Source: Octopus sinensis
Taxonomy: Eukaryota
Assembly (NCBI RefSeq): GCF_006345805.1
Contig: NC_043006.1
Location: 80,290,001-80,354,000, forward strand
Length of the DNA: 64,000 nt
Reading direction: 5' to 3'
Position 1 is the stretch's first letter. The number at the start of each line of letters is the position of its first letter. The translations under genes were made by a program, and so were the position numbers. Shown here piece by piece: positions 1 through 64,000 of this stretch. The notes under the pieces are model-generated. The model saw only the letters and a program-made list of their open reading frames with translations, was not told where the DNA came from and did no database searches.

Positions 1-900
1 CTAGCTGTGTCAGGAAAAAATCATCCATTAGATTAAAGAGTAATTTTGCTGCTGCTTTGTCTGGTGCAGTGCAGTTCCCTAACTTCAGAATATTTGTGGG
101 CCAGTTTATAAAACAGGGGTTAAAATCACCCGCAACCAGTATGTTTCCGGAGTTGTATTTTTGAAGGAAGGACTTGATTTTGCTGAGGAATTCTTCAAAG
201 CACTTTAGAGGTGCTTAGGGAGGCCTGTAGAAACCAACAATGGTCATGTCGTTGGCTTTGCTGAATAGTGATATGGATTAACAGTAGCCATTGGAAAATA
301 TGCCCTTGGCATCAACTGCAAAGGAGTCATGAAGAAAGATGACTGTTTCCTTTATTTCGGTCTGTGCGATATGTACAGATGACGGTGAAATCTTTTATTG
401 TTACCTCGGCATCCATGTGAGTACTGTTTTAGAGAGTTTCAGTATGGATAATGAAAAATATGCTGTGTGCCGTTTCGACGAGCCAACTTTATGCATGGGA
501 TCCTCCAATTTTGGGCAGCGAGTGATGGGTTGATGCCACGTACATTTAGCAGGAATGTCGAGGCAAGTTTAGTTTGACGTTTGTATTGATCTAACTGCTT
601 AGTCTTATGTGTTACGTTCTTCAGAGGTGGCAGTGAGGGTAGTTTTTGTATGGAGCTGTGTGTGTGTGTGTAATATTCTAGTTGATGTGGGAGTGTTCCT
701 TGTGTTTTGCATATACGGCTGCTGATAGCTAGTTGGATCTCCTGGTTTAGGTCGGCCTTCATATTTTCTAGATATGCTAGTGAAAATGAGTTGCCTCTTT
801 GGACTATCACGTAGTCAGATGATACATTGTTCATATTTATGTTATTTGTTTTATGATTCTGTTTGGTTTTAGGAGGTGAAATGTGGTTGTATATTGTTTT
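1..900 (-). mobile_element. Degenerate CR1/L2-type LINE fragment (APE endonuclease region)
   Basis: Minus-strand translation gives TFLLNVRGI (APE N-terminus) and GFYRPP*...ILVAGDFNPCFINW (APE motifs), with stops and frameshifts. Confidence 0.75.
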
Positions 901-1130
901 TGTTGTTGTAGCACACCTCTGTTGCTGTTTATATTCATTTTTCGTTCAATTTGTGTCATTCAGATGGTGATAAGTTCATTCTAGGTTCAGACACATCCTC
1001 AGTAAGACAGAATTTTGGCACAGTTTAAGATGGAAGATGGTGCGTCCGTCGCCTTTTGTGCATCCATATTGAGGATCAGGGTCGTGCACTCTGTATTTAG
1101 GAGAGTGTTTGGGGGTGAAAGTGTGGCTAA

Positions 1131-1185
<55 letters not shown>

Positions 1186-1296
1186 CTCACGACAGTCGAA
1201 GCAGATATCGTTTCCGGACCTGGAGTCTTTGGCGCTCGTCGCTGGAACCTGGAATGGTTTCAACACGCTGAAGAATTGACTATATATATACAAGAC

Positions 1297-1336
<40 letters not shown>

Positions 1337-1355
1337 ATATACATTTACATTTATG

Positions 1356-1408
<53 letters not shown>

Positions 1409-1845
1409 GTGTATGTGTGTGTGCGTGCGTGTTTGTGTGTGTGCGCGCGCACTTGCGTGTGTGTACAAGAATTCAAATACAATCTTATAACGATGGGAAA
1501 ATAATTGTGTGTATACATGTGAACTATTTGATATTTCCTCTGACTGGTGTTTATTAATTTTGTATAAATGTCACTCTGTTACAGTACCGAAACAGTTTAA
1601 TGTACAGGACTAAGTTCTTTCCATATAACATCCCAGCGTACTTCATTGTCCATTATATGACAGAAAAAGATACGAAGACCATTTATAATGCACGAGTAGC
1701 CCAGTCATAAAAATTTTTCTTTGTATCAATGTATGAATTCCTGTTTAGAAATTACTTTCTCCCTCTTACTTTCTCTCCTTTTCAAATATATATATATATA
1801 TATGCATACATATATATATATTAGTGTGTATATGTGTGTGTGTTT

Positions 1846-1968
1846 GGTAAGAAGTTAGCTTTCCAACCACATGGCTCCGGGCTCAATCCGACTGCGAGGC
1901 ACTTTCGGCTGACCAAACCGTTATGAGTGGATGTGGCAGACTGAAACTGAAAGAAGCCAGTCGTATGT
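1846..1968 (+). mobile_element. Partial copy of SINE family 1 (5' half)
   Basis: Matches ggtaagtagctt...accacatgg...gagtggat...aaactgaaagaagcc of the full copies at 11.9, 13.4 and 50 kb. Confidence 0.7.
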
Positions 1969-2289
1969 ATGTATACATAGAATAATATGCACTAGCAAAA
2001 ACTACGACAGTTTTCCTTGTGAGTTGCAAGCGTCCAGGCAAATTGAAGAAAAAATGATCAACACATAATATAAAATTGATAACGAAACTCAAAGCAATCC
2101 CCAAAAGCTATACCAAATGGTCGTCTCAGTGCGGCTATTAGTTACAGGGTTGAGAATTAACACCTTAGAACAAGGGCAGGAAAGATATGCTGTAGTATAC
2201 ATCTGGAAAATATTCGAAAGATTTTTCCAAAACTCTTGTTTTGAAAGTCACACTAACACCAAAACAGTGTGCATTTGCATGGTGCTAAA

Positions 2290-3160
2290 AATCCAACCCT
2301 TGAAATCAAATTAAAAGACGAGAACTGTAATAGCTCGGGAACTCAAGGTCCTACAGCTTGTAGGAGCACTGTATTTCGTTATGCCACTATAATATATTAC
2401 CAAGTATATTAGAAGATCATCGAATCTATTTCTTATCTCAAGCTGAAGACGTGCATCCACTTCGGGGCACTGAAGTCTGTTTGTATCCACTGTGGTGGAA
2501 GATGTAGCCTTTCTAAGGGATTTAAAGCGGAGGTGTAGCCTGGCACGAACAAGCATATAGTTGGAACCATTGGAGTTTCTTATTTCTGCCCCTCTGTAAA
2601 CACGACAATCGAGGACACAACTAGATCAACGAGGTCGCACTAGAATATAAACATTTGGTTGGCTGTTCGACCTGAGTACAAGGTCAGGAGGTGTCTAATA
2701 CAGTGCTCGAAACGGGTGTTTGTAACCACCTTCTTGTTTATTGCTGCCAAGCTAATCATGCAATCGCCATTCGCGAGTGGTTTCCTACACCACATTTGCC
2801 GACTATACCCTGTGTGGCGGTATCATATTGGCCCGCCTGGGTATTCCAGTCACTATCCACATTCACTATACCAACTGACCGGACGCGAAGTTGGAGAGAC
2901 TGAAGTGCATCATAAATTACTAAAATTACTTCAACGAATCTTCAGCATCAAGGGTTGGTGCACACACAACAATGATTGTGATGTTGAAGACGGAACTTAT
3001 GAAACAGATTTGAGTCTTTGGCACTCGTCGCTGGAACCGGGAATCGTTTCAACAAGCTGCAGAATCGGCCGCCAACGGACGTGCGTGAACCACCTTGACT
3101 TGTGACGCGGTGAACTCAATAGAGCCGGCTAACACCTCCCGGGTAATTGCTAATACAAGA
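2290..3160 (-). mobile_element. Degenerate RTE-clade LINE fragment (endonuclease C-half and linker)
   Basis: Minus strand reads GIVGKCGVG..VVTNTRFEH..NQM/FYILV..SSCVLDCRVYRGAE..GSNYMLVRARL..LEIRNRF, typical of RTE APE and linker. A short related piece lies at ~1190-1280. Confidence 0.7.
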
Positions 3161-3482
3161 CAAGAAGAAGAAGTATATCAAAGGTTTAGGAATCAATATG
3201 GTGTTCCTACCACCAATTAATGTGTACACACGAGTTGCCAGGAATGTATTTAACATAAAAAAACCTGGTATATCCAATAATTGTGTTACACCGCTAAATT
3301 CATGTGATGGTTAAATCTCGTAATGAAGCAGCTTTAGTTTTGAGTTCAAATACTATGCTTCTGGTGTCGATATAATCAACTAAGATCGGTTCCTCTAAAT
3401 TTCAAGTATATAGGCTGTAGTACAAAGGACTATACACACATACAAACATCTCTCTCCCTTTCTCCTTCTCCCTCTTTCTCTG

Positions 3483-3545
<63 letters not shown>

Positions 3546-3971
3546 GTGTCTGTGTCTGTGTGTTCATATATTGTACGCTTTATTTATTTCTAATGGAAAC
3601 CTAGGTATGAGTGGAAATAAGTACAGAACTTAGCAAGGTAGATAATTTTGTTCATAGTAATTGTTGACTAAACATATTTCTTGTCGAAACTTCTCAGTCG
3701 CAAATCTCTTAAGGATGTAATGTACATATTCTACATGCTGGTAATATGAGACCATATACTTCCTGACGAAAAGAACTCCATTGATATCTGGTTGGCGTGC
3801 TTACCGAATAAACTATAGGAATTTTTCTTATCTTTATATAATTAATTTGTCACGTCAGCCGTGTATGTTACAAGGATTAAATTCATTAAACAGATTTCAG
3901 GTGGTTAATTTAATTTTGCGTTTTAATTTTAAATAGTTATTACGTGCCATGAAGTTGATTATATTCCTTCG

Positions 3972-4145
3972 TACTCTAGGCACAAGGCTTGAAATTTTGG
4001 GTTAGATAGACCCCAGTACGCAACTGGCACTTAATTTATTGACCCCGAAAGGCAAAGTCGACCTCGACAGAATTTGAACTCAGAACGTAAGGCCAGACGA
4101 AATACAACTAGTTGGGCGTGTTAACGTGTTTGCCTGCTCGCAGCA
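3972..4145 (-). mobile_element. SINE family 2 (gtcgacctcgg..atttgaactcagaacgta core), degenerate
   Basis: Shares its core with copies at 8.25, 10.8, 27.1, 51.3 and 58.9 kb. Confidence 0.7.
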
Positions 4146-4581
4146 TAATGAAGTTGAACATATTAAAAATTAACACGACATACGAGATATATGTGGTGTT
4201 ACTTTTAATTCCCAGAGTGCTAATTGAAGCAGAATATTTAAGTCTTTCTAAGGTTTGACAACATTCATTAGATATAGTCGAGGGGCATAGTCTTCATCAA
4301 ATTCTTTGCTAGATCCTTTCCAAATTTTTGTATTCCTGGTACTGCATTAATGCAAAAGGAAATAGCATACATATACACAAGCACACACACATACAGGCAC
4401 ACGCAAATACATACATAAACACACATACGTACCTAATTTTAAAATAATAATCTATCGCAGGACCAGTCCAAATTTTCTAACACAAAAAAAATAAATAAAA
4501 CAAAATTTTTTTATCGATTGTTATTTTATTTAGATTTCTAGTCGCATGACAAGCTTCTGAATTTTTAGTCGATTATACATA

Positions 4582-5133
4582 CGAGGGTGAGTCAAAACGT
4601 AATGCCATTTTGTTTAGGACAGGTATAATTACCAACACAAGAACATGTATCATACATCAAAATGAAGCTGGTCCTCTGTGGATCACATCTCTACTTCTCA
4701 ACCTAGTCACCGTTTCTCTCAATAGCAATGTTCCACCGTCGAATGAGAGCATGTATCCTTGCCCCGTAAAATTCTGTTGACTGTTCTTTGAGCCACTTCA
4801 CTACAGTTTTCCCTTCCTCGTCACTGGAATAATGTTTGCCTCTCAAACCCTCTTTCGTGGCGCCGAAGAGATGATAGTCTGAAGGCGCTAAATCTGTTGA
4901 GTGTGGAGGTAATGCAGAAGTGACTCAAAGAACAGTCAACAGAATTTTACAGGGCAGGGATAATGCTCTCATTCGAAGGTGGAACATTGCTATTGAGAGA
5001 AACAGTGTCTATGTTGAGAAGTAGGAATGTGATCCACAGAGGATCAGCTTCCTTTTGATGTATGATACATGTTCCTGTGTTGGTAGTTATACCTGTCCTA
5101 AACAAAATGGCATTACTTTTTGACCCACCCTCG
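4582..5133. mobile_element. Mariner-derived fold-back non-autonomous element
   Basis: TA|CGAGGGT...ACCCTCG|TA termini; ~220-bp inverted arms; internal minus-strand PDLAPSDYHLF transposase motif. Confidence 0.85.
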
Positions 5134-5363
5134 TACCTTCTTGATAAGCCGTTCAATATATTTGTATTTTTATTGCATATATATTTTTTACCTTCTCTGT
5201 TTTTAATATATGTATTCTTTATATGTTAAAGGCCTTATATATGATTATATGTTTTGAAGCCTGGTGTTATATAAAGTCGTTGACTAGAATTTGATGTTTG
5301 TTCTCTTATCAATGTTTTTTTTTTTGCAGTTTTATAAACTTTCTTGTCGTATATATATATATA

Positions 5364-5843
5364 CTGTGAAAATATAAGAGTAGAAAATTTAGAAAACTTT
5401 TCATACCTGTGGCTTGCATGCGTAATAAAGTCAATAGACAACATATTTTTATATATATTAGTATATAAACAACTTAAGTATTTATACACGAAAGAGGTGA
5501 CCTTTGATAGGGCACCTTATAATGCTAGAAAGTGCAACCATTGATGAAGTACGGATGGCAAATGAATGTATTTGCACATTGATACAGGAACTCGAGTTTG
5601 AGGGTGACTACAAAAATATTTTTGTTTTCATTCCCTTTCAAATTGTTTTACTTTTGGTTTGGGCTTTGACTTCCCTTTCTGGCATGTAAGGTGTCCTGTC
5701 ATAGGTCACCCATTTCGTGTATAAATACGTAAATTGTTTGTACACTGTTATATATGAAAATATGTTGTCTATTGACTTTATTACGCATTCTAACCACCGG
5801 TTTGAACATTTTTCTAACTTTTCTACCCTTAATATTTTCACAC
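5364..5843. mobile_element. MITE with ~180-bp imperfect TIRs and TA flanks; partial second copy at ~6015-6235
   Basis: ta|ctgtgaaaata...tattttcacac|ta; arms 5364-5530 and 5670-5843 are reverse complements. Confidence 0.7.
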
Positions 5844-6588
5844 TAAAATTTTCGTAATCTCTAAGCCATTCTGGTACGCAGTTTTTTTTCGTATTATTAT
5901 TTGCTGCCGAAAGTAACTGCTCTTGCGCGGTGGGTTTGAAAATTATAACATATTAATATGTAGCATGTGTGTTCTCGATGCTTTTTGCTGCATAAATATG
6001 CATTTATTTTAACGACCTCACTGATAAAGTACGAATGGCAAATTAATTTATTTGCACATTGATACAGAAACTCAAGACTGAGGGTGACTACAAAAATATT
6101 TTTTTACTTTCTTCCCCTTTGAAATTGCTTTTATTCGTGGTTTCGGCTTTGACTGCTATTTCTAGCATGTAAGCTATCCTGTCAAATGCCACCGCTTTCA
6201 TATATAAATACTTAAATTGTTTATACACAATCATGTGTATGTGTGTGTGTGTGTGTGTGGTGTGTGTGTGTGTGTATGTGTGTGTGTGTGTGTGTGTGTG
6301 TAAAACGTCGTCTACTTACGTGAATAAGTATGTACTATAATTGCTCTGGTTGGTTTACCACCCTAACTCCGGCTTGCTTCTGACTAGTGTCTGAAAGGAG
6401 ATTTTTGTGGCATTTTCGTTCTTCGTGTGGTGAGTATATATAGAAAACAAAGTTATTTTATTCCAAGACAGCTGCGACATCTTTCTATTTGAACTTTTTG
6501 ATAATCAGCGTAAATTGTGAAAACGGATAAAGCTTTAAATATATTAATAAAAATATTTTAACTGTTCTCAGTGCATTTTCAACTACTA

Positions 6589-6631
<43 letters not shown>

Positions 6632-7267
6632 ATATATATATATAATATATATATATACTGCATAAAACCACAAGTGTAATAGGTAGAACTGCATGCATTT
6701 TCGACCTCGTGTTGATGTCTAGCGTGTAGTTCTGCAAATTATATTTGTATAGACGATCATACTGTAAATCTACAGATAAATTGTGTAAGCTAAATTACGT
6801 AATTTGCTGATAGTGAAACATTTGTTTATGATTAATCTTTATTTTTGTTACTTTTCATTTGTCTTGCTCGCTTACGTTTCTGGTGTTTGCTAAATTTTCT
6901 AGAGAACAATTCTTAGTTGTAAGACCATAGCGGATCTTCTTTTAGCATAAGAGTTTCCACATAGTGGTAAATTCCCGCTTATATGTATGTAATATATATA
7001 TATATTGCGCTATCTCTTTAGAACGCGTAACTTACGATTCAGACATAATTGCAGAGTAGCTAGATTAAACAATTGATTAAAAGATAAAAGGTATAGTCTC
7101 TTACATCCAGTTCTAGAATAGCTGTGCATATGGTGCACAGGACTTTGAGCAAAGATTTCCATATAAGCCGATTATTCAGAGATGAAAAATTAAGGAACAT
7201 CCTTAGTAATAGGAAATGTTACCAGTTTTGTCATTGACGAATTAAGTAATATCCGTAGTAAGAGATA

Positions 7268-7650
7268 TGTTTATTTATTAGCCACACAGGGCTGAACTCA
7301 GAGAGGACAAATAACAAAGTTGAGCTTTTCTTTTTGGGGAGAAAAAAAATGCGGGGGATAGGTTTTCGAACAAAAGGGATCGTAAAAAAACAGAAAAAAG
7401 GAGACGATCAATAGGGATCGTGTATCACAGAAGTGTCATGATGTAATATGTAAAGGGGGAAACAGATAAAGTTTATCCGTGGAAAGAAAAGCCTACGGAA
7501 AAGACCACGTTAACCTCGGTCAATAATGTCACATGTTGCAAGTAAGTAACTCTCTGTTTTAAATTTTTCCGGGTTCATAGGGTTATGCTCAAGGTGGCTT
7601 CGTTATTCATACGTGCCATCCTTGCTACGAGATAATAATAGTCGCCAGTT
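7268..7650 (-). mobile_element. 3' end of a Tx1-like LINE
   Basis: Minus strand LVARMARM..LSITL* resembles the ORF2 C-terminus; tail ttgtcctctctgagttcagccctgtgtggctaataaa resembles the tails of the array elements. Confidence 0.6.
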
Positions 7651-8079
7651 CCATCGTAGAAGAGAAGTGGAACATACACTAACTCGTATAGTGAAGGGAT
7701 ATATAATTTATGAGTTAAGCATTATTTCTCGACTCCTTATTTACTCCAACTTCTCTGCAATTATGTTTGAACTGTAAATTACACGCTCTTAAGTGATATG
7801 TTCGCTTGTTTATTCTTTCTTTCTGGTATATACATACATGCATGCATACACATGCACACGTACACATACAAATACACTCACTCACGTGTATGTGTGTGTG
7901 TGTATACTTGTGTGTCTATCCTCAAACAAGTATAGTTATTTGCAGAACTATAAGTGGGTTTGTTTATATCCAGTCACTTTTAATGCTTATTACTTCCAAA
8001 TGTAATACAGTACACTTATGTATAGCTTCCGGTGTCAGGCTGACCTGAAACTTTCTACTTCTCCCAGTATACCAGTGTA

Positions 8080-8091
8080 TTATTATTATTG

Positions 8092-8158
<67 letters not shown>

Positions 8159-8181
8159 CATCATCATCATCATCATCATCA

Positions 8182-8243
<62 letters not shown>
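8080..8243. repeat. Compound (ATT)n(ATC)n(ATT)n microsatellite
   Basis: Direct reading. Confidence 0.95.
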
Positions 8244-8244
<1 letters not shown>

Positions 8245-8249
8245 TAATC

Positions 8250-8470
8250 AAAGTAGCAAACTCGCAGAATCGTTGGCACGCCGGACAAAACGCTTAGGGC
8301 ATTTCTTCCGGCGCTTTACGTTCTGAGCTCAAATTCCGCCGAGATCGACGGAATGTTTTGCATCATTTTGGAGTCGGTAAATTAAGTACCAATGGAACAG
8401 TGGAATCGATGTAATCGATTAGTCCCCTCCCCACAAATTTCAGACCTTGTGTCTATAGCAGAAAGGATTA
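8250..8470 (+). mobile_element. SINE family 2 variant ending in (ATT)n
   Basis: gcagaatcgttggcacgccgg..ttctgagctcaaattccgccgagatcgac core. Confidence 0.7.
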
Positions 8471-8599
8471 TTATTATTATTATTATTATTTAAATCACTG
8501 CGATGACGTGGAAGACAACGACGACGAAAATAAGGGTGAATTCGGTGTGGGCGTCTTTCGTGCGACACGTCTTTCTGCAGGTTATCTCATTCAGTCATG

Positions 8600-9480
8600 C
8601 GTCAAACGTAGAACTAAGGTTGGGCGTTTAGCATCTTTAGCATCTAGAATGTTGTCAGGCGCTCACTGTATTGTACCAGCTGCTCAAAACAGTTAGCGGG
8701 AACACAACCCAAGATTTCTATAGGGGGTTAGTTGAGGATATGTGTAGTAATCGCTTAGGATTGAAACAAGGCTTCAACGAGAACTGTCTGAATATTTTCT
8801 TCCAGAGGACCTTCGGGTCGAAGATCATGGACAATTTCCAAAAGTCTTTGACTTGGCAGTGCTACAGAGAGGCATTGCCCATTCGAGACAAGCTTTTCAG
8901 GCATGGAGGTGCCAACAGCCGAACATGCCCCAGATGCTTGCAGAGGGACGAAACTCTACTGCATGCGATAATTCAGTGTACATGCATTAGTGAGTTGTAG
9001 GATTGTGTGTAGCAGCTGCTGTCGTGTGTAAGACGAATTCAGCTGTCTGCCGAGTGCATTGTGAAGATTAACGCACCACTTTCTTTTAGAAGAGAAAGAA
9101 GGCAGATCTTTCTCTGCTTGGTGCCTGTGTCAAAAGAGGATTTGTGGTGAACCCGTCTGAAAGGTCTGAAGATAGGCACATTCCTATCTGGTCAAGCCCG
9201 CATAAATTTCTTCAAATATCATTTGAAGAGGAATGTGAGGGCAGAGAAGGAGGTGCTGCCTTCTAGTGTGTTTGTCAAAAAGTAGTTGACTGTGGTAAGA
9301 CTGGTGACTCTGGTGATTCTGAATATGCTTTTCTAAGCAGGATGAAAGCAACTGGAAGACGGAACTTACCCATACCTTGGAGATGGCAAAGTAATCCGGG
9401 ATTTTTGCATGGAGTTTACCCCAGATTACCCTAAGTGGACTGCCCTGCTATTGGCGATTCTATTTATTTATTATTTATTT
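8600..9480 (+). mobile_element. Degenerate 3' fragment of Tx1-like LINE ORF2 (C-terminal zinc-binding region) plus 3' UTR
   Basis: ORF 8671-9000 DNFQKSLTWQCYREALPIRDKLFRHG..CPRC..ET..HAII.C is homologous to the ORF2 C-termini at 23.6 and 28.6 kb. Confidence 0.85.
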
Positions 9481-9494
9481 GGCAAAGAGATAAG

Positions 9495-9930
9495 ATGCTA
9501 GCGTGTCACCTTGTAATACTCCGACTTCAAAGTATTTTATCTCTCCATCAAGAGTGATCACTTTCGCTCTGGCGTTCTCATACAGCTTACTTATTGCTCT
9601 CAGAATTCTGGGTGGAATATCATATGCTTTAAATATCTTCTTCATCATTCCTCTATGTACTGAATCAAAAGCCTTTTTAAAGTCTACATAGATTACAGCA
9701 GGATCAGGCTGTCATCCATTGTTGCAAAAATGGTCAACAAGATGATACTTAACCGAATACAACCTAAGATAGACAAACAGTTACGACCAAATCAAAATCG
9801 ATTCAGATCAGGACTGTCGAAAATATGTCACATAGATAAGTCTACATAGATAATGATAGCCTTCCTGTTACGGCTCTTAACTCATTATATCAGTCTTCTA
9901 AGTGCGACAATGTGACATGTTTTCACAGCC
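9495..9930 (-). mobile_element. LINE reverse-transcriptase fragment carrying an inverted insert of the same RT family
   Basis: Minus: HIVALRRLI..NRKAIIIYVDFKKAFDSVHRG..GVLQGDTLA. Plus-strand insert 9694-9837: LSSIVAKMVNKMILNRIQP..LRPNQN.FR. Confidence 0.8.
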
Positions 9931-10159
9931 AGTTAAACGTCACTATGCGTAGAGCAATGGAATCTAGTATTTTGAAAATTAGTGTCAAACACGCACAAAG
10001 TATCGTCTATAAAGAAGTTTTGTAATCATATTGATATTAAAATCCATTTACACATTTTTCAATACATACTGCTGTTATGACTGCCTTCCCATATTTTATG
10101 CCTCCATCATAGATGGGTAGATTTGCTAGTATTAATGATGATAATAATAATAATAATAA

Positions 10160-10736
10160 TAGATGCAGTACCAGACAGTGGCTCTCATGGCTTCTGATCA
10201 TAACTGATCGGAAGTGTTATCATGTACATTGTTTAGTCTTGATATAAAAGACGGGCTGCAGCAAATATTCTGCTCAATATCACAGATTTGCCTGTCAGTT
10301 GTTTGACCTTAACCGGTTGAGCATGTCCCTTAATGGCTGACGATATGTGCATCTCTGATCACGAGTAGAAGTAGTGGGGGAGCATCATAGCCATGTGTTG
10401 AGAGGGATTCTTTGGGGTTTGAATAATTCATCTCTGGAAACATGGGTGTTTCGTTCAACATCCTTAAACAATCCTTATTCAGGGACCTTTTGAGCGGGAT
10501 GAACTACTCGACCAGAAGAAAATTCTAACTGGACTCCTGCTACAAAGTCATGCGCTGTTTATCTTGAGATGAGATCACCATGTCACGCACATATGGTTGT
10601 GATGCATGTGCCTGGTGTACCCTAATCAGACGGTAGTCATGATGGATATACTGGGCTTCGTATATTTTACCCCAGTGTCACTTTGATGGCATGCATTGCT
10701 CTCTCTCACTCAATAATAATAATAATAATAATAATG

Positions 10737-10790
<54 letters not shown>
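10160..10790 (+). repeat. Interspersed repeat with (AAT)n tail; partial second copy at ~11175-11270
   Basis: The block gtcatgcg..atcttga.atgagatcacc..catatggttgtgatgcatgtg occurs twice; family not identified. Confidence 0.55.
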
Positions 10791-10799
<9 letters not shown>

Positions 10800-10986
10800 C
10801 CTTTCTACTATGGGCGTAAGGCCTGAAATTTTGGGGGAGGGGTTAAGTCGATTGAATCGACTCCAGTACTCAACTGGTATTTAATTTATCGACCTCGAAG
10901 GGATGGAAGACAAAGTCGACCTCGGTAGAATTTGAACTCAGAACGTAGCGACGGGCAAAATGATACAATTCTATCAGCTGGACGTC

Positions 10987-10990
<4 letters not shown>
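10790..10990 (-). mobile_element. SINE family 2 variant
   Basis: aaagtcgacctcggtagaatttgaactcagaacgtag core. Confidence 0.7.
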
Positions 10991-11039
<49 letters not shown>

Positions 11040-11067
11040 TATGATAATAATAATAATAATAATGATA

Positions 11068-11144
<77 letters not shown>

Positions 11145-11172
11145 CAGAAGAAGAAGAAGAAGAAGAAGAAGA
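10989..11172. repeat. Compound (AAT)n(GAT)n(AAT)n(AGA)n microsatellite
   Basis: Direct reading. Confidence 0.95.
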
Positions 11173-11489
11173 AGGGTCATGCGCAGTTCATCTTGATATG
11201 AGATCACCGTGTTGCACACATATGGTTGTGATGCATGTGTCTAGTGTGCCCTTATCAGACGGGTAGTCATGAATTTGAACTCAGGACGTATAGGACCATA
11301 GGAAATACCGCTAAGCATATTTTAACCAGCGCCGTAACGATCTGGAAGTTCGTTGTCTTTAATAACAATATTGCTTCAAATTTTGGCACAAAGCCAGCAA
11401 ATTCAGGGTACTTTAATTTATCCATCCCGATTTATCCAGCGGGATTTGAACATAGGAAGTGTAACAGCAGTGAAGTACAAACTCTAGGT

Positions 11490-11690
11490 CAGTGGTTTTC
11501 AACCAGGGTTCCGCCAGTCCAGTTCAGGGGTTCCGCAAGAAGTTACAAAAATGCTAAAATCGACAGTAATTTTTAATTCTCCTGTGCAGATATGTGTGCA
11601 TAAGACAATTAAATTATTGCACAGGGGTTCCTCGAGCCAGTGGAATGTTTTCTTGGGGTTCCGTTACAGCAAAAAGGTTGAAAAGCACTG
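11490..11690. mobile_element. hAT (Charlie-like) MITE, 201 bp
   Basis: TIR CAGTGGTTTTCAACC / GGTTGAAAAGCACTG; 8-bp TSD ctctaggt/ctctagat matches the NTCTAGAN preference of Charlie-type hATs. Confidence 0.85.
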
Positions 11691-11904
11691 CTCTAGATAT
11701 AAGGTGTGAGTCTAGCTATCTCTAGGAAAACGTAACAGAATAAACTATTCCTATATTCACAAAATGCTGGCGTTGACTTTTTGAACGAAACTTTTGATTA
11801 TGAATGCTTCATGATCCAAAGAACTGATAAAAAAGTGAAAAACTACCTGTACAGCAATAAACACGAATATGCACAACTATACTTTCATGTGTAAACAATC
11901 ATCT

Positions 11905-12103
11905 CTCTTTACTCTTTACTCTTTTACTTGTTTCAGTCATTTGACTGCGGCCATGCTGGAGCACTGCCTTTATTCTTTTGCAAGCCCAGTACTTATTCTA
12001 TCGGTCTCTTTTGCCGAACCGCTAAGTAACGGGGACATAAACACACCAGCATCGGTTGTCAAGCAATGCTAGGGGGACAAACACAGACACACAAACACAC
12101 ACA

Positions 12104-12179
<76 letters not shown>

Positions 12180-12344
12180 TACGACGGGCTTCTTTCAGTT
12201 TCCGTCTACTAAATCCACTCTCAAGGCTTTGGTCGGCCCGAGGCTATAGTAGAAGACAGTTGCCCAAGGTGCAACGCAGTGGGACTGAACCCGGAACCAT
12301 GTGGTTGGTAAACAAGCTACTTACCACACAGCCACTCCTGCGCC
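11905..12344 (-). mobile_element. SINE family 1, full length (tRNA-like head, internal microsatellite, (TAAAAGAG)n tail)
   Basis: Head ggcgcaggagtggctgtgtggtaagtagctt..accacatggttccgggttcagtccc with A/B-box-like motifs; many copies in the window. Confidence 0.85.
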
Positions 12345-12559
12345 ATATACGTTATATATGTTAACATGTTAACTCGTATATAAACGCATTAATTTTACTT
12401 GAATTTGCAAATTTTTTCATCTAAACCTTTGCATTAAGTAGTTTAGATAAAAAAACGGTAAATACTACGTGTAGGTACGTACGCATGTATTTATGTATGT
12501 ATGTATGTATGTATGTATGTATGTATGTATGTATGTATGTATGTATGTATGTATGTATG

Positions 12560-12606
<47 letters not shown>

Positions 12607-12757
12607 ATATTGAATTACATTAATCTTTCAAGATAAATTCTAAAAAGTCACGTTACTTGGAAACTGAGATGATGGTTGTTTCTTTCGTTGTACGTATAAA
12701 CATACGTACATACGCGCACGTGCGCTTATACACACGTACACACACATACACACACAC

Positions 12758-12796
<39 letters not shown>

Positions 12797-13444
12797 CGCA
12801 TAATTCTTATGCGCACACATACATATAATTCTTTTTAGATGTGGTATATCTGGAAGTGCACACAAATAGCATGTTTTTATAGTTTTACGTGTCTGCCTCG
12901 AGATACACTACTTCCTAAAAGAATTGATTCATGTTCACTCGAAAGTTTATAAAATTCCCATGATGTCAATATATATCTACATATGTGTGTGTGTTCGTGT
13001 GTGTTTGTTTGTATATGTGTGCTTGTGTGTGTTTGTGTGTGTGTGCTTGTGTGTTTGTGTGTGTGTATATGTGTGCACAAACCTGTGTCTACTTTTGAAT
13101 TTCGTTGTACCGATATGCATCTCATTCTCATTAGGGGTCAATAAAGTGAAACTATACTCAGCACTTAGTTTGGATCTCTTGTCTGCAAGTTCGAATTTCA
13201 CAGGGGACAAACTTGCATTTTGTTCCCCGTAGGAGTCCTTTTATACGACCTCACCTCTCTTTGAATGTAGAAAAATATTCCCTAATATCCCTCTGAACGT
13301 TACATCAATTCGTCGCAGATTTAACCTCACAATTATTGCTTGAAATGAAGAACACAATACATCGCCAGGGCCGGGAAGTCAAAATACGATCTTACAATCT
13401 TGAGCGCAGTACACTAAACACTAGGACAGGCACCGCCACCTACC

Positions 13445-13871
13445 CTCTTTTACTCTTTTACGTGTTTCAGACATTTGACTGTGGCCATGTTGGAGCACCG
13501 CCTTTAGACGAGGAAATCGACGCCAGGACTTATTCTTTGTAATCCTAGTACTTATTCTATCGGTCTGTTTTGCCGAACCGCTAAGTTACGGGGACGTAAA
13601 CACACCAGCATCGGTTGTCAAGCGATGTTGGGGACAAACACAGACACACAAACACATGCACACACACACACGCACAAACACACACACACATATATATACA
13701 CATTTATACGATGGGCTTCTTTCAGTTTCCGTCTACCAAATCCACTCACAAGGCTTTGGTCGGCCCGAGGCTATAGTAGAACACTTTTGCCCAAGGTGCC
13801 AGGCAGTGGGACTTAACCCGTAACCATGTAGTTGGTAAGCAAGCTACTTACCACACAGTTACTCCTGCGCC
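13445..13871 (-). mobile_element. SINE family 1, full length
   Basis: High similarity to 11905-12344. Confidence 0.85.
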
Positions 13872-14542
13872 TACCATTGACAAATACAGAAGAAGGAGGT
13901 GAAATGCAACCAGCGCATATTTTTATTATTGGCATAATGACCTGCCCCATCGAGATAAAATAAAATATGTTTTAATACATGCGTTCACAATATGAATCTT
14001 GCATTTCAAGCACAAAAAAAAAAATGTATTCTACATCTCCATTCATTTTGCTGTTATGTTACCAATGACTTGTGTTTCAGGAATTTATGCAGCTGCGCCA
14101 GCTACAATTTCAGCGGAATGTTATTTAGTTTTTATGGTAAATGAGAATTGTTATATCCAAATTACTCTTTCCATAATTGGTTTATTTGTTTAGAGGTTGG
14201 ATTCGTGAGTTGTGACCATTCTCGAAAATTGTATTATATTCCAAAGCATGTAGATGCTAGCAGTTTCATGATTTTCTTTTCCACTAATAAATGAAAAATG
14301 TATCTTGGCACAAGGTCAACAACTTTGAGGTAAGGAGATTGTCAATTATATGCACAATCTATACTTACTCTACAGAGTGAATATGAAAAGTACCGAGGAT
14401 TGCTTGATGAGTTCAAAACTTATACAGCTCTTGTCCTGTCGAACTGCATAGATTATACTGAACTTGCTGTGATAAATGACTTCTATCCCTGCCTAGTTGA
14501 TCTTGCTTTCCTTGTTTTTCCACAATAGGTGACGATAACGGT

Positions 14543-16631
14543 GTGAACGGGACTAGAACTAATAGTGAAGGTGCAGCACCCGGCAGGTACCCCACTGCAC
14601 AGCAAGGTGGGCCCGGTCGTAGTCCAGCCACTGCTAGCCATGCTACAAGACATAAGTGGAATAAACAAGTAAACATGATAGTCATGGATTGTTATTACCG
14701 GAGCACACCCCAGTGGATGCGAATGGTGTGGCTGACAGAGAGTACAGAAAATGAATGCACAGTAAATGGAAGCAATGGATCTGTCTGAAATTACTGAACA
14801 GAAATTATGTCACGAAGCTAGAGCAATACGAAAGAATTGATGGTCAACAAAATTGGAGCTAGAAGCTATTAAAAGGATATCAAATGATGCTGGGCATACG
14901 AGAAACGTAAGTGGTATAGTGAAAGAGATGGACAATTCGTAAGAATATACTACCGGGAATTGTGAAATAATTGAGATCAATGACCATTTAAACAATGAAG
15001 ACTGATTAATAATAGACAGGATTCGAGATCTATTAAATACAGAAAGGACAGACTAAATGGAGACTAAATCAAGAGACGAGTAAAGTCAATAATGTTTTGA
15101 GACACATTGAAACAAAGAGCATCACACAAACAAATTATCGTATCAAGGCTTCTAGTAGGATTGTCGAAGAAAGGATGGGATAGAGAACTACTGAAACCAA
15201 AACAGTGACTGATAGAAGAGGAAATAAACAACTTTGGTGGAAAAGGAGAGTTTCTGAAGATATAAACTCCTTGAAAAGTGTAGTGTCAATGCTTGACAGG
15301 AGTAGAAATGGAGAACTTAAGAAGGAATGCAAGTTCGAAAAAAGTTAGGAAGAAGTATGGTGTGAAAACAAAAGTCCTGAATGTTGTAATTGAAGAACTG
15401 AAGCAGCGCATAATGGCAAAAATAACAAAGCTAACTATGTTTGAACGACAGATTAAGCAATACTGGCTAGACAAATTGTTTAGAACCGACCAAAAAGATT
15501 TTATCAAGAGATTAATGATGATAAGAAAGGGGAAAGATTAGTCTCTGATGCTAATAAAAGTTGATTTTCTGGGATAACACATGGAGTAAGCAAGAACAAC
15601 ATGATACTGTAGCTGAATGGCTCTGCAGCCTGAAGCAAACTGCTTCTTATCCTCAGCATATATATAAAAAAAATGGTATATAAAAAATGGCGTGGCGCCA
15701 TTGTTAAAACATACGAAGAAGGCTGGTGTTATCAAAATTGAGAATTGTGTAAAGAAAAATTTGAAGAAGAAATGAACACACAAAAAAGAAAGTATGGAAG
15801 GAGAAAAATGTACGGTCAATTCGCAAGAGTTGTGAACGCCAAGAGAAATACAGAGGACCGGTGGCTATGGATGAAGAGGAGTGACCTAAAGATTGAGAGA
15901 AATACTCATATGCGCAGCTCATGAACAAGAGTTAATGACCAACTTTGTGAAGTGCAGAATAGACATCGACAGCGACAAATGCAGAATGTGTGGTGAGATA
16001 AGTGAAACGGTAGGGAATATCATTAGCGAATTCCGGAATTGGCACAATACCAAAGACAGCATGACAATGCAGTAAAAATGATCCACTGAGAGTTCTGTGG
16101 AAACCACGACCTACAAAGAGCAAAGACGTGGTATGAGCAATCCCCAGAAGGAATCACCGAGAATGAGGATTACAAAATCCTGTATGATGCAATGACTCAG
16201 TGCGATCACGTGACCAGACATCAGAAACCGAACATTGTTGTAGTGAATAAAAAGAAGAAAAAAAACATGCATAACAATCGACATAGCATGCCCCGGTGAC
16301 AAGAGGATCAATGTGAAAGAAGAAAAATTAAACAATTACGACGATCTGAAGTGGAAAATACGAAGGTTGTGGTTTATGAAAAGAGTAGACATGATACCAA
16401 TAGTAATTGGCGCACTTGGAAGTGTCAGCACTCACCTACCAACATGACTGAAAAAGATTGGTGCACGTGTGAAGGTAGAACACCTACAAAAATCAGCATT
16501 GCTTGGAACAGCAAAAATTCTTCGCAGGATTCTTGAAGCATGACCAGTGAAAATGTATCACCTTAGTCTGCTGGCTGCGGAGAGTTGACACTTTCCATCA
16601 TACCCAGCAAAAAAGCTGTGAGTTTCATCAC

Positions 16632-16683
<52 letters not shown>
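14543..16683 (+). mobile_element. Degenerate R4/Dong-clade non-LTR element, RT domain internally deleted, (TAA)n tail
   Basis: N-terminal RHKWN..N..VM.CYY.S.P motif; C-terminal KCRMCG..ETV..IIS, RHDNAV..IHW.LC, KP.IV, DIACP..KE REL-type endonuclease; no RT motifs between them. Confidence 0.8.
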
Positions 16684-16688
<5 letters not shown>

Positions 16689-18450
16689 CCACCTTTTTTA
16701 TATGGACGATCTAAAGCTGTTTGCCAAGAATGACCAAGAGCTAGAAGGGCTACTAACAACTGTTAAAGAGTTTAGCAATGATATCGGAATGGAGTTTGGC
16801 CTTGATAAGTGTGCTAAAGCAACTTTTGTAAGAGGCAAGCTCAGGCAAACAGCTTCTGTTAAATTAGATATTGACACTACCATCAAGGAACTTGACCCAC
16901 AAGAAAGTTACAAATACCTAGGAATCAACGAAGGAGATGGTATACATCATGCTACTATGAAGGAAAAAATAAGAAAGGAGTACTATAGGAGAATAAGGCT
17001 TGTACTGAAGACTGAACTCAACTCCAAAAATTGCATTGAGGCCATTAACACCCTGGCACTTCCAGTAGTCCAGTACAGTTTTAACATCATTAACTGGAAC
17101 CTTACAGAACTCCAACGCTTGGACAGGAAGACAAGAAAGTTACTGACATCCAGGAGCATGCACCACCCTAAGGCAGATGTAGACCGCTTGTACCTACCTA
17201 GAAGCAGCGGGGGGAGAGGAATGATGCAATTAGAGCTGTGCTATAAGACCTCTACTGTAGGAATGAACAGGTACCTATCTAGTACAAAAGACTGGATGCT
17301 GCGACTTGTGTGTGAACACGAAAGCAGCAAAAAGCTGCATTCTATTGTCAAGGAAGCTTATAAGTTCGAAAGGGAACTAGGCATTAACCTTGAATCAGGT
17401 GAAGAGCCAGAAACCACTGCTACCAAGCAAGCAAAGCGAATCAGGCAGACTGCAAAAAAGAATGGGCAGAATCAAATTGAGAGGCGGTGGAGCCAGAAGC
17501 CCCTGCATGGACAATACATTCTCCGAAGCCAAAATGCTGATGTAGACCAAGCAACAACCCATCAGTGGCTGAAGAGTTCTGGATTGAAAGCAGAGACTGA
17601 AGGCTTCATAATGGCAGCACAAGATCAAAGCTTGTTTACCAGAAATTACCAGGCTAACGTTCTCCGAAACGGTACTGACCCTAAATGCAGATTCTGTGAC
17701 ACATTTGACGAAACAATAGACCATCTCGTTTCGGGATGTCTGTGCTGACACCAAACGAATACAAAATCGCCACGATAGGGTAGGACAGTATATACATTGG
17801 AAGATATGTAAACACTACAAATCCGACACTCCTGCTAATGGTATGAACACCATCCTCAGCCAGTTGTTGAAGGTAAAGATGTCACCATCCTCTGGGATTT
17901 TCCAGTCAACACTGACAGAACGATCAAGGCTAATCGACCAGACATAATTGTTAAAGACAGGGAAGAAAATACCTGCAGACTAATAGAAGTAAGCGTCCCC
18001 ACTGATAAAAATGTATCTGTCAAGGAATTTGACAAAGTTAGTAAATATAAGGACCTGGAAATCGAAATACAGAGGATGTGGAATCTTAAAACAAAAACTG
18101 TTCCTGTTATTGTGGGTGCCCTAGGTATGATAAAAAAGGGATGTCAGAAACACCTAGACAATATCCCTGGAAAACCATGTCTCAAGGAAATCCAAAAGAT
18201 TGTGCTAACAAGTACTGCCCACATCCTTAGAAAAACCCTATCAATGTAAATGTTTGTGTTTGTATTACATGGAGATATTTCTCTACTTCCCCTCCCCAAG
18301 CTTTCAGCTATATTTCAACAACTCTTAACCTTCACTTGCCCTAGGGCGCTGGGTGTGCTCCGGCAGGTGATTGCATCAAACATGCAGATTAAAAGTAAAT
18401 GACAATAATAATAATAATAATAATAATAATGATGATGATGATGATGATGA
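16684..18450 (+). mobile_element. 5'-truncated R4/Dong element inserted in the (TAA)n tail of the previous one
   Basis: Begins at NHLFYMDDLKLF; continues through CRFC..ETIDHLVSGC, RHD.V..IHW, NRPDIIV, EVSVP..KY.DL.IE (REL); 3' UTR and (TAA)n follow. Confidence 0.9.
16702..17748 (+). pseudogene. R4/Dong RT C-half to zinc-finger ORF fragment (348 aa)
   Basis: YMDD motif, KYLG, HHPKADVDRLYLPR..GGRG, WL..SGLK.ETEGFI.AAQDQ; stop at the C-terminal CCHC finger. Confidence 0.85.
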
Positions 18451-18459
18451 TAATAATAA

Positions 18460-18715
18460 TAATGGGGAGAATATCAGAAGGCATCAAGAGGAATATAAAG
18501 GAAATCTGAATAGAATGCCCAGTAGAACTGTTACAAAAGTTTTGTCTCCTTGACACAGCCAGAGTAATCAGGAAAGTATCAGATAGTTGAAAAGAACAGA
18601 TAGCATGGTACCGTAGGCTGCATGCAGCAAACCCGCTACGCATGCAAGACTCCAGGATTTCCAATAAAACCTGTAATAAAAAGAAATAATAACAATGACA
18701 ATCATAATAATAATT
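18460..18715 (+). mobile_element. Third R4/Dong 3'-end fragment
   Basis: CPVELLQKFCLLDTARVIRKV resembles the Dong C-terminus (HLQKSALLGTAKILRRIL at 16.5 kb); TAA-like tail. Confidence 0.6.
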
Positions 18716-18822
18716 CTTTCTCATTTTGGCACAAAACCAGTGGTACTTTTTTTTATTGATCTCGAAAAGAAGAAAGGTAAAAATCAACTCAGAACCCGAA
18801 GTCGGAAAAACTATCACAGATC

Positions 18823-19194
18823 ATCTCTCTATATATAAACGGCAAAATATCTTTCTGTGTGTGTGTGTCCTTTATACAAATCCACAATTTTTTAGTTAGA
18901 GAGCTTGCACTTTCTATGGTCATTTAAAACCGTCCACGAGTGGTCATGCACATCTTTACATTTCCCTAGTCACCCCGCAAAGCCATCAAAAACATCAATG
19001 GAAGTGACTTTTTTGTAAATTTTCTATCCAAAACCCAATCAAAATGCCCGAAACTTGATACGCCAATTGAATGCCAGCTAGCTGTATGTGATTGGTCGGA
19101 GATTTGGACAGTACTCGCGTGTATGTGCGCACGCACGCAGCTGTATATGCATGCACAAGCACGATGACCCGGCGTTGCCTGGTCATAGTGCTAG
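18823..19194 (+). mobile_element. Non-autonomous Helitron-like element
   Basis: 5' atctctctatatataaa; 3' hairpin gacccggcgttgcctggtc followed by CTAG|T. Isolated 3' end also at ~27520-27550. Confidence 0.7.
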
Positions 19195-19892
19195 TTTTTA
19201 TTATAAGTGTTCTAATAAATATTTATAACTAAAAGTGAAACATACTAGAAAGAAATGCTAAAATATGGTATTGCTCGGTTTGAAGAATATTTTTGGCAGA
19301 ACACTTCTCACTCGATTCACACAGATGACGTAAACCAGCAATAATTCGAATATTTGCGAGCAATTTGTTTTAATACTTTTAATAATCAACTGGTACTTTT
19401 CATCACTTACATATAGTTTCAGTTTTCATTAATATAAGTACAGTGGATTGACGGAATTGGAGCAGTTATACCCAAATGCTTTGCAGTGCTTAATTATGCT
19501 TTTTAACGTGCTGATGTTTAATACTGCTCAGGTCAGCTCTAACTTTCATTATCCGAGATCGAAAACATATTTAGAGAAGAGATAGGGTCAAAGTAGGGGA
19601 AAAATATTCTGCATAAAAATGACACATGCCTACATCAATAAATCAAGTGCAGTAATAGGTAATTATTTAAACTAATTATCTCGCTTAATCCTTAATGTCA
19701 AATTTTGTCAAATCCTTTGCTCAACGAAAGGCATTGACATAATTTACACTCGCTGTGACATTTCTTCTTGCCCATAGGTAATTGATTATTTGAACTTGAT
19801 GTATGATTGTGAGACTAGGTTATTAATTTGAAACTATTGTATAATATTCAGACAATTATCCTTGGTAATTGCCTGATTATCCATGTAGTAGT

Positions 19893-22800
19893 AGTGGCTG
19901 TGTGGTAAGTAGCTTGGTTACTACTAAGTTGTGGACGCATTTTTTTTGCGCTGAGAAAGTAACGTTGTTTGACGTTGAAATTGAACATTTGAAGTGCGAC
20001 CACAGGTAAAGCACTTGTTTTTTGGGGGGAGCATAGTGAGGTCCGTTGTCCGTATGGTTATCATTTTTTCGAACCAGGGTTTTTACACTGTGTTCCAGAC
20101 ATTTGTTTGCTAGTGGTTGTACTAAAAGACTCACATTTTAGTGAGAATTGTGTGTATTTTCGGGAGGCGTGTCCGACCGAAAAATGTTTGGAAATTTCTA
20201 TGACAAAAGGCCACATTCGCGTAGCATGCGAAATATGGAAGAAAAGAATAAGTGCGCAGACATCAGGCTCTTCAACTACAGAAAAAGACCCCAAACCCGC
20301 ACACAAATTAGTCCCCACAGAAACGAATACTCCCCCCATCTGTGGCGCCCGCTCCCAAACAAGACAACCAAAAACCCCAGGCCATGAACACACTGGTCCC
20401 GACAGAAACTAATGCACCCCTCTCTGAAGTAACCACTCCCCTGGAAGGCACCATGGAGGTGACCGACGGGGAGTTCAAGACACCCAGAAAAAAGGGAACG
20501 CTTGCACCTTCCCCATCCATATCCTCCACAAAAAAGAAGAAAAACAACACACCACAGGAATAAAAAAATTCCACCCAACTGTCCCAGAAGAGAAAATAAA
20601 AAAAAAAGACGGAACAAAAACCCCGGTAAAATTTGATATCAGGGATAAAGATATCATGGACACATTGAAGAACCACCTCACCGTGGAGCTGTTGCAGCAG
20701 CCCGAAGGCACGGAAGAGAGATGTGCCTGGATAACTGAAAAACTGTACAATGAAATGAAGGGTAGGCATCCGAAAACCATCACGAGCATCCCGGACCTTC
20801 CGTGGTATTCGAAGGAGTTTTTGAAGGAGCAGGAGGAAAGGGCTGTCTCACGTGTTGTGAGGTCAGCCCCAAAATCACCAATAAAAGAAAAAGTCAAAGA
20901 GTAAGTAGAACCCTTGCACTTAACTTGGGTATTTGTGCGTGGTCTGAGCTCAAAGTGGAAGCAAGCTTGTTTTCCTCGACGACCTCAGATCACACGATAT
21001 GCATGTGATGGTTGCTACAGAGACCAAGCTGGACAGTCTACAAGCCTTCTCGTCCCTCCTGAATGATTATGAGAAAATCATGTCTCCTAGCCAGACCAGA
21101 GGGCGAGGGGGTATAGTAGTACTGGTTCGAAAAGGCTTGCAGACAAGTACAGTCTATGAAGACCCAGAAGGTGGGCTGGTCGTCCTTGTTGTGACATACA
21201 GCAGTGAGACCTTCAGGTTGATCGGGATCTATGCACCTTGTGCTAGAGGATTTCAAACTGATTTTTATCGGCGCCTAGAGAACTTTCTCGTGACGTCGAA
21301 GTCATTAGTGGTGTTAGGATACTATAACGCTAGCGTTTACGCACGCATCGATAGTGTTGACTCGATCTATAGGAAAGTGAACTCACGTCTCGTAGATCTG
21401 CTTAAGCGTTTTCAGCTGGCAGATCGTTACAGACTTGACTATCCGAACGTCCCAGAGTGGACCTGGATGAGTGGCGACGGAAGGTTCAAGTCTTATTTAG
21501 ATAGGATAGTGATAAGAACTAGAGATAAGTCTAGTGTTAGCTGTCCACAGCTTGTCCAAGTAGCTTACACTGACCATAGAATGGTTAAGTGTAGACTGGA
21601 CATAGATAGTACAGTTACGAGAGGATCCGGCTATTGGAAGCTGAACAAGTCTATTTTGACTTGTGAGGCATACCGTAGTCGGATTGAGGAATTAGTTCAG
21701 AGAGCGTTAACCGGCGCGGTGGTTAATAACCGATGGTGGCTCGCCCTCAAGAGAGCCATTCCTTTTGAATCTATTAGGTTTAGCCGTCAGCTAAGACTAG
21801 ATAAGGCCAGAATAGAAGGGCAACTAGTTAAGGACCTAGAGGAGGCGTTGAGGTTGGGCTGTGCATCACATATTTTGGCAGCGAGAACGGATTTGGACCG
21901 TCACCTCAAAGCCAAACATAAAGTGCGCGCATTGGGCCGTGATTGAATTAATGTTGCTGGATGGGCCAGTACGGTAGAAACCCAGCGTAGCAATGATGCC
22001 ACAATTAGGTCTCTCGTGGATGACAATGTGTGTTCGGTCGATGGACAGGACGAGATGTGTGAGGCGATTCACAAGCACTTTGCCGAGTTGTTTGAGAGTG
22101 GCGGGGCGCTAGATCATGGCGAGGCCCTTAGGGACTTCCTGTCTGGCGGCCCGCGTCTCTCGGCACGAGAGGCTGAGTGCTGTGAAGGGCCAATCACGGC
22201 CGAGGGAGAAGTCGCCGGGTCTCAATGGTCTGCCTACTTTTAAAAAAGTATGCCAGACTTGTTCGGGCATCTGCTGGCCAGCGTCTACACCAATTGGCAG
22301 TAGAATGGGAGAATTCCCAAGTCTGCGAGCCGGGGGTGGTGACGTTGATCAGGAAGGGGGACGAAATAGGGAACTTCGGGCCCATAACTCTGCTGAACAC
22401 AGAGTTAAAGATTTTGGCCAAAGTGCTAGCGAGAAGGTTGGCGCGGGCCGTGGGCAAACTTGTCGGGGAAGCGCAATCTTGCACTATCCCGGGCAGGACG
22501 ATCCACGACAATCTCCACCTTATACGCTACTCCTTAGAAAGAGTGGGAAAGCTTTCTGGCGCAGGGGGCACTGGTACATTTAGATCAGTCTAAGGCATTC
22601 GATAGGGTCGACCATCGGTACTTGGTGGCGGTCCTCGAGAAGTCTGGCCTGGGACCGACCTTCCGCGGTTGGATTGCTGCGTTGTACAGCGACATCGAGT
22701 CTGTCGTAAAAGTGAATGGTTTCCTTTCGAAGCCATTCAGGATCGAGCGCTCAGTGTGTCAGAGGTGTCCCCTGTCCCCGCTTTTGTATGTACTGGCTCT

Positions 22801-24615
22801 CGAGCCATTATTGCGGAGGTTGGACGCACTAGGGGGCGCACCGCATGGTCTATGGTATGGAAGAGGAGCTACGGCGTATGCGGATGACATCTCGATCATC
22901 GTGGCAGATGAGGGTCAGCTTCTAGTGGTGGAAGAGGCTATCAAAAGTTATGAGGCGGTGGCAGGAGCAAAGGTTAACATGGACAAGTCAATCGGTTTGC
23001 AGCTCGGCACCTGGAGGGGCAAACCGATGCAATCCAATAACGTCGTGGGGCGTTGGATGGAAGGTCCTGTTAAGCTGCTCGGAGTCTGGTTCGGGCCAGA
23101 CCTCCAGATTGAGAAAAATTGGAGTGAGGTGGCCAGGAAGGTGACCTGATCTGGGCGGGCATTATCCTTGCTAGGAAAGGCGGAGGTGGTGCAGATGTTT
23201 ATAGCATCGGTTATCACCTACCGTCTGACCGTGGTACCTTGCCCCGATTTGTGGCTGAACATGTTGGAGAGAATCCTTTTCCGCTTTTTGTGGAAGGGAG
23301 GAAAGCCACTCGTGAAGCGCTCTGTCTGCTGTCAAAAACCGCTAAAGGGTGGGCTATGAATGCCTTGGCTGAGGATGCGAAAATTCGCATTAAGGTTGAG
23401 GCACCTCTGGCTTTACCTGGATGGAGAGCAGGTGTGGTCACCGCACGTCCGGTTCTACCTTCCACAATTAACGTTCTTAACAGACGTTGGTAACTGGATC
23501 AAGCAGAGACCTAGGCTAGGGGAGTGGTAATTGGAGTGCCGCCAGGCACTTTAGCTACACTCTCGGGCAAGCGATGCCGGCAATAGGAGTCCCACCGCGG
23601 ATTTCTATAGTGGGTTTGTGGAGGTTAAATCCGAAGACGCCTTGTGGGAGACCCTGGGCTACGATGAAAATCAGTTTATCAACCTGTTCCAGAGAACTTT
23701 CAGGCGGGGCTATCTGGACAACTACCAGAGATCCCTGGCTTGGCAGTGCTTCCGTGCGGCGTTACCTGTTCGTGATAAACTGTCACGGCATGGAAATGCC
23801 GTCTCGCCGACATGTCCGAGGTGCGGGGAGGACAGGGAAACCGTCTTTCAAGCATTTGTGGAATGTCCGGAATTAACGAGACTGATAGTTTTCGCAGAAC
23901 AGCTGTTGTCATCGATGGGAAGAGTACAGCTATCAGCTGAATCTATCATCGAGACTGTGCCGCCTCCTTCCCTTAACAGGGAAAGGAAGGCTTGCTTTTC
24001 CTGCGTAGTAACCATACTGAAAGAAACAGTATGGAAGACGCGTATGAGAGGCATAGTGACGGGTACCTTTGTATCCGGCCAGGGGCTGGTTAACTTTTTT
24101 AGTTACCACCTCAGTAGTAAGATCAGGCTGGAGAAGAGGTACCTGTCACGAGATGATGGAAGCCTGTGGCGAGAAAGCTGGGAGTGTCTGACACCAGGTA
24201 AGTGGAAGCCCCCCCCCCGCAAAAAGGAAAGAAAAAACAAGGGTTCTACATTGGTGCTGGTGATGTCTATCCTTCAGGGAAGCCATTACAAATTCATTTG
24301 TAATGAGCAATGCTTAAGTCGAAAATTGTAAATATAATTATTGTATTTTTAAATCGTAAATTTTTAATCGCTACAGCTACTACACCCTTTTATGTTTGTC
24401 TGTCCTTGTTCGTCCCCTCTTTGTAATGTCTTCATGGCAAATACTTATGAAATAAAGTAGCTTGCTTACCAACCACATGGTTTCCGGTTCAGCCCCACTG
24501 CGTGGCACTTTGGGCAAGTGTCTTCTACTATAGCCTCAGGCCAACCAAAGCCTTATGAGTGGATTTGGTAGACGGAAACTGAAAGAAGCCCGTCGTATAT
24601 ATGTATATCTATATG

Positions 24616-24648
<33 letters not shown>

Positions 24649-24842
24649 TTGTCCCCCAACATCACTTGACAACCGATGGTGGTGTATTTACGTCCCCCGT
24701 AACTTAGCGGTTCGGCAAAAGAAACCGCTAGAATGAGTACTGGGCTTACAAAGAGTAAGTGCTGGGGTTGATTTCCTCGACTAAAGGCAGTGCTCCAGCA
24801 TGCCCACAATTAATTGACTGAAACAGGTAAAAGAGTAAAAGA
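19893..24842 (+). mobile_element. SINE family 1 split by a Tx1-like LINE (head 19893-19916, remainder 24465-24842)
   Basis: gtggctgtgtggtAAGTAGCTTG | LINE | AAGTAGCTTGcttaccaaccacatgg. Confidence 0.85.
19917..24454 (+). mobile_element. Degenerate Tx1/L1-like LINE (ORF1 remnant, APE + RT ORF2 with many stops) with 10-bp TSD
   Basis: APE motifs VATETKL, GIYAP, SYLDRI, DHRMV; RT motifs PITLLNTELKILAKVL, KAFDRVDH, Q.CPLSPLLY, AYADDI; degenerate ORF1 knuckle GHIRVAC; TSD aagtagcttg. Confidence 0.9.
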
Positions 24843-24843
24843 G

Positions 24844-24881
<38 letters not shown>

Positions 24882-24962
24882 GCAGTATATACGCATATAT
24901 ATGCATACATACATACATACATACATACATACATACATACATACATACATTCATACATTCAT

Positions 24963-25024
<62 letters not shown>

Positions 25025-25726
25025 GCACATATATATATATGCAGTGTATATATACATTTCGGTGTACACACACACACACACATTTTCACCAAAATATTAG
25101 GATCGCATGAATCTAAGCTGTTTAATCTTCATTTCATATATGCAAGATATATAATCCATGAGAACGCACAGCAACTCACCAGCAGGCTGCGTCTATGATT
25201 CTATGTTTATGGAAAGTAAATATATAACATCTGACACAAATACGCTCGGAAGCCATTTAACTGTTTCGGTTTTTCTCCTGCCTTCACTCGTTGTCAAGTG
25301 TAACTAGGTAATCTGTGAACTTCGAAATATTTAGCTGTTGCTGGAATCAACCAGGAATGGATAAAAGAGCAAAGCTGTCAGGTAATATGTCACAGAAAGG
25401 ATAACTCTCTAGAAACGTATGAAATATTCCTTCCATAAGTTTAGCCCCTTTACTTAAATTCCAGGTGTTGTATAGTAGATGTACACCTATGAAACTAGTG
25501 ATTTATCTAAGCGAGATAGTTAATCGCTGAGAATGAAGAACGATTCATAGTCGTTGCTATGACTTGTATCTATTTGAATTACAAAATAATTGGCTTCATA
25601 TACATCACGAAAAAAAAAGGAACATGTATATTGGGTTACATTAGGAACTACCTAAAAGCTTTGATGACATTTCACCTTGTCAGCGGGAGTTAACGTAAAG
25701 GCAGTTCCTCGTTGAGCCATAAACTA

Positions 25727-26940
25727 CAGGGGTTGGACAAAATAATAGAAACACCTAGCATCAAAGCATCATAATTTTGAAATATCTATAAAACCTTCAA
25801 AAGTTTGTTTATTTTTATGTTTTTTGATTTATTATTACTGTTGCTTAATATGTTTTGCTAAAATTGCTGTTTCTTTTCATTAGGAAAAGGTAATTAAATT
25901 CATTAAAATGACTGATGTATCGTATGGTAGACGCTAGCGTAACGAAAACAGCTGAAATGTTTGGTGTATCAAGAAGTACTGTTTCGGAAGTAATGACAGC
26001 CCTTGAGAAAGGGAAAAGCCTCGTCGACACAAAACTCCGGAAGAAAACCAAAACTTTTAGATAGCGACCGTCGGACTCTTACACGAATTGTTAGAAAGGC
26101 TTCACAAGGTACAGCTCCCAAAATTTCTACAGAGTTTAATGACCACCTCGAGAACCCAGTTTCCACAAAAACTGTTCGCCGGGTACTGCACAAAGGCGGA
26201 TTTCGCGGGAGGGCTGTCATCAGAAAACCACTAATTTCAAAAACAAACGTTGCAAGGCATTTAGAGTGGAGTAAAAACCAACAGAATGGGTCTCTAGAGC
26301 AGTGGAAGAATGTTATTTTCTCGGACGTGTCATCCTTTACCTTATTTCCGACCAGCAGCTGAGTATACTTGTGGAGGCAGCCAAAAGAAGCATTTGACTC
26401 AGACGGCCTTATTCCAACTGTTAAACATGGAGGAGGATCTGTGATGATCTGGAGTGGAGGCTATATCTTGGAAATCTGCCGGTCCAATGGTTTTCCTTCA
26501 TGGTAGAATTAATAGTCAAAACTATTTAAGCATTTTATCTGATCAAATTCATCCTATAGTTGCGGAACTGTTTCCGGAGGGAAACGCAATCTTTCAGAAT
26601 GATAATGCACCAATTCACACCGCTAAAGATGTTACTGAATGGCACGAGGAACATCTTTTCTGGCCACCACAGTCATCAGATCTCAATATTATTGAACATT
26701 TATGGTGCATTTTAGAAAAACAATTAAGGAGTCGATATTCTCCGCCATCATTACTACAAGAACTATAAACTGTTTTAGCTGAAGAATGGACCAACATTCT
26801 TTTGGAAACAATTCAAACTTTGTACGAGTCCATACCTCGTAGAATTCAAGCTGTGGTTACTGCCAAGGGCGGTGCTACCCCATATTAAAATATATTTGTT
26901 TGAAATTTTAAGGTGTTTCCATTATTTTGTTCAACTCCTG
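25727..26940 (+). mobile_element. Tc1-family DNA transposon with degenerate transposase
   Basis: TIR CAGGGGTTGGACAAAATAAT.GAAACACCT at both ends; TA at left; motifs WKNVIFSD, KHGGGSVMIW, FQ.DNAPIH, WPPQS.DLNIIEHLW. Confidence 0.9.
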
Positions 26941-27115
26941 CATGTAACAGATTTTGAAATTCTAAGCATTGTACACACATACACACACACACACACATAC
27001 ATACACACACACACACACACATACTTATATAAACACACACACACATACTTATATAAACACACACACACACATGTATAATTGAGTTTGGAGAGATATATTA
27101 CTCGGGCTGACACCT

Positions 27116-27344
27116 ATTTCGTTACTACCCACAAGGGGCTAAACACAGAAGGGACAAACAAGGACAAACAAACGGATTAAGTCGATTATATCGACCCCAG
27201 TGCGTAACTGGTACTTATTTAATCGACCCCGAAAGGATGAAAGGCAAAGTCGACCTCGGTGGAATTTGGACTCAGAACGTAGTGGCAGACGAAATACCGC
27301 AAAGCTTTCGCCCGGCGTGGTAACGTTTCTGCCAGCTCGCCGCC
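27116..27344 (-). mobile_element. SINE family 2 with Tx1-like 3' tail
   Basis: Head ggcgagctggcagaaacgtta; tail tttgtccttgtttgtccc..gtttagccccttgtgggta. Confidence 0.85.
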
Positions 27345-27667
27345 TTTTACCCGGACAGATACCGGATAAGGTTTTAACAGCTAAACACAACGATCAGTAT
27401 CTAACGATTATGATTATAATTAGATGTTAGCCGCTCCGTAAATTCTTCCGTGGGTATCTCCGTGTACTTTTCGCTGGACGGTAAAATATCATCTGGTGTA
27501 TATATTAATACTAGCATTAAAACCCGTCGTTGCCGGGTCATAGTGCTAGTGCATGTATATATGTGTATATATATGTGTACATATTACATGTACATCTATA
27601 TATATACATCTACACATAAAATACAAAATACAAAGTTATATCTTGATATCGCTAGTGATAACAATAC

Positions 27668-27988
27668 TCAAAATATATAACAGACTGGAATTGTTAGCCC
27701 GTCTCTTGTAATTTCGATCAATTGTATCTTGTCCTCCCTCTTGTATAGAAATGTGGCTACAATCCAGCCTACCTCTACTTCTGGGGGGGGGGGGGTACAT
27801 TTTGAATTTTTTCCGGGACGTCCCAGATACAAAGGTAAAAATAAAATATTCCCACTTTGCAAGTTCGAGTCGAGTACTCCCTTGCATGCTCCGTTGACTC
27901 GAACCTTGCTTCTATTGTGGCGAATTTATCGCCTCTGATTAGATACCTTTCATAGTCGCACAAAGACACTTTTCGAAGATGCTTTCCT
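27668..27988 (-). pseudogene. Downstream half of an older ORF1 (same gag-like family) interrupted by the array
   Basis: EESIFEKCL..YLIRGDKFATIEARF..GNILFLPLYLG..NVPPEVE..EDKIQLI aligns by eye with array ORF1s (EIEKCL..YVSRGKKFGTVEVR; ENIVLLPLYKG..NIPPE..EEKINIL). Confidence 0.75.
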
Positions 27989-28240
27989 CCATGTTGTTTT
28001 ATTATTACCCACAAGGGGCGAACATAGATGGGACAATACAATCTGATGATGGGGTCAGACAAACGAGTGGGTTTTTACAATAAATCGGATTTAAAAATTT
28101 TCATGAATTACAATAAATGGACAGAAATCGAATGATGGGACAGACCGGAAGACATTACGGGTGGAGTGGGTGCGGGTTTAGCTCGGACCCTACGAGCCCC
28201 GCCTCCCCACTGATACTTTTGGTTGCGCTTGGTATTACAT

Positions 28241-31200
28241 TTATGTTGTATCTTTCACTCGCAACTTTCGTGCTACATCCTTCCATCGTTCTTCATACAC
28301 TCTCCTAGTCAGGCATATTCTCTCCAGCCCTATCTTCCTTTTCAGGTGAAAGATGAAATAATTCATCAAACCAGGGCCGGAGATGAACTTGCCTGACTGT
28401 AAACCTTTCATTCTCGTCTTCCATATCACCTCTTTCGCAATTGCTACTACAACGAGAAAACGAAACTTACCTTCATTCACGAGGAAATCCGGTGGGTCAA
28501 TTTTTGTAATCGACTCAGTCGACAGCTGTACTCTTCGTGTACCTGACAACAGGTGTTCGGCATAAACCCACACCTCAGACACGTCCGGACAATGAACAAT
28601 AGCGTGCGGGACGGTTTCCCTATCCCGCCCGCATCTTGGACATATCGGACTGTCTTGGCCACCGTGCCTTGCGAGTTTATCCCGAACAGGTAGAGCTCCT
28701 CTGTAGCATTGCCATGCCAGAGACTTCTGGAAGTTGTCCAGTGTCCTCGGCTCGAACGTACGTCGGAACAGACTGGCCAGCTGATTATCGTCGAGACCTA
28801 GGGTTTCCCCCAAGGTATCTTCACATTCCGCCTCTACCAACCCTCTATAGAAGAATGTGGTGGAACCCCCACCGCAGGCGTTGCCCGAGCGACGGAATAG
28901 CAGGAGAGCCTTGCGACACTCCGTGTACCAAGTACCAAGTTTCGATCTACGATTCAGCCAGGTTTCCCATCCACCGAAACTAGTGAACTTGGGAAACATC
29001 AGTTTTGCTAGCGAAGACCACACCCGTTCACCATCCAGGTAGAGCCACAGATGTCTTAACCTCAGCGCATGTCTGCGCATCATCAGCCAAGGCATCCCTA
29101 GCCCACCCTTTAACGGTTGTTGACAGCAAGTAGAGCGTTTCACAAGTGGTTTCCCGCCCTTCCACAAGAAGTAGAAGAGCTGTCTTTCCAACTTGATCAA
29201 CCACGAATCAGGGCAAGGAACGACGGAAAGGCGGTAGGTGATAACCGATGCGATAAACACATTGGCCACCTCCGCCCTCCCTTTCAGGGATAGCCACCGC
29301 CAAGACCAGGTCTTGGCTACTGCAGCCACCTTGCTCGTTACCTCGCCCCAATTCTTCTCTATTTGGAGGTCTGGACCGAACCAGACCCCTAGCAGTTTAA
29401 TCGGACCCTCCGTCCAACGTCCCACGACGCTGTCAGGAGGCATCGACTTGCCTCTCCAGGTGCCGAGTTGCAAGCCGACTGACTTTTCGCGATTAACTTT
29501 TGCTCCTGTCACCGTCTCGTAAACCTCTATGGCCTTGCCTACTTTACATAGGTGGTCCATTTCGGTTACGATGATGGTGATGTCATCCGCGTACGCTGAC
29601 ACTGATTTTCCATTACCTGGCTGTCTCGGGATGCCGCTCAGTTTTCGCAGTAATGGCTCAAGAGCCATCACGTACAAAAGCGGGGAGAGCGGACACCCTT
29701 GACGAACCGAGCGTTTGATTTTGAACGGCTTCGACAAGAAGCCGTTCACCCGAACTACCGAGTCGATGTTATCATAAATTTGGATAATCCACCTGAGGAA
29801 GCCAAGGCTCAGCCCGAACTGTGCCAGGGCAGATACCAGGTAACGATGGTCGACCCTATCAAAAGCTTTAGATTGGTCTAATTGGACCAGTGCCCCACCC
29901 TTGCCAGAATCACTATTAAACCCCTCTATAGTGTACCGCATTAGATGGAGATTATCCTGAATGGATCTGCCCGGAACGGCACATGTCTGTGCCTCTCCGA
30001 TCAGACCATCCGCGACACGCGCCAATCTTTTCGATAACACTTTGGCCAAAATCTTCAACTCTGTGTTTAGCAGAGTGATGGGCCTGAAATTATCAATGCA
30101 CTCCCCCTTGCTCGGGTCCTTTCTGACGAGAGTCACTACTCCCGGCGCACAGATCTGGGTATAAGCCCGTTCTGCTGCCAGTTCGCATAGACCTCCGCCA
30201 GTAGGTGCCCGAACAAGTCTGGCATACTCTTATATAACTCATAGGGTAGACCATCCAAACCCGGCGCCTTGCCCGCGCGCAGTCCGCCATTGCCTCAACC
30301 ACCTCCTCAGGCGTGATTGGCCCTTCACAGCCCTCCGCATCTCGCCCCGATAAGCGCGGCAGCCCGTCGAGTAGGTCCGTAAAGGCCCTCCTCCTATCCA
30401 GTCCGCCGCACTCACCGAAAAGCTGAGCGAAGTGCTCCTGAAAGGCCTCACACATCTCCTCGGGTTCGTTTATCAACTCACCTTGTTGGTTCGTCAAAGA
30501 TCGAATCGTGGCATCGTTACCATGCCGAGCTTCCACCACTCGGGCCCATCTCACGGCGTTGATTCCTTCACATCCCATATGGCGGATTCTAGCCCTGACA
30601 ATGCAGCCCATGTGTTTGGCCTCGAGGTGCTGGTTTAACACCAGTCTCTTGGACGCCACCTGAGCCGCAGAGCCAGTTTTCATGGCTTCCTCTAATTCCT
30701 TAACTAGAGTAGTTTCCCTTCTAGCCTCTCTAGCCACTACTCCTATGCTATATCTAATAGACTCAAACTTGATGGCTCGTTTGAGGGCGTACCACCATTT
30801 GTTATTAATGATGGTACCAGATAGTGCCCTCTGAATTATATTCCTAATCCGGTCTTTGTACTCCTTAATCGCCAAAAGGGACGTATTAAGTTTCCAGTAC
30901 CCGGATCCTCTATTTTTAACCTTATCTATGTCAAGCTTACAAGTGACCATTTTATGATCACTGTAGCTGATCGGGTAAAACTGTGGACACTTAGCTATTT
31001 TACTGTCTACTTTTCTAATTAGTATTCTATCTAAATATGACCTGGAAGATCCGTCGCTGTTTGACCATGTCCACAATGGAGCGTTCGGAAATTCCAGCCT
31101 ATAAGGATCTGCTAGCTCAAAGCGGCTTAGCAGTTCCATGAAGCCACTGTTGCCTTTTCTATCTGGACACGAGCCAACATAATCTACATCCGCTTTGCAA

Positions 31201-31634
31201 ATTGTGTTAAAGTCTCCTAGCACCACTAATGAATGCGAAGTACCAAGAAAGTTTTCTAGTTCACGAAAATAATCACTTTGCCCTGTATGGTTGGGTGCGT
31301 AAATTGCAACCAGTCTGATAACTTTACCATTACTGAACGTCAAATCCATGACGACCAGCCTACCTTCTGGATCTGCAAAAATTAACTTTTTCTCAGAAAC
31401 CCGGTTTCTTTTTAATAGGACCAACACCCCACTCCCGCCTGTAGGACTGCCAGGAGAGAAAAAACTCTCGTAGCCGTCAAACAGCGGGAGTAGACCTCTT
31501 GGCCCCTCTAACCGGGTTTCTGTAGCAACAATAACATCTAAATTACGCGACCTGATATCATGCAGGAAGCGACCTTGCTTCCAGCCTGCTCCCAGGCCGC
31601 GCACATTCAAACAACCAACATAAATGTAATCCAT
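28241..31634 (-). CDS. ORF2: APE endonuclease + reverse transcriptase + C-terminal zinc-binding region (~1130 aa if two 1-nt G-run deletions are corrected)
   Basis: ORF track 30093-31634 (CLNVRG, ATETRL, AIYAP, LGDFN, SYLDRI, SDHKMV) and 28241-30136 (RPITLLN, DQSKAFDRVDH, QGCPLSP, AYADDI); frame breaks at ~30272 and ~30142. Confidence 0.9.
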
Positions 31635-31659
31635 TACTTACCTTATATCAGTGGTTCGG

Positions 31660-33058
31660 TTTTCTCTTGTTCTTCTAACTCTTTTTCTGGGCCTCGTGGG
31701 GGAGTCTGACGTAGGCCCTCGAATATATGTGGAGATGTCACATCCAATCTAAGTGGGCCTACGTCATGGAAGAATTCTGACTTTATCCGCCCGTAATCCT
31801 TCCGGCCTATTCTGTAAATTACAAAGTCGTTTTTTTCACTACTTTCTCCACTTTGGCCATGGCTGCCAACACGTTTCCGAGTCTGCTATTTGCTGCCTTT
31901 ACGGCCATATACGAGTTCATTGACTCTTTTTTCTTTTTTAAAATTACTCTGGGAGGGGTGGTTTCCGTTTTTCTTTTTTTTTTTTCCGGTAATTTTTGCC
32001 CACCCCTCCTCATTTATCTTTTCCTCGCTCTTTTTTTCCTCCGCCGCTGGTTCTGCTGTCACCGTCACCTCCACACCTTCAGTCTTCCCTTCTGGGCCGT
32101 CCGACGCTGCTTCTGGTGACACATTATCTTCTTTTTCTTTTGGCTTAGGTGCTTCCTGCGGTTTGGGTTGGGGTTGGCATTCCGCCCTTACATGACCCTT
32201 CTTGCCGCAGCCGAAGCACCTCGGCTTCCTGCCCTCCACGAAAACTGTTATTTTCTCGTCTTCACTAATCTTTACCGTTTCTGGAATTTCTTCCAGTGTT
32301 TGCACCTCCGCCTGAATGGCTATCACTATTTTCTGCCCTTTCCAGAACTCCTCTTCCTCCACTGTGGCCTGGAGGATGTTTATTTTTTCCTCCAGACCTA
32401 CCATCACTGCTGCCACCAGACATTCAGCATCTGCCTCTGGCGGTATGTTGTTCATTGAAATTTTCGACGTCCTTTTTCCTTTATACAATGGTAGTAAGAC
32501 AATGTTTTCCGCTTTGATTGGCTCCATCGATATTTTCTTCGCTATCTCCTCCGTAGTAAAACGCACCTCCACTGTGCCGTATCTTTTTCCTCTGTTTATA
32601 TACGTTATTTTATCCATAAAAGTTTTAGACAAGACTCTATTTTTTTTTTTTCGATTTTTGGATCATTTTTTTCGTTGTGTCGTAAGTTTTATATATTATT
32701 CTTTTTTTTTCTATATCGTCATGTATTTGTATGTTGTGGCCACAGTCACTTCTGTGCCTTCTTTTTTTACACAGTCTGCAAATTTTTAAAAATTTTCTAT
32801 ATTTATTTTTTTGATCTTTTTCCCAGCCACTTCAGCGAATTTTTTTGCTGGAGTTGATGCTGGTACTGGTTTTTCCATTTTCTTGGGCGACGCCGCCTCT
32901 TTTTTCTTCGGCGACAACGCTTCTTTTTTTCTTGGCGACAACGCCTCTTTTTTACTTGGCGACAACGCCGGGTATTCATCCTCGTTCGTCACGGGCGAAT
33001 AAGAGATGGGGGACTCCATCTTGAACAAATGGCTATAACAAGCCTTTGGAAATTCCAA
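31660..33058 (-). CDS. ORF1 gag-like protein with CCHC zinc knuckle (frameshifts in A-runs)
   Basis: 31886-32632 contains VEGRKPRCFGCGKKGHVRAEC (CX2CX4HX4C); the N-terminal part is in 32786-33058 and neighbouring frames; the C-terminal end is approximate. Confidence 0.8.
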
Positions 33059-33244
33059 ATTAATTGTAGTTTTCCCCCACTGAGGGGGAACACCAACGCG
33101 AAGTCCTCGCGCGAAGGCTGACTTTGACAGTTAGACAGTAATGTACACAACGGTAGACAAACAGTATATAAAAACAGAGATAATACGACGAGAGCAAAAT
33201 ATATAACTTACTAATAAACGCAAAAATAGCTTGGAGCCATGTGA

Positions 33245-35000
33245 TTTTATTATTACCCACAAGGGGCGAACATAGAGGGGACAATACAATCGGGGAACTT
33301 AAAATAAGAAAGCGAATGACAAGAAAAGGAAAAAATAAAAGTAAAAAATGACATATGAAAGAATATTTACAATGAGATGTAAATGCCCATCGATCCCGGA
33401 ATCGAGAGGTTACATTTTCGTCACATATATTTCACAATATTTTTTTTCTCTTCTTTCTTCTCTCTCTTCTCACAATTCTATACATATTCCATGATAGCTT
33501 TCAATTCTCTAAAGTCCATCACTGAGCCCTCAGGCAGCCGCTCTCTCACTCGAACACTCGTGTAAAACGTTACACTCTCTCCGGCAGCTCTGAGGAACTC
33601 AGCGACTCTTTCTTCGGGGATTAGAGCAGTCTCCTGTTGACCCATATATGTCCCTCCGTATTACATGTCAATTCTTTCATTTCAGGGCAGAAATGGAAGG
33701 TTACTAACTTGTAGAAGCAGTAATCTTGTTTCCGTCCTACGTTTTCCTTCATTTTTCTTTTCGGGCTTATTTCTTCCTTGTTCTCCTCTCTTTGTTTCTC
33801 TCTTTCTCTCTTTTTGCCTTCTTTTCTTTCTCCTCTCTTCTCTTGTCTTTTTGGTTCTTTGTCTGTTCTCTCTTTCTCTCGTGTTTTATGTTCCTTTTCT
33901 TTTTCTTTTTGTGTGCCGTCTTTTCTTTTCGTTTGATTCTGATCTCTCTCTTGTTTTTTTCCTGTTGTTTCTTTTTCCTTTTTTTTTTCCTGACTCTGTT
34001 TTGGTTCTATTTCTTTCTTTTCTTTTATTTCTTTTTCCTTCATTGACTTATTATTTCCTTTCTCTTGTTGTTTTGTTTCCTTTTCTATGTTTTCTTTTTC
34101 ATTTACCGTATTCTTCTTTTCTTCAAGTTCCTGCTCGCACTCCGCTACGAATTCGTATAACGGGCACTCTTTTTTAATGTGCCCCCTTGTCCCGCACAAG
34201 TAACAGTTTGGTTTTCTTCCCTCTACAATTACACTGAGGGTTTTTTCATCTTCAATTTCTATTCTGTAGGGGAACCTTTCAATGTCCTCTTTTGTGGCCA
34301 TCAAACACAGTTCTACCCCATATCCTCTCCAGTTTACCGCGTTGGACTCCTTAAAGGATTCCACCTCCACTTCCTCTTCTTCTGCTGCTCCTAGAATAGC
34401 TGTTGCCAGCCATTCTGTTTTCACTTCTGGGGGTATATTCGGGATTTTAACCCGGACCCCTCTTCTTCCCTTGTATGAGGGCCACATTATAAATTTTTCG
34501 GCTCTTAGTACAGTGGTAGCCAGTGAGGCTGCAATTTCTTCCGTTGCACATCTCACCTCCACCGTACCAAATTTCTTGCCTCTACTCACGTAGGTTGATT
34601 TCCCCATTATGTCTCCCAGACATTTTTCGATTTCGGCTATCTCCACTCTTGCCAGTTTCTTCGTATTTTTGTCTTGGGTTCTATATGTCACTGTCTTGTT
34701 TTCTTTGTCCTCTTTTGCTTTCGCGGGGGGGATTAGCTTCACGCTATCACCCTCCCTTTTGAAGAGCTTTTCATATTCTTTGAGTTTACTCTTCTCAAAG
34801 AAAACATCCTTCACAATTATCGACGAATCATTATTTTTTTTTCCCGTGACCCCCGCGTAAGTCGCCATGACTAGAGGGTCTATTCACCTTCTTCGGAACG
34901 TTTCCACACGTGGAGGCAAACGCCTCGCGCGATAATAATCAATTTACACAGAACAAAGTTTCACTGTCTAGTCACAGATAACAACACGTATAGCTTGGAG
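33245..35000 (-). mobile_element. ORF1-only non-autonomous retroelement, unit B1
   Basis: 5' CTCCAAGCTAT, single ORF, no ORF2, 3' tail shared with the autonomous LINE. Confidence 0.9.
33621..34868 (-). CDS. ORF1/gag-like protein, 415 aa (about 469 aa without the 19-bp deletion near the C-terminus)
   Basis: MATYAGV start, KPNCYLCGTRGHIKKEC knuckle, long K/E-rich tract, C-terminal domain truncated compared with units B2/B3. Confidence 0.85.
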   Translation of the reverse strand: MATYAGVTGKKNNDSSIIVKDVFFEKSKLKEYEKLFKREGDSVKLIPPAKAKEDKENKTVTYRTQDKNTKKLARVEIAEIEKCLGDIMGKSTYVSRGKKFGTVEVRCATEEIAASLATTVLRAEKFIMWPSYKGRRGVRVKIPNIPPEVKTEWLATAILGAAEEEEVEVESFKESNAVNWRGYGVELCLMATKEDIERFPYRIEIEDEKTLSVIVEGRKPNCYLCGTRGHIKKECPLYEFVAECEQELEEKKNTVNEKENIEKETKQQEKGNNKSMKEKEIKEKKEIEPKQSQEKKKEKETTGKKQERDQNQTKRKDGTQKEKEKEHKTREKERTDKEPKRQEKRGERKEGKKREREKQREENKEEISPKRKMKENVGRKQDYCFYKLVTFHFCPEMKELTCNTEGHIWVNRRLL

Positions 35001-35008
35001 CCATGTGA

Positions 35009-36781
35009 TTTTATTATTACCCACAAGGGGCGAACATAGAGGGGACAATACAATCGGGGAACTTAAAATAAGAAAGCGAATGACAAGAAAAGGAAAAAAT
35101 AAAAGTAAAAAATGACATATGAAAGAATATTTACAATGAGATGTAAATGCCCACTCGATCCCCGGAATCGAGAGGTTACATTTTCGTCACATATATTTCA
35201 CAATATTTTCTTTTTTCTCTTCTTTCTTCTCTCTCTTCTCACAATTCTATACATATTCCATGATAGCTTTCAATTCTCTAAAGTCCATCACTGAGCCCTC
35301 AGGCAGCCGCTCTCTCACTCGAACACTCGTGTAAAACGTTACACTCTCTCCGGCAGCTCTGAGGAACTCAGCGACTCTTTCTTCGGGGATTAGAGCAGTC
35401 TCCTGCCACTGATCGGTCATCCTGTTGACCCATATATGTCCCTCCGTATTACATGTCAATTCTTTCATTTCAGGGCAGAAATGGAAGGTTACTAACTTGT
35501 AGAAGCAGTAATCTTGTTTCCGTCCTACGTTTTCCTTCCTTTTTTCTTTTCGGGCTTATTTCTTCCTTGTTCTCCTCTCTTTGTTTCTCTCTTTCTCTCT
35601 TTTTGCCTTCTTTTCTTTCTCCTCTTTCTCTTGTCTTTTTGGTTCTTTGTCTGTTCTCTCTTTTTCTCGTGTTTTATGTTCCTTTTCTTTTTCTTTTTGT
35701 GTGCCGTCTTTTCTTTTCGTTTGATTCTGATCTCTCTCTTGTTTTTTTCCTGTTGTTTCTTTTTCCTTTTTTTTTTCTGACTCTGTTTTGGTTCTATTTC
35801 TTTCTTTTCTTTTATTTCTTTTTCCTTCATTGACTTATTATTTCCTTTCTCTTGTTGTTTTGTTTCCTTTTCTATGTTTTCTTTTTCATTTACCGTATTC
35901 TTCTTTTCTTCAAGTTCCTGCTCGCACTCCGCTACGAATTCGTATAACGGGCACTCTTTTTTAATGTGCCCCCTTGTCCCGCACAAGTAGCAGTTTGGCT
36001 TTCTTCCCTCTACAATTACACTGAGGGTTTTCTCATCTTCAATTTCTATTCTGTAGGGGAACCTTTCAATGTCCTCTTTTGTGGCCATCAAACACAGTTC
36101 TACCCCATATCCTCTCCAGTTTACCGCGTTGGACTCCTTAAAGGATTCCACCTCCACTTCCTCTTCTGCTGCTCCTAGAATAGCTGTTGCCAGCCATTCT
36201 GTTTTCACTTCTGGGGGTATATTCGGGATTTTAACCCGGACCCCTCTTCTTCCCTTGTATGAGGGCCACATTATAAATGTTTCCGCTCTTAGTACAGTGG
36301 TAGCCAGTGAGGCTGCAATTTCTTCCGTTGCACATCTCACCTCCACCGTACCAAATTTCTTGCCTCTACTCACGTAGGTCGATTTCCCATTATGTCTCCC
36401 AGACATTTTTCGATTTCTGCTATCTCCACTCTTGCCAGTTTCTTTGTATTTTTGTCTTGGGTTCTATATGTTACAGTCTTGTTTTCTTTGTCCTCTTTTG
36501 CTTTCGCGGGGGGGATTAGCTTCACGCTATCACCCTCCCTTTTGAATAGCTTTTCATATTCTTTGAGTTTACTCTTCTCAAAGAAAACATCCTTCACGAT
36601 TATCGAGAAATCATTATTTTTCTTTCCCGTGACCCCCGCGTAAGTCGCCATGACTAGAGGGTCAATTCACCTTCTTCGGAAGGTTTCCACACGTAGAGGC
36701 AAACGCCTCGCGCGATATTAATCACTTTACACAACAAATTTTCAACGTCTAATCACAGATAACAATACGTATAGCTTGGAG
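35009..36781 (-). mobile_element. ORF1-only unit B2
   Basis: Near-identical to B1; ORF split by single-base indels (36370-36651, 35525-36406, 35247-35468). Confidence 0.9.
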
Positions 36782-36789
36782 CCATGTGA

Positions 36790-38568
36790 TTTTATTACTA
36801 CCCACAAGGGGCGAACATAGATGGGACAGTACAGTCGGGGAACTTAAAATAAGAAAGCGAATGACAAGAAAAGGAAAAAATAAAAGTAAAAAATGACATA
36901 TGAAAGAATATTTACAATGAGATGTAAATGCCCACTCGATCCCCGGGATCGAGAGGTTACATTTTCGTCACATATATTTCACAATATTTTCTTTTTTCTC
37001 TTCTTCTTTCTTCTCTCTCTTCTCACAATCTATACGTATTCCATAATAGTTTTCAATTCTCTAAAGTCATCACTGAGCCCTCAGGCAGCCGCTCTCTCAC
37101 TCGAACACTCGTGTAAAACGTTACACTCTCTCCGGCAGCTCTGAGGAACTCAGCGACTCTTTCTTCGGGGATTAGAGCAGTCTCCTGCCACTGATCGGTC
37201 ATCCTGTTGACCCATATATGTCCCTCCGTATTACATGTCAATTCTTTCATTTCAGGGCAGAAATGGAAGGTTATTAACTTGTAGAAGCAGTATTCTTGTT
37301 TCCGTCCTACGTTTCCCTCGTTTTTCTTTTCGGGCTTATTTCTTCCTTGTTCTCCTCTCTTTGTTTCTCTCTTTCTCTCTTTTTGCCTTCTTTTCTTTCT
37401 TCTTCCTTCTCTTGTCTTTTTGGTTCTTTGTCTGTTCTCTCTTTCTCTCTGTTTTTATGTTCATTTTCTTTTTCTTTTTGTGTGCCGTCTTTTTCTTTTC
37501 GTTTGATTCTGATCTCTCTCTTGTTTTTTTCCTGTTGTTTCTTTTTCCTTTTTTTTTTTCTGACTCTGTTTTGGTTCTATTTCTTTCTTTTCTTTTATTT
37601 CTTTTTCCTTCATTGACTTATTATTTCCTTTCTCTTGTTGTTTTGTTTCCTTTTCTATGTTTTCTTTTTCATTTACCGTATTCTTCTTTTCTCTTCAAGT
37701 TCCTGCTCGCACTCCGCTACGAATTCGTATAACGGGCACTCTTTTTTAATGTGCCCCCTTGTCCCGCACAAGTAGCAGTTTGGCTTTCTTCCCTCTACAA
37801 TTACACTGAGGGTTTTCTCATCTTCAATTTCTATTCTGTAGGGGAACCTTTCAATGTCCTCTTTTGTGGCCATCAAACACAGTTCTACCCCATATCCTCT
37901 CCAGTTTACCGCGTTGGACTCCTTAAAGGATTCCACCTCCACTTCCTCTTCTGCTGCTCCTAGAATAGCTGTTGCCAGCCATTCTGTTTTCACTTCTGGG
38001 GGTATATTCGGGATTTTAACCCGGACCCCTCTTCTTCCCTTGTATGAGGGCCACATTATAAATGTTTCCGCTCTTAGTACAGTGGTAGCCAGTGAGGCTG
38101 CAATTTCTTCCGTTGCACATCTCACCTCCACCGTACCAAATTTCTTGCCTCTACTCACGTAGGTCGATTTCCCCATTATGTCTCCCAGACATTTTTCGAT
38201 TTCTGCTATCTCCACTCTTGCCAGTTTCTTTGTATTTTGTCTTGGGTTCTATATGTTACAGTCTGTTTTTTTCTTTGTCCTCTTTTGCTTTCGCGGGGGG
38301 GATTAGCTTCACGCTATCACCCTCCCTTTTGAATAGCTTTTCATATTCTTTGAGTTTACTCTTCTCAAAGAAAACATCCTTCACGATTATCGAGAAATCA
38401 TTATTTTTCTTTCCCGTGACCCCCGCGTAAGTCGCCATGACTAGAGGGTCAATTCACCTTCTTCGGAAGGTTTCCACACGTAGAGGCAAACGCCTCGCGC
38501 GATATTAATCACTTTACACAACAAAATTTCAACGTCTAATCACAGATAACAACACGTATAGCTTGGAG
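36790..38568 (-). mobile_element. ORF1-only unit B3
   Basis: Near-identical to B1/B2; ORF pieces 38256-38438, 37673-38215, 37053-37250. Confidence 0.9.
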
Positions 38569-38572
38569 CCTA

Positions 38573-40484
38573 TTTTATTATTACCCACTAGGGGCTACAT
38601 AGATGGGACAATACAATCGGGAATGAATAATGAATTATGAAGTTTGTACAATGTGGTGTAATGCCCACTCGATCCCCGAAATCGAGCGGTTACATTTTCG
38701 TCATTTGTTTTTATTCGTCAACATATTTTCCAAATAAAACATTTTTACATTTTCAACATACATTTCAAAAGTTTTACAAAGTTCAACATTTCTTTTTTTT
38801 TTTTTTTCAGAATTTAAAGTTCTTTTTATCATTTCCAAATTAAGTTTTCACAATACCTTTTCTTTTATATATACTCCATTATGTCTACCAAATCTGAGTA
38901 AACTTCCATTGTTCGAGGCCACCTTGTAAGTCGGCATTTCATATGTTTTGACACGTTCTCGCCAGCTGCCTCGATGAACGCCTCGGCGTCGTTCTCGTGG
39001 ACGAGTGCACCTGTTTCTTTCCATTCGGTGCCCATCCTGACCCACGTATATCCGTTTGTTACGCTTATTAAATCTTCCATCTCCTCACAGTTCCTGTGAT
39101 GGATCAACGTTCCATAGTATTTGAATTTTCTATTCGTACCTACGTTTTCTCTAGTTTTTTCTTAGGACTTACTTCCTCTTTTTTCTCCTCCCTCGTTTCT
39201 CTCTTTCTCTCTTTTTGCTTTCTCTTCTTTTTTTTCCTTCTCTTGTCTTTTTGGCTCTTTGTCTGCCGTCTCTCTACCCTGTGCCTTAAGTTCCATTCCT
39301 GTTGTTTCTTTCCTTTTTGCATACCATCTTTTCCTTTCTCTTGGTTCTGTTCCTTCTCTTGTTCTTTTTCTACTTTTTCTCTTCCCTTTAATGTACTTTC
39401 CTTTCTTTTCTCTTCTTCTGCCTTGGCTCCTTCTCCACTACTTCTGCACCCTGTGAATTTGCTCCTTTTCTACTATCTTCTTCCCTTTGTTTTCATTTTC
39501 CTTCAGTGCGCTGTTACTTCCCTTCTCTTGTTGTTTCTCCGTTATTTCCTTTTCCTTGTTTTCGCTGTTCTTTCCTTCATGTTCGTTTTCCTTCTCTCCA
39601 CTTTGTGTCTCTTTTTGCTCCGCTGTAAATTCATACAGCGGACATTCCGTTTTTATGTGCCCTCTTGATCCGCACAGGTAGCAATTCGGTTTTCTGCCTT
39701 CCACTATTACACTAATTGTCTTCTCGTTTTCTATTTCTATTTGGAAGGGAAATCTTTCGATGTCTTCCATTGTGGCCATTAGCCACAACTCTACTCCGAA
39801 TCCCTTCCAATTTACAACGTTCGTCTCCTTAATTGACCCTATTTCTACTTCCTCTTTTGCTGCCCCAATAATGGCTGTTACCAGCATTTCTGTTTTAATA
39901 TTTGGGGGCACCTTTGGGACTCTTACCCGTACCCCTCGTCTTCCTTTATACGTCGGCCACATGGTGAAATTTTCCGCTTTCAGGACATTGGAAGCCAATG
40001 AGGCCGCCACTTCCTTTGTTGCGCATCTCACCTCCACCGTACATATTTCTTTCCTCTGTCTACAAAAGTCGCTTTTTTCATGATGTCTCCCAGACATTTC
40101 TCTATTTCTTCAATCGTCACTCTCACCAGTTTTCTCGTGTTTCTATCTTGCGTTCTATACGTTATCGTCTTGTTAATTTTTTCTTCTATTGTTTTCACAG
40201 GCGGGACCAGCTTCACGCTGTCACCCTCCCTTTTGACGAACTTCTCGTATTCCTTCAATTGTTCTTTTCTAAAGAACACTTCTCTTATTCTAAGAGACTC
40301 GTCACTTTTTGTTGTGGCGACCCCCGCGTAAGTCTCCATGACTTGAGGGTCGACACACCTTCTATAAAAGGTTCAAACACGTAGCGGCAAACGCCTCGCG
40401 CGATTCAATTTTTTGACAACTTTTAACAGTCTTTTTTCAATTTTCACATATAAATAACTCACAACACACGTATATAACTTGGAG
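38573..40484 (-). mobile_element. ORF1-only unit A2 (second subfamily)
   Basis: METYAGV start at 40339; pieces 39438-40097 and 38865-39107; same 5' motif and 3' tail; different UTR body from B. Confidence 0.9.
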
Positions 40485-40492
40485 CCATGTTG

Positions 40493-42404
40493 TTTTATTA
40501 TTACCCACTAGGGGCTACATAGATGGGACAATACAATCGGGAATGAATAATGAATTATGAAGTTTGTACAATGTGGTGTTGTAATGCCCGCTCGATCCCC
40601 GAAATCGAGCGGTTACATTTCGTCAATTAATTTGTTCGTCAACAATATTTTCAAAAAAACATTTTTTACATTTTCAACTACATTTCAAAAAGTTTTACAA
40701 AGTTCAACATTTCCTTTTTTTTTTTTTTTTCAGAATTTAAAGTTCTTTTTATCATTTCCAAATTAAGTTTTCACAATACCTTTTATTCTATACACTCCAT
40801 TATGTCTACCAAATCTGAGTAAAGTTCCATCGTTCGAGGCCACTTTTAAGTCGGCATTTCATATGTTTTAACACGTTCTCGCCAGCTGCCTCGATGAACG
40901 CCTCGGCGTCGTTCTCGTGGATGAGTGCACCTGTTCTTCCCATTCGGTGCCCATCCTGACCCACGTATATCCGTTTGTTGCGCTTATTAAATCTTCCATC
41001 TCCTCACAGTGCTTGTGATGGATCAACGTTCCATAGTATTTGTATTTTCTATTCGTACCTACGTTTTCTCTAGTTTTTCTCTTAGGACTTACTTCCTTTT
41101 TTCTCCTCCCTCGGTTTCTCTCTTTCTCTCTTTTTGCTTTCTCTTCTTTCTTTTCCTTCTCTTGTCTTTTTGGCTCTTTGTTCTGCCGTCTCTCTACCCT
41201 GTGCCTTAAGTTCCTTTCCTGTTGTTTCTTTTCCTTTTTGCATACCATCTCTTTCCTTTCTCTTGTTTCGTTCCTTCTCTTGTTCTTTTCCTGCTTTTTC
41301 TCTTTCCTTTAATGTACTTTCTTTTCTTTCTCTTGCTCTGCCTTGGCTCCTTCTCCACTACTTCTGCACCCTGTGAATTTTGCTCCTCTTCTACTATCTT
41401 CTTCCCTTTGTTTTCATTTTCCTTCAGTGCGCTGTTACTTCCCTTCTCTTGTTGTTTCTCCGTTATTTCCTTTTCCTTGTTTTCGCTGTTCTTTCCTTCG
41501 TGTTCGTTTTCCTTCTCTCCACTTTGTGTCTCTTTTTGCTCCGCTGTGATTCATACAGCGGACATTCCTTTTTTATGTGCCCTCTTGATCCGCACAGGTA
41601 GCAGTTCGGTTTTCTGCCTTCCACTATTACACTAATTGTCTTCTCGTTTTCTATTTCTATTTGGAAGGGAAATCTTTCGATGTCTTCCATTGTGGCCATT
41701 AGCCACAACTCGACTCCGAATCCCTTCCAATTTACAACGTTCGTCTCCTTAATTGACCCTATTTCTACTTCCTCTTTTGCTGCTCCAATAATGGCTGTTA
41801 CCAGCATTTCTTTTAATATTGGGGGACCTTTGGGACTCTTACCCGTACCCCTCGTCTTCCTTTATAAGTCGGCCACATGGTGAAATTTTCCGCTTTCAGG
41901 ACAGTGGAAGCCAATGAGGCCGCCACTTCCTTTGTTGCGCATCTCACCTCCACCGTACCATATTTCTTTCCTCTGTCTACAAAAGTCGCTTTTTTCATGA
42001 TGTCCCCCAGACATTTCTCTATTTCTTCAATCGTCACTCTCACCAGTTTTCTCGTGTTTCTATCTTGCGTTCTATACGTTATCGTGATGTTTGTTATTTT
42101 TCTCTTCTATTGTTTCCACAGGCGGGACCAGCTTCACGCTATCACCCTCCCTTTTGACGAACTCTCGTATTCTTTCAATTGTTCTTTTTAAAAGAACACT
42201 TCTTTTATTCTAAGTGACTCGTCACTTTTTGTTGTGGCGACCCCCGCGTAAGTCTCCATGACTTGAGGGTCGACACACCTTCTATAAAAGGTTCAAACAC
42301 GCAGCGGCAAACGCCTCGCGCGATTCAATTTTTGACAACTTTTAACCGTCTTTTTTCAATTTTCACATATAAAATAACTCACAACACACGTATATAGCTT
42401 GGAG
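40493..42404 (-). mobile_element. ORF1-only unit A1
   Basis: Near-identical to A2; start codon at ~42259. Confidence 0.9.
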
Positions 42405-42620
42405 CCAGGTTTTCAAATCTTTTTTCTCTACATTGTATACTTTATAGACAATAGTCTTTTCTTTAATTTCATTTTTTATTATCCATCTGGACTATTCCAT
42501 TTCTGCACGCTAATCTTATTTTTAATTTATTCCCATTCATGTGAAACCACTTATTCAAGTTCAAATCATTGATGCGATTTTATACCAATTGCTATTTTTA
42601 CTTTTGTCGTGTTACTTTAG
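42405..42620 (-). pseudogene. Upstream half of the older interrupted ORF1
   Basis: Minus strand LNKWFHMNGNKLKI.. and EIKEKTIVYKVYNVEKKDLKT aligns with ENKTVTYRTQDKNTKK in the units and joins to 27988. Confidence 0.6.
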
Positions 42621-42734
42621 TTTGATTTTAATTATTACTTACTACATATAATTCAATTGTTATTATTATTTTCATTGTTAAAGTGAAAGTATCTGACATA
42701 AAATAGAGAAACGTTTTTGTTTCACTTTCAACAC

Positions 42735-43082
42735 GTAATACTGAAATAGTGGAGAAGATATGATATTGCTATGGGATCGCTCTAGGCAAGAAGTTGAACA
42801 TTTTTTTGCCGATGACACTTCCCGGACCCTAAGTAAGGCATGTGTAAAATTTGAATGGAATTGGTTGTGTAGTTCTGAAGTTTTAGGGAATCGTAGTGGA
42901 GAAGATCTGATATTGCTGTGGGCTCGCCCTAGGCAAAAAGTTCAAAATTGTTTTTGCCGATGACACTCCCCGGACCCTAAGTAAGACATGTGTAAAATTT
43001 GAATGAAATTGGTTGTGTAGTTCTCAAGTTTTAGGGAAACACACAGACAGACACACATTCTCAGTTTTATATATATAAAGAT
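42735..43082 (-). mobile_element. Helitron/Helentron-type non-autonomous repeat with two ~140-bp internal tandem units
   Basis: Minus 5' atctttatatataaaactgagaatgtgtgtctgtctg; near-identical copy at 62720-63068. Confidence 0.65.
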
Positions 43083-43280
43083 AGATTAATAATGATAAAA
43101 AGTATGGAGACTTGTACATCCACAAAATACATTTTATAGTTATATACAACATATTATAAATACATAGACCTGTTTCCGTTGCAGCGACTTCTCATTATTG
43201 CAAATGCATCCTTGCAATATTATCGGTGCAATATATATACATATACATACATACATATATATAGCGAGAGAGAGAGAGAG

Positions 43281-43341
<61 letters not shown>

Positions 43342-43980
43342 TTTCAATGTATGAAATTCTAGATTAGTTTTTTTAGATCGTTTCACTTAATTCTTGCGCT
43401 AGAAAAGGCATTAAAATTCCGATTAAAATACACACATCTATATTCAAATAGGGAAGAGGATAATTCGAATATAACAACTGAAATTAAGATGAAATAGTGA
43501 TGACTGCATGGTATGGTCAGACCGGAGGTATTTCTAAATCAGTAGTAACCTCCAGCTAAACCATATCAAACAACAGCAATTATACTCCTGAAAAAAACCC
43601 CCTACAAATAAAGAAGCAAACAAATAAAGATGATAGCGAAAAGAAAATGAAATATGCAACCAAGAAACAAAACCATGCTTCTAAGTATGATGGCGAAAAT
43701 AAATACAATTTCTTTAATTATAACTACCTATTCAGTATATTGTATTATTATTTATATGATTCGATTATAGACTGTGAAAGAAATACCTCCAACGGAATTG
43801 TTGCATGCAATGCACAAATAAATTCGACATTGAGTGGTCCTACCTTCAGTTCTTCGTAACTAGTCCGCTTAAAATATGAACGTGAATAATTTTGCAAACG
43901 CAGTAAACAAATTGACATACAGAAATATGGCTATAATTACATGCAGTAGTACTATGTAATATGAATTAATTAGATCTGTA

Positions 43981-44403
43981 GGATCTTTTCGGTTTGAACG
44001 GCAGTTTTTTCTAGCGGTGTCATATGAAATTGTCACCCATAATTATGACCCTAGTATCGATCTATTGCATTTCAATCTGTTTTAGGGTTAGGGTTAGTTA
44101 GGGTTAGGGTTAGGGGTGGGGGGAAGGGTATCTATTTTTCTTCAGAAATGTAAATAAACCCAATCTGTTTCTTAAATGAGGGACATATTCATACGGCACA
44201 GAATGTTTTCACCTCAACTGATTGTTTGAAATTGCAGAAAATGAAGAAAAAAACAACAAATATCTTACAAACTATAGAATTTTCTCAACAAAGCCAAGAG
44301 AAAAAGATCTTTTATAAACACATTCTACCAGTATACGAAGTTTAAAAGTGTTTAGTTATGTGGAAATTATTAAAAAAAACTGCCGTTCAAACCGTAAGGA
44401 TCC
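43981..44403. mobile_element. MITE with ~30-bp TIRs containing a short TTAGGG tract
   Basis: GGATCTTTTCGGTTTGAACGGCAGTTTTTT ... AAAAAAAACTGCCGTTCAAACCGTAAGGATCC. Confidence 0.8.
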
Positions 44404-44705
44404 GAAATATGTTCAAACGGTATTGTTACATGCAATGCAGAAATATATTCGACATTAAGTGGTCCTACCTTCAGTTCTTCTTAACTAGTCCGCTTAAAAT
44501 ATGAATGTGAGTAATTTTGCAAACGCAGTAAACAAATTAACATACAGAAATGTGACTATAATTTCATGCAGTAATACTATGTAATAGGAATTAATTAGAT
44601 CTGTAATATTTAGTTTTGTTATATTGAGAAACGGAAATACTTACAGGTGTCATTCATTTAATATTTTAAGCGATAAATGATGGCTTTAAGTATGTGCATA
44701 TATAA

Positions 44706-44866
44706 GCGCATGAGTGGCTGTGTGGTAAGTAGCTTGCTTACCAAACACATGGTTCCGGGTTCAGTACCACTGTGTGGCACCTTGGGCAAATGTCTTGTAC
44801 TTTAGCCTTGGGCCGACCGAAGACTTCTGAGTGGATTTGGTTGATGGAGGCTGAAGGAAGCCAGCC

Positions 44867-44937
<71 letters not shown>

Positions 44938-45334
44938 TAATTATATACTCTTTTACTGTTTCAGTCATTTGACTGCGGCCATGCTGGAGCACCGCCTTTA
45001 GTCGAGCAAATCGACTCCGGGACTTATTATTTGTAAGCCCAGGACTTATTCTATCGGTTTCTTTTGCCGAACCGCTAAGTGACGGGGAGGTAAACACACC
45101 AGCATCGGTTGTCAAGCAATGCTAGGGGGACAAACATAGACACAAAAAACATATACACACACAGCTATATATATATACATATATACGACAGGCTTCTTCA
45201 GTTTCGTCTACCAAATCCACTCACAAGGCATTGGTCGGCCCGGGGCTATAGCAAAGACACTTGCCCAAGATGCCACGCAATGGGACTGAACCCGGAACCA
45301 TGTGGCTGGTTAGCAAGCTACTTACCACACAGCC
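44706..45334. mobile_element. Two SINE family 1 copies tail-to-tail (5' half on + 44706-44870; copy on - 44948-45334)
   Basis: Sequence similarity to the other family 1 copies. Confidence 0.85.
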
Positions 45335-45448
45335 AATATATATATACATATATATTATATATAATATATATATATATATAATATATATATATATATACCA
45401 TTATATATATATATGTATATATATAAATTATATATAACACATATATAG

Positions 45449-45480
<32 letters not shown>

Positions 45481-45499
45481 ATGTATATATATATGTGTG

Positions 45500-45790
45500 T
45501 TATTTCTTTATTGCCCCAGGGGGCTAAACATAGAGGGGACAAACAAAGACAGACAAAGGGATTAAGTCGATTGCATCGACCACAGTGCGTAACTGGTACT
45601 TAATTTATGTATGTGTGTAGGTACGTTTTTGTGTCGTGTTTACGTCACCTTAAGCTAGCAGTTCAGCAAAAGTGACCGATAGAATAAGTTCTAGGCTTGC
45701 AAAGAATAAGTCCTGGGGTTGATTTTTTCGGTTAAAGGCGGTGCTCTAGCATGGTCACAGTCAAAATGACTGAAACAAGCAAATGAATAA
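45500..45790. mobile_element. SINE family 2 3' part (-) abutting SINE family 1 3' part (+)
   Basis: Tails recognisable by similarity to full copies. Confidence 0.7.
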
Positions 45791-45829
45791 AAGAATATAT
45801 GTGTATGTGTGTATGTTTGTTTGTTTGTT

Positions 45830-45873
<44 letters not shown>

Positions 45874-46660
45874 GATAACGAGAAATGTTTCGGTTGGAAA
45901 TATATGTTATTAATGTATTTCTTAATATGGTTCTGCATGACACGTGTTTGTTTGTGACTGCTTTCTCATTTCCACAGGAAATATTTAATATTGTCCATAC
46001 ATCTTCAGGCATTCTGCATTAGTACATTTTGGTTGTATCGATGTGCAACTCCTGGATATTTATCATTCCACACCGATCAAAACGCTCTATTGGATTTATT
46101 ATATAGGTAGTGCTTGTGAACTACGGGAACTTATCAAAGAGATAGATATATAGATAACGTAAAGTATAATAGCCATCTCAATATGGTTAACCACGAAGGG
46201 TGGGTGTTACTGTAGCTTTTAGCCCCAGGAGATCATCGTCTCCAGCTGGCTTTAGTCACATTGTCTGTGCCCTTATGGTATTTGCAGAAGACAAGAAATT
46301 GAGAGAGACAGTATTGTGCATTTTTTCATATCAATGCAGGCGGGCATGAAGAAGAATAGGGAGAGACAAGAACAAGAAGGATATAGTAACCTGTATTGTT
46401 TTCAGTTCATTGTCAGCATACGTGAAGTAAAAATACAAGACAGAACAAGAGAAAGAGAAAAGGAAAAACGATATAGTTTATCAAGGCGAAACACATTAAA
46501 ACACCACCCTGCCTCACCCAGGCATATTATAAATCATATTTAAGAGTATCCTACGGTTATGAGAATGTAGTCACAAACAAGCACGTGTTATGCAGAAACG
46601 TATGTAGCAACGCGTTAATAAAATATATGAATATTTTTATCCGAAAATGTTCTCGTTATT
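45874..46660. mobile_element. Old inverted-repeat (fold-back/MITE-like) element with ~100-bp arms
   Basis: ataacgagaaatg..gcatgacacgtgtttgtttgtgact versus agtcacaaacaagcacgtgttatgc..gttctcgttat. Confidence 0.55.
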
Positions 46661-46897
46661 TATATATTTATGCTACATTAAGCAGAGAGTCGTATAAATA
46701 ATAACTTCATGCGATTACTTGGGAAGATGGGATTAATAAGCAGTAGCTAACAAGTAATAAAGGAACTTTTATCGGCGCATTCGAAGGCGTTTGCCGGACA
46801 AAATAACAAGGACGTGTATGTATGTATGTATGTATGTATGTATGTATGTATGTGTGTATATATGTATGAATGTATGAATGTATATAATATTTAGTTG

Positions 46898-46941
<44 letters not shown>

Positions 46942-47528
46942 TATATATATAGTTGTATATATATGTTCCCTTCGCCAGTTTAACGGTGAAAAGATGCAAT
47001 ATTTTACATACATACATACAAATATAAACCCACCTACATATACATGCACACACAGTGTATATGTGTTTGTTCAAGTTGTATATATAACTGTTACTCAGTC
47101 GAAGTTTGTATATATATATATATATATATGTTCCTTCCACCACCGTCTAATTGGTGAATAGATACAATGTCTTGAATACATACATGGAAATATAAAGCTA
47201 TCTATACATATGTGCAAGCACACACAGTCATATAAATACGTATACACATACATATATACGTATAATCTTACAGTATACACATATATATACCTTTACCCAT
47301 CTAAACATATATGGGTCTCTCTTTTCACAAACAATGCTTGAACTCAAATAATTTTCTTTTTCTTTTTTTGTATTTTACATAGATATATACATATATATAT
47401 GCATTCATACACACACACACATATATATATACTATATACATATATATGCACACATACCTATACGTACATGTATATACACACATACACACATACATACTCA
47501 CACTCACATATACACACACTATCAAACT

Positions 47529-48403
47529 ATGGTTAGTCTGCTGGTAATCTGTGATGACTCACCGATATCAGATACTACCAAACTCAACATCCTCGTGGCA
47601 GACGTAGTTAGAGTGATGAGGAACGTATCCTCACTATACCAACCACAAGAACGACAACAACACTACATATTCCGAATGCGACGTTCCGGTTATACACAGT
47701 ACGATAGAATCAGAGTACAAAGGAGCGAAAACAAGATTCGAACGCATTCTAAGGGATGACGAAATCGGTATATATGCCCACTATACCGCAACAAATTCTG
47801 GAATAGGTTGAAGAGAGCCACATCAACAAAAGAAATAGAATTAATACTTGGTATAATAACACGTAAGTTTCACTGTGTACTGTTTGTTGTCGCTACACCT
47901 ATGAACGAGTTAAGTAGAGCATTTGAGAAAATCCTACGTACAGCAGGCCTTAAAATCAAAGTTGTAGAAAAGACAGGTAGGACCATCAAATCTATATTAA
48001 GTAAGCCATACCCATTTGATAGAATCACGTGTCGAAATAAGTTGTGTAGTATGCTCTAACGAAGAACACTGTATACCAGATTAAGTGCCAGGAGAGGACT
48101 TGCGCAATTCTCTCGGAGTCCTATATTGTGGAGACATCTACGAGCATCCGTGATAGGTTCAAAGAACACCTGGACAACTATATTGAGAAAAAACTAAACA
48201 ACCTTCTGCCAGCATGCTGTAGATTGTCACAATGGCTTCTTAAGGAGGCTTAGGTTCGACATCATATCTACACATGCCACTGCTGTAATGGGGAAACAAG
48301 TCAGCGAAGCTGTCTGTATTCAGGAATACGATACTACCCTCAACCGGAAATCCGAATGGAGTAACGCCCAGATTCCATTCGGGAGTACTCATCTATAATC
48401 ACC
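47529..48403 (+). mobile_element. Degenerate Penelope-like element (RT thumb to GIY-YIG), same family as the 53.6-55.3 kb copy
   Basis: KLNILVAD.VRVMRNVS, KVVEKTGRTIKS, YQIKCQE, FKEHLDNYIE shared with the intact copy. Confidence 0.85.
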
Positions 48404-48762
48404 CATTTTTCTCATTTACATGTTGAAATCTATACATACATGCTGAGATGCATGATGCTGAAATGTATATGTAATTATATATAGCCGTATGAGTGTACAT
48501 AGATTAATATGTATGCAGGTATGTGTAGATGTATGTGTATTTTAGCGTGTGTATGTGTATGTGTGTGTACGTGTGTGTGAGCATGTATGTGTGTATGACT
48601 GTGAATATGCAAGTACGTATAGGTATGTGTGTATATATATATGTATATTTTTATATATATAGTTAATCCAAACATGAAAACACAAAGAGAAAACACAAAA
48701 ACGCGAGGACGTGGAACAAGTATAGTACTATTGGACGCTCAGGATAGAAGGAAAGAAGGAGG

Positions 48763-48797
48763 GCTTAACGTTTCGAGCGACGCTCTTCGTCAGAAAC
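48763..48797 (-). ncRNA. Minimal type I hammerhead ribozyme (PLE-type)
   Basis: GUUU-CUGACGA-A-GAGC(GUC)GCUC-GAAA-CGU-U^AAGC: conserved core, 4-bp stems I and II, palindromic ACGU stem III. Confidence 0.7.
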
Positions 48798-49118
48798 ATA
48801 GGAAAAGGAAAGATCCAAAGAAGGGAAGACGGAGGAAAAAATCGCCAACGGTACACACGCGGTCACATTATATATATATATGCACATATATATGTATATG
48901 TCTAAGTAAAATAAAAAAGAAAAAGAAAAGTATTTGAGTTCAAGTATTGTCTGTGAAAATAGAGACACATATGTGTAGATGGATAAGCGTATATATGTGC
49001 GTGTATAGGTATTTATATGACTGTGTGCTTGTACATATGTATAGGTAGGTTTCTAATTGCATGTATGCTTCTAAGATATTTCTATTCACCGTTAGATGGC
49101 GGTGAACGTATATATATA

Positions 49119-49162
<44 letters not shown>

Positions 49163-49376
49163 TATATTATATATATATATATATTGATAAAAATGGTAAG
49201 ACAACAAAAGAATGAAAGAGACCTCGATATTATGTAAATAGAGAAATTTATCTGTAAATGTAATATGCGACAATTATTCGGTAGCCATGATAAAATTCCG
49301 AGTTTCAAATGCCGAAACTCGGAGTTTTTTCATGGGTACTGAATAATTCTTACATATTACATTTACAGATATATAT

Positions 49377-49422
<46 letters not shown>

Positions 49423-49990
49423 TATATATACATACACACATAATGCAATTGTAAGATCCAAGAATCAAGGTGTAGGAAGTTAGTAGGCTTCGAGAAGTCC
49501 GTGGTAGGTATAAAAAACTACTTTCTGGAACGATAATATTTTATTGCAGGCTTTCAGCTTATCGAAGCTCAATAAGCTGAGAAAAGGCTTTTCTATAGCT
49601 CAGTGTTAGCAACTAGGGTTGTTGTGAAGACGAATAAAAATCCACATTGAGGAAATGGAGCAGGGATAATCCAGGCTACATATGTTTCGAACCTAGCAGA
49701 TCCTCTTATGTAATAATTACTCAGCGAGAGGTGCTGCACTAGTTACACATCTGACGGAAGATACCTTAAGTTAAATGAAAGTTACGTTGTCGTTAAAGAA
49801 TCCCAAATTAACTCGCCGGAGATATAATTTTAAATTATATCTCCGGCAGATTAACATGGTATTCATGAACGATAACAGCGGTCAAACACTTCTTGCTTAC
49901 TTCGGTTTTGTGGTTGTTTTTAGTTAGCTTTGAAATGCTGATTCCAAATATGGCATCCATTTTTCTAACACATCAGGTTTTAATTCTATA

Positions 49991-50411
49991 CTCTTTTACT
50001 CTTTTACTCTTTTACTTGTTTCAGTCATTTGACTGTGGCCATGCTGGAGCACCGCCTTTAGTCGAGCAAATCGATCTCGGAACTTATTCTTTGTAAGCCC
50101 AGTACTTATTCTATCGGTCTCTTTTGCCGAACCGCTAGGTGACGGGGACGTTAACACACCAGCATCTGTTGTCAAGCAATGCTAGGGAGACAAACACAAA
50201 TACACACACTAACACATACATACACACATATATATATATACATATATACGACAGGCTTCTTTCAGTTTCCGTTTACCAAATCCACTCACAAGGCATTGGT
50301 CGGCCCGGGGCTATAGCAGAAGACACTTGCCCAAGATACCACGCAGTGGGACTGAATCCGGAACTATGTGGTTGGTTAGCAAGCTACTTACCACACAGCC
50401 ACTCCTGCGCC
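49991..50411 (-). mobile_element. SINE family 1, full length
   Basis: Similarity to the other copies. Confidence 0.85.
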
Positions 50412-50654
50412 TATAGCATATACTTTTTTTATGATGTACTGGATAAATAATTTATCTGGTCAGGATAGTTTACAAAGTCTTATAGCTTCAGACTATGAGT
50501 TACAATATCAATAGCATATGTTATTTTTATCAAGAATTAGTAGAAATTACAGATTAGGGTACTCAGAAGGTACTCGGTAACTTCTGTCGATTAGTAATAA
50601 AGAAAAAGATAAATATGCTCATGTTTTCAGTTCTAATTTCCTTGTTTGCATCAC

Positions 50655-50693
<39 letters not shown>

Positions 50694-50708
50694 ACACACA
50701 CACACACA

Positions 50709-50774
<66 letters not shown>

Positions 50775-51319
50775 CTTAATCATATCAAAAGGAAATGGAA
50801 ATTAATTAAAATTTTCATCTCAGTGGCCTAACGTGTAAAAATTTAGTGCAAAGACTATATATTAATCATAAAATACAGTGTATTTTTAAACACATAAGGA
50901 ATCCACTCGCTAGAAAGAACAGCTATGTTCTCTAACCACAAAAAATAGGGATAACATTCGACAGGAACGAAATGAAAAAATAAGAAAAACATCTTACCAT
51001 CTAGTTTCCTGGACCAATTGGTTTCTGATTTTAGTTTAGCAAATAAATAACATTTACCCGCTAGGTGAAATCATCCTCAACAGGTACACCTTGGGTTAAA
51101 TATATAAACACGAGGCGATCAAACTATGTGCCTCTTGTTTATACATCCTAATTTTTTAAAAATCTACTTTTAAAAACCGAAAATTATCCAAAAACTTACA
51201 ATACTTAATCATATCAAAGGGAAATGGAAATTAATTAAAATTAATGTAAAAAACGAAAGGGTAGAAGGAGAGATAAAAAGAATTAGAGAAAGGGTATGTA
51301 TTTATGTGTAAATATGAGT

Positions 51320-51530
51320 TTCAAATTTTGGCACAATACTAGCAATTTCGTGGAGGGTGTAAGTCGATTATATTGACCCCAGTACTCTACTGGTATTTAT
51401 TTTATCGATCCCGAAAAGATGAAAGGTAAAGTTGACCGTGACAGAATTTGAGCTCAAAATGTAAAGACAGACCGTATAACGCTAATCATTTGCCCGGTAT
51501 GCCAACGGTTCTGGAAGCTCGCTGCCTAGT
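51320..51530 (-). mobile_element. SINE family 2 variant, degenerate
   Basis: gaccccagtact..ctggta..atcgatcccgaaaagatgaaagg.aaagt.gacc core. Confidence 0.65.
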
Positions 51531-51566
51531 CTATATATGTATATATTGGTAGGTATTTATTTTATG

Positions 51567-51600
<34 letters not shown>

Positions 51601-51608
<8 letters not shown>

Positions 51609-51978
51609 TATATAAAAGTGAGGTTGTGTGCTGTCTGTCTCCTACGATTTAGATTCCTAACTACTCCCACATTTTGCGGTGCAGTTTAACCAAAACCGGG
51701 TATCTTATAGTCGTGATTCATATCGAGCCCTTCTGGGTATTAGCGCGCGTCTACGATGAGTCTACGATTAAAAAATACGATTTTTAATGCACTTTTGGCA
51801 TATATAAGGGAAGTAACTCTCTAAAAATTTATTATTAAGTCTAAGAACGTAAAAAGCTACAGTAACACCCCCGCTTTGTGGATAGACATATTGAGATGGC
51901 TATTATACTTTACATCTCTAAAAATGCTTATATAGTTATTTCCCTTACAAACCCGAGCAACGCCGGGCGATACTGCTA

Positions 51979-52024
<46 letters not shown>

Positions 52025-52389
52025 AAAGTGAGGTTGTGTGCTGTCTGTCTCCTACGATTTAGATTCCTAACTACTCCCACATTTTGCGGTGCAGTTTAAC
52101 AAAACCGGGTATCTTATAGTCGTGATTCATATCGAGCCCTTCTGGTAGTATTAGCGCGCGTCTACGATGAGTCTACGATTAAAAAATACGATTTTTAATG
52201 CACTTTTGGCAATATAAGGAAGTAACTCTCTAAAAATTTATTATTAAGTCTAAGAACGTAAAAAGCTACAGTAACACCCCCGCTTTGTGGATAGACATAT
52301 TGAGATGGCTATTATAATCTTTACATCTCTAAAAATGCTTATATAGTTATTTCCCTTACAAACCCGAGCAACGCCGGGCGATACTGCTA

Positions 52390-52390
<1 letters not shown>
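51601..52390 (+). mobile_element. Two tandem copies of a ~375-bp non-autonomous Helitron separated by (AT)n
   Basis: Each starts tatataaaagtgaggttgtgtgctgtctgtc and ends in hairpin cccgagcaacgccggg + CTAG|T (51979, 52390). Confidence 0.8.
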
Positions 52391-52453
<63 letters not shown>

Positions 52454-52535
52454 AACAATTGCAGCGTGGAAGGTGTTTATAAGCCATTTAAAAACACACA
52501 AAAGCCGTTCGATTCACTCAACATTTAAGTTTAAT

Positions 52536-52583
52536 TTGTCAAAATATTTTCGTCGCTAAAATCCGCGACCTGTTCACTGACAA
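52536..52583 (-). ncRNA. Putative minimal hammerhead ribozyme variant with a G3:C8 core pair
   Basis: UUGUCA-GUGAACA-G-GUCGC(GGAUUUUA)GCGAC-GAAA-AUAUU-U^UGACAA: perfect 6-bp stem I, 5-bp stem II, palindromic AAUAUU stem III. Confidence 0.55.
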
Positions 52584-53419
52584 AGTCCGTGCTGCATCTA
52601 AGAAAGTGACAGTTAGTTCGTCATATATATGTACGTATGTATGTGTGTATGTATGCATACATGTGTGTATGTATGTACGTATGCAGGTACGCACATACGC
52701 CTGTGTATGCATGTATGTATGTATGTATGTATATATGTATGTGTGTGTATATGCACGCACATACACTCTATAAAACATAAAGCTATAAACCTATAGCGAT
52801 GGATGGATGTAGAGTGACCACTCATCACAACGCTATCAAATTTCAACTTCCTACGGCCGAAGCTAGAAAGTGAATTTATGACACTTGCTCCCAAAACTAT
52901 ACCCTAAAATCTATTATCAGATTTTTATCTCTATATCACAGAACTAATGTTTTACTATTGTGCGTATGTATGTATGTATGTGCGTATGTATGTATGTATG
53001 TATGTATGTATGTATGTATGTATGTATGTATGTATGTATGTATGTATGTATGTGTGTATGTATGTGTGTATGTACATACATACGCATGTGCGTATGTATG
53101 TGTACGCGCTCGTATGCATGTGCCCATGTATGTGTGTGCGTACATGTACGTGCGTATGTACGTGTGTATGCCCATACGTAGGTATGTATGTATGTATGTA
53201 TGTTTGTATTCATGTGCTACGTATGTATGTGAGTGTCTAGGAGAATGGGCAGATGTGTCTGTGAGAGTGTGTACATGTGTATGTGTATGTGAACGTATGT
53301 CCGTGTACTGGCATGTGTCCGTCCAAGTTGTGTACATGACTGTTACTTTGCTGAAGGTTGTATACATATTTACATATATGTTTGTATAGACGCACACACA
53401 CATATATATATGTGTGTGG

Positions 53420-55278
53420 GTGTGTGTTTGTTCCTCTCATCATCGTCTAACCGTGAATGGATACAACGCCTAGGTGCAACTGTTCGTATCAAACAACGTC
53501 TGCTCATATCGTTGTATATAACTGCACATACGCATTGCAACCTGTATGTAAGGACTACAGGTGAAAGGGAGAGAGAAAGAGGGGTGGTTATAGAATAGTC
53601 CTTCTGAATGGGATCTGGATGTTATTCCATTCGGACTTTCGGTTGAGAGTAGGTTTGTATTCTTGTATACAAACAGCTTCTGTGACCTGTCTCAACATTG
53701 CATCGGTGGGATGTGTTGATAGGATGTTCAACTTAAGCTCCCCTAAGGATCCCCTGTGGCAGTCTACAGCATGTTGGTAGAAGATGGAGTTTGGCTTCCT
53801 TTCAATGTAGTTGTCCAGGTGTTCTTTGAACCTATCATTGATGCTTCTAGAGGTCTCACCTATGTATGACTCTGGGTTAGCCGCGCAAGCTCCCTCCTGG
53901 CACTTAATCTGGTATACAGTGCCCTTGGTTTTACAATTTACATGTGGATTTGTCGAACATACTGTACAATTACTTTGACAGGTGATTCTATCAAATGGAT
54001 ATGATCTGCATAATGCCGATTTGATAGTCCTACCTGTCTTTTCTACAACTTTAACTTTTAGGCCCGTAGTGCGCAGGACTTTCTTGAATGCCTTACTTAG
54101 CTCGTTCTTAGGTGTGGCGTCAACGAACATCACTCCGTGAAATCTCCTGTTATCGTACCAAGTAACGTTTCTCAACTTTTTGTTGGTGTCCCTCTCTAAC
54201 CTATTCCAGAACTTGTTGCGGTACAGGGGGCATATACCGTTTTCGTCGTTCCTTAGAATGCGTTCGAATCTAGCTTTCGCTCCTTTGTACACCCTGACTC
54301 TATCGTCTTGTGTGTATCCGGAGCGTTGCATTCGGAATATGTAGTGCTGGATGTGTTGTTGTCGTTCTTGTGGTTGGCATAGTGGTGATACATTCCTCAT
54401 TACTCTAACTAAGTCTGCCACTAGGATGTTGAGTTTGGCAGTATCCGACATAGCTGAGTCACTACGGATTACTAGTGGATTAGCCATCAGTTTCTGATAG
54501 TGTGAGTGGAGTATACATGGTTTAATGGTACCATTAACCATGGCATCTTCCATCCATAGCTCAGTATCTAGGACGGGTAATCGTTTACTGGGGTGTTTAG
54601 AGGGGTAGTCTATGGTAAGTTTTATACTGCTGTGGATAGAGTCAGCTATGTGTTGTATAGATGTCATCACCTGTTCTTCACTTGGTAGAGGGCCCATAAC
54701 TGTGTCTGTATTATATTTCACAACAAGGTTAATGTCGTCGACGTAACGAGAGTACATAGCAAAGTGGATGTTACGGTTTGCTAGGCACTGTTTAAAACGC
54801 TTGTCCCACCATACCATGAAGAGGTTAGCAACGTCACCGGCGATCCCCACTCCAATAGCACCGCCTTTCGTTTGCTTATACAGTTTGTTGTCAAATTTAA
54901 AATATGTGTTTTTAGCGTAAATCTCAGGCTGACACCGATAGCATGTGCGATGGTGGTTCTAATATCGTGTGCACTTGAGGGTGGGTAGTCCGGCTTTGTC
55001 CATCCTTGCCAGCGCTCACAGTGAGTCTTCCTGTAAGCTGAGGTAATGGTAGGTGGTCTACCGCGTTTGTTACGGTGGGACAAGCATATAGAAGGTTATT
55101 GCGCGACAGGTATTCATTGGTACACGTCAGGGCCAGGAAGAGCCCTAGTTCATATACATCCACATTCTTAAATATCATACCACTCTCACTAACTATTTCT
55201 ATACATTTATCGACAGCAAAGTCTATATCGATGGAGGGGTATAGTGATATCACATCCATGCTACCATGGATGTGATCT
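53420..55278 (-). mobile_element. 5'-truncated, young Penelope-like element (RT + GIY-YIG)
   Basis: MDVISLYPSI, KQTKGGAIG..A.LFM, RYVDDI, VLDTELW, YQIKC..YIGETSRSI.DRFKEH; a single A-run frameshift at ~54905. Confidence 0.9.
53588..54850 (-). CDS. PLE RT C-half + GIY-YIG endonuclease ORF (420 aa)
   Basis: Open frame with YVDD and GIY-YIG (VYQI..YIGET..R..EH) motifs. Confidence 0.85.
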   Translation of the reverse strand: MGIAGDVANLFMVWWDKRFKQCLANRNIHFAMYSRYVDDINLVVKYNTDTVMGPLPSEEQVMTSIQHIADSIHSSIKLTIDYPSKHPSKRLPVLDTELWMEDAMVNGTIKPCILHSHYQKLMANPLVIRSDSAMSDTAKLNILVADLVRVMRNVSPLCQPQERQQHIQHYIFRMQRSGYTQDDRVRVYKGAKARFERILRNDENGICPLYRNKFWNRLERDTNKKLRNVTWYDNRRFHGVMFVDATPKNELSKAFKKVLRTTGLKVKVVEKTGRTIKSALCRSYPFDRITCQSNCTVCSTNPHVNCKTKGTVYQIKCQEGACAANPESYIGETSRSINDRFKEHLDNYIERKPNSIFYQHAVDCHRGSLGELKLNILSTHPTDAMLRQVTEAVCIQEYKPTLNRKSEWNNIQIPFRRTIL

Positions 55279-55889
55279 CAGATCAAATTACTTGCTATGC
55301 GAGTACATCTCCGTAATATATATATATATATACATAAAATTAAATATATATATAAACAGACATACAATATATATATAAATATATATACAAATTTTTTTTC
55401 CCGAGAAAAATTTTGTCCTACATTAGTTATACAATATATATGTATATATATATATATATATATACATATATATATAAATATATATATAAACAGACATACA
55501 ATCATATGTACGTGTGTGCGCGCGTTCACACACACACGCACACACATACACGTTTATCATATATGTTGACATAGTAGTAAAGAAATTCTTTTAGCAAGCA
55601 TGAGGTCTCTTGTGCAAATGTTTTTTCGTATATTCTCGGGTCGAGCCACGTCTTTTGAGTGAAATTTGGTAGACGAAACATTTCAGGTGGATTCTACCTG
55701 TAATTTAATGGATGAAATTTTGCCATACACTCTGTGATTCTGCTGTACAATTACGTTGTGTATCAGTGTCTGAGGAATGCTCACCTGTTGCACAATAATT
55801 CAGGATCTGGTAATTCAGTTGATCGGATAATTATATCTTTATCTTTGAAGTACATACATACATACAAAAATACATACACGCATAGATAT

Positions 55890-56160
55890 CATGTAATAAC
55901 GTAATATCACGTAACCGACCAGGTTATCAGATGTTGCTACACATCACTGGTTACAATATGCTTTTTGAATAATTTCAGCGTTTATATGACGCCACCTCAC
56001 TGGTTGGGCGAGCAGGTCAACATTCCTCCTAAAGGGAGACTTGAACAACGTGAAATGAAGTGTTTTACTCAAGAATACAACGTATCAACCAGTCGGGGAA
56101 TCGAATCCACGATCTAGCGATCGTGAGTGCATCTACCTAACCACTAGGCCACGCGTCTTT
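55890..56160 (-). mobile_element. tRNA-derived SINE family 3
   Basis: Head gcgtggcctagtggttagg..ctcacgatc..gattcgattccc (A/B boxes); related copies at 58385-58660 (+) and 59755-60000 (-). Confidence 0.7.
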
Positions 56161-56574
56161 ACACATACATACATATATTTTTAGAAAAATACAAGAGAAA
56201 GCGGATATCAATGGGCGACTGGTAAGGAGTTTGCAAATCCAGTGCCCAAGATACACTTTTAGCCTCATACCTATTTTTATTGGAGCAACAGGATGCATAC
56301 TATCCCATATGGACCAAAGTATAGCTGAACTTCGGGTGTTGGGGTGAGAATACATATCCTTAATCCGTATGCTACAATTGATTACAATATCTGAGACTAT
56401 AAAATTCTGCAAGACCTTACGATTTACAGGATGATGGTTAAAACAAGATACTTTCCTTCTCAGCCTTGCTACTAAGTAGGTGACCGTTCTAAATTTACTT
56501 TAAATTAAGAAGAGGAAGCGAAGAACATACATATACGCACCGAGACGGCTGGCGTTAACTGGATGCCAAATATA

Positions 56575-56827
56575 CTCTTTTACTCTTTTACTTGTTTCAG
56601 TCATTTGGCTGCGGCCATACTGGAGCACTCCTTTAGTCGAACTAATCGACTCCAGAACTTATTCATTGTAAGCCTAGTGTCTTTACCTAATTCTTTTGCC
56701 GAACCGCTAAGTTACGGGAACAAATACACACCAACATCTGTTGTCAAACGATGGTGGCGGGACAAATACAGACAGACAAATACATACATATATATATACA
56801 TACATACACAGACACACAGACACACAG

Positions 56828-56868
<41 letters not shown>

Positions 56869-57029
56869 GACGAGCTTCTTTCAATTTCCGTTTACCAGAT
56901 CCACTCACAAGTCTTTGGTCGGCCCGAGGCTATAACAGTAGACACTTGCCCAAGGTGTCACGCAGTGGCACCACACTCGAAACCATGTGGTTGGTAAGCA
57001 AGCTACTTACCACACAGCCACTCCGCACC
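56575..57029 (-). mobile_element. SINE family 1
   Basis: Similarity to the other copies. Confidence 0.85.
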
Positions 57030-57661
57030 TTTATGCAATGTTTGGAAAAGATTCACTGAGATATTACCAAGTTTAAACAAACAAACAAACTTTGACATTT
57101 TTGATATGGCTACGATAATAATTACAAGAGAGAAACTATGTCCCTATGTCTGCTGGAACCGTGAAAACATTCGGAGATGTATTTTTAGACTCTGACAACA
57201 AAGGTGCAGCATTCTGAAAAATGCCTTTGCACCGGAGATAACAAAATTATCATCAAATTAGTTGTGTTGACAGACTTGCAAAGGAGTGCTGTTGGTTTTG
57301 GAAGAACTACAGAAACTTAAGATGCTTTGTGTGTTGTTTTATTATTTTCTATTTGTTTTAGTGAAGAGATAATAAATTTAGTTAGGTTGGTGAGGTTGGA
57401 TGCTACGTAGTTCAGCCATTGATAATACTTAGCCGCGGGAATCGCCTACTAAATAAACACACATAGATACACAAAGATACACACACATAGAGGCGCACGT
57501 ATGTGCATGGATGTATATATTATATATATACGTATGATTATATATATATAAGTGCATATGTACATACACACACACATATATATATGAATATGTATATTTG
57601 TGTATGTATGTATTATGTATATATGTATCTATCTATACATGTCTTTTTCTTTCTCTCTCTC

Positions 57662-57706
<45 letters not shown>

Positions 57707-58384
57707 CATACACATATACACATATGTATATATATATATACACACACACACGTCTTTTGAAGAACGATAAAACTAATCAAAAATGGAAAACAAGAAACTA
57801 TCGAAGGCCCTCATGCATCTCCAAATAAACAGACAAAACAAAACAACAAAAGTATGTTTGGTTAAGCGATAAGAGTCACCTTACACTTCCCTAAGGACAT
57901 AAATACTTTTTAACAACTAGCTTTTATTTGTAGAGTTTATCAGTTTTACATATTTGTAATTGTTCGGCAAATGGCTTGACCTGCAATTGCTATTATAACT
58001 CTACAATGGTGAAATTGAATTAATGTCACGTTAATAGAGGTGGTATTAAAAAGTTCTTCGGCTGGTTATGTTTAATAAAAAAAAAAAACAACTTATTTAC
58101 CATTATAACACCATCTCCTTCGAAATAGTCTCCTTACGTAACAATATACCAGTCCCAGCACTCTTGTCCCATTCTATGTATCTATGTATCTAAAGTCAAA
58201 AGCATTCCGTACTTTTACAATCTATTTTACTTTTTTCTTTTCATTTTCATACACAATTCATCTAGGACCACATTAATCAATGATTCGTTTACCATTTAAG
58301 AGAGAAGGGTGTAATTTGATGGAGATAGTTGCAGGTACAGACAAAGATACTACCAGAGATGTTCTTTTCCTTTTATTGCTTCTC

Positions 58385-58660
58385 TGCGAAGGTGCGTGGC
58401 TTAATGATTAGGGTATTTGGCTCACGATGGTTAGAACGTGAGTTCGATTCCCATCAACGCGCTGTCTCCTTGGGCAATACAATCTGTATTTCCAGGGGAC
58501 AGCCTTGTTACATACTTTGTTATGCTGAATCTCTCTGAGAACTATGTTAAGTGCGCGAGTGTCTGTGGATTGCTCAGCCACTTGCACGTTAATTCCAACA
58601 GCAGGCTGTTCTGTTGATCAGCTGGAGCACTCTTCGTCGACACCGGTGGAGTGCCAGTTC
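58385..58660 (+). mobile_element. tRNA-derived SINE family 3, degenerate
   Basis: gcgtggcttaatgattagggtatttggctcacgat..gagttcgattccc. Confidence 0.65.
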
Positions 58661-58919
58661 GTTTCTCTGCTCTAACGTTTTCATGGCTGTTTCAATCATT
58701 TAATTTTTGGTAAATCACTATGATTCTAAAGATTCGATTTCTGTTTCATGTCGTTAGATGTCATGTACGCTGCATGGTTCTAACGTTGGTTAAAGTTTTT
58801 ACTTCACTTCTTTGCTCCTACATGATTCCAGGTTCGATCTGACTGCATGGCTTCTTAGTAATTTTTTTTTTTACCATAGGTTGGGTTGATTGACTTGGAA
58901 GTTGACTTCGTTGTACAGA

Positions 58920-59147
58920 AATTGGCAGAAAAGTTAGCACGCGAGGCGAAATGCTTAGCGGTATTTCGTCTGCTGTTACGTTCCGAGTTCAAATTCCGCC
59001 GAGGTCGACTTTGCCTTTCATCTTTTCGAGGTCGATAAATTAAGTATCAGTTACGCACTGGGGTCGATGTAATCGACTGAATCCCTTTGTCTGTCCTTGT
59101 TTGCCCTCTCTATGTTTAGCCCCTTGTGGGCAATAAAGAAATAAGAA
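58920..59147 (+). mobile_element. SINE family 2, full length, with Tx1-like 3' tail
   Basis: Ends tttgtctgtccttgtttgccctctctatgtttagccccttgtgggcaataaagaaataa. Confidence 0.85.
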
Positions 59148-59169
59148 ACTGTATAGACCTCTGGCGTAT

Positions 59170-59218
59170 ATTCATCTCTCTCTCCCTCTTTCTCTCTCTC
59201 TATCTATCTATATATTTA

Positions 59219-59249
<31 letters not shown>

Positions 59250-59272
59250 ACCTGTCTGTCTGTCTGTCTGTG

Positions 59273-59348
<76 letters not shown>

Positions 59349-59349
59349 A

Positions 59350-59404
<55 letters not shown>

Positions 59405-59470
59405 GCCTGTCTGTCTGTCTGTCTGTGTATCTGTCTGCCTTTTTGCCTCTCTGTATGTATGTATGTACGT
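59170..59470. repeat. (CT)n/(ATCT)n/(GTCT)n microsatellite complex
   Basis: Direct reading. Confidence 0.95.
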
Positions 59471-59754
59471 CCTAGTGTGCGTTTACTTCTTTCGCTAGTG
59501 TGGTGGCTGAGCTAAATATTAGAACTGCAGATGCTATCACAGCAAAATGCCAGCTTTAGCATCCAGTTCTCAGAAGAGGAAAGGCTGATAAGAAGAGCAA
59601 ACTCGCTATCCTCCATTCGGTTTTCATCCCTTCGTCACTTGTGATCATGACTGTTAAATAATGACTAAAGGAGTACAATCATGAATACAATGGGTTGAAA
59701 TGGGGTTTCCTCGAAGGATCTCCGGTGTGTCGTTACCTAGGTAAAAAAATGGTA

Positions 59755-60000
59755 AAGGTTACCTTGTCGAGTCATGCAGACTCATAAGGGCTAGTTTTCC
59801 GGTTTCCTTGGCGTATAAATTCCCTACATGGACGGGACGTCGGTTCTTCGCAAGATTAATTATTTTAGCCAGCTGAGTTAACTAGAGCCACATGAAATGA
59901 AATATTTTGCTCATGAACACAACATCTCATCCGGTACAGGAATCGAAACCACAATCTTACGATCGTGAGTCCAACACCCTAATCACTAAGCCACGCGACT
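59755..60000 (-). mobile_element. tRNA-derived SINE family 3
   Basis: gcgtggcttagtgattagggtgttggactcacgatc..ggtttcgattcc head; LINE-like tail gaaaccggaaaactagcccttatgag. Confidence 0.7.
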
Positions 60001-61539
60001 CCAGAGTCGTTACTTGACAGTATGTAGCTCGGAGACTAGTGGATCTCTGCAGGCCGAACCGCTATTTCATCGCATTGAGAAGTCACCGCTCCAGTATTAC
60101 AGAAATTGAATTAAAATATTGTAATAAAGAATCGCACGACCGATTCTTCGACGGAACCGGCTGAAGACGTAGGGGTAGGCCAAGAACAAGTTTGTTGGAT
60201 AATATTCATAGTCGTAGTTGGTGACTCTTGAGAATCCAGAAGAAAATTGTCATGACGGCTGCTTCTGATAGAACCTTTATTAACCCTGAAAGGATGAAAA
60301 TCAAAGTCAATCTGGGAGGGATTTAATTTCAGTGCGGAGAGTACCCGATCGATTGCTGTAAGCTATCTATCGATGCTCTAACATCTCTACTAGTCAGTCA
60401 TCTTGCCGTCTTATCGGTCCTGGTACTACTAGTCCATAAACTTCGATACAATTTAATCGATACTTGTCCATGATCTGAAGAAAAAGTAAGCACGAAATGA
60501 AGAGTCAGAACAGGTTAAATATGAATCCAGATGTTGATATTGTCTGGTCTTTTATTGATTCTACCACTCGTTTCATTTTCTTAAGCTTAAAATGAAAACA
60601 GCATAATTTCCATCTAGACCACGACTGCAACCCTTTTCATATGTCAAACAATCAGAAAAGTTATAAATAAATACCCAACCCCCAAAGTTTCAGGGCCTGA
60701 AAAAAAATTACTACCACACATCTAAAATTCATAATTCAAGTAAGTACTGTATTCAAGAACATTTACTTTTCCATAACTCTTCCTACCGGATTAAACAACA
60801 AGATACTCAAAATCTATAAATTGAAGAAACACCATAACATTTTTATAGCCCGACGAAAATCTAAACGAAGTAGTATTACCCATCCCACGAATTCTATTAA
60901 TCCCAACTGGAAAACGTTTTACACTTATGTATAATATTAGTTTATCGCAAAATTGTGTCAGTGATTAATACCACTTTACTCAAACACTTTGCTATTCACG
61001 AATCTTACGCCAAAGATATGTAATGGCTTTAGCATACAAAAAACGCCCTGCCAAGAACCTCACCTCCACCACACCCAAAAAACAACATTTTAACTACCAC
61101 TGACGTCAAAACAGCTTCTGTTCTTGGCTATACAAGATTTGTTAGAACTTTTGTTGTCAAATATGTTTAGAAGCAACATATCTTGAATATGCAATTTTCT
61201 GAATGGATTATCATAAGTATTTGTCCGTTCAGGAAATTATTTAAAGCCTGTTTCTGCAAGACATTTCTCAGCACAAACTTATGCACATATGTCATTACAT
61301 TCATATCCTCATACCTTTCTCAGATACACTAAACAGTTTTTGCATAATCGGCTGCTTAAAAGTTGACTCTTAAACAAATGACCTGCTTTCAATTTTATTT
61401 GCAATAATAGATCACATTACAACTAACTATTACTCTCAACAAAATAAATACATCTCATATACAAACGGTAAAAGCAATAGGAACTGCATACAACACCTGC
61501 AAAATATTTACAGCGCACGAAGATACAGCATCAGAAGCA

Positions 61540-61960
61540 GTGGAGGCGCAATGGCCCAGTGGTTAGGGCAGCGGACTCGCGTTCGGAGGATCGCGGTTTC
61601 GATTCCCAGACTGGGCGTTGTGTGTGTTTATTGAGCGAAAACACCTAAAGCTCCACGAGGCTCCGGTATTGGGTGGTGGCGATCCCTGTTGTACTCTTTC
61701 GCCCCAACTTTCTCTCACTCTTTCTTCCTGTTTCTTGTCCTCGACTTCCTATGCAACCGCTGAGCCTGGATGCGCATTCATCCATCCGTCTATACTCTCG
61801 GTGTCGGGGGTTGACCTGTTTTCTCTTCTGCGGGTCTTACGAATAGCAAAGGACCACGTTTCGGACTTCTCCCACTACAGACAATCTTGAGGCGCGATCT
61901 TGCGAGCTCTGAGACGAAGACCGCTTCGCTCAACAAATAAATAAACAAACAAGCAGCAGA
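61540..61960 (+). mobile_element. tRNA(Arg)-like SINE family 4
   Basis: tggcccagtggttagggcagcggacTCGcg..ggtttcgattccc head followed by a non-tRNA body and an (AAAC/AAAT)n tail. Confidence 0.75.
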
Positions 61961-62597
61961 AGAAAATGAACTAAACGAAATTACATAGAACACTTAAATG
62001 AACTATATTTTATCAGCAGAAATAACATGAGTGTATAGACAATATGTCCGATCTGTCCATATCTATACAAGTCCTGTCTAGGGCAACAATTTCTCCGAAC
62101 CAACAATATTTATCCACGAAGTAAACGCAAACAGAGCACATGGTATCATTGCAGGCTGCGTACCGACAAAATCTAGAATACATGTACAACGAACAAAATA
62201 AGAATGTTTTTTTTTCTTCTTGAGCCTTCGGACACCTAAAACCAGTTAAAGTTTTTCCTTATCGTGTAAGTGACCGACAGCATAACATTCTTCCTGGACA
62301 GGACACCGGTTTGTTGAATGGTTCAACGCCAGCAACTTTGAGAAGAGATGAGTCGATTACGTTCACCCCAGGATGAAAGTCAATATTAGCCTCATCTAAC
62401 GTCTAATTCAGGGAGTTAATTATACCCTCGTATGATTTATGCTGCAAAACCTAATGCACACACCAAATAATTTGAAAATAATTCTGTTGGCACACAGGTG
62501 TAAATATCATTTACAGTGGAAGTACGTACAAACATATAAATATCAATACACACACACACACGCACGCACGCACACACATGTGTATATGTGTTCGCGT

Positions 62598-62674
<77 letters not shown>

Positions 62675-62719
62675 AGGCGAGCTGGCAGAAATGTGTAGCC
62701 GTATTTCGTCTGCCGTTAA

Positions 62720-63062
62720 TACTGAAATAGTGGAGAAGATATGATATTGCTATGGGCTCGCTCTAGGCAAGAAGTTGAACATTTTTTTTGCCCTATGAAA
62801 CTACATGGACCCTAAGTAAGGCATGTGTAAAATTTGAATGGAATTGGTTGTGTAGTTCTGAAGTTTTAGGGAATCGTAGTGGAGAAGATATGATATTGCT
62901 GTGGGCTCGCCCTAGGCAAAAAGTTCAAAATTGTTTTTGCCGATGACACTCCCCGGACACTAAGTAAGGCATGTGTAAAATTTGAATGAAATTGGTTGTT
63001 CTCAAGTTTTAGGGAAACACACAGACAGACAGACACACATTCTCAGTTTTATATATATATAA

Positions 63063-63068
<6 letters not shown>
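62720..63068 (-). mobile_element. Second copy of the Helitron/Helentron-type repeat at 42735-43082
   Basis: Near-identical sequence and same ends. Confidence 0.7.
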
Positions 63069-63144
<76 letters not shown>

Positions 63145-63163
63145 TATATATATAATATATATA

Positions 63164-63211
<48 letters not shown>

Positions 63212-63214
<3 letters not shown>

Positions 63215-63447
63215 GGTTAAAATAGTGAGGAAGGTAAACAATCAGTGAAGGTAGGAGTATGGCATTTAAATTGATTTAATTCACTCTAGAAATAGTAAAA
63301 TAATACAAAACTACTTGAAATAGTAGAGATCTCTACTTTCTTTACCATTTTTGTATTATTTTGATATTTTTAGATTGAATGAAATGAATTTAAATGCCAT
63401 TGTTCTGCCTTGACAAACTGTTTGCCTTCCTCACTACTTTAGCCGAT
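63212..63447. repeat. 236-bp spacer-less imperfect palindrome (MITE-like)
   Basis: atcggttaaaatagtgaggaagg.aaaca ... tgtttgccttcctcactactttagccgat; centre agtagagatctctact. Confidence 0.8.
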
Positions 63448-63614
63448 ACCTACTGGCTCGGAGGTAAGCTATCAAATGCCAGTTTTGTTTTTCCCCGACT
63501 CTGCCAGAACTCCAGTGGCTATTCTAACTGGAGGTTAGGTGGAACGCATACCCATCATTAGTTTGGGTTGCCTTTAACTAAACTCCTCATATCTTCTGTA
63601 TATATATATATATA

Positions 63615-63681
<67 letters not shown>

Positions 63682-63807
63682 TATATATATATATATGTAT
63701 GTATATATATGCATATATATATTATGAAGACACTTGCCCAAGGTGCCACCCAAGGAGCCATGTGGTTCGTAAGCAAGCTACTTACCACACAGCCATTCCT
63801 ATATATT

Positions 63808-63884
<77 letters not shown>

Positions 63885-64000
63885 TATTATATATATAGAG
63901 AGAAAGAAACAGAGAAAGCGAACGAATATACCTTTGTGGGTAGGTGTAGGTTTTTGTGAGTGTGTATAGTATATATAAGCATATATACATATATATAAAT

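What the first reader, a model, noticed from the sequence alone, without database searches (positions are those of the whole stretch)
27997..42404. Head-to-tail array of one autonomous Tx1-like LINE plus five gag(ORF1)-only partner elements: a HeT-A/TAHRE-like helper/parasite system at an interstitial site
Seen: six same-strand elements joined tail to head with only 4-8 bp between them. One has ORF1+APE/RT. Five (B1-B3, A1-A2) have a short 5' UTR, a single CCHC-knuckle ORF1 and then directly a 3' UTR whose last ~45 nt (gtattgtccc.tctatgt..gcccct.gtgggtaataataaaa) match the autonomous element. Their ORF1s share only about a third of residues (by eye) with the neighbouring autonomous ORF1, so they are not simple deletion products of it. 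Known: most non-autonomous LINE derivatives lose coding capacity; the classic gag-only, head-to-tail non-LTR element is Drosophila telomeric HeT-A, mobilised in trans by TART/TAHRE RT. Inference: these are long-lived ORF1-only lineages that supply their own RNP/targeting protein and borrow ORF2. I do not recall such a system described for the Tx1/L1 clade in molluscs.
Basis: partly seen in the sequence, partly recalled or inferred. Interest (0 to 1): 0.92.

Follow-up and report, generated by a model that had tools for sequence, protein, structure and literature searches.

The report
Stacked half-LINEs at one octopus site
This octopus region is a head-to-tail stack of one complete jumping gene (an L1/Tx1-type LINE) and five shortened partners that keep only its first gene. 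All sit at one precise spot in an older repeat, and the same layout recurs on at least seven chromosomes, so this is a real helper/parasite retrotransposon system of a known kind in an unusual arrangement.

Summary
Six elements lie head to tail at 27991-42406. One is an ORF1+APE/RT LINE (AUTO). Five are ORF1-only units: B1-B3 are 97-99% alike, A1-A2 are 95% alike, and A vs B is 70%. Every copy in the window is damaged.

Nine more arrays in the Octopus vulgaris assembly, on 7 chromosomes, have the same layout. Each lies between the same two halves of a ~1.2 kb host repeat, and each has exactly one AUTO as its 3'-most unit.

There are four ORF1-only families (A-D). They share with AUTO only about 13 nt at the 5' end, a 10-nt 5'UTR box and a ~55-nt 3' box, which a SINE also carries. 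Their ORF1 is under purifying selection (dN/dS 0.13-0.19), and intact copies exist. They therefore behave like HAL1, TRE5-A.2 or HeT-A: "half-LINEs" that borrow ORF2p.

The arrays are best explained by repeated target-specific insertion at one site. This matches Tx1L in Tx1D and tandem SINEU-3 copies sandwiching a target-site duplication. Local recombination adds to it. Telomere-style end healing does not fit.

This is a new variant of a known kind. Why AUTO is always last in the array is unexplained.

The parts
42407..43086 (-). Upstream half (UP) of the host repeat. It contains two 148-bp monomers (43038-42894 and 42890-42747) and ends ...GAGAAAAAAGATTTGAAAACCT at the array.
   Evidence: The same ~680 bp flanks the arrays in L001, L002, L005-L010 at 88-93% identity.
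40487..42406 (-). A2: an ORF1-only unit of family A, heavily frameshifted.
   Evidence: It is 95.4% identical to A1 and 70% identical to B.
38571..40486 (-). A1: an ORF1-only unit of family A. ORF pieces of 103 and 219 aa remain, with a CCHC knuckle.
   Evidence: A-family units also occur in L005, L007 and L008.
36784..38570 (-). B3: an ORF1-only unit of family B, with six frameshifts relative to an intact copy.
35003..36783 (-). B2: an ORF1-only unit of family B, with four frameshifts.
   Evidence: It is 94-98% identical to B units at seven other loci.
33239..35002 (-). B1: an ORF1-only unit of family B. Its 415-aa ORF (33621-34868) has a 19-nt deletion near the C-terminus.
27991..33238 (-). 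AUTO: the autonomous L1/Tx1-type LINE. It has ORF1 remnants (31886-33058, interrupted by stops), an APE ORF (30093-31634) and an RT/zf-RVT ORF (28241-30136). One frameshift separates APE from RT.
   Evidence: The RT matches human L1 ORF2p best (3.9e-32) and R2 less well (1e-19). The L002 copy, 98.7% identical, has an intact 1129-aa ORF2.
27997..28051 (-). The 3' box of AUTO (...TGTCCCATCTATGTTCGCCCCTTGTGGGTAATAATAAAA). The same box ends every unit, at 33245-33291, 35009-35055, 36790-36836, 38573-38618 and 40493-40538.
   Evidence: (D13). It is conserved across AUTO, A, B, C, D and a SINE. Only an invariant 3-bp hairpin is predicted, with no covariation.
27499..27990 (-). Downstream half (DN) of the host repeat. 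It starts GGAGGAAAGCATCTTCG and ends ...GACCCGGCAACGACGGGTTTTAATGCTAGTAT.
   Evidence: The same sequence, with the same 3' end, follows AUTO in L002, L003, L006, L007, L009 and L010. Its last ~200 nt follow AUTO' in L005 and L008.
27116..27346 (-). A SINE copy whose 3' end carries a variant of the same 3' box (...TTAGCCCCTTGTGGGTAGTAACGAAAT). It is probably a further client of the same RT.

Best explanation
The region is a stack of non-LTR retrotransposons from one L1/Tx1-type family group of Octopus. AUTO encodes ORF1p and an APE-RT ORF2p. Families A and B here, and C and D elsewhere, are 'half-LINEs' with a 5'UTR, their own ORF1 and a 3'UTR. They keep only the autonomous element's terminal signals: about 13 nt at the 5' end, a 10-nt 5'UTR box and a ~55-nt 3' box.

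Inferred mechanism:
1. Their RNAs are bound by their own ORF1p. The ORF2p of AUTO-type elements then copies them in trans, recognising the shared 3' box as it does for the SINE that carries the same box.
2. Insertion is target-specific. It occurs at ...TTTGAAC(ACAT)|GGAGGAAAGCACC... in a ~1.2 kb dispersed host repeat. A variant of that repeat lacking this site is hit at ...CTAA(CAAT)|TCCAGTCTG.... One SINE position is also used.
3. Each insertion leaves a 13-20 nt target-derived 'head' in front of the new unit. A usable site therefore persists, and later insertions pile up head to tail.
4. Unequal crossing-over, gene conversion or RT template switching then duplicates and shuffles units locally.

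Shown: the anatomy, its recurrence, the shared termini, purifying selection on ORF1, and the two insertion positions relative to the host repeat. Inferred: trans-mobilisation, what determines target choice, and the direction in which arrays grow.
For: Recurrence. Ten arrays (the window plus L001-L003 and L005-L010, on 7 chromosomes) have the form UP - n ORF1-only units - one AUTO - DN.

The arrays are insertions into a host sequence:
- In L005 and L008 the host lacks ~310 bp that include the canonical site. There the array interrupts DN about 300 nt further on, and is flanked by a duplicated CAATTCCAGTCT.
- UP copies differ by 7-9% from each other, while AUTO copies can differ by only 0.3-1.3%.
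- In L004, D and C units are stacked inside a SINE, each preceded by a copy of CAGAAACGTYAGCAC. That array lies outside the host repeat and has no AUTO.

The arrays are not just local tandem duplication:
- Two B haplotypes (alpha and beta) and their mosaics are shared between arrays on different chromosomes.
- Single arrays mix families: A+B in the window, D+B in L009 and L010, and D+B plus a B/A chimera in L007.

ORF1-only lineages are old and constrained:
- dN/dS is 0.13-0.19 with dS >= 1.
- A, B and C share a 3'UTR motif absent from AUTO.
- Intact ORF1 copies of 467 aa and 453 aa exist.

A helper exists. The AUTO copy in L002 has an intact 1129-aa ORF2. L1-Tx1 families are listed as recently active in O. 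vulgaris (PMC13282606).

Precedents. Tx1 inserts into Tx1D, and tandem SINEU-3 copies sandwiching a target-site duplication were attributed to sequential insertion (PMC4494074).
Against: - Nothing in simple repeated insertion predicts that all 10 host-repeat arrays hold exactly one AUTO and that it is always 3'-most.
- No empty host-repeat copy could be retrieved, so the pre-insertion site is reconstructed rather than observed.
- The 'heads' are not clean target-site duplications. They differ from the downstream flank (GGCTCCAAGCTAT or GGAGGAAATCAAT against GGAGGAAAGCACC). Some variants are shared between loci, so part of the head may travel with the RNA.
- Units in L001, L003 and L006 carry only 0-5 private substitutions each. 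Array age order, and so the direction of growth, could not be established.
- Many B copies share a 1-nt deletion in a C-run. This is either sequencing or slippage noise, or a sign that many copies are dead on arrival.
- Trans-mobilisation and 3'-box recognition are inferred from analogy only.
- Sampling was through annotated ORF1 proteins, not a genome-wide census.
Confidence: 0.7

Rival explanations
1. Single-event concatemers. Target-primed reverse transcription (TPRT) starts on AUTO RNA because of cis-preference. At its 5' end the RT jumps end-to-end onto the 3' box of partner RNAs, once or several times. Each array is therefore made in one insertion event.
For: It explains directly why AUTO is single and 3'-most in 10 of 10 host-repeat arrays. 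It also fits the near absence of private substitutions within arrays and the mosaic or chimeric units that suggest a switch-prone RT. End-to-end template jumping is known for the R2 RT (cited in PMC4494074).
Against: Junctions carry 13-20 nt that copy the local downstream flank. This holds at the alternative site in L005 and L008 and at the SINE site in L004, which template jumps do not predict. The D-C stack in L004 has no AUTO. In L007 a B unit with 64 private substitutions lies next to a D unit with an intact ORF, so units of one array differ in age.
Confidence: 0.15
2. Local amplification only. One internally deleted LINE was tandemly duplicated at this locus, like a satellite, by unequal crossing-over.
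For: The window's B1-B3 form their own clade (support 99) and L001 u4-u6 are nearly identical. Head variants are array-specific in L001 and in the window. Local duplication therefore contributes.
Against: The same unit families and haplotypes occur at 10 or more loci on 8 chromosomes. Arrays mix families that are only 30-70% alike. ORF1 is only ~32% identical to that of the adjacent AUTO.
Confidence: 0.07
3. The whole block UP-array-AUTO-DN is one large element. UP would be its 5'UTR and DN its 3'UTR, it would move as a unit, and the ORF1 cassettes would be internal repeats.
For: UP has tandem monomers like some LINE promoters. DN ends at one fixed nucleotide next to (TA)n in all loci, and its last ~200 nt are 98-99% conserved. 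One UP copy is 5'-truncated (L006).
Against: The array sits at two different positions relative to the UP/DN sequence, each with its own flanking duplication. The 3' box is the actual 3' end of SINE copies and of D and C units outside the host repeat. Divergences of UP, AUTO and the adjacent B unit are uncoupled between loci.
Confidence: 0.05
4. The array is an assembly artefact, a collapsed or expanded repeat.
For: Arrays of near-identical 1.8-kb units are hard to assemble. Frameshifts cluster in homopolymers.
Against: The same architecture, with different unit numbers and sequence variants, is present at nine loci of an independent chromosome-level assembly, GCA_951406725.2. Units within the window differ at 22-87 positions.
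Confidence: 0.03

Closest known systems
HAL1 (half-L1) of mammals
   Same: A non-autonomous derivative of an L1-group LINE that keeps ORF1 and lacks ORF2. It arose more than once and depends on ORF2p in trans (PMC5753468, citing Bao & Jurka 2010).
   Different: The ORF1p here has RRM-like domains plus a CCHC knuckle, not the mammalian coiled-coil/RRM/CTD type. A specific 3' box replaces the poly(A) tail. Insertion is site-specific and produces arrays. Four diverged families coexist.
Tx1L in Tx1D (Xenopus), and Tx1-clade clients such as SINEU-3 in Mariner-N4_AMi
   Same: An APE-type LINE of the L1/Tx1 group inserts at one defined position in another dispersed repeat. Its non-autonomous clients share the target. 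Tandem copies sandwich a 16-bp target-site duplication and were explained by sequential insertion (PMC4494074).
   Different: The clients here are protein-coding ORF1-only elements, with up to 8 units per stack. The host repeat shows no terminal inverted repeats and its nature is unknown. The target-derived heads are imprecise. Exactly one autonomous copy closes each stack.
HeT-A / TART / TAHRE of Drosophila telomeres
   Same: A gag-only element is more abundant than its RT-bearing relatives. Arrays are head to tail in one orientation, and gag is under selection (PMC5537684).
   Different: Those belong to the Jockey clade and are added to chromosome ends, with poly(A) tails at the junctions and no flanking target on the distal side. 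Here the elements are L1-like and interstitial, lie between both halves of a host repeat, have target-derived duplications and lack poly(A).
TRE5-A.2 of Dictyostelium
   Same: An ORF1-only derivative is mobilised in trans by the ORF2p of TRE5-A.1 and has the same integration preference. Its ORF1p takes part in target choice (PMC5391098).
   Different: TRE5-A.2 is a recent deletion derivative of its helper, with the same ORF1. Here ORF1 is about 30% identical to the helper's, and the lineages are old (dS >= 1).

Membership tests
L1/Tx1-group LINE (autonomous element) | ORF2 with an N-terminal APE endonuclease, an RT and a C-terminal zinc-binding domain | tested here: met
   Exo_endo_phos 4.7e-14, RVT_1 4.7e-32 and zf-RVT 6.3e-09. 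An intact 1129-aa ORF2 is present in L002.
L1/Tx1-group LINE (autonomous element) | RT closer to L1-type than to other LINE RTs | tested here: met
   The best solved-structure match is human L1 ORF2p (3.9e-32), ahead of R2 (1e-19).
Tx1 clade specifically | Placement within the Tx1 clade in an RT phylogeny with reference elements (Tx1L, Keno, Kibi, Koshi, and so on) | not testable with these tools
   No reference LINE sequences were available. The closest named relative found was a hypothetical protein of Argonauta hians at 57% identity. O. vulgaris annotation papers use only the joint label 'L1-Tx1'.
Tx1 clade specifically | Sequence-specific insertion into a repeated target | tested here: met
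   The insertion point is the same in 8 host-repeat copies, with a second fixed point in 2 variant copies.
HAL1-like / half-LINE (ORF1-only non-autonomous LINE) | Has the LINE 5' and 3' termini and an ORF1, but no ORF2 | tested here: met
   Units of 1.76-1.92 kb have only a CCHC ORF1 and share the head, the 5'UTR box and the 3' box with AUTO.
HAL1-like / half-LINE (ORF1-only non-autonomous LINE) | Amplified as such: many dispersed copies with the same deletion architecture | tested here: met
   At least 45 units at 11 loci. Members of the protein clusters lie on further chromosomes.
HAL1-like / half-LINE (ORF1-only non-autonomous LINE) | Member of the mammalian L1 lineage, with a coiled-coil/RRM/CTD ORF1p | tested here: not met
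   The source is a cephalopod. ORF1p has a CCHC knuckle, and a low-confidence model resembles tandem RRMs. This is an analogue, not a member.
HAL1-like / half-LINE (ORF1-only non-autonomous LINE) | Mobilised in trans by the partner's ORF2p | not testable with these tools
   This needs a retrotransposition assay. Here it is inferred only from the shared 3' box.
HeT-A/TART/TAHRE-type telomeric system | Gag-only element in uniform head-to-tail arrays with RT-bearing relatives | tested here: met
HeT-A/TART/TAHRE-type telomeric system | Addition to chromosome ends, with no target flank on the 5' side and poly(A) at junctions | tested here: not met
   Both halves of the host repeat flank every array. 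Junctions carry the 3' box plus 2-6 nt and a target-derived head, with no poly(A).
HeT-A/TART/TAHRE-type telomeric system | Jockey-clade RT and gag | tested here: not met
   The RT is L1-like.
HeT-A/TART/TAHRE-type telomeric system | A promoter in the 3' end of the upstream unit drives the downstream unit | not tested
   No transcript data are available.

The most novel reading that the evidence does not exclude
The ORF1-only half-LINEs may not be ordinary free-riding clients. They may be obligate 'stackers' that home to the 5' boundary of a resident autonomous copy, since 10 of 10 host-repeat arrays end in exactly one AUTO. B lies next to AUTO, and A lies next to the AUTO' variant. The guide could be junction sequence carried in 3' read-through RNA, or their own diverged ORF1p. 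This would be an endonuclease-dependent, interstitial counterpart of the HeT-A chain-building logic. In it, several ancient gag-only lineages compete for one self-renewing landing pad beside their helper.
Probability: 0.3. Interest if true: 0.8.

Novelty: new variant of a known kind. Interest (0 to 1): 0.6.

Why it matters
Protein-coding, ORF1-only LINE parasites are rare. The known cases are HAL1, HeT-A and TRE5-A.2. Here at least four such lineages, separated by saturated synonymous divergence yet under purifying selection, coexist with a site-specific L1/Tx1-type helper and outnumber it.

This offers a natural system for three questions:
- What does ORF1p contribute in cis, given that the parasite keeps it for a long time while discarding ORF2?
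- How do non-autonomous RNAs capture ORF2p through a short 3' box?
- How is a target site chosen and re-used?

The invariant position of the helper at the 3' end of every stack is an unexplained regularity that can be tested directly. In practice, these arrays are annotated as uncharacterized protein-coding genes in O. vulgaris and should be masked. I found no mention of them in the searchable literature, including a 2026 O. vulgaris repeat annotation.

Tried and rejected
- Tree as a time record. The tree of B units looked like a time-ordered ladder following array position. I rejected this reading. Site patterns show alpha/beta mosaics, and outgroup polarisation puts the root between alpha and beta (17 sites against 12). 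Private substitutions are too few to date units.
- Co-mobilisation of B+AUTO as one read-through unit. This was tested by comparing divergence of AUTO with that of its adjacent B unit across 7 loci. The two are discordant (r = 0.30).
- RNA structure in the 3' box. Only an invariant 3-bp hairpin is predicted, with no covariation.
- ORF1p fold. The AlphaFold model has mean pLDDT 48. Foldseek hits are tandem-RRM proteins at low TM-score, which is suggestive only.
- Finding AUTO copies independently through ORF2. No O. vulgaris protein of this family is annotated, and the best hit is 60% identical. All loci were therefore reached through ORF1.
- Empty host-repeat copy. None was present in about 300 kb of held sequence. 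Only a partial UP copy was found, at window 62717-63202.
- Terminal inverted repeats in the host repeat. None were seen on reading its two ends.
- The bacterial promoter scan is irrelevant for a eukaryote.
- PMC2923044 (Bao & Jurka) is not held.
- The literature search for 'ORF1-only / gag-only' returned nothing relevant.

Full report
WHAT IS IN THE WINDOW

Read on the minus strand, positions 42406 to 27991 hold six elements joined tail to head:
- A2 (42406-40487)
- A1 (40486-38571)
- B3 (38570-36784)
- B2 (36783-35003)
- B1 (35002-33239)
- AUTO, a 5248-nt element (33238-27991)

Each unit starts GGCTCCAAG(C/T)TAT, with 6 matches against 0.92 expected. Each ends ...GTGGGTA(A/G)TAATAAAA, with 6 matches against 0.07 expected, followed by TCACAT, CAACAT or TA. 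A 10-nt box, TCGCGCGAGG, lies once in every 5'UTR. The last 47-53 nt of AUTO match the short units at 91-94%, and nothing else does at the DNA level.

AUTO has an APE ORF and an RT/zf-RVT ORF. The short units have only an ORF1 with a CCHC knuckle. B units are 97-99% alike, A1 and A2 are 95% alike, and A against B is 70%. B or A ORF1 is 29-32% identical to AUTO ORF1.

All six copies are damaged. AUTO ORF1 has stops and AUTO ORF2 has a frameshift. Only B1 keeps a 415-aa ORF.

THE SAME ARCHITECTURE ELSEWHERE

The B1 ORF finds nine proteins, all annotated as uncharacterized or unnamed in Octopus vulgaris. Other members of their protein clusters lie on further chromosomes. I fetched ten loci of assembly GCA_951406725.2 and mapped them with BLAST. 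'UP' and 'DN' are the two halves of the host repeat described in the next section.

- L001: UP - 8 B - AUTO
- L002: UP - B - AUTO - DN
- L003: at least 8 B - AUTO - DN
- L006: UP - 4 B - AUTO - DN
- L007: UP - D - B - B/A chimera - AUTO - DN
- L009: UP - 2 D' - B - AUTO - DN
- L010: UP - 6 D-type - B - AUTO - DN
- L005: UP - 2 A - AUTO' - DN
- L008: UP - A - AUTO' - DN
- L004: a D unit and a C unit stacked inside a SINE, with no AUTO

The array is therefore neither unique nor an assembly accident.

THE HOST REPEAT AND THE TARGET

The flanks are not random DNA.
- UP is about 680 bp and carries 148-bp monomers. In the window it is 43086-42407.
- DN is about 490 bp, at 27990-27499 in the window.
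- Both recur at all these loci.
- DN always ends at ...GCTAGTAT, next to (TA)n or unique DNA.

Two observations make the array an insertion into this repeat, rather than the repeat being the element's UTRs.

First, in L005 and L008 the host copy lacks about 310 bp that include the canonical site. There the stack interrupts DN about 300 nt further on. UP plus ...CTAACAATTCCAGTCT lies on the left, and CAATTCCAGTCTGTTATA... is repeated on the right.

Second, the histories of the parts are uncoupled.
- UP copies differ by 7-9% from one another.
- AUTO copies fall into two groups. Within a group they differ by 0.3-2%, and between groups by 8%.
- Window against L002 is 98.7% identical in AUTO, but only 92.6% in UP and 94.7% in DN.

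The canonical junctions read ...GATTTGAACACAT | head on the left and ...AATAATAAAACA ACAT | GGAGGAAAGCACCTTCG on the right.

Between the tail of one unit and the body of the next lies a 13-20-nt 'head' resembling the local downstream flank:
- GGAGGAAA... at the canonical site
- TCCAGTCT... at the alternative site
- CAGAAACGTYAGCAC at the SINE site in L004

This is the 'tandem copies sandwiching a TSD' pattern that Kojima described for Tx1-mobilised SINEU-3 in Mariner-N4_AMi and attributed to sequential insertion. It also parallels Tx1 inside Tx1D (PMC4494074).

The heads are imprecise, and some variants are shared between loci. AUTO's GGAGGAAATCAAT is identical in six loci. Part of the head may therefore travel with the RNA. 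I could not resolve this.

THE ORF1-ONLY FAMILIES

There are four families.
- A, B and C are 70-75% alike in DNA. They share a 3'UTR hairpin motif (GACGAAAATGTAACCKCTCGAT...) that occurs in every A, B or C unit and nowhere else in about 300 kb, including every AUTO copy. This points to one ORF1-only ancestor rather than three separate deletions.
- D is a distant fourth family, about 30% identical to B in protein.

Naturally intact ORF1 copies exist: 467 aa in L001 unit 4 and 453 aa in the L007 D unit.

Between families, dN/dS is 0.13 (B-A), 0.19 (B-C) and 0.18 (A-C), with dS of 1-2. In the RRM-like plus knuckle part it is 0.06-0.08. ORF1 has therefore been kept by selection over a long time.

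A low-confidence model (pLDDT 48) has a better-predicted core at residues 60-250. The nearest solved folds to that core are tandem-RRM proteins. The ORF1p is then RRM-like domains, a CCHC knuckle, a Lys/Glu-rich stretch and a C-terminal region.

The RT of AUTO is closest to human L1 ORF2p. The L002 copy of AUTO has an intact 1129-aa ORF2, so a competent helper probably exists. A SINE in the window (27116-27346) and elsewhere ends in a variant of the same 3' box. This supports the box as the signal that clients share. No RNA structure with covariation was found in it.

HOW THE STACKS ARISE

Pure local tandem duplication is excluded.
- B units come in two haplotypes (alpha and beta) plus mosaics, shared among arrays on different chromosomes.
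- Arrays mix unrelated families.

Local processes do contribute, however. The window's B1-B3 form a clade, and L001 units 4-6 are nearly identical.

The ladder-like tree first suggested a time series, but it reflects mosaicism. Units carry only 0-5 private substitutions each, so I could not date them or tell at which end stacks grow.

On mechanistic grounds the upstream copy of the duplicated target keeps its original left context. Growth at the 5' end is therefore the simplest model. L007 fits it, with an intact D at the 5' end and a B unit carrying 64 private substitutions downstream. The window fits it less well, because its 5' units are the more decayed. I leave direction open.

Movement of B+AUTO as one unit is not supported. 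Divergence of AUTO and of its adjacent B disagree between loci. L001-L002 is 8.0% against 0.7%, and L001-L003 is 0.5% against 3.6% (r = 0.30).

Template jumping from AUTO RNA onto partner RNAs in a single event would explain the one striking regularity, a single AUTO that is always 3'-most in 10 of 10 arrays. It does not predict the flank-derived heads, the AUTO-less stack in L004, or units of different age within one array. It remains the main rival.

COMPARISON AND NOVELTY

Functionally these are half-LINEs, as are HAL1 in mammals (PMC5753468), TRE5-A.2 in Dictyostelium (PMC5391098) and HeT-A in Drosophila (PMC5537684). The targeting and stacking resemble Tx1L/Tx1D and tandem SINEU-3.

They are not members of the HeT-A system:
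- the RT is L1-like;
- there are no poly(A) junctions;
- both target flanks are present.

They are not HAL1 proper either, because the ORF1p type and the host lineage differ.

What appears new is the combination: several old, selected, ORF1-only lineages attached to a site-specific L1/Tx1-type LINE; stacks of up to eight units; and the helper invariably closing the stack. A 2026 repeat annotation of O. vulgaris lists 13 recently active L1-Tx1 families but does not mention such elements (PMC13282606). My other searches found nothing either. This is absence in a limited library, not proof.

LIMITS
- All loci were reached through annotated ORF1 proteins.
- There was no whole-genome DNA search, no empty target copy and no transcript data.
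- Clade-level (Tx1 against L1) placement was not tested.
- Trans-mobilisation is inferred.

Noticed in passing
window 16702-17748 (+) and 20999-24331 (+): Two further decayed L1/Tx1-type LINE remnants lie on the opposite strand, with RVT_1/zf-RVT and APE+RT+zf-RVT domains. The second is 67% identical to AUTO over 3 kb and lacks the 3' box.
   Followed up: partly
window 26003-26768 (+): A Tc1/mariner transposase remnant (HTH_Tnp_Tc3_2 and DDE_3) lies about 700 bp downstream of the host repeat's end.
   Followed up: partly
window 53588-54850 (-): A 420-aa ORF has an RT motif (YVDD) and a GIY-YIG-like C-terminus (YIGETSRS...). It looks like a Penelope-like element. It has no Pfam hit at E <= 0.01.
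   Followed up: partly
window 62717-63202 (-): A partial second copy of the host repeat's upstream part, including the 148-bp monomers, is 85-93% identical. It starts after a long (TA)n and breaks off into a SINE-like fragment. It is not an empty target site.
   Followed up: yes
window 58923-59143 (+), 4859-5078; L002 472-922; L005 39033-39267: There are many copies of a ~300-nt SINE whose 3' end carries a variant of the LINE 3' box. In L004 and L006 one internal position of this SINE (before CAGAAACGTTAGCAC) is itself an insertion site for tail-bearing elements.
   Followed up: partly
L007 12047-13679: A chimeric unit joins a B-type head and 5'UTR directly to an A-type ORF1 from about codon 90 onward, with the start codon lost. 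Together with the alpha/beta mosaic B units, this points to frequent recombination or RT template switching between families.
   Followed up: partly
B units, unit position 278 (a run of C): A 1-nt deletion that frameshifts ORF1 is present in 12 of 19 B units across 3 loci, but its distribution on the tree is patchy. It may be recurrent slippage, a homopolymer sequencing error, or a tolerated or programmed frameshift.
   Followed up: no
L005 11202-16223; L008 11164-16334: AUTO' is a variant autonomous element whose first ~390 nt do not align with AUTO. The rest is 80-95% identical. It is found only in the host-repeat variant lacking the canonical site and is always preceded by A units.
   Followed up: partly
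host repeat DN, last ~200 nt (window 27499-27695): This stretch is 98-99% identical between loci, while the adjacent 300 nt differ by about 9%. It ends in a hairpin (ACCCGGCAACGACGGGT) next to (TA)n. This suggests the host repeat is itself a retroposon with a conserved 3' recognition end.
   Followed up: no
O. vulgaris annotation (CAI9715245-51 and others): The ORF1-only units are annotated as a run of separate protein-coding genes (uncharacterized or '---NA---'). This inflates the gene count.
   Followed up: no
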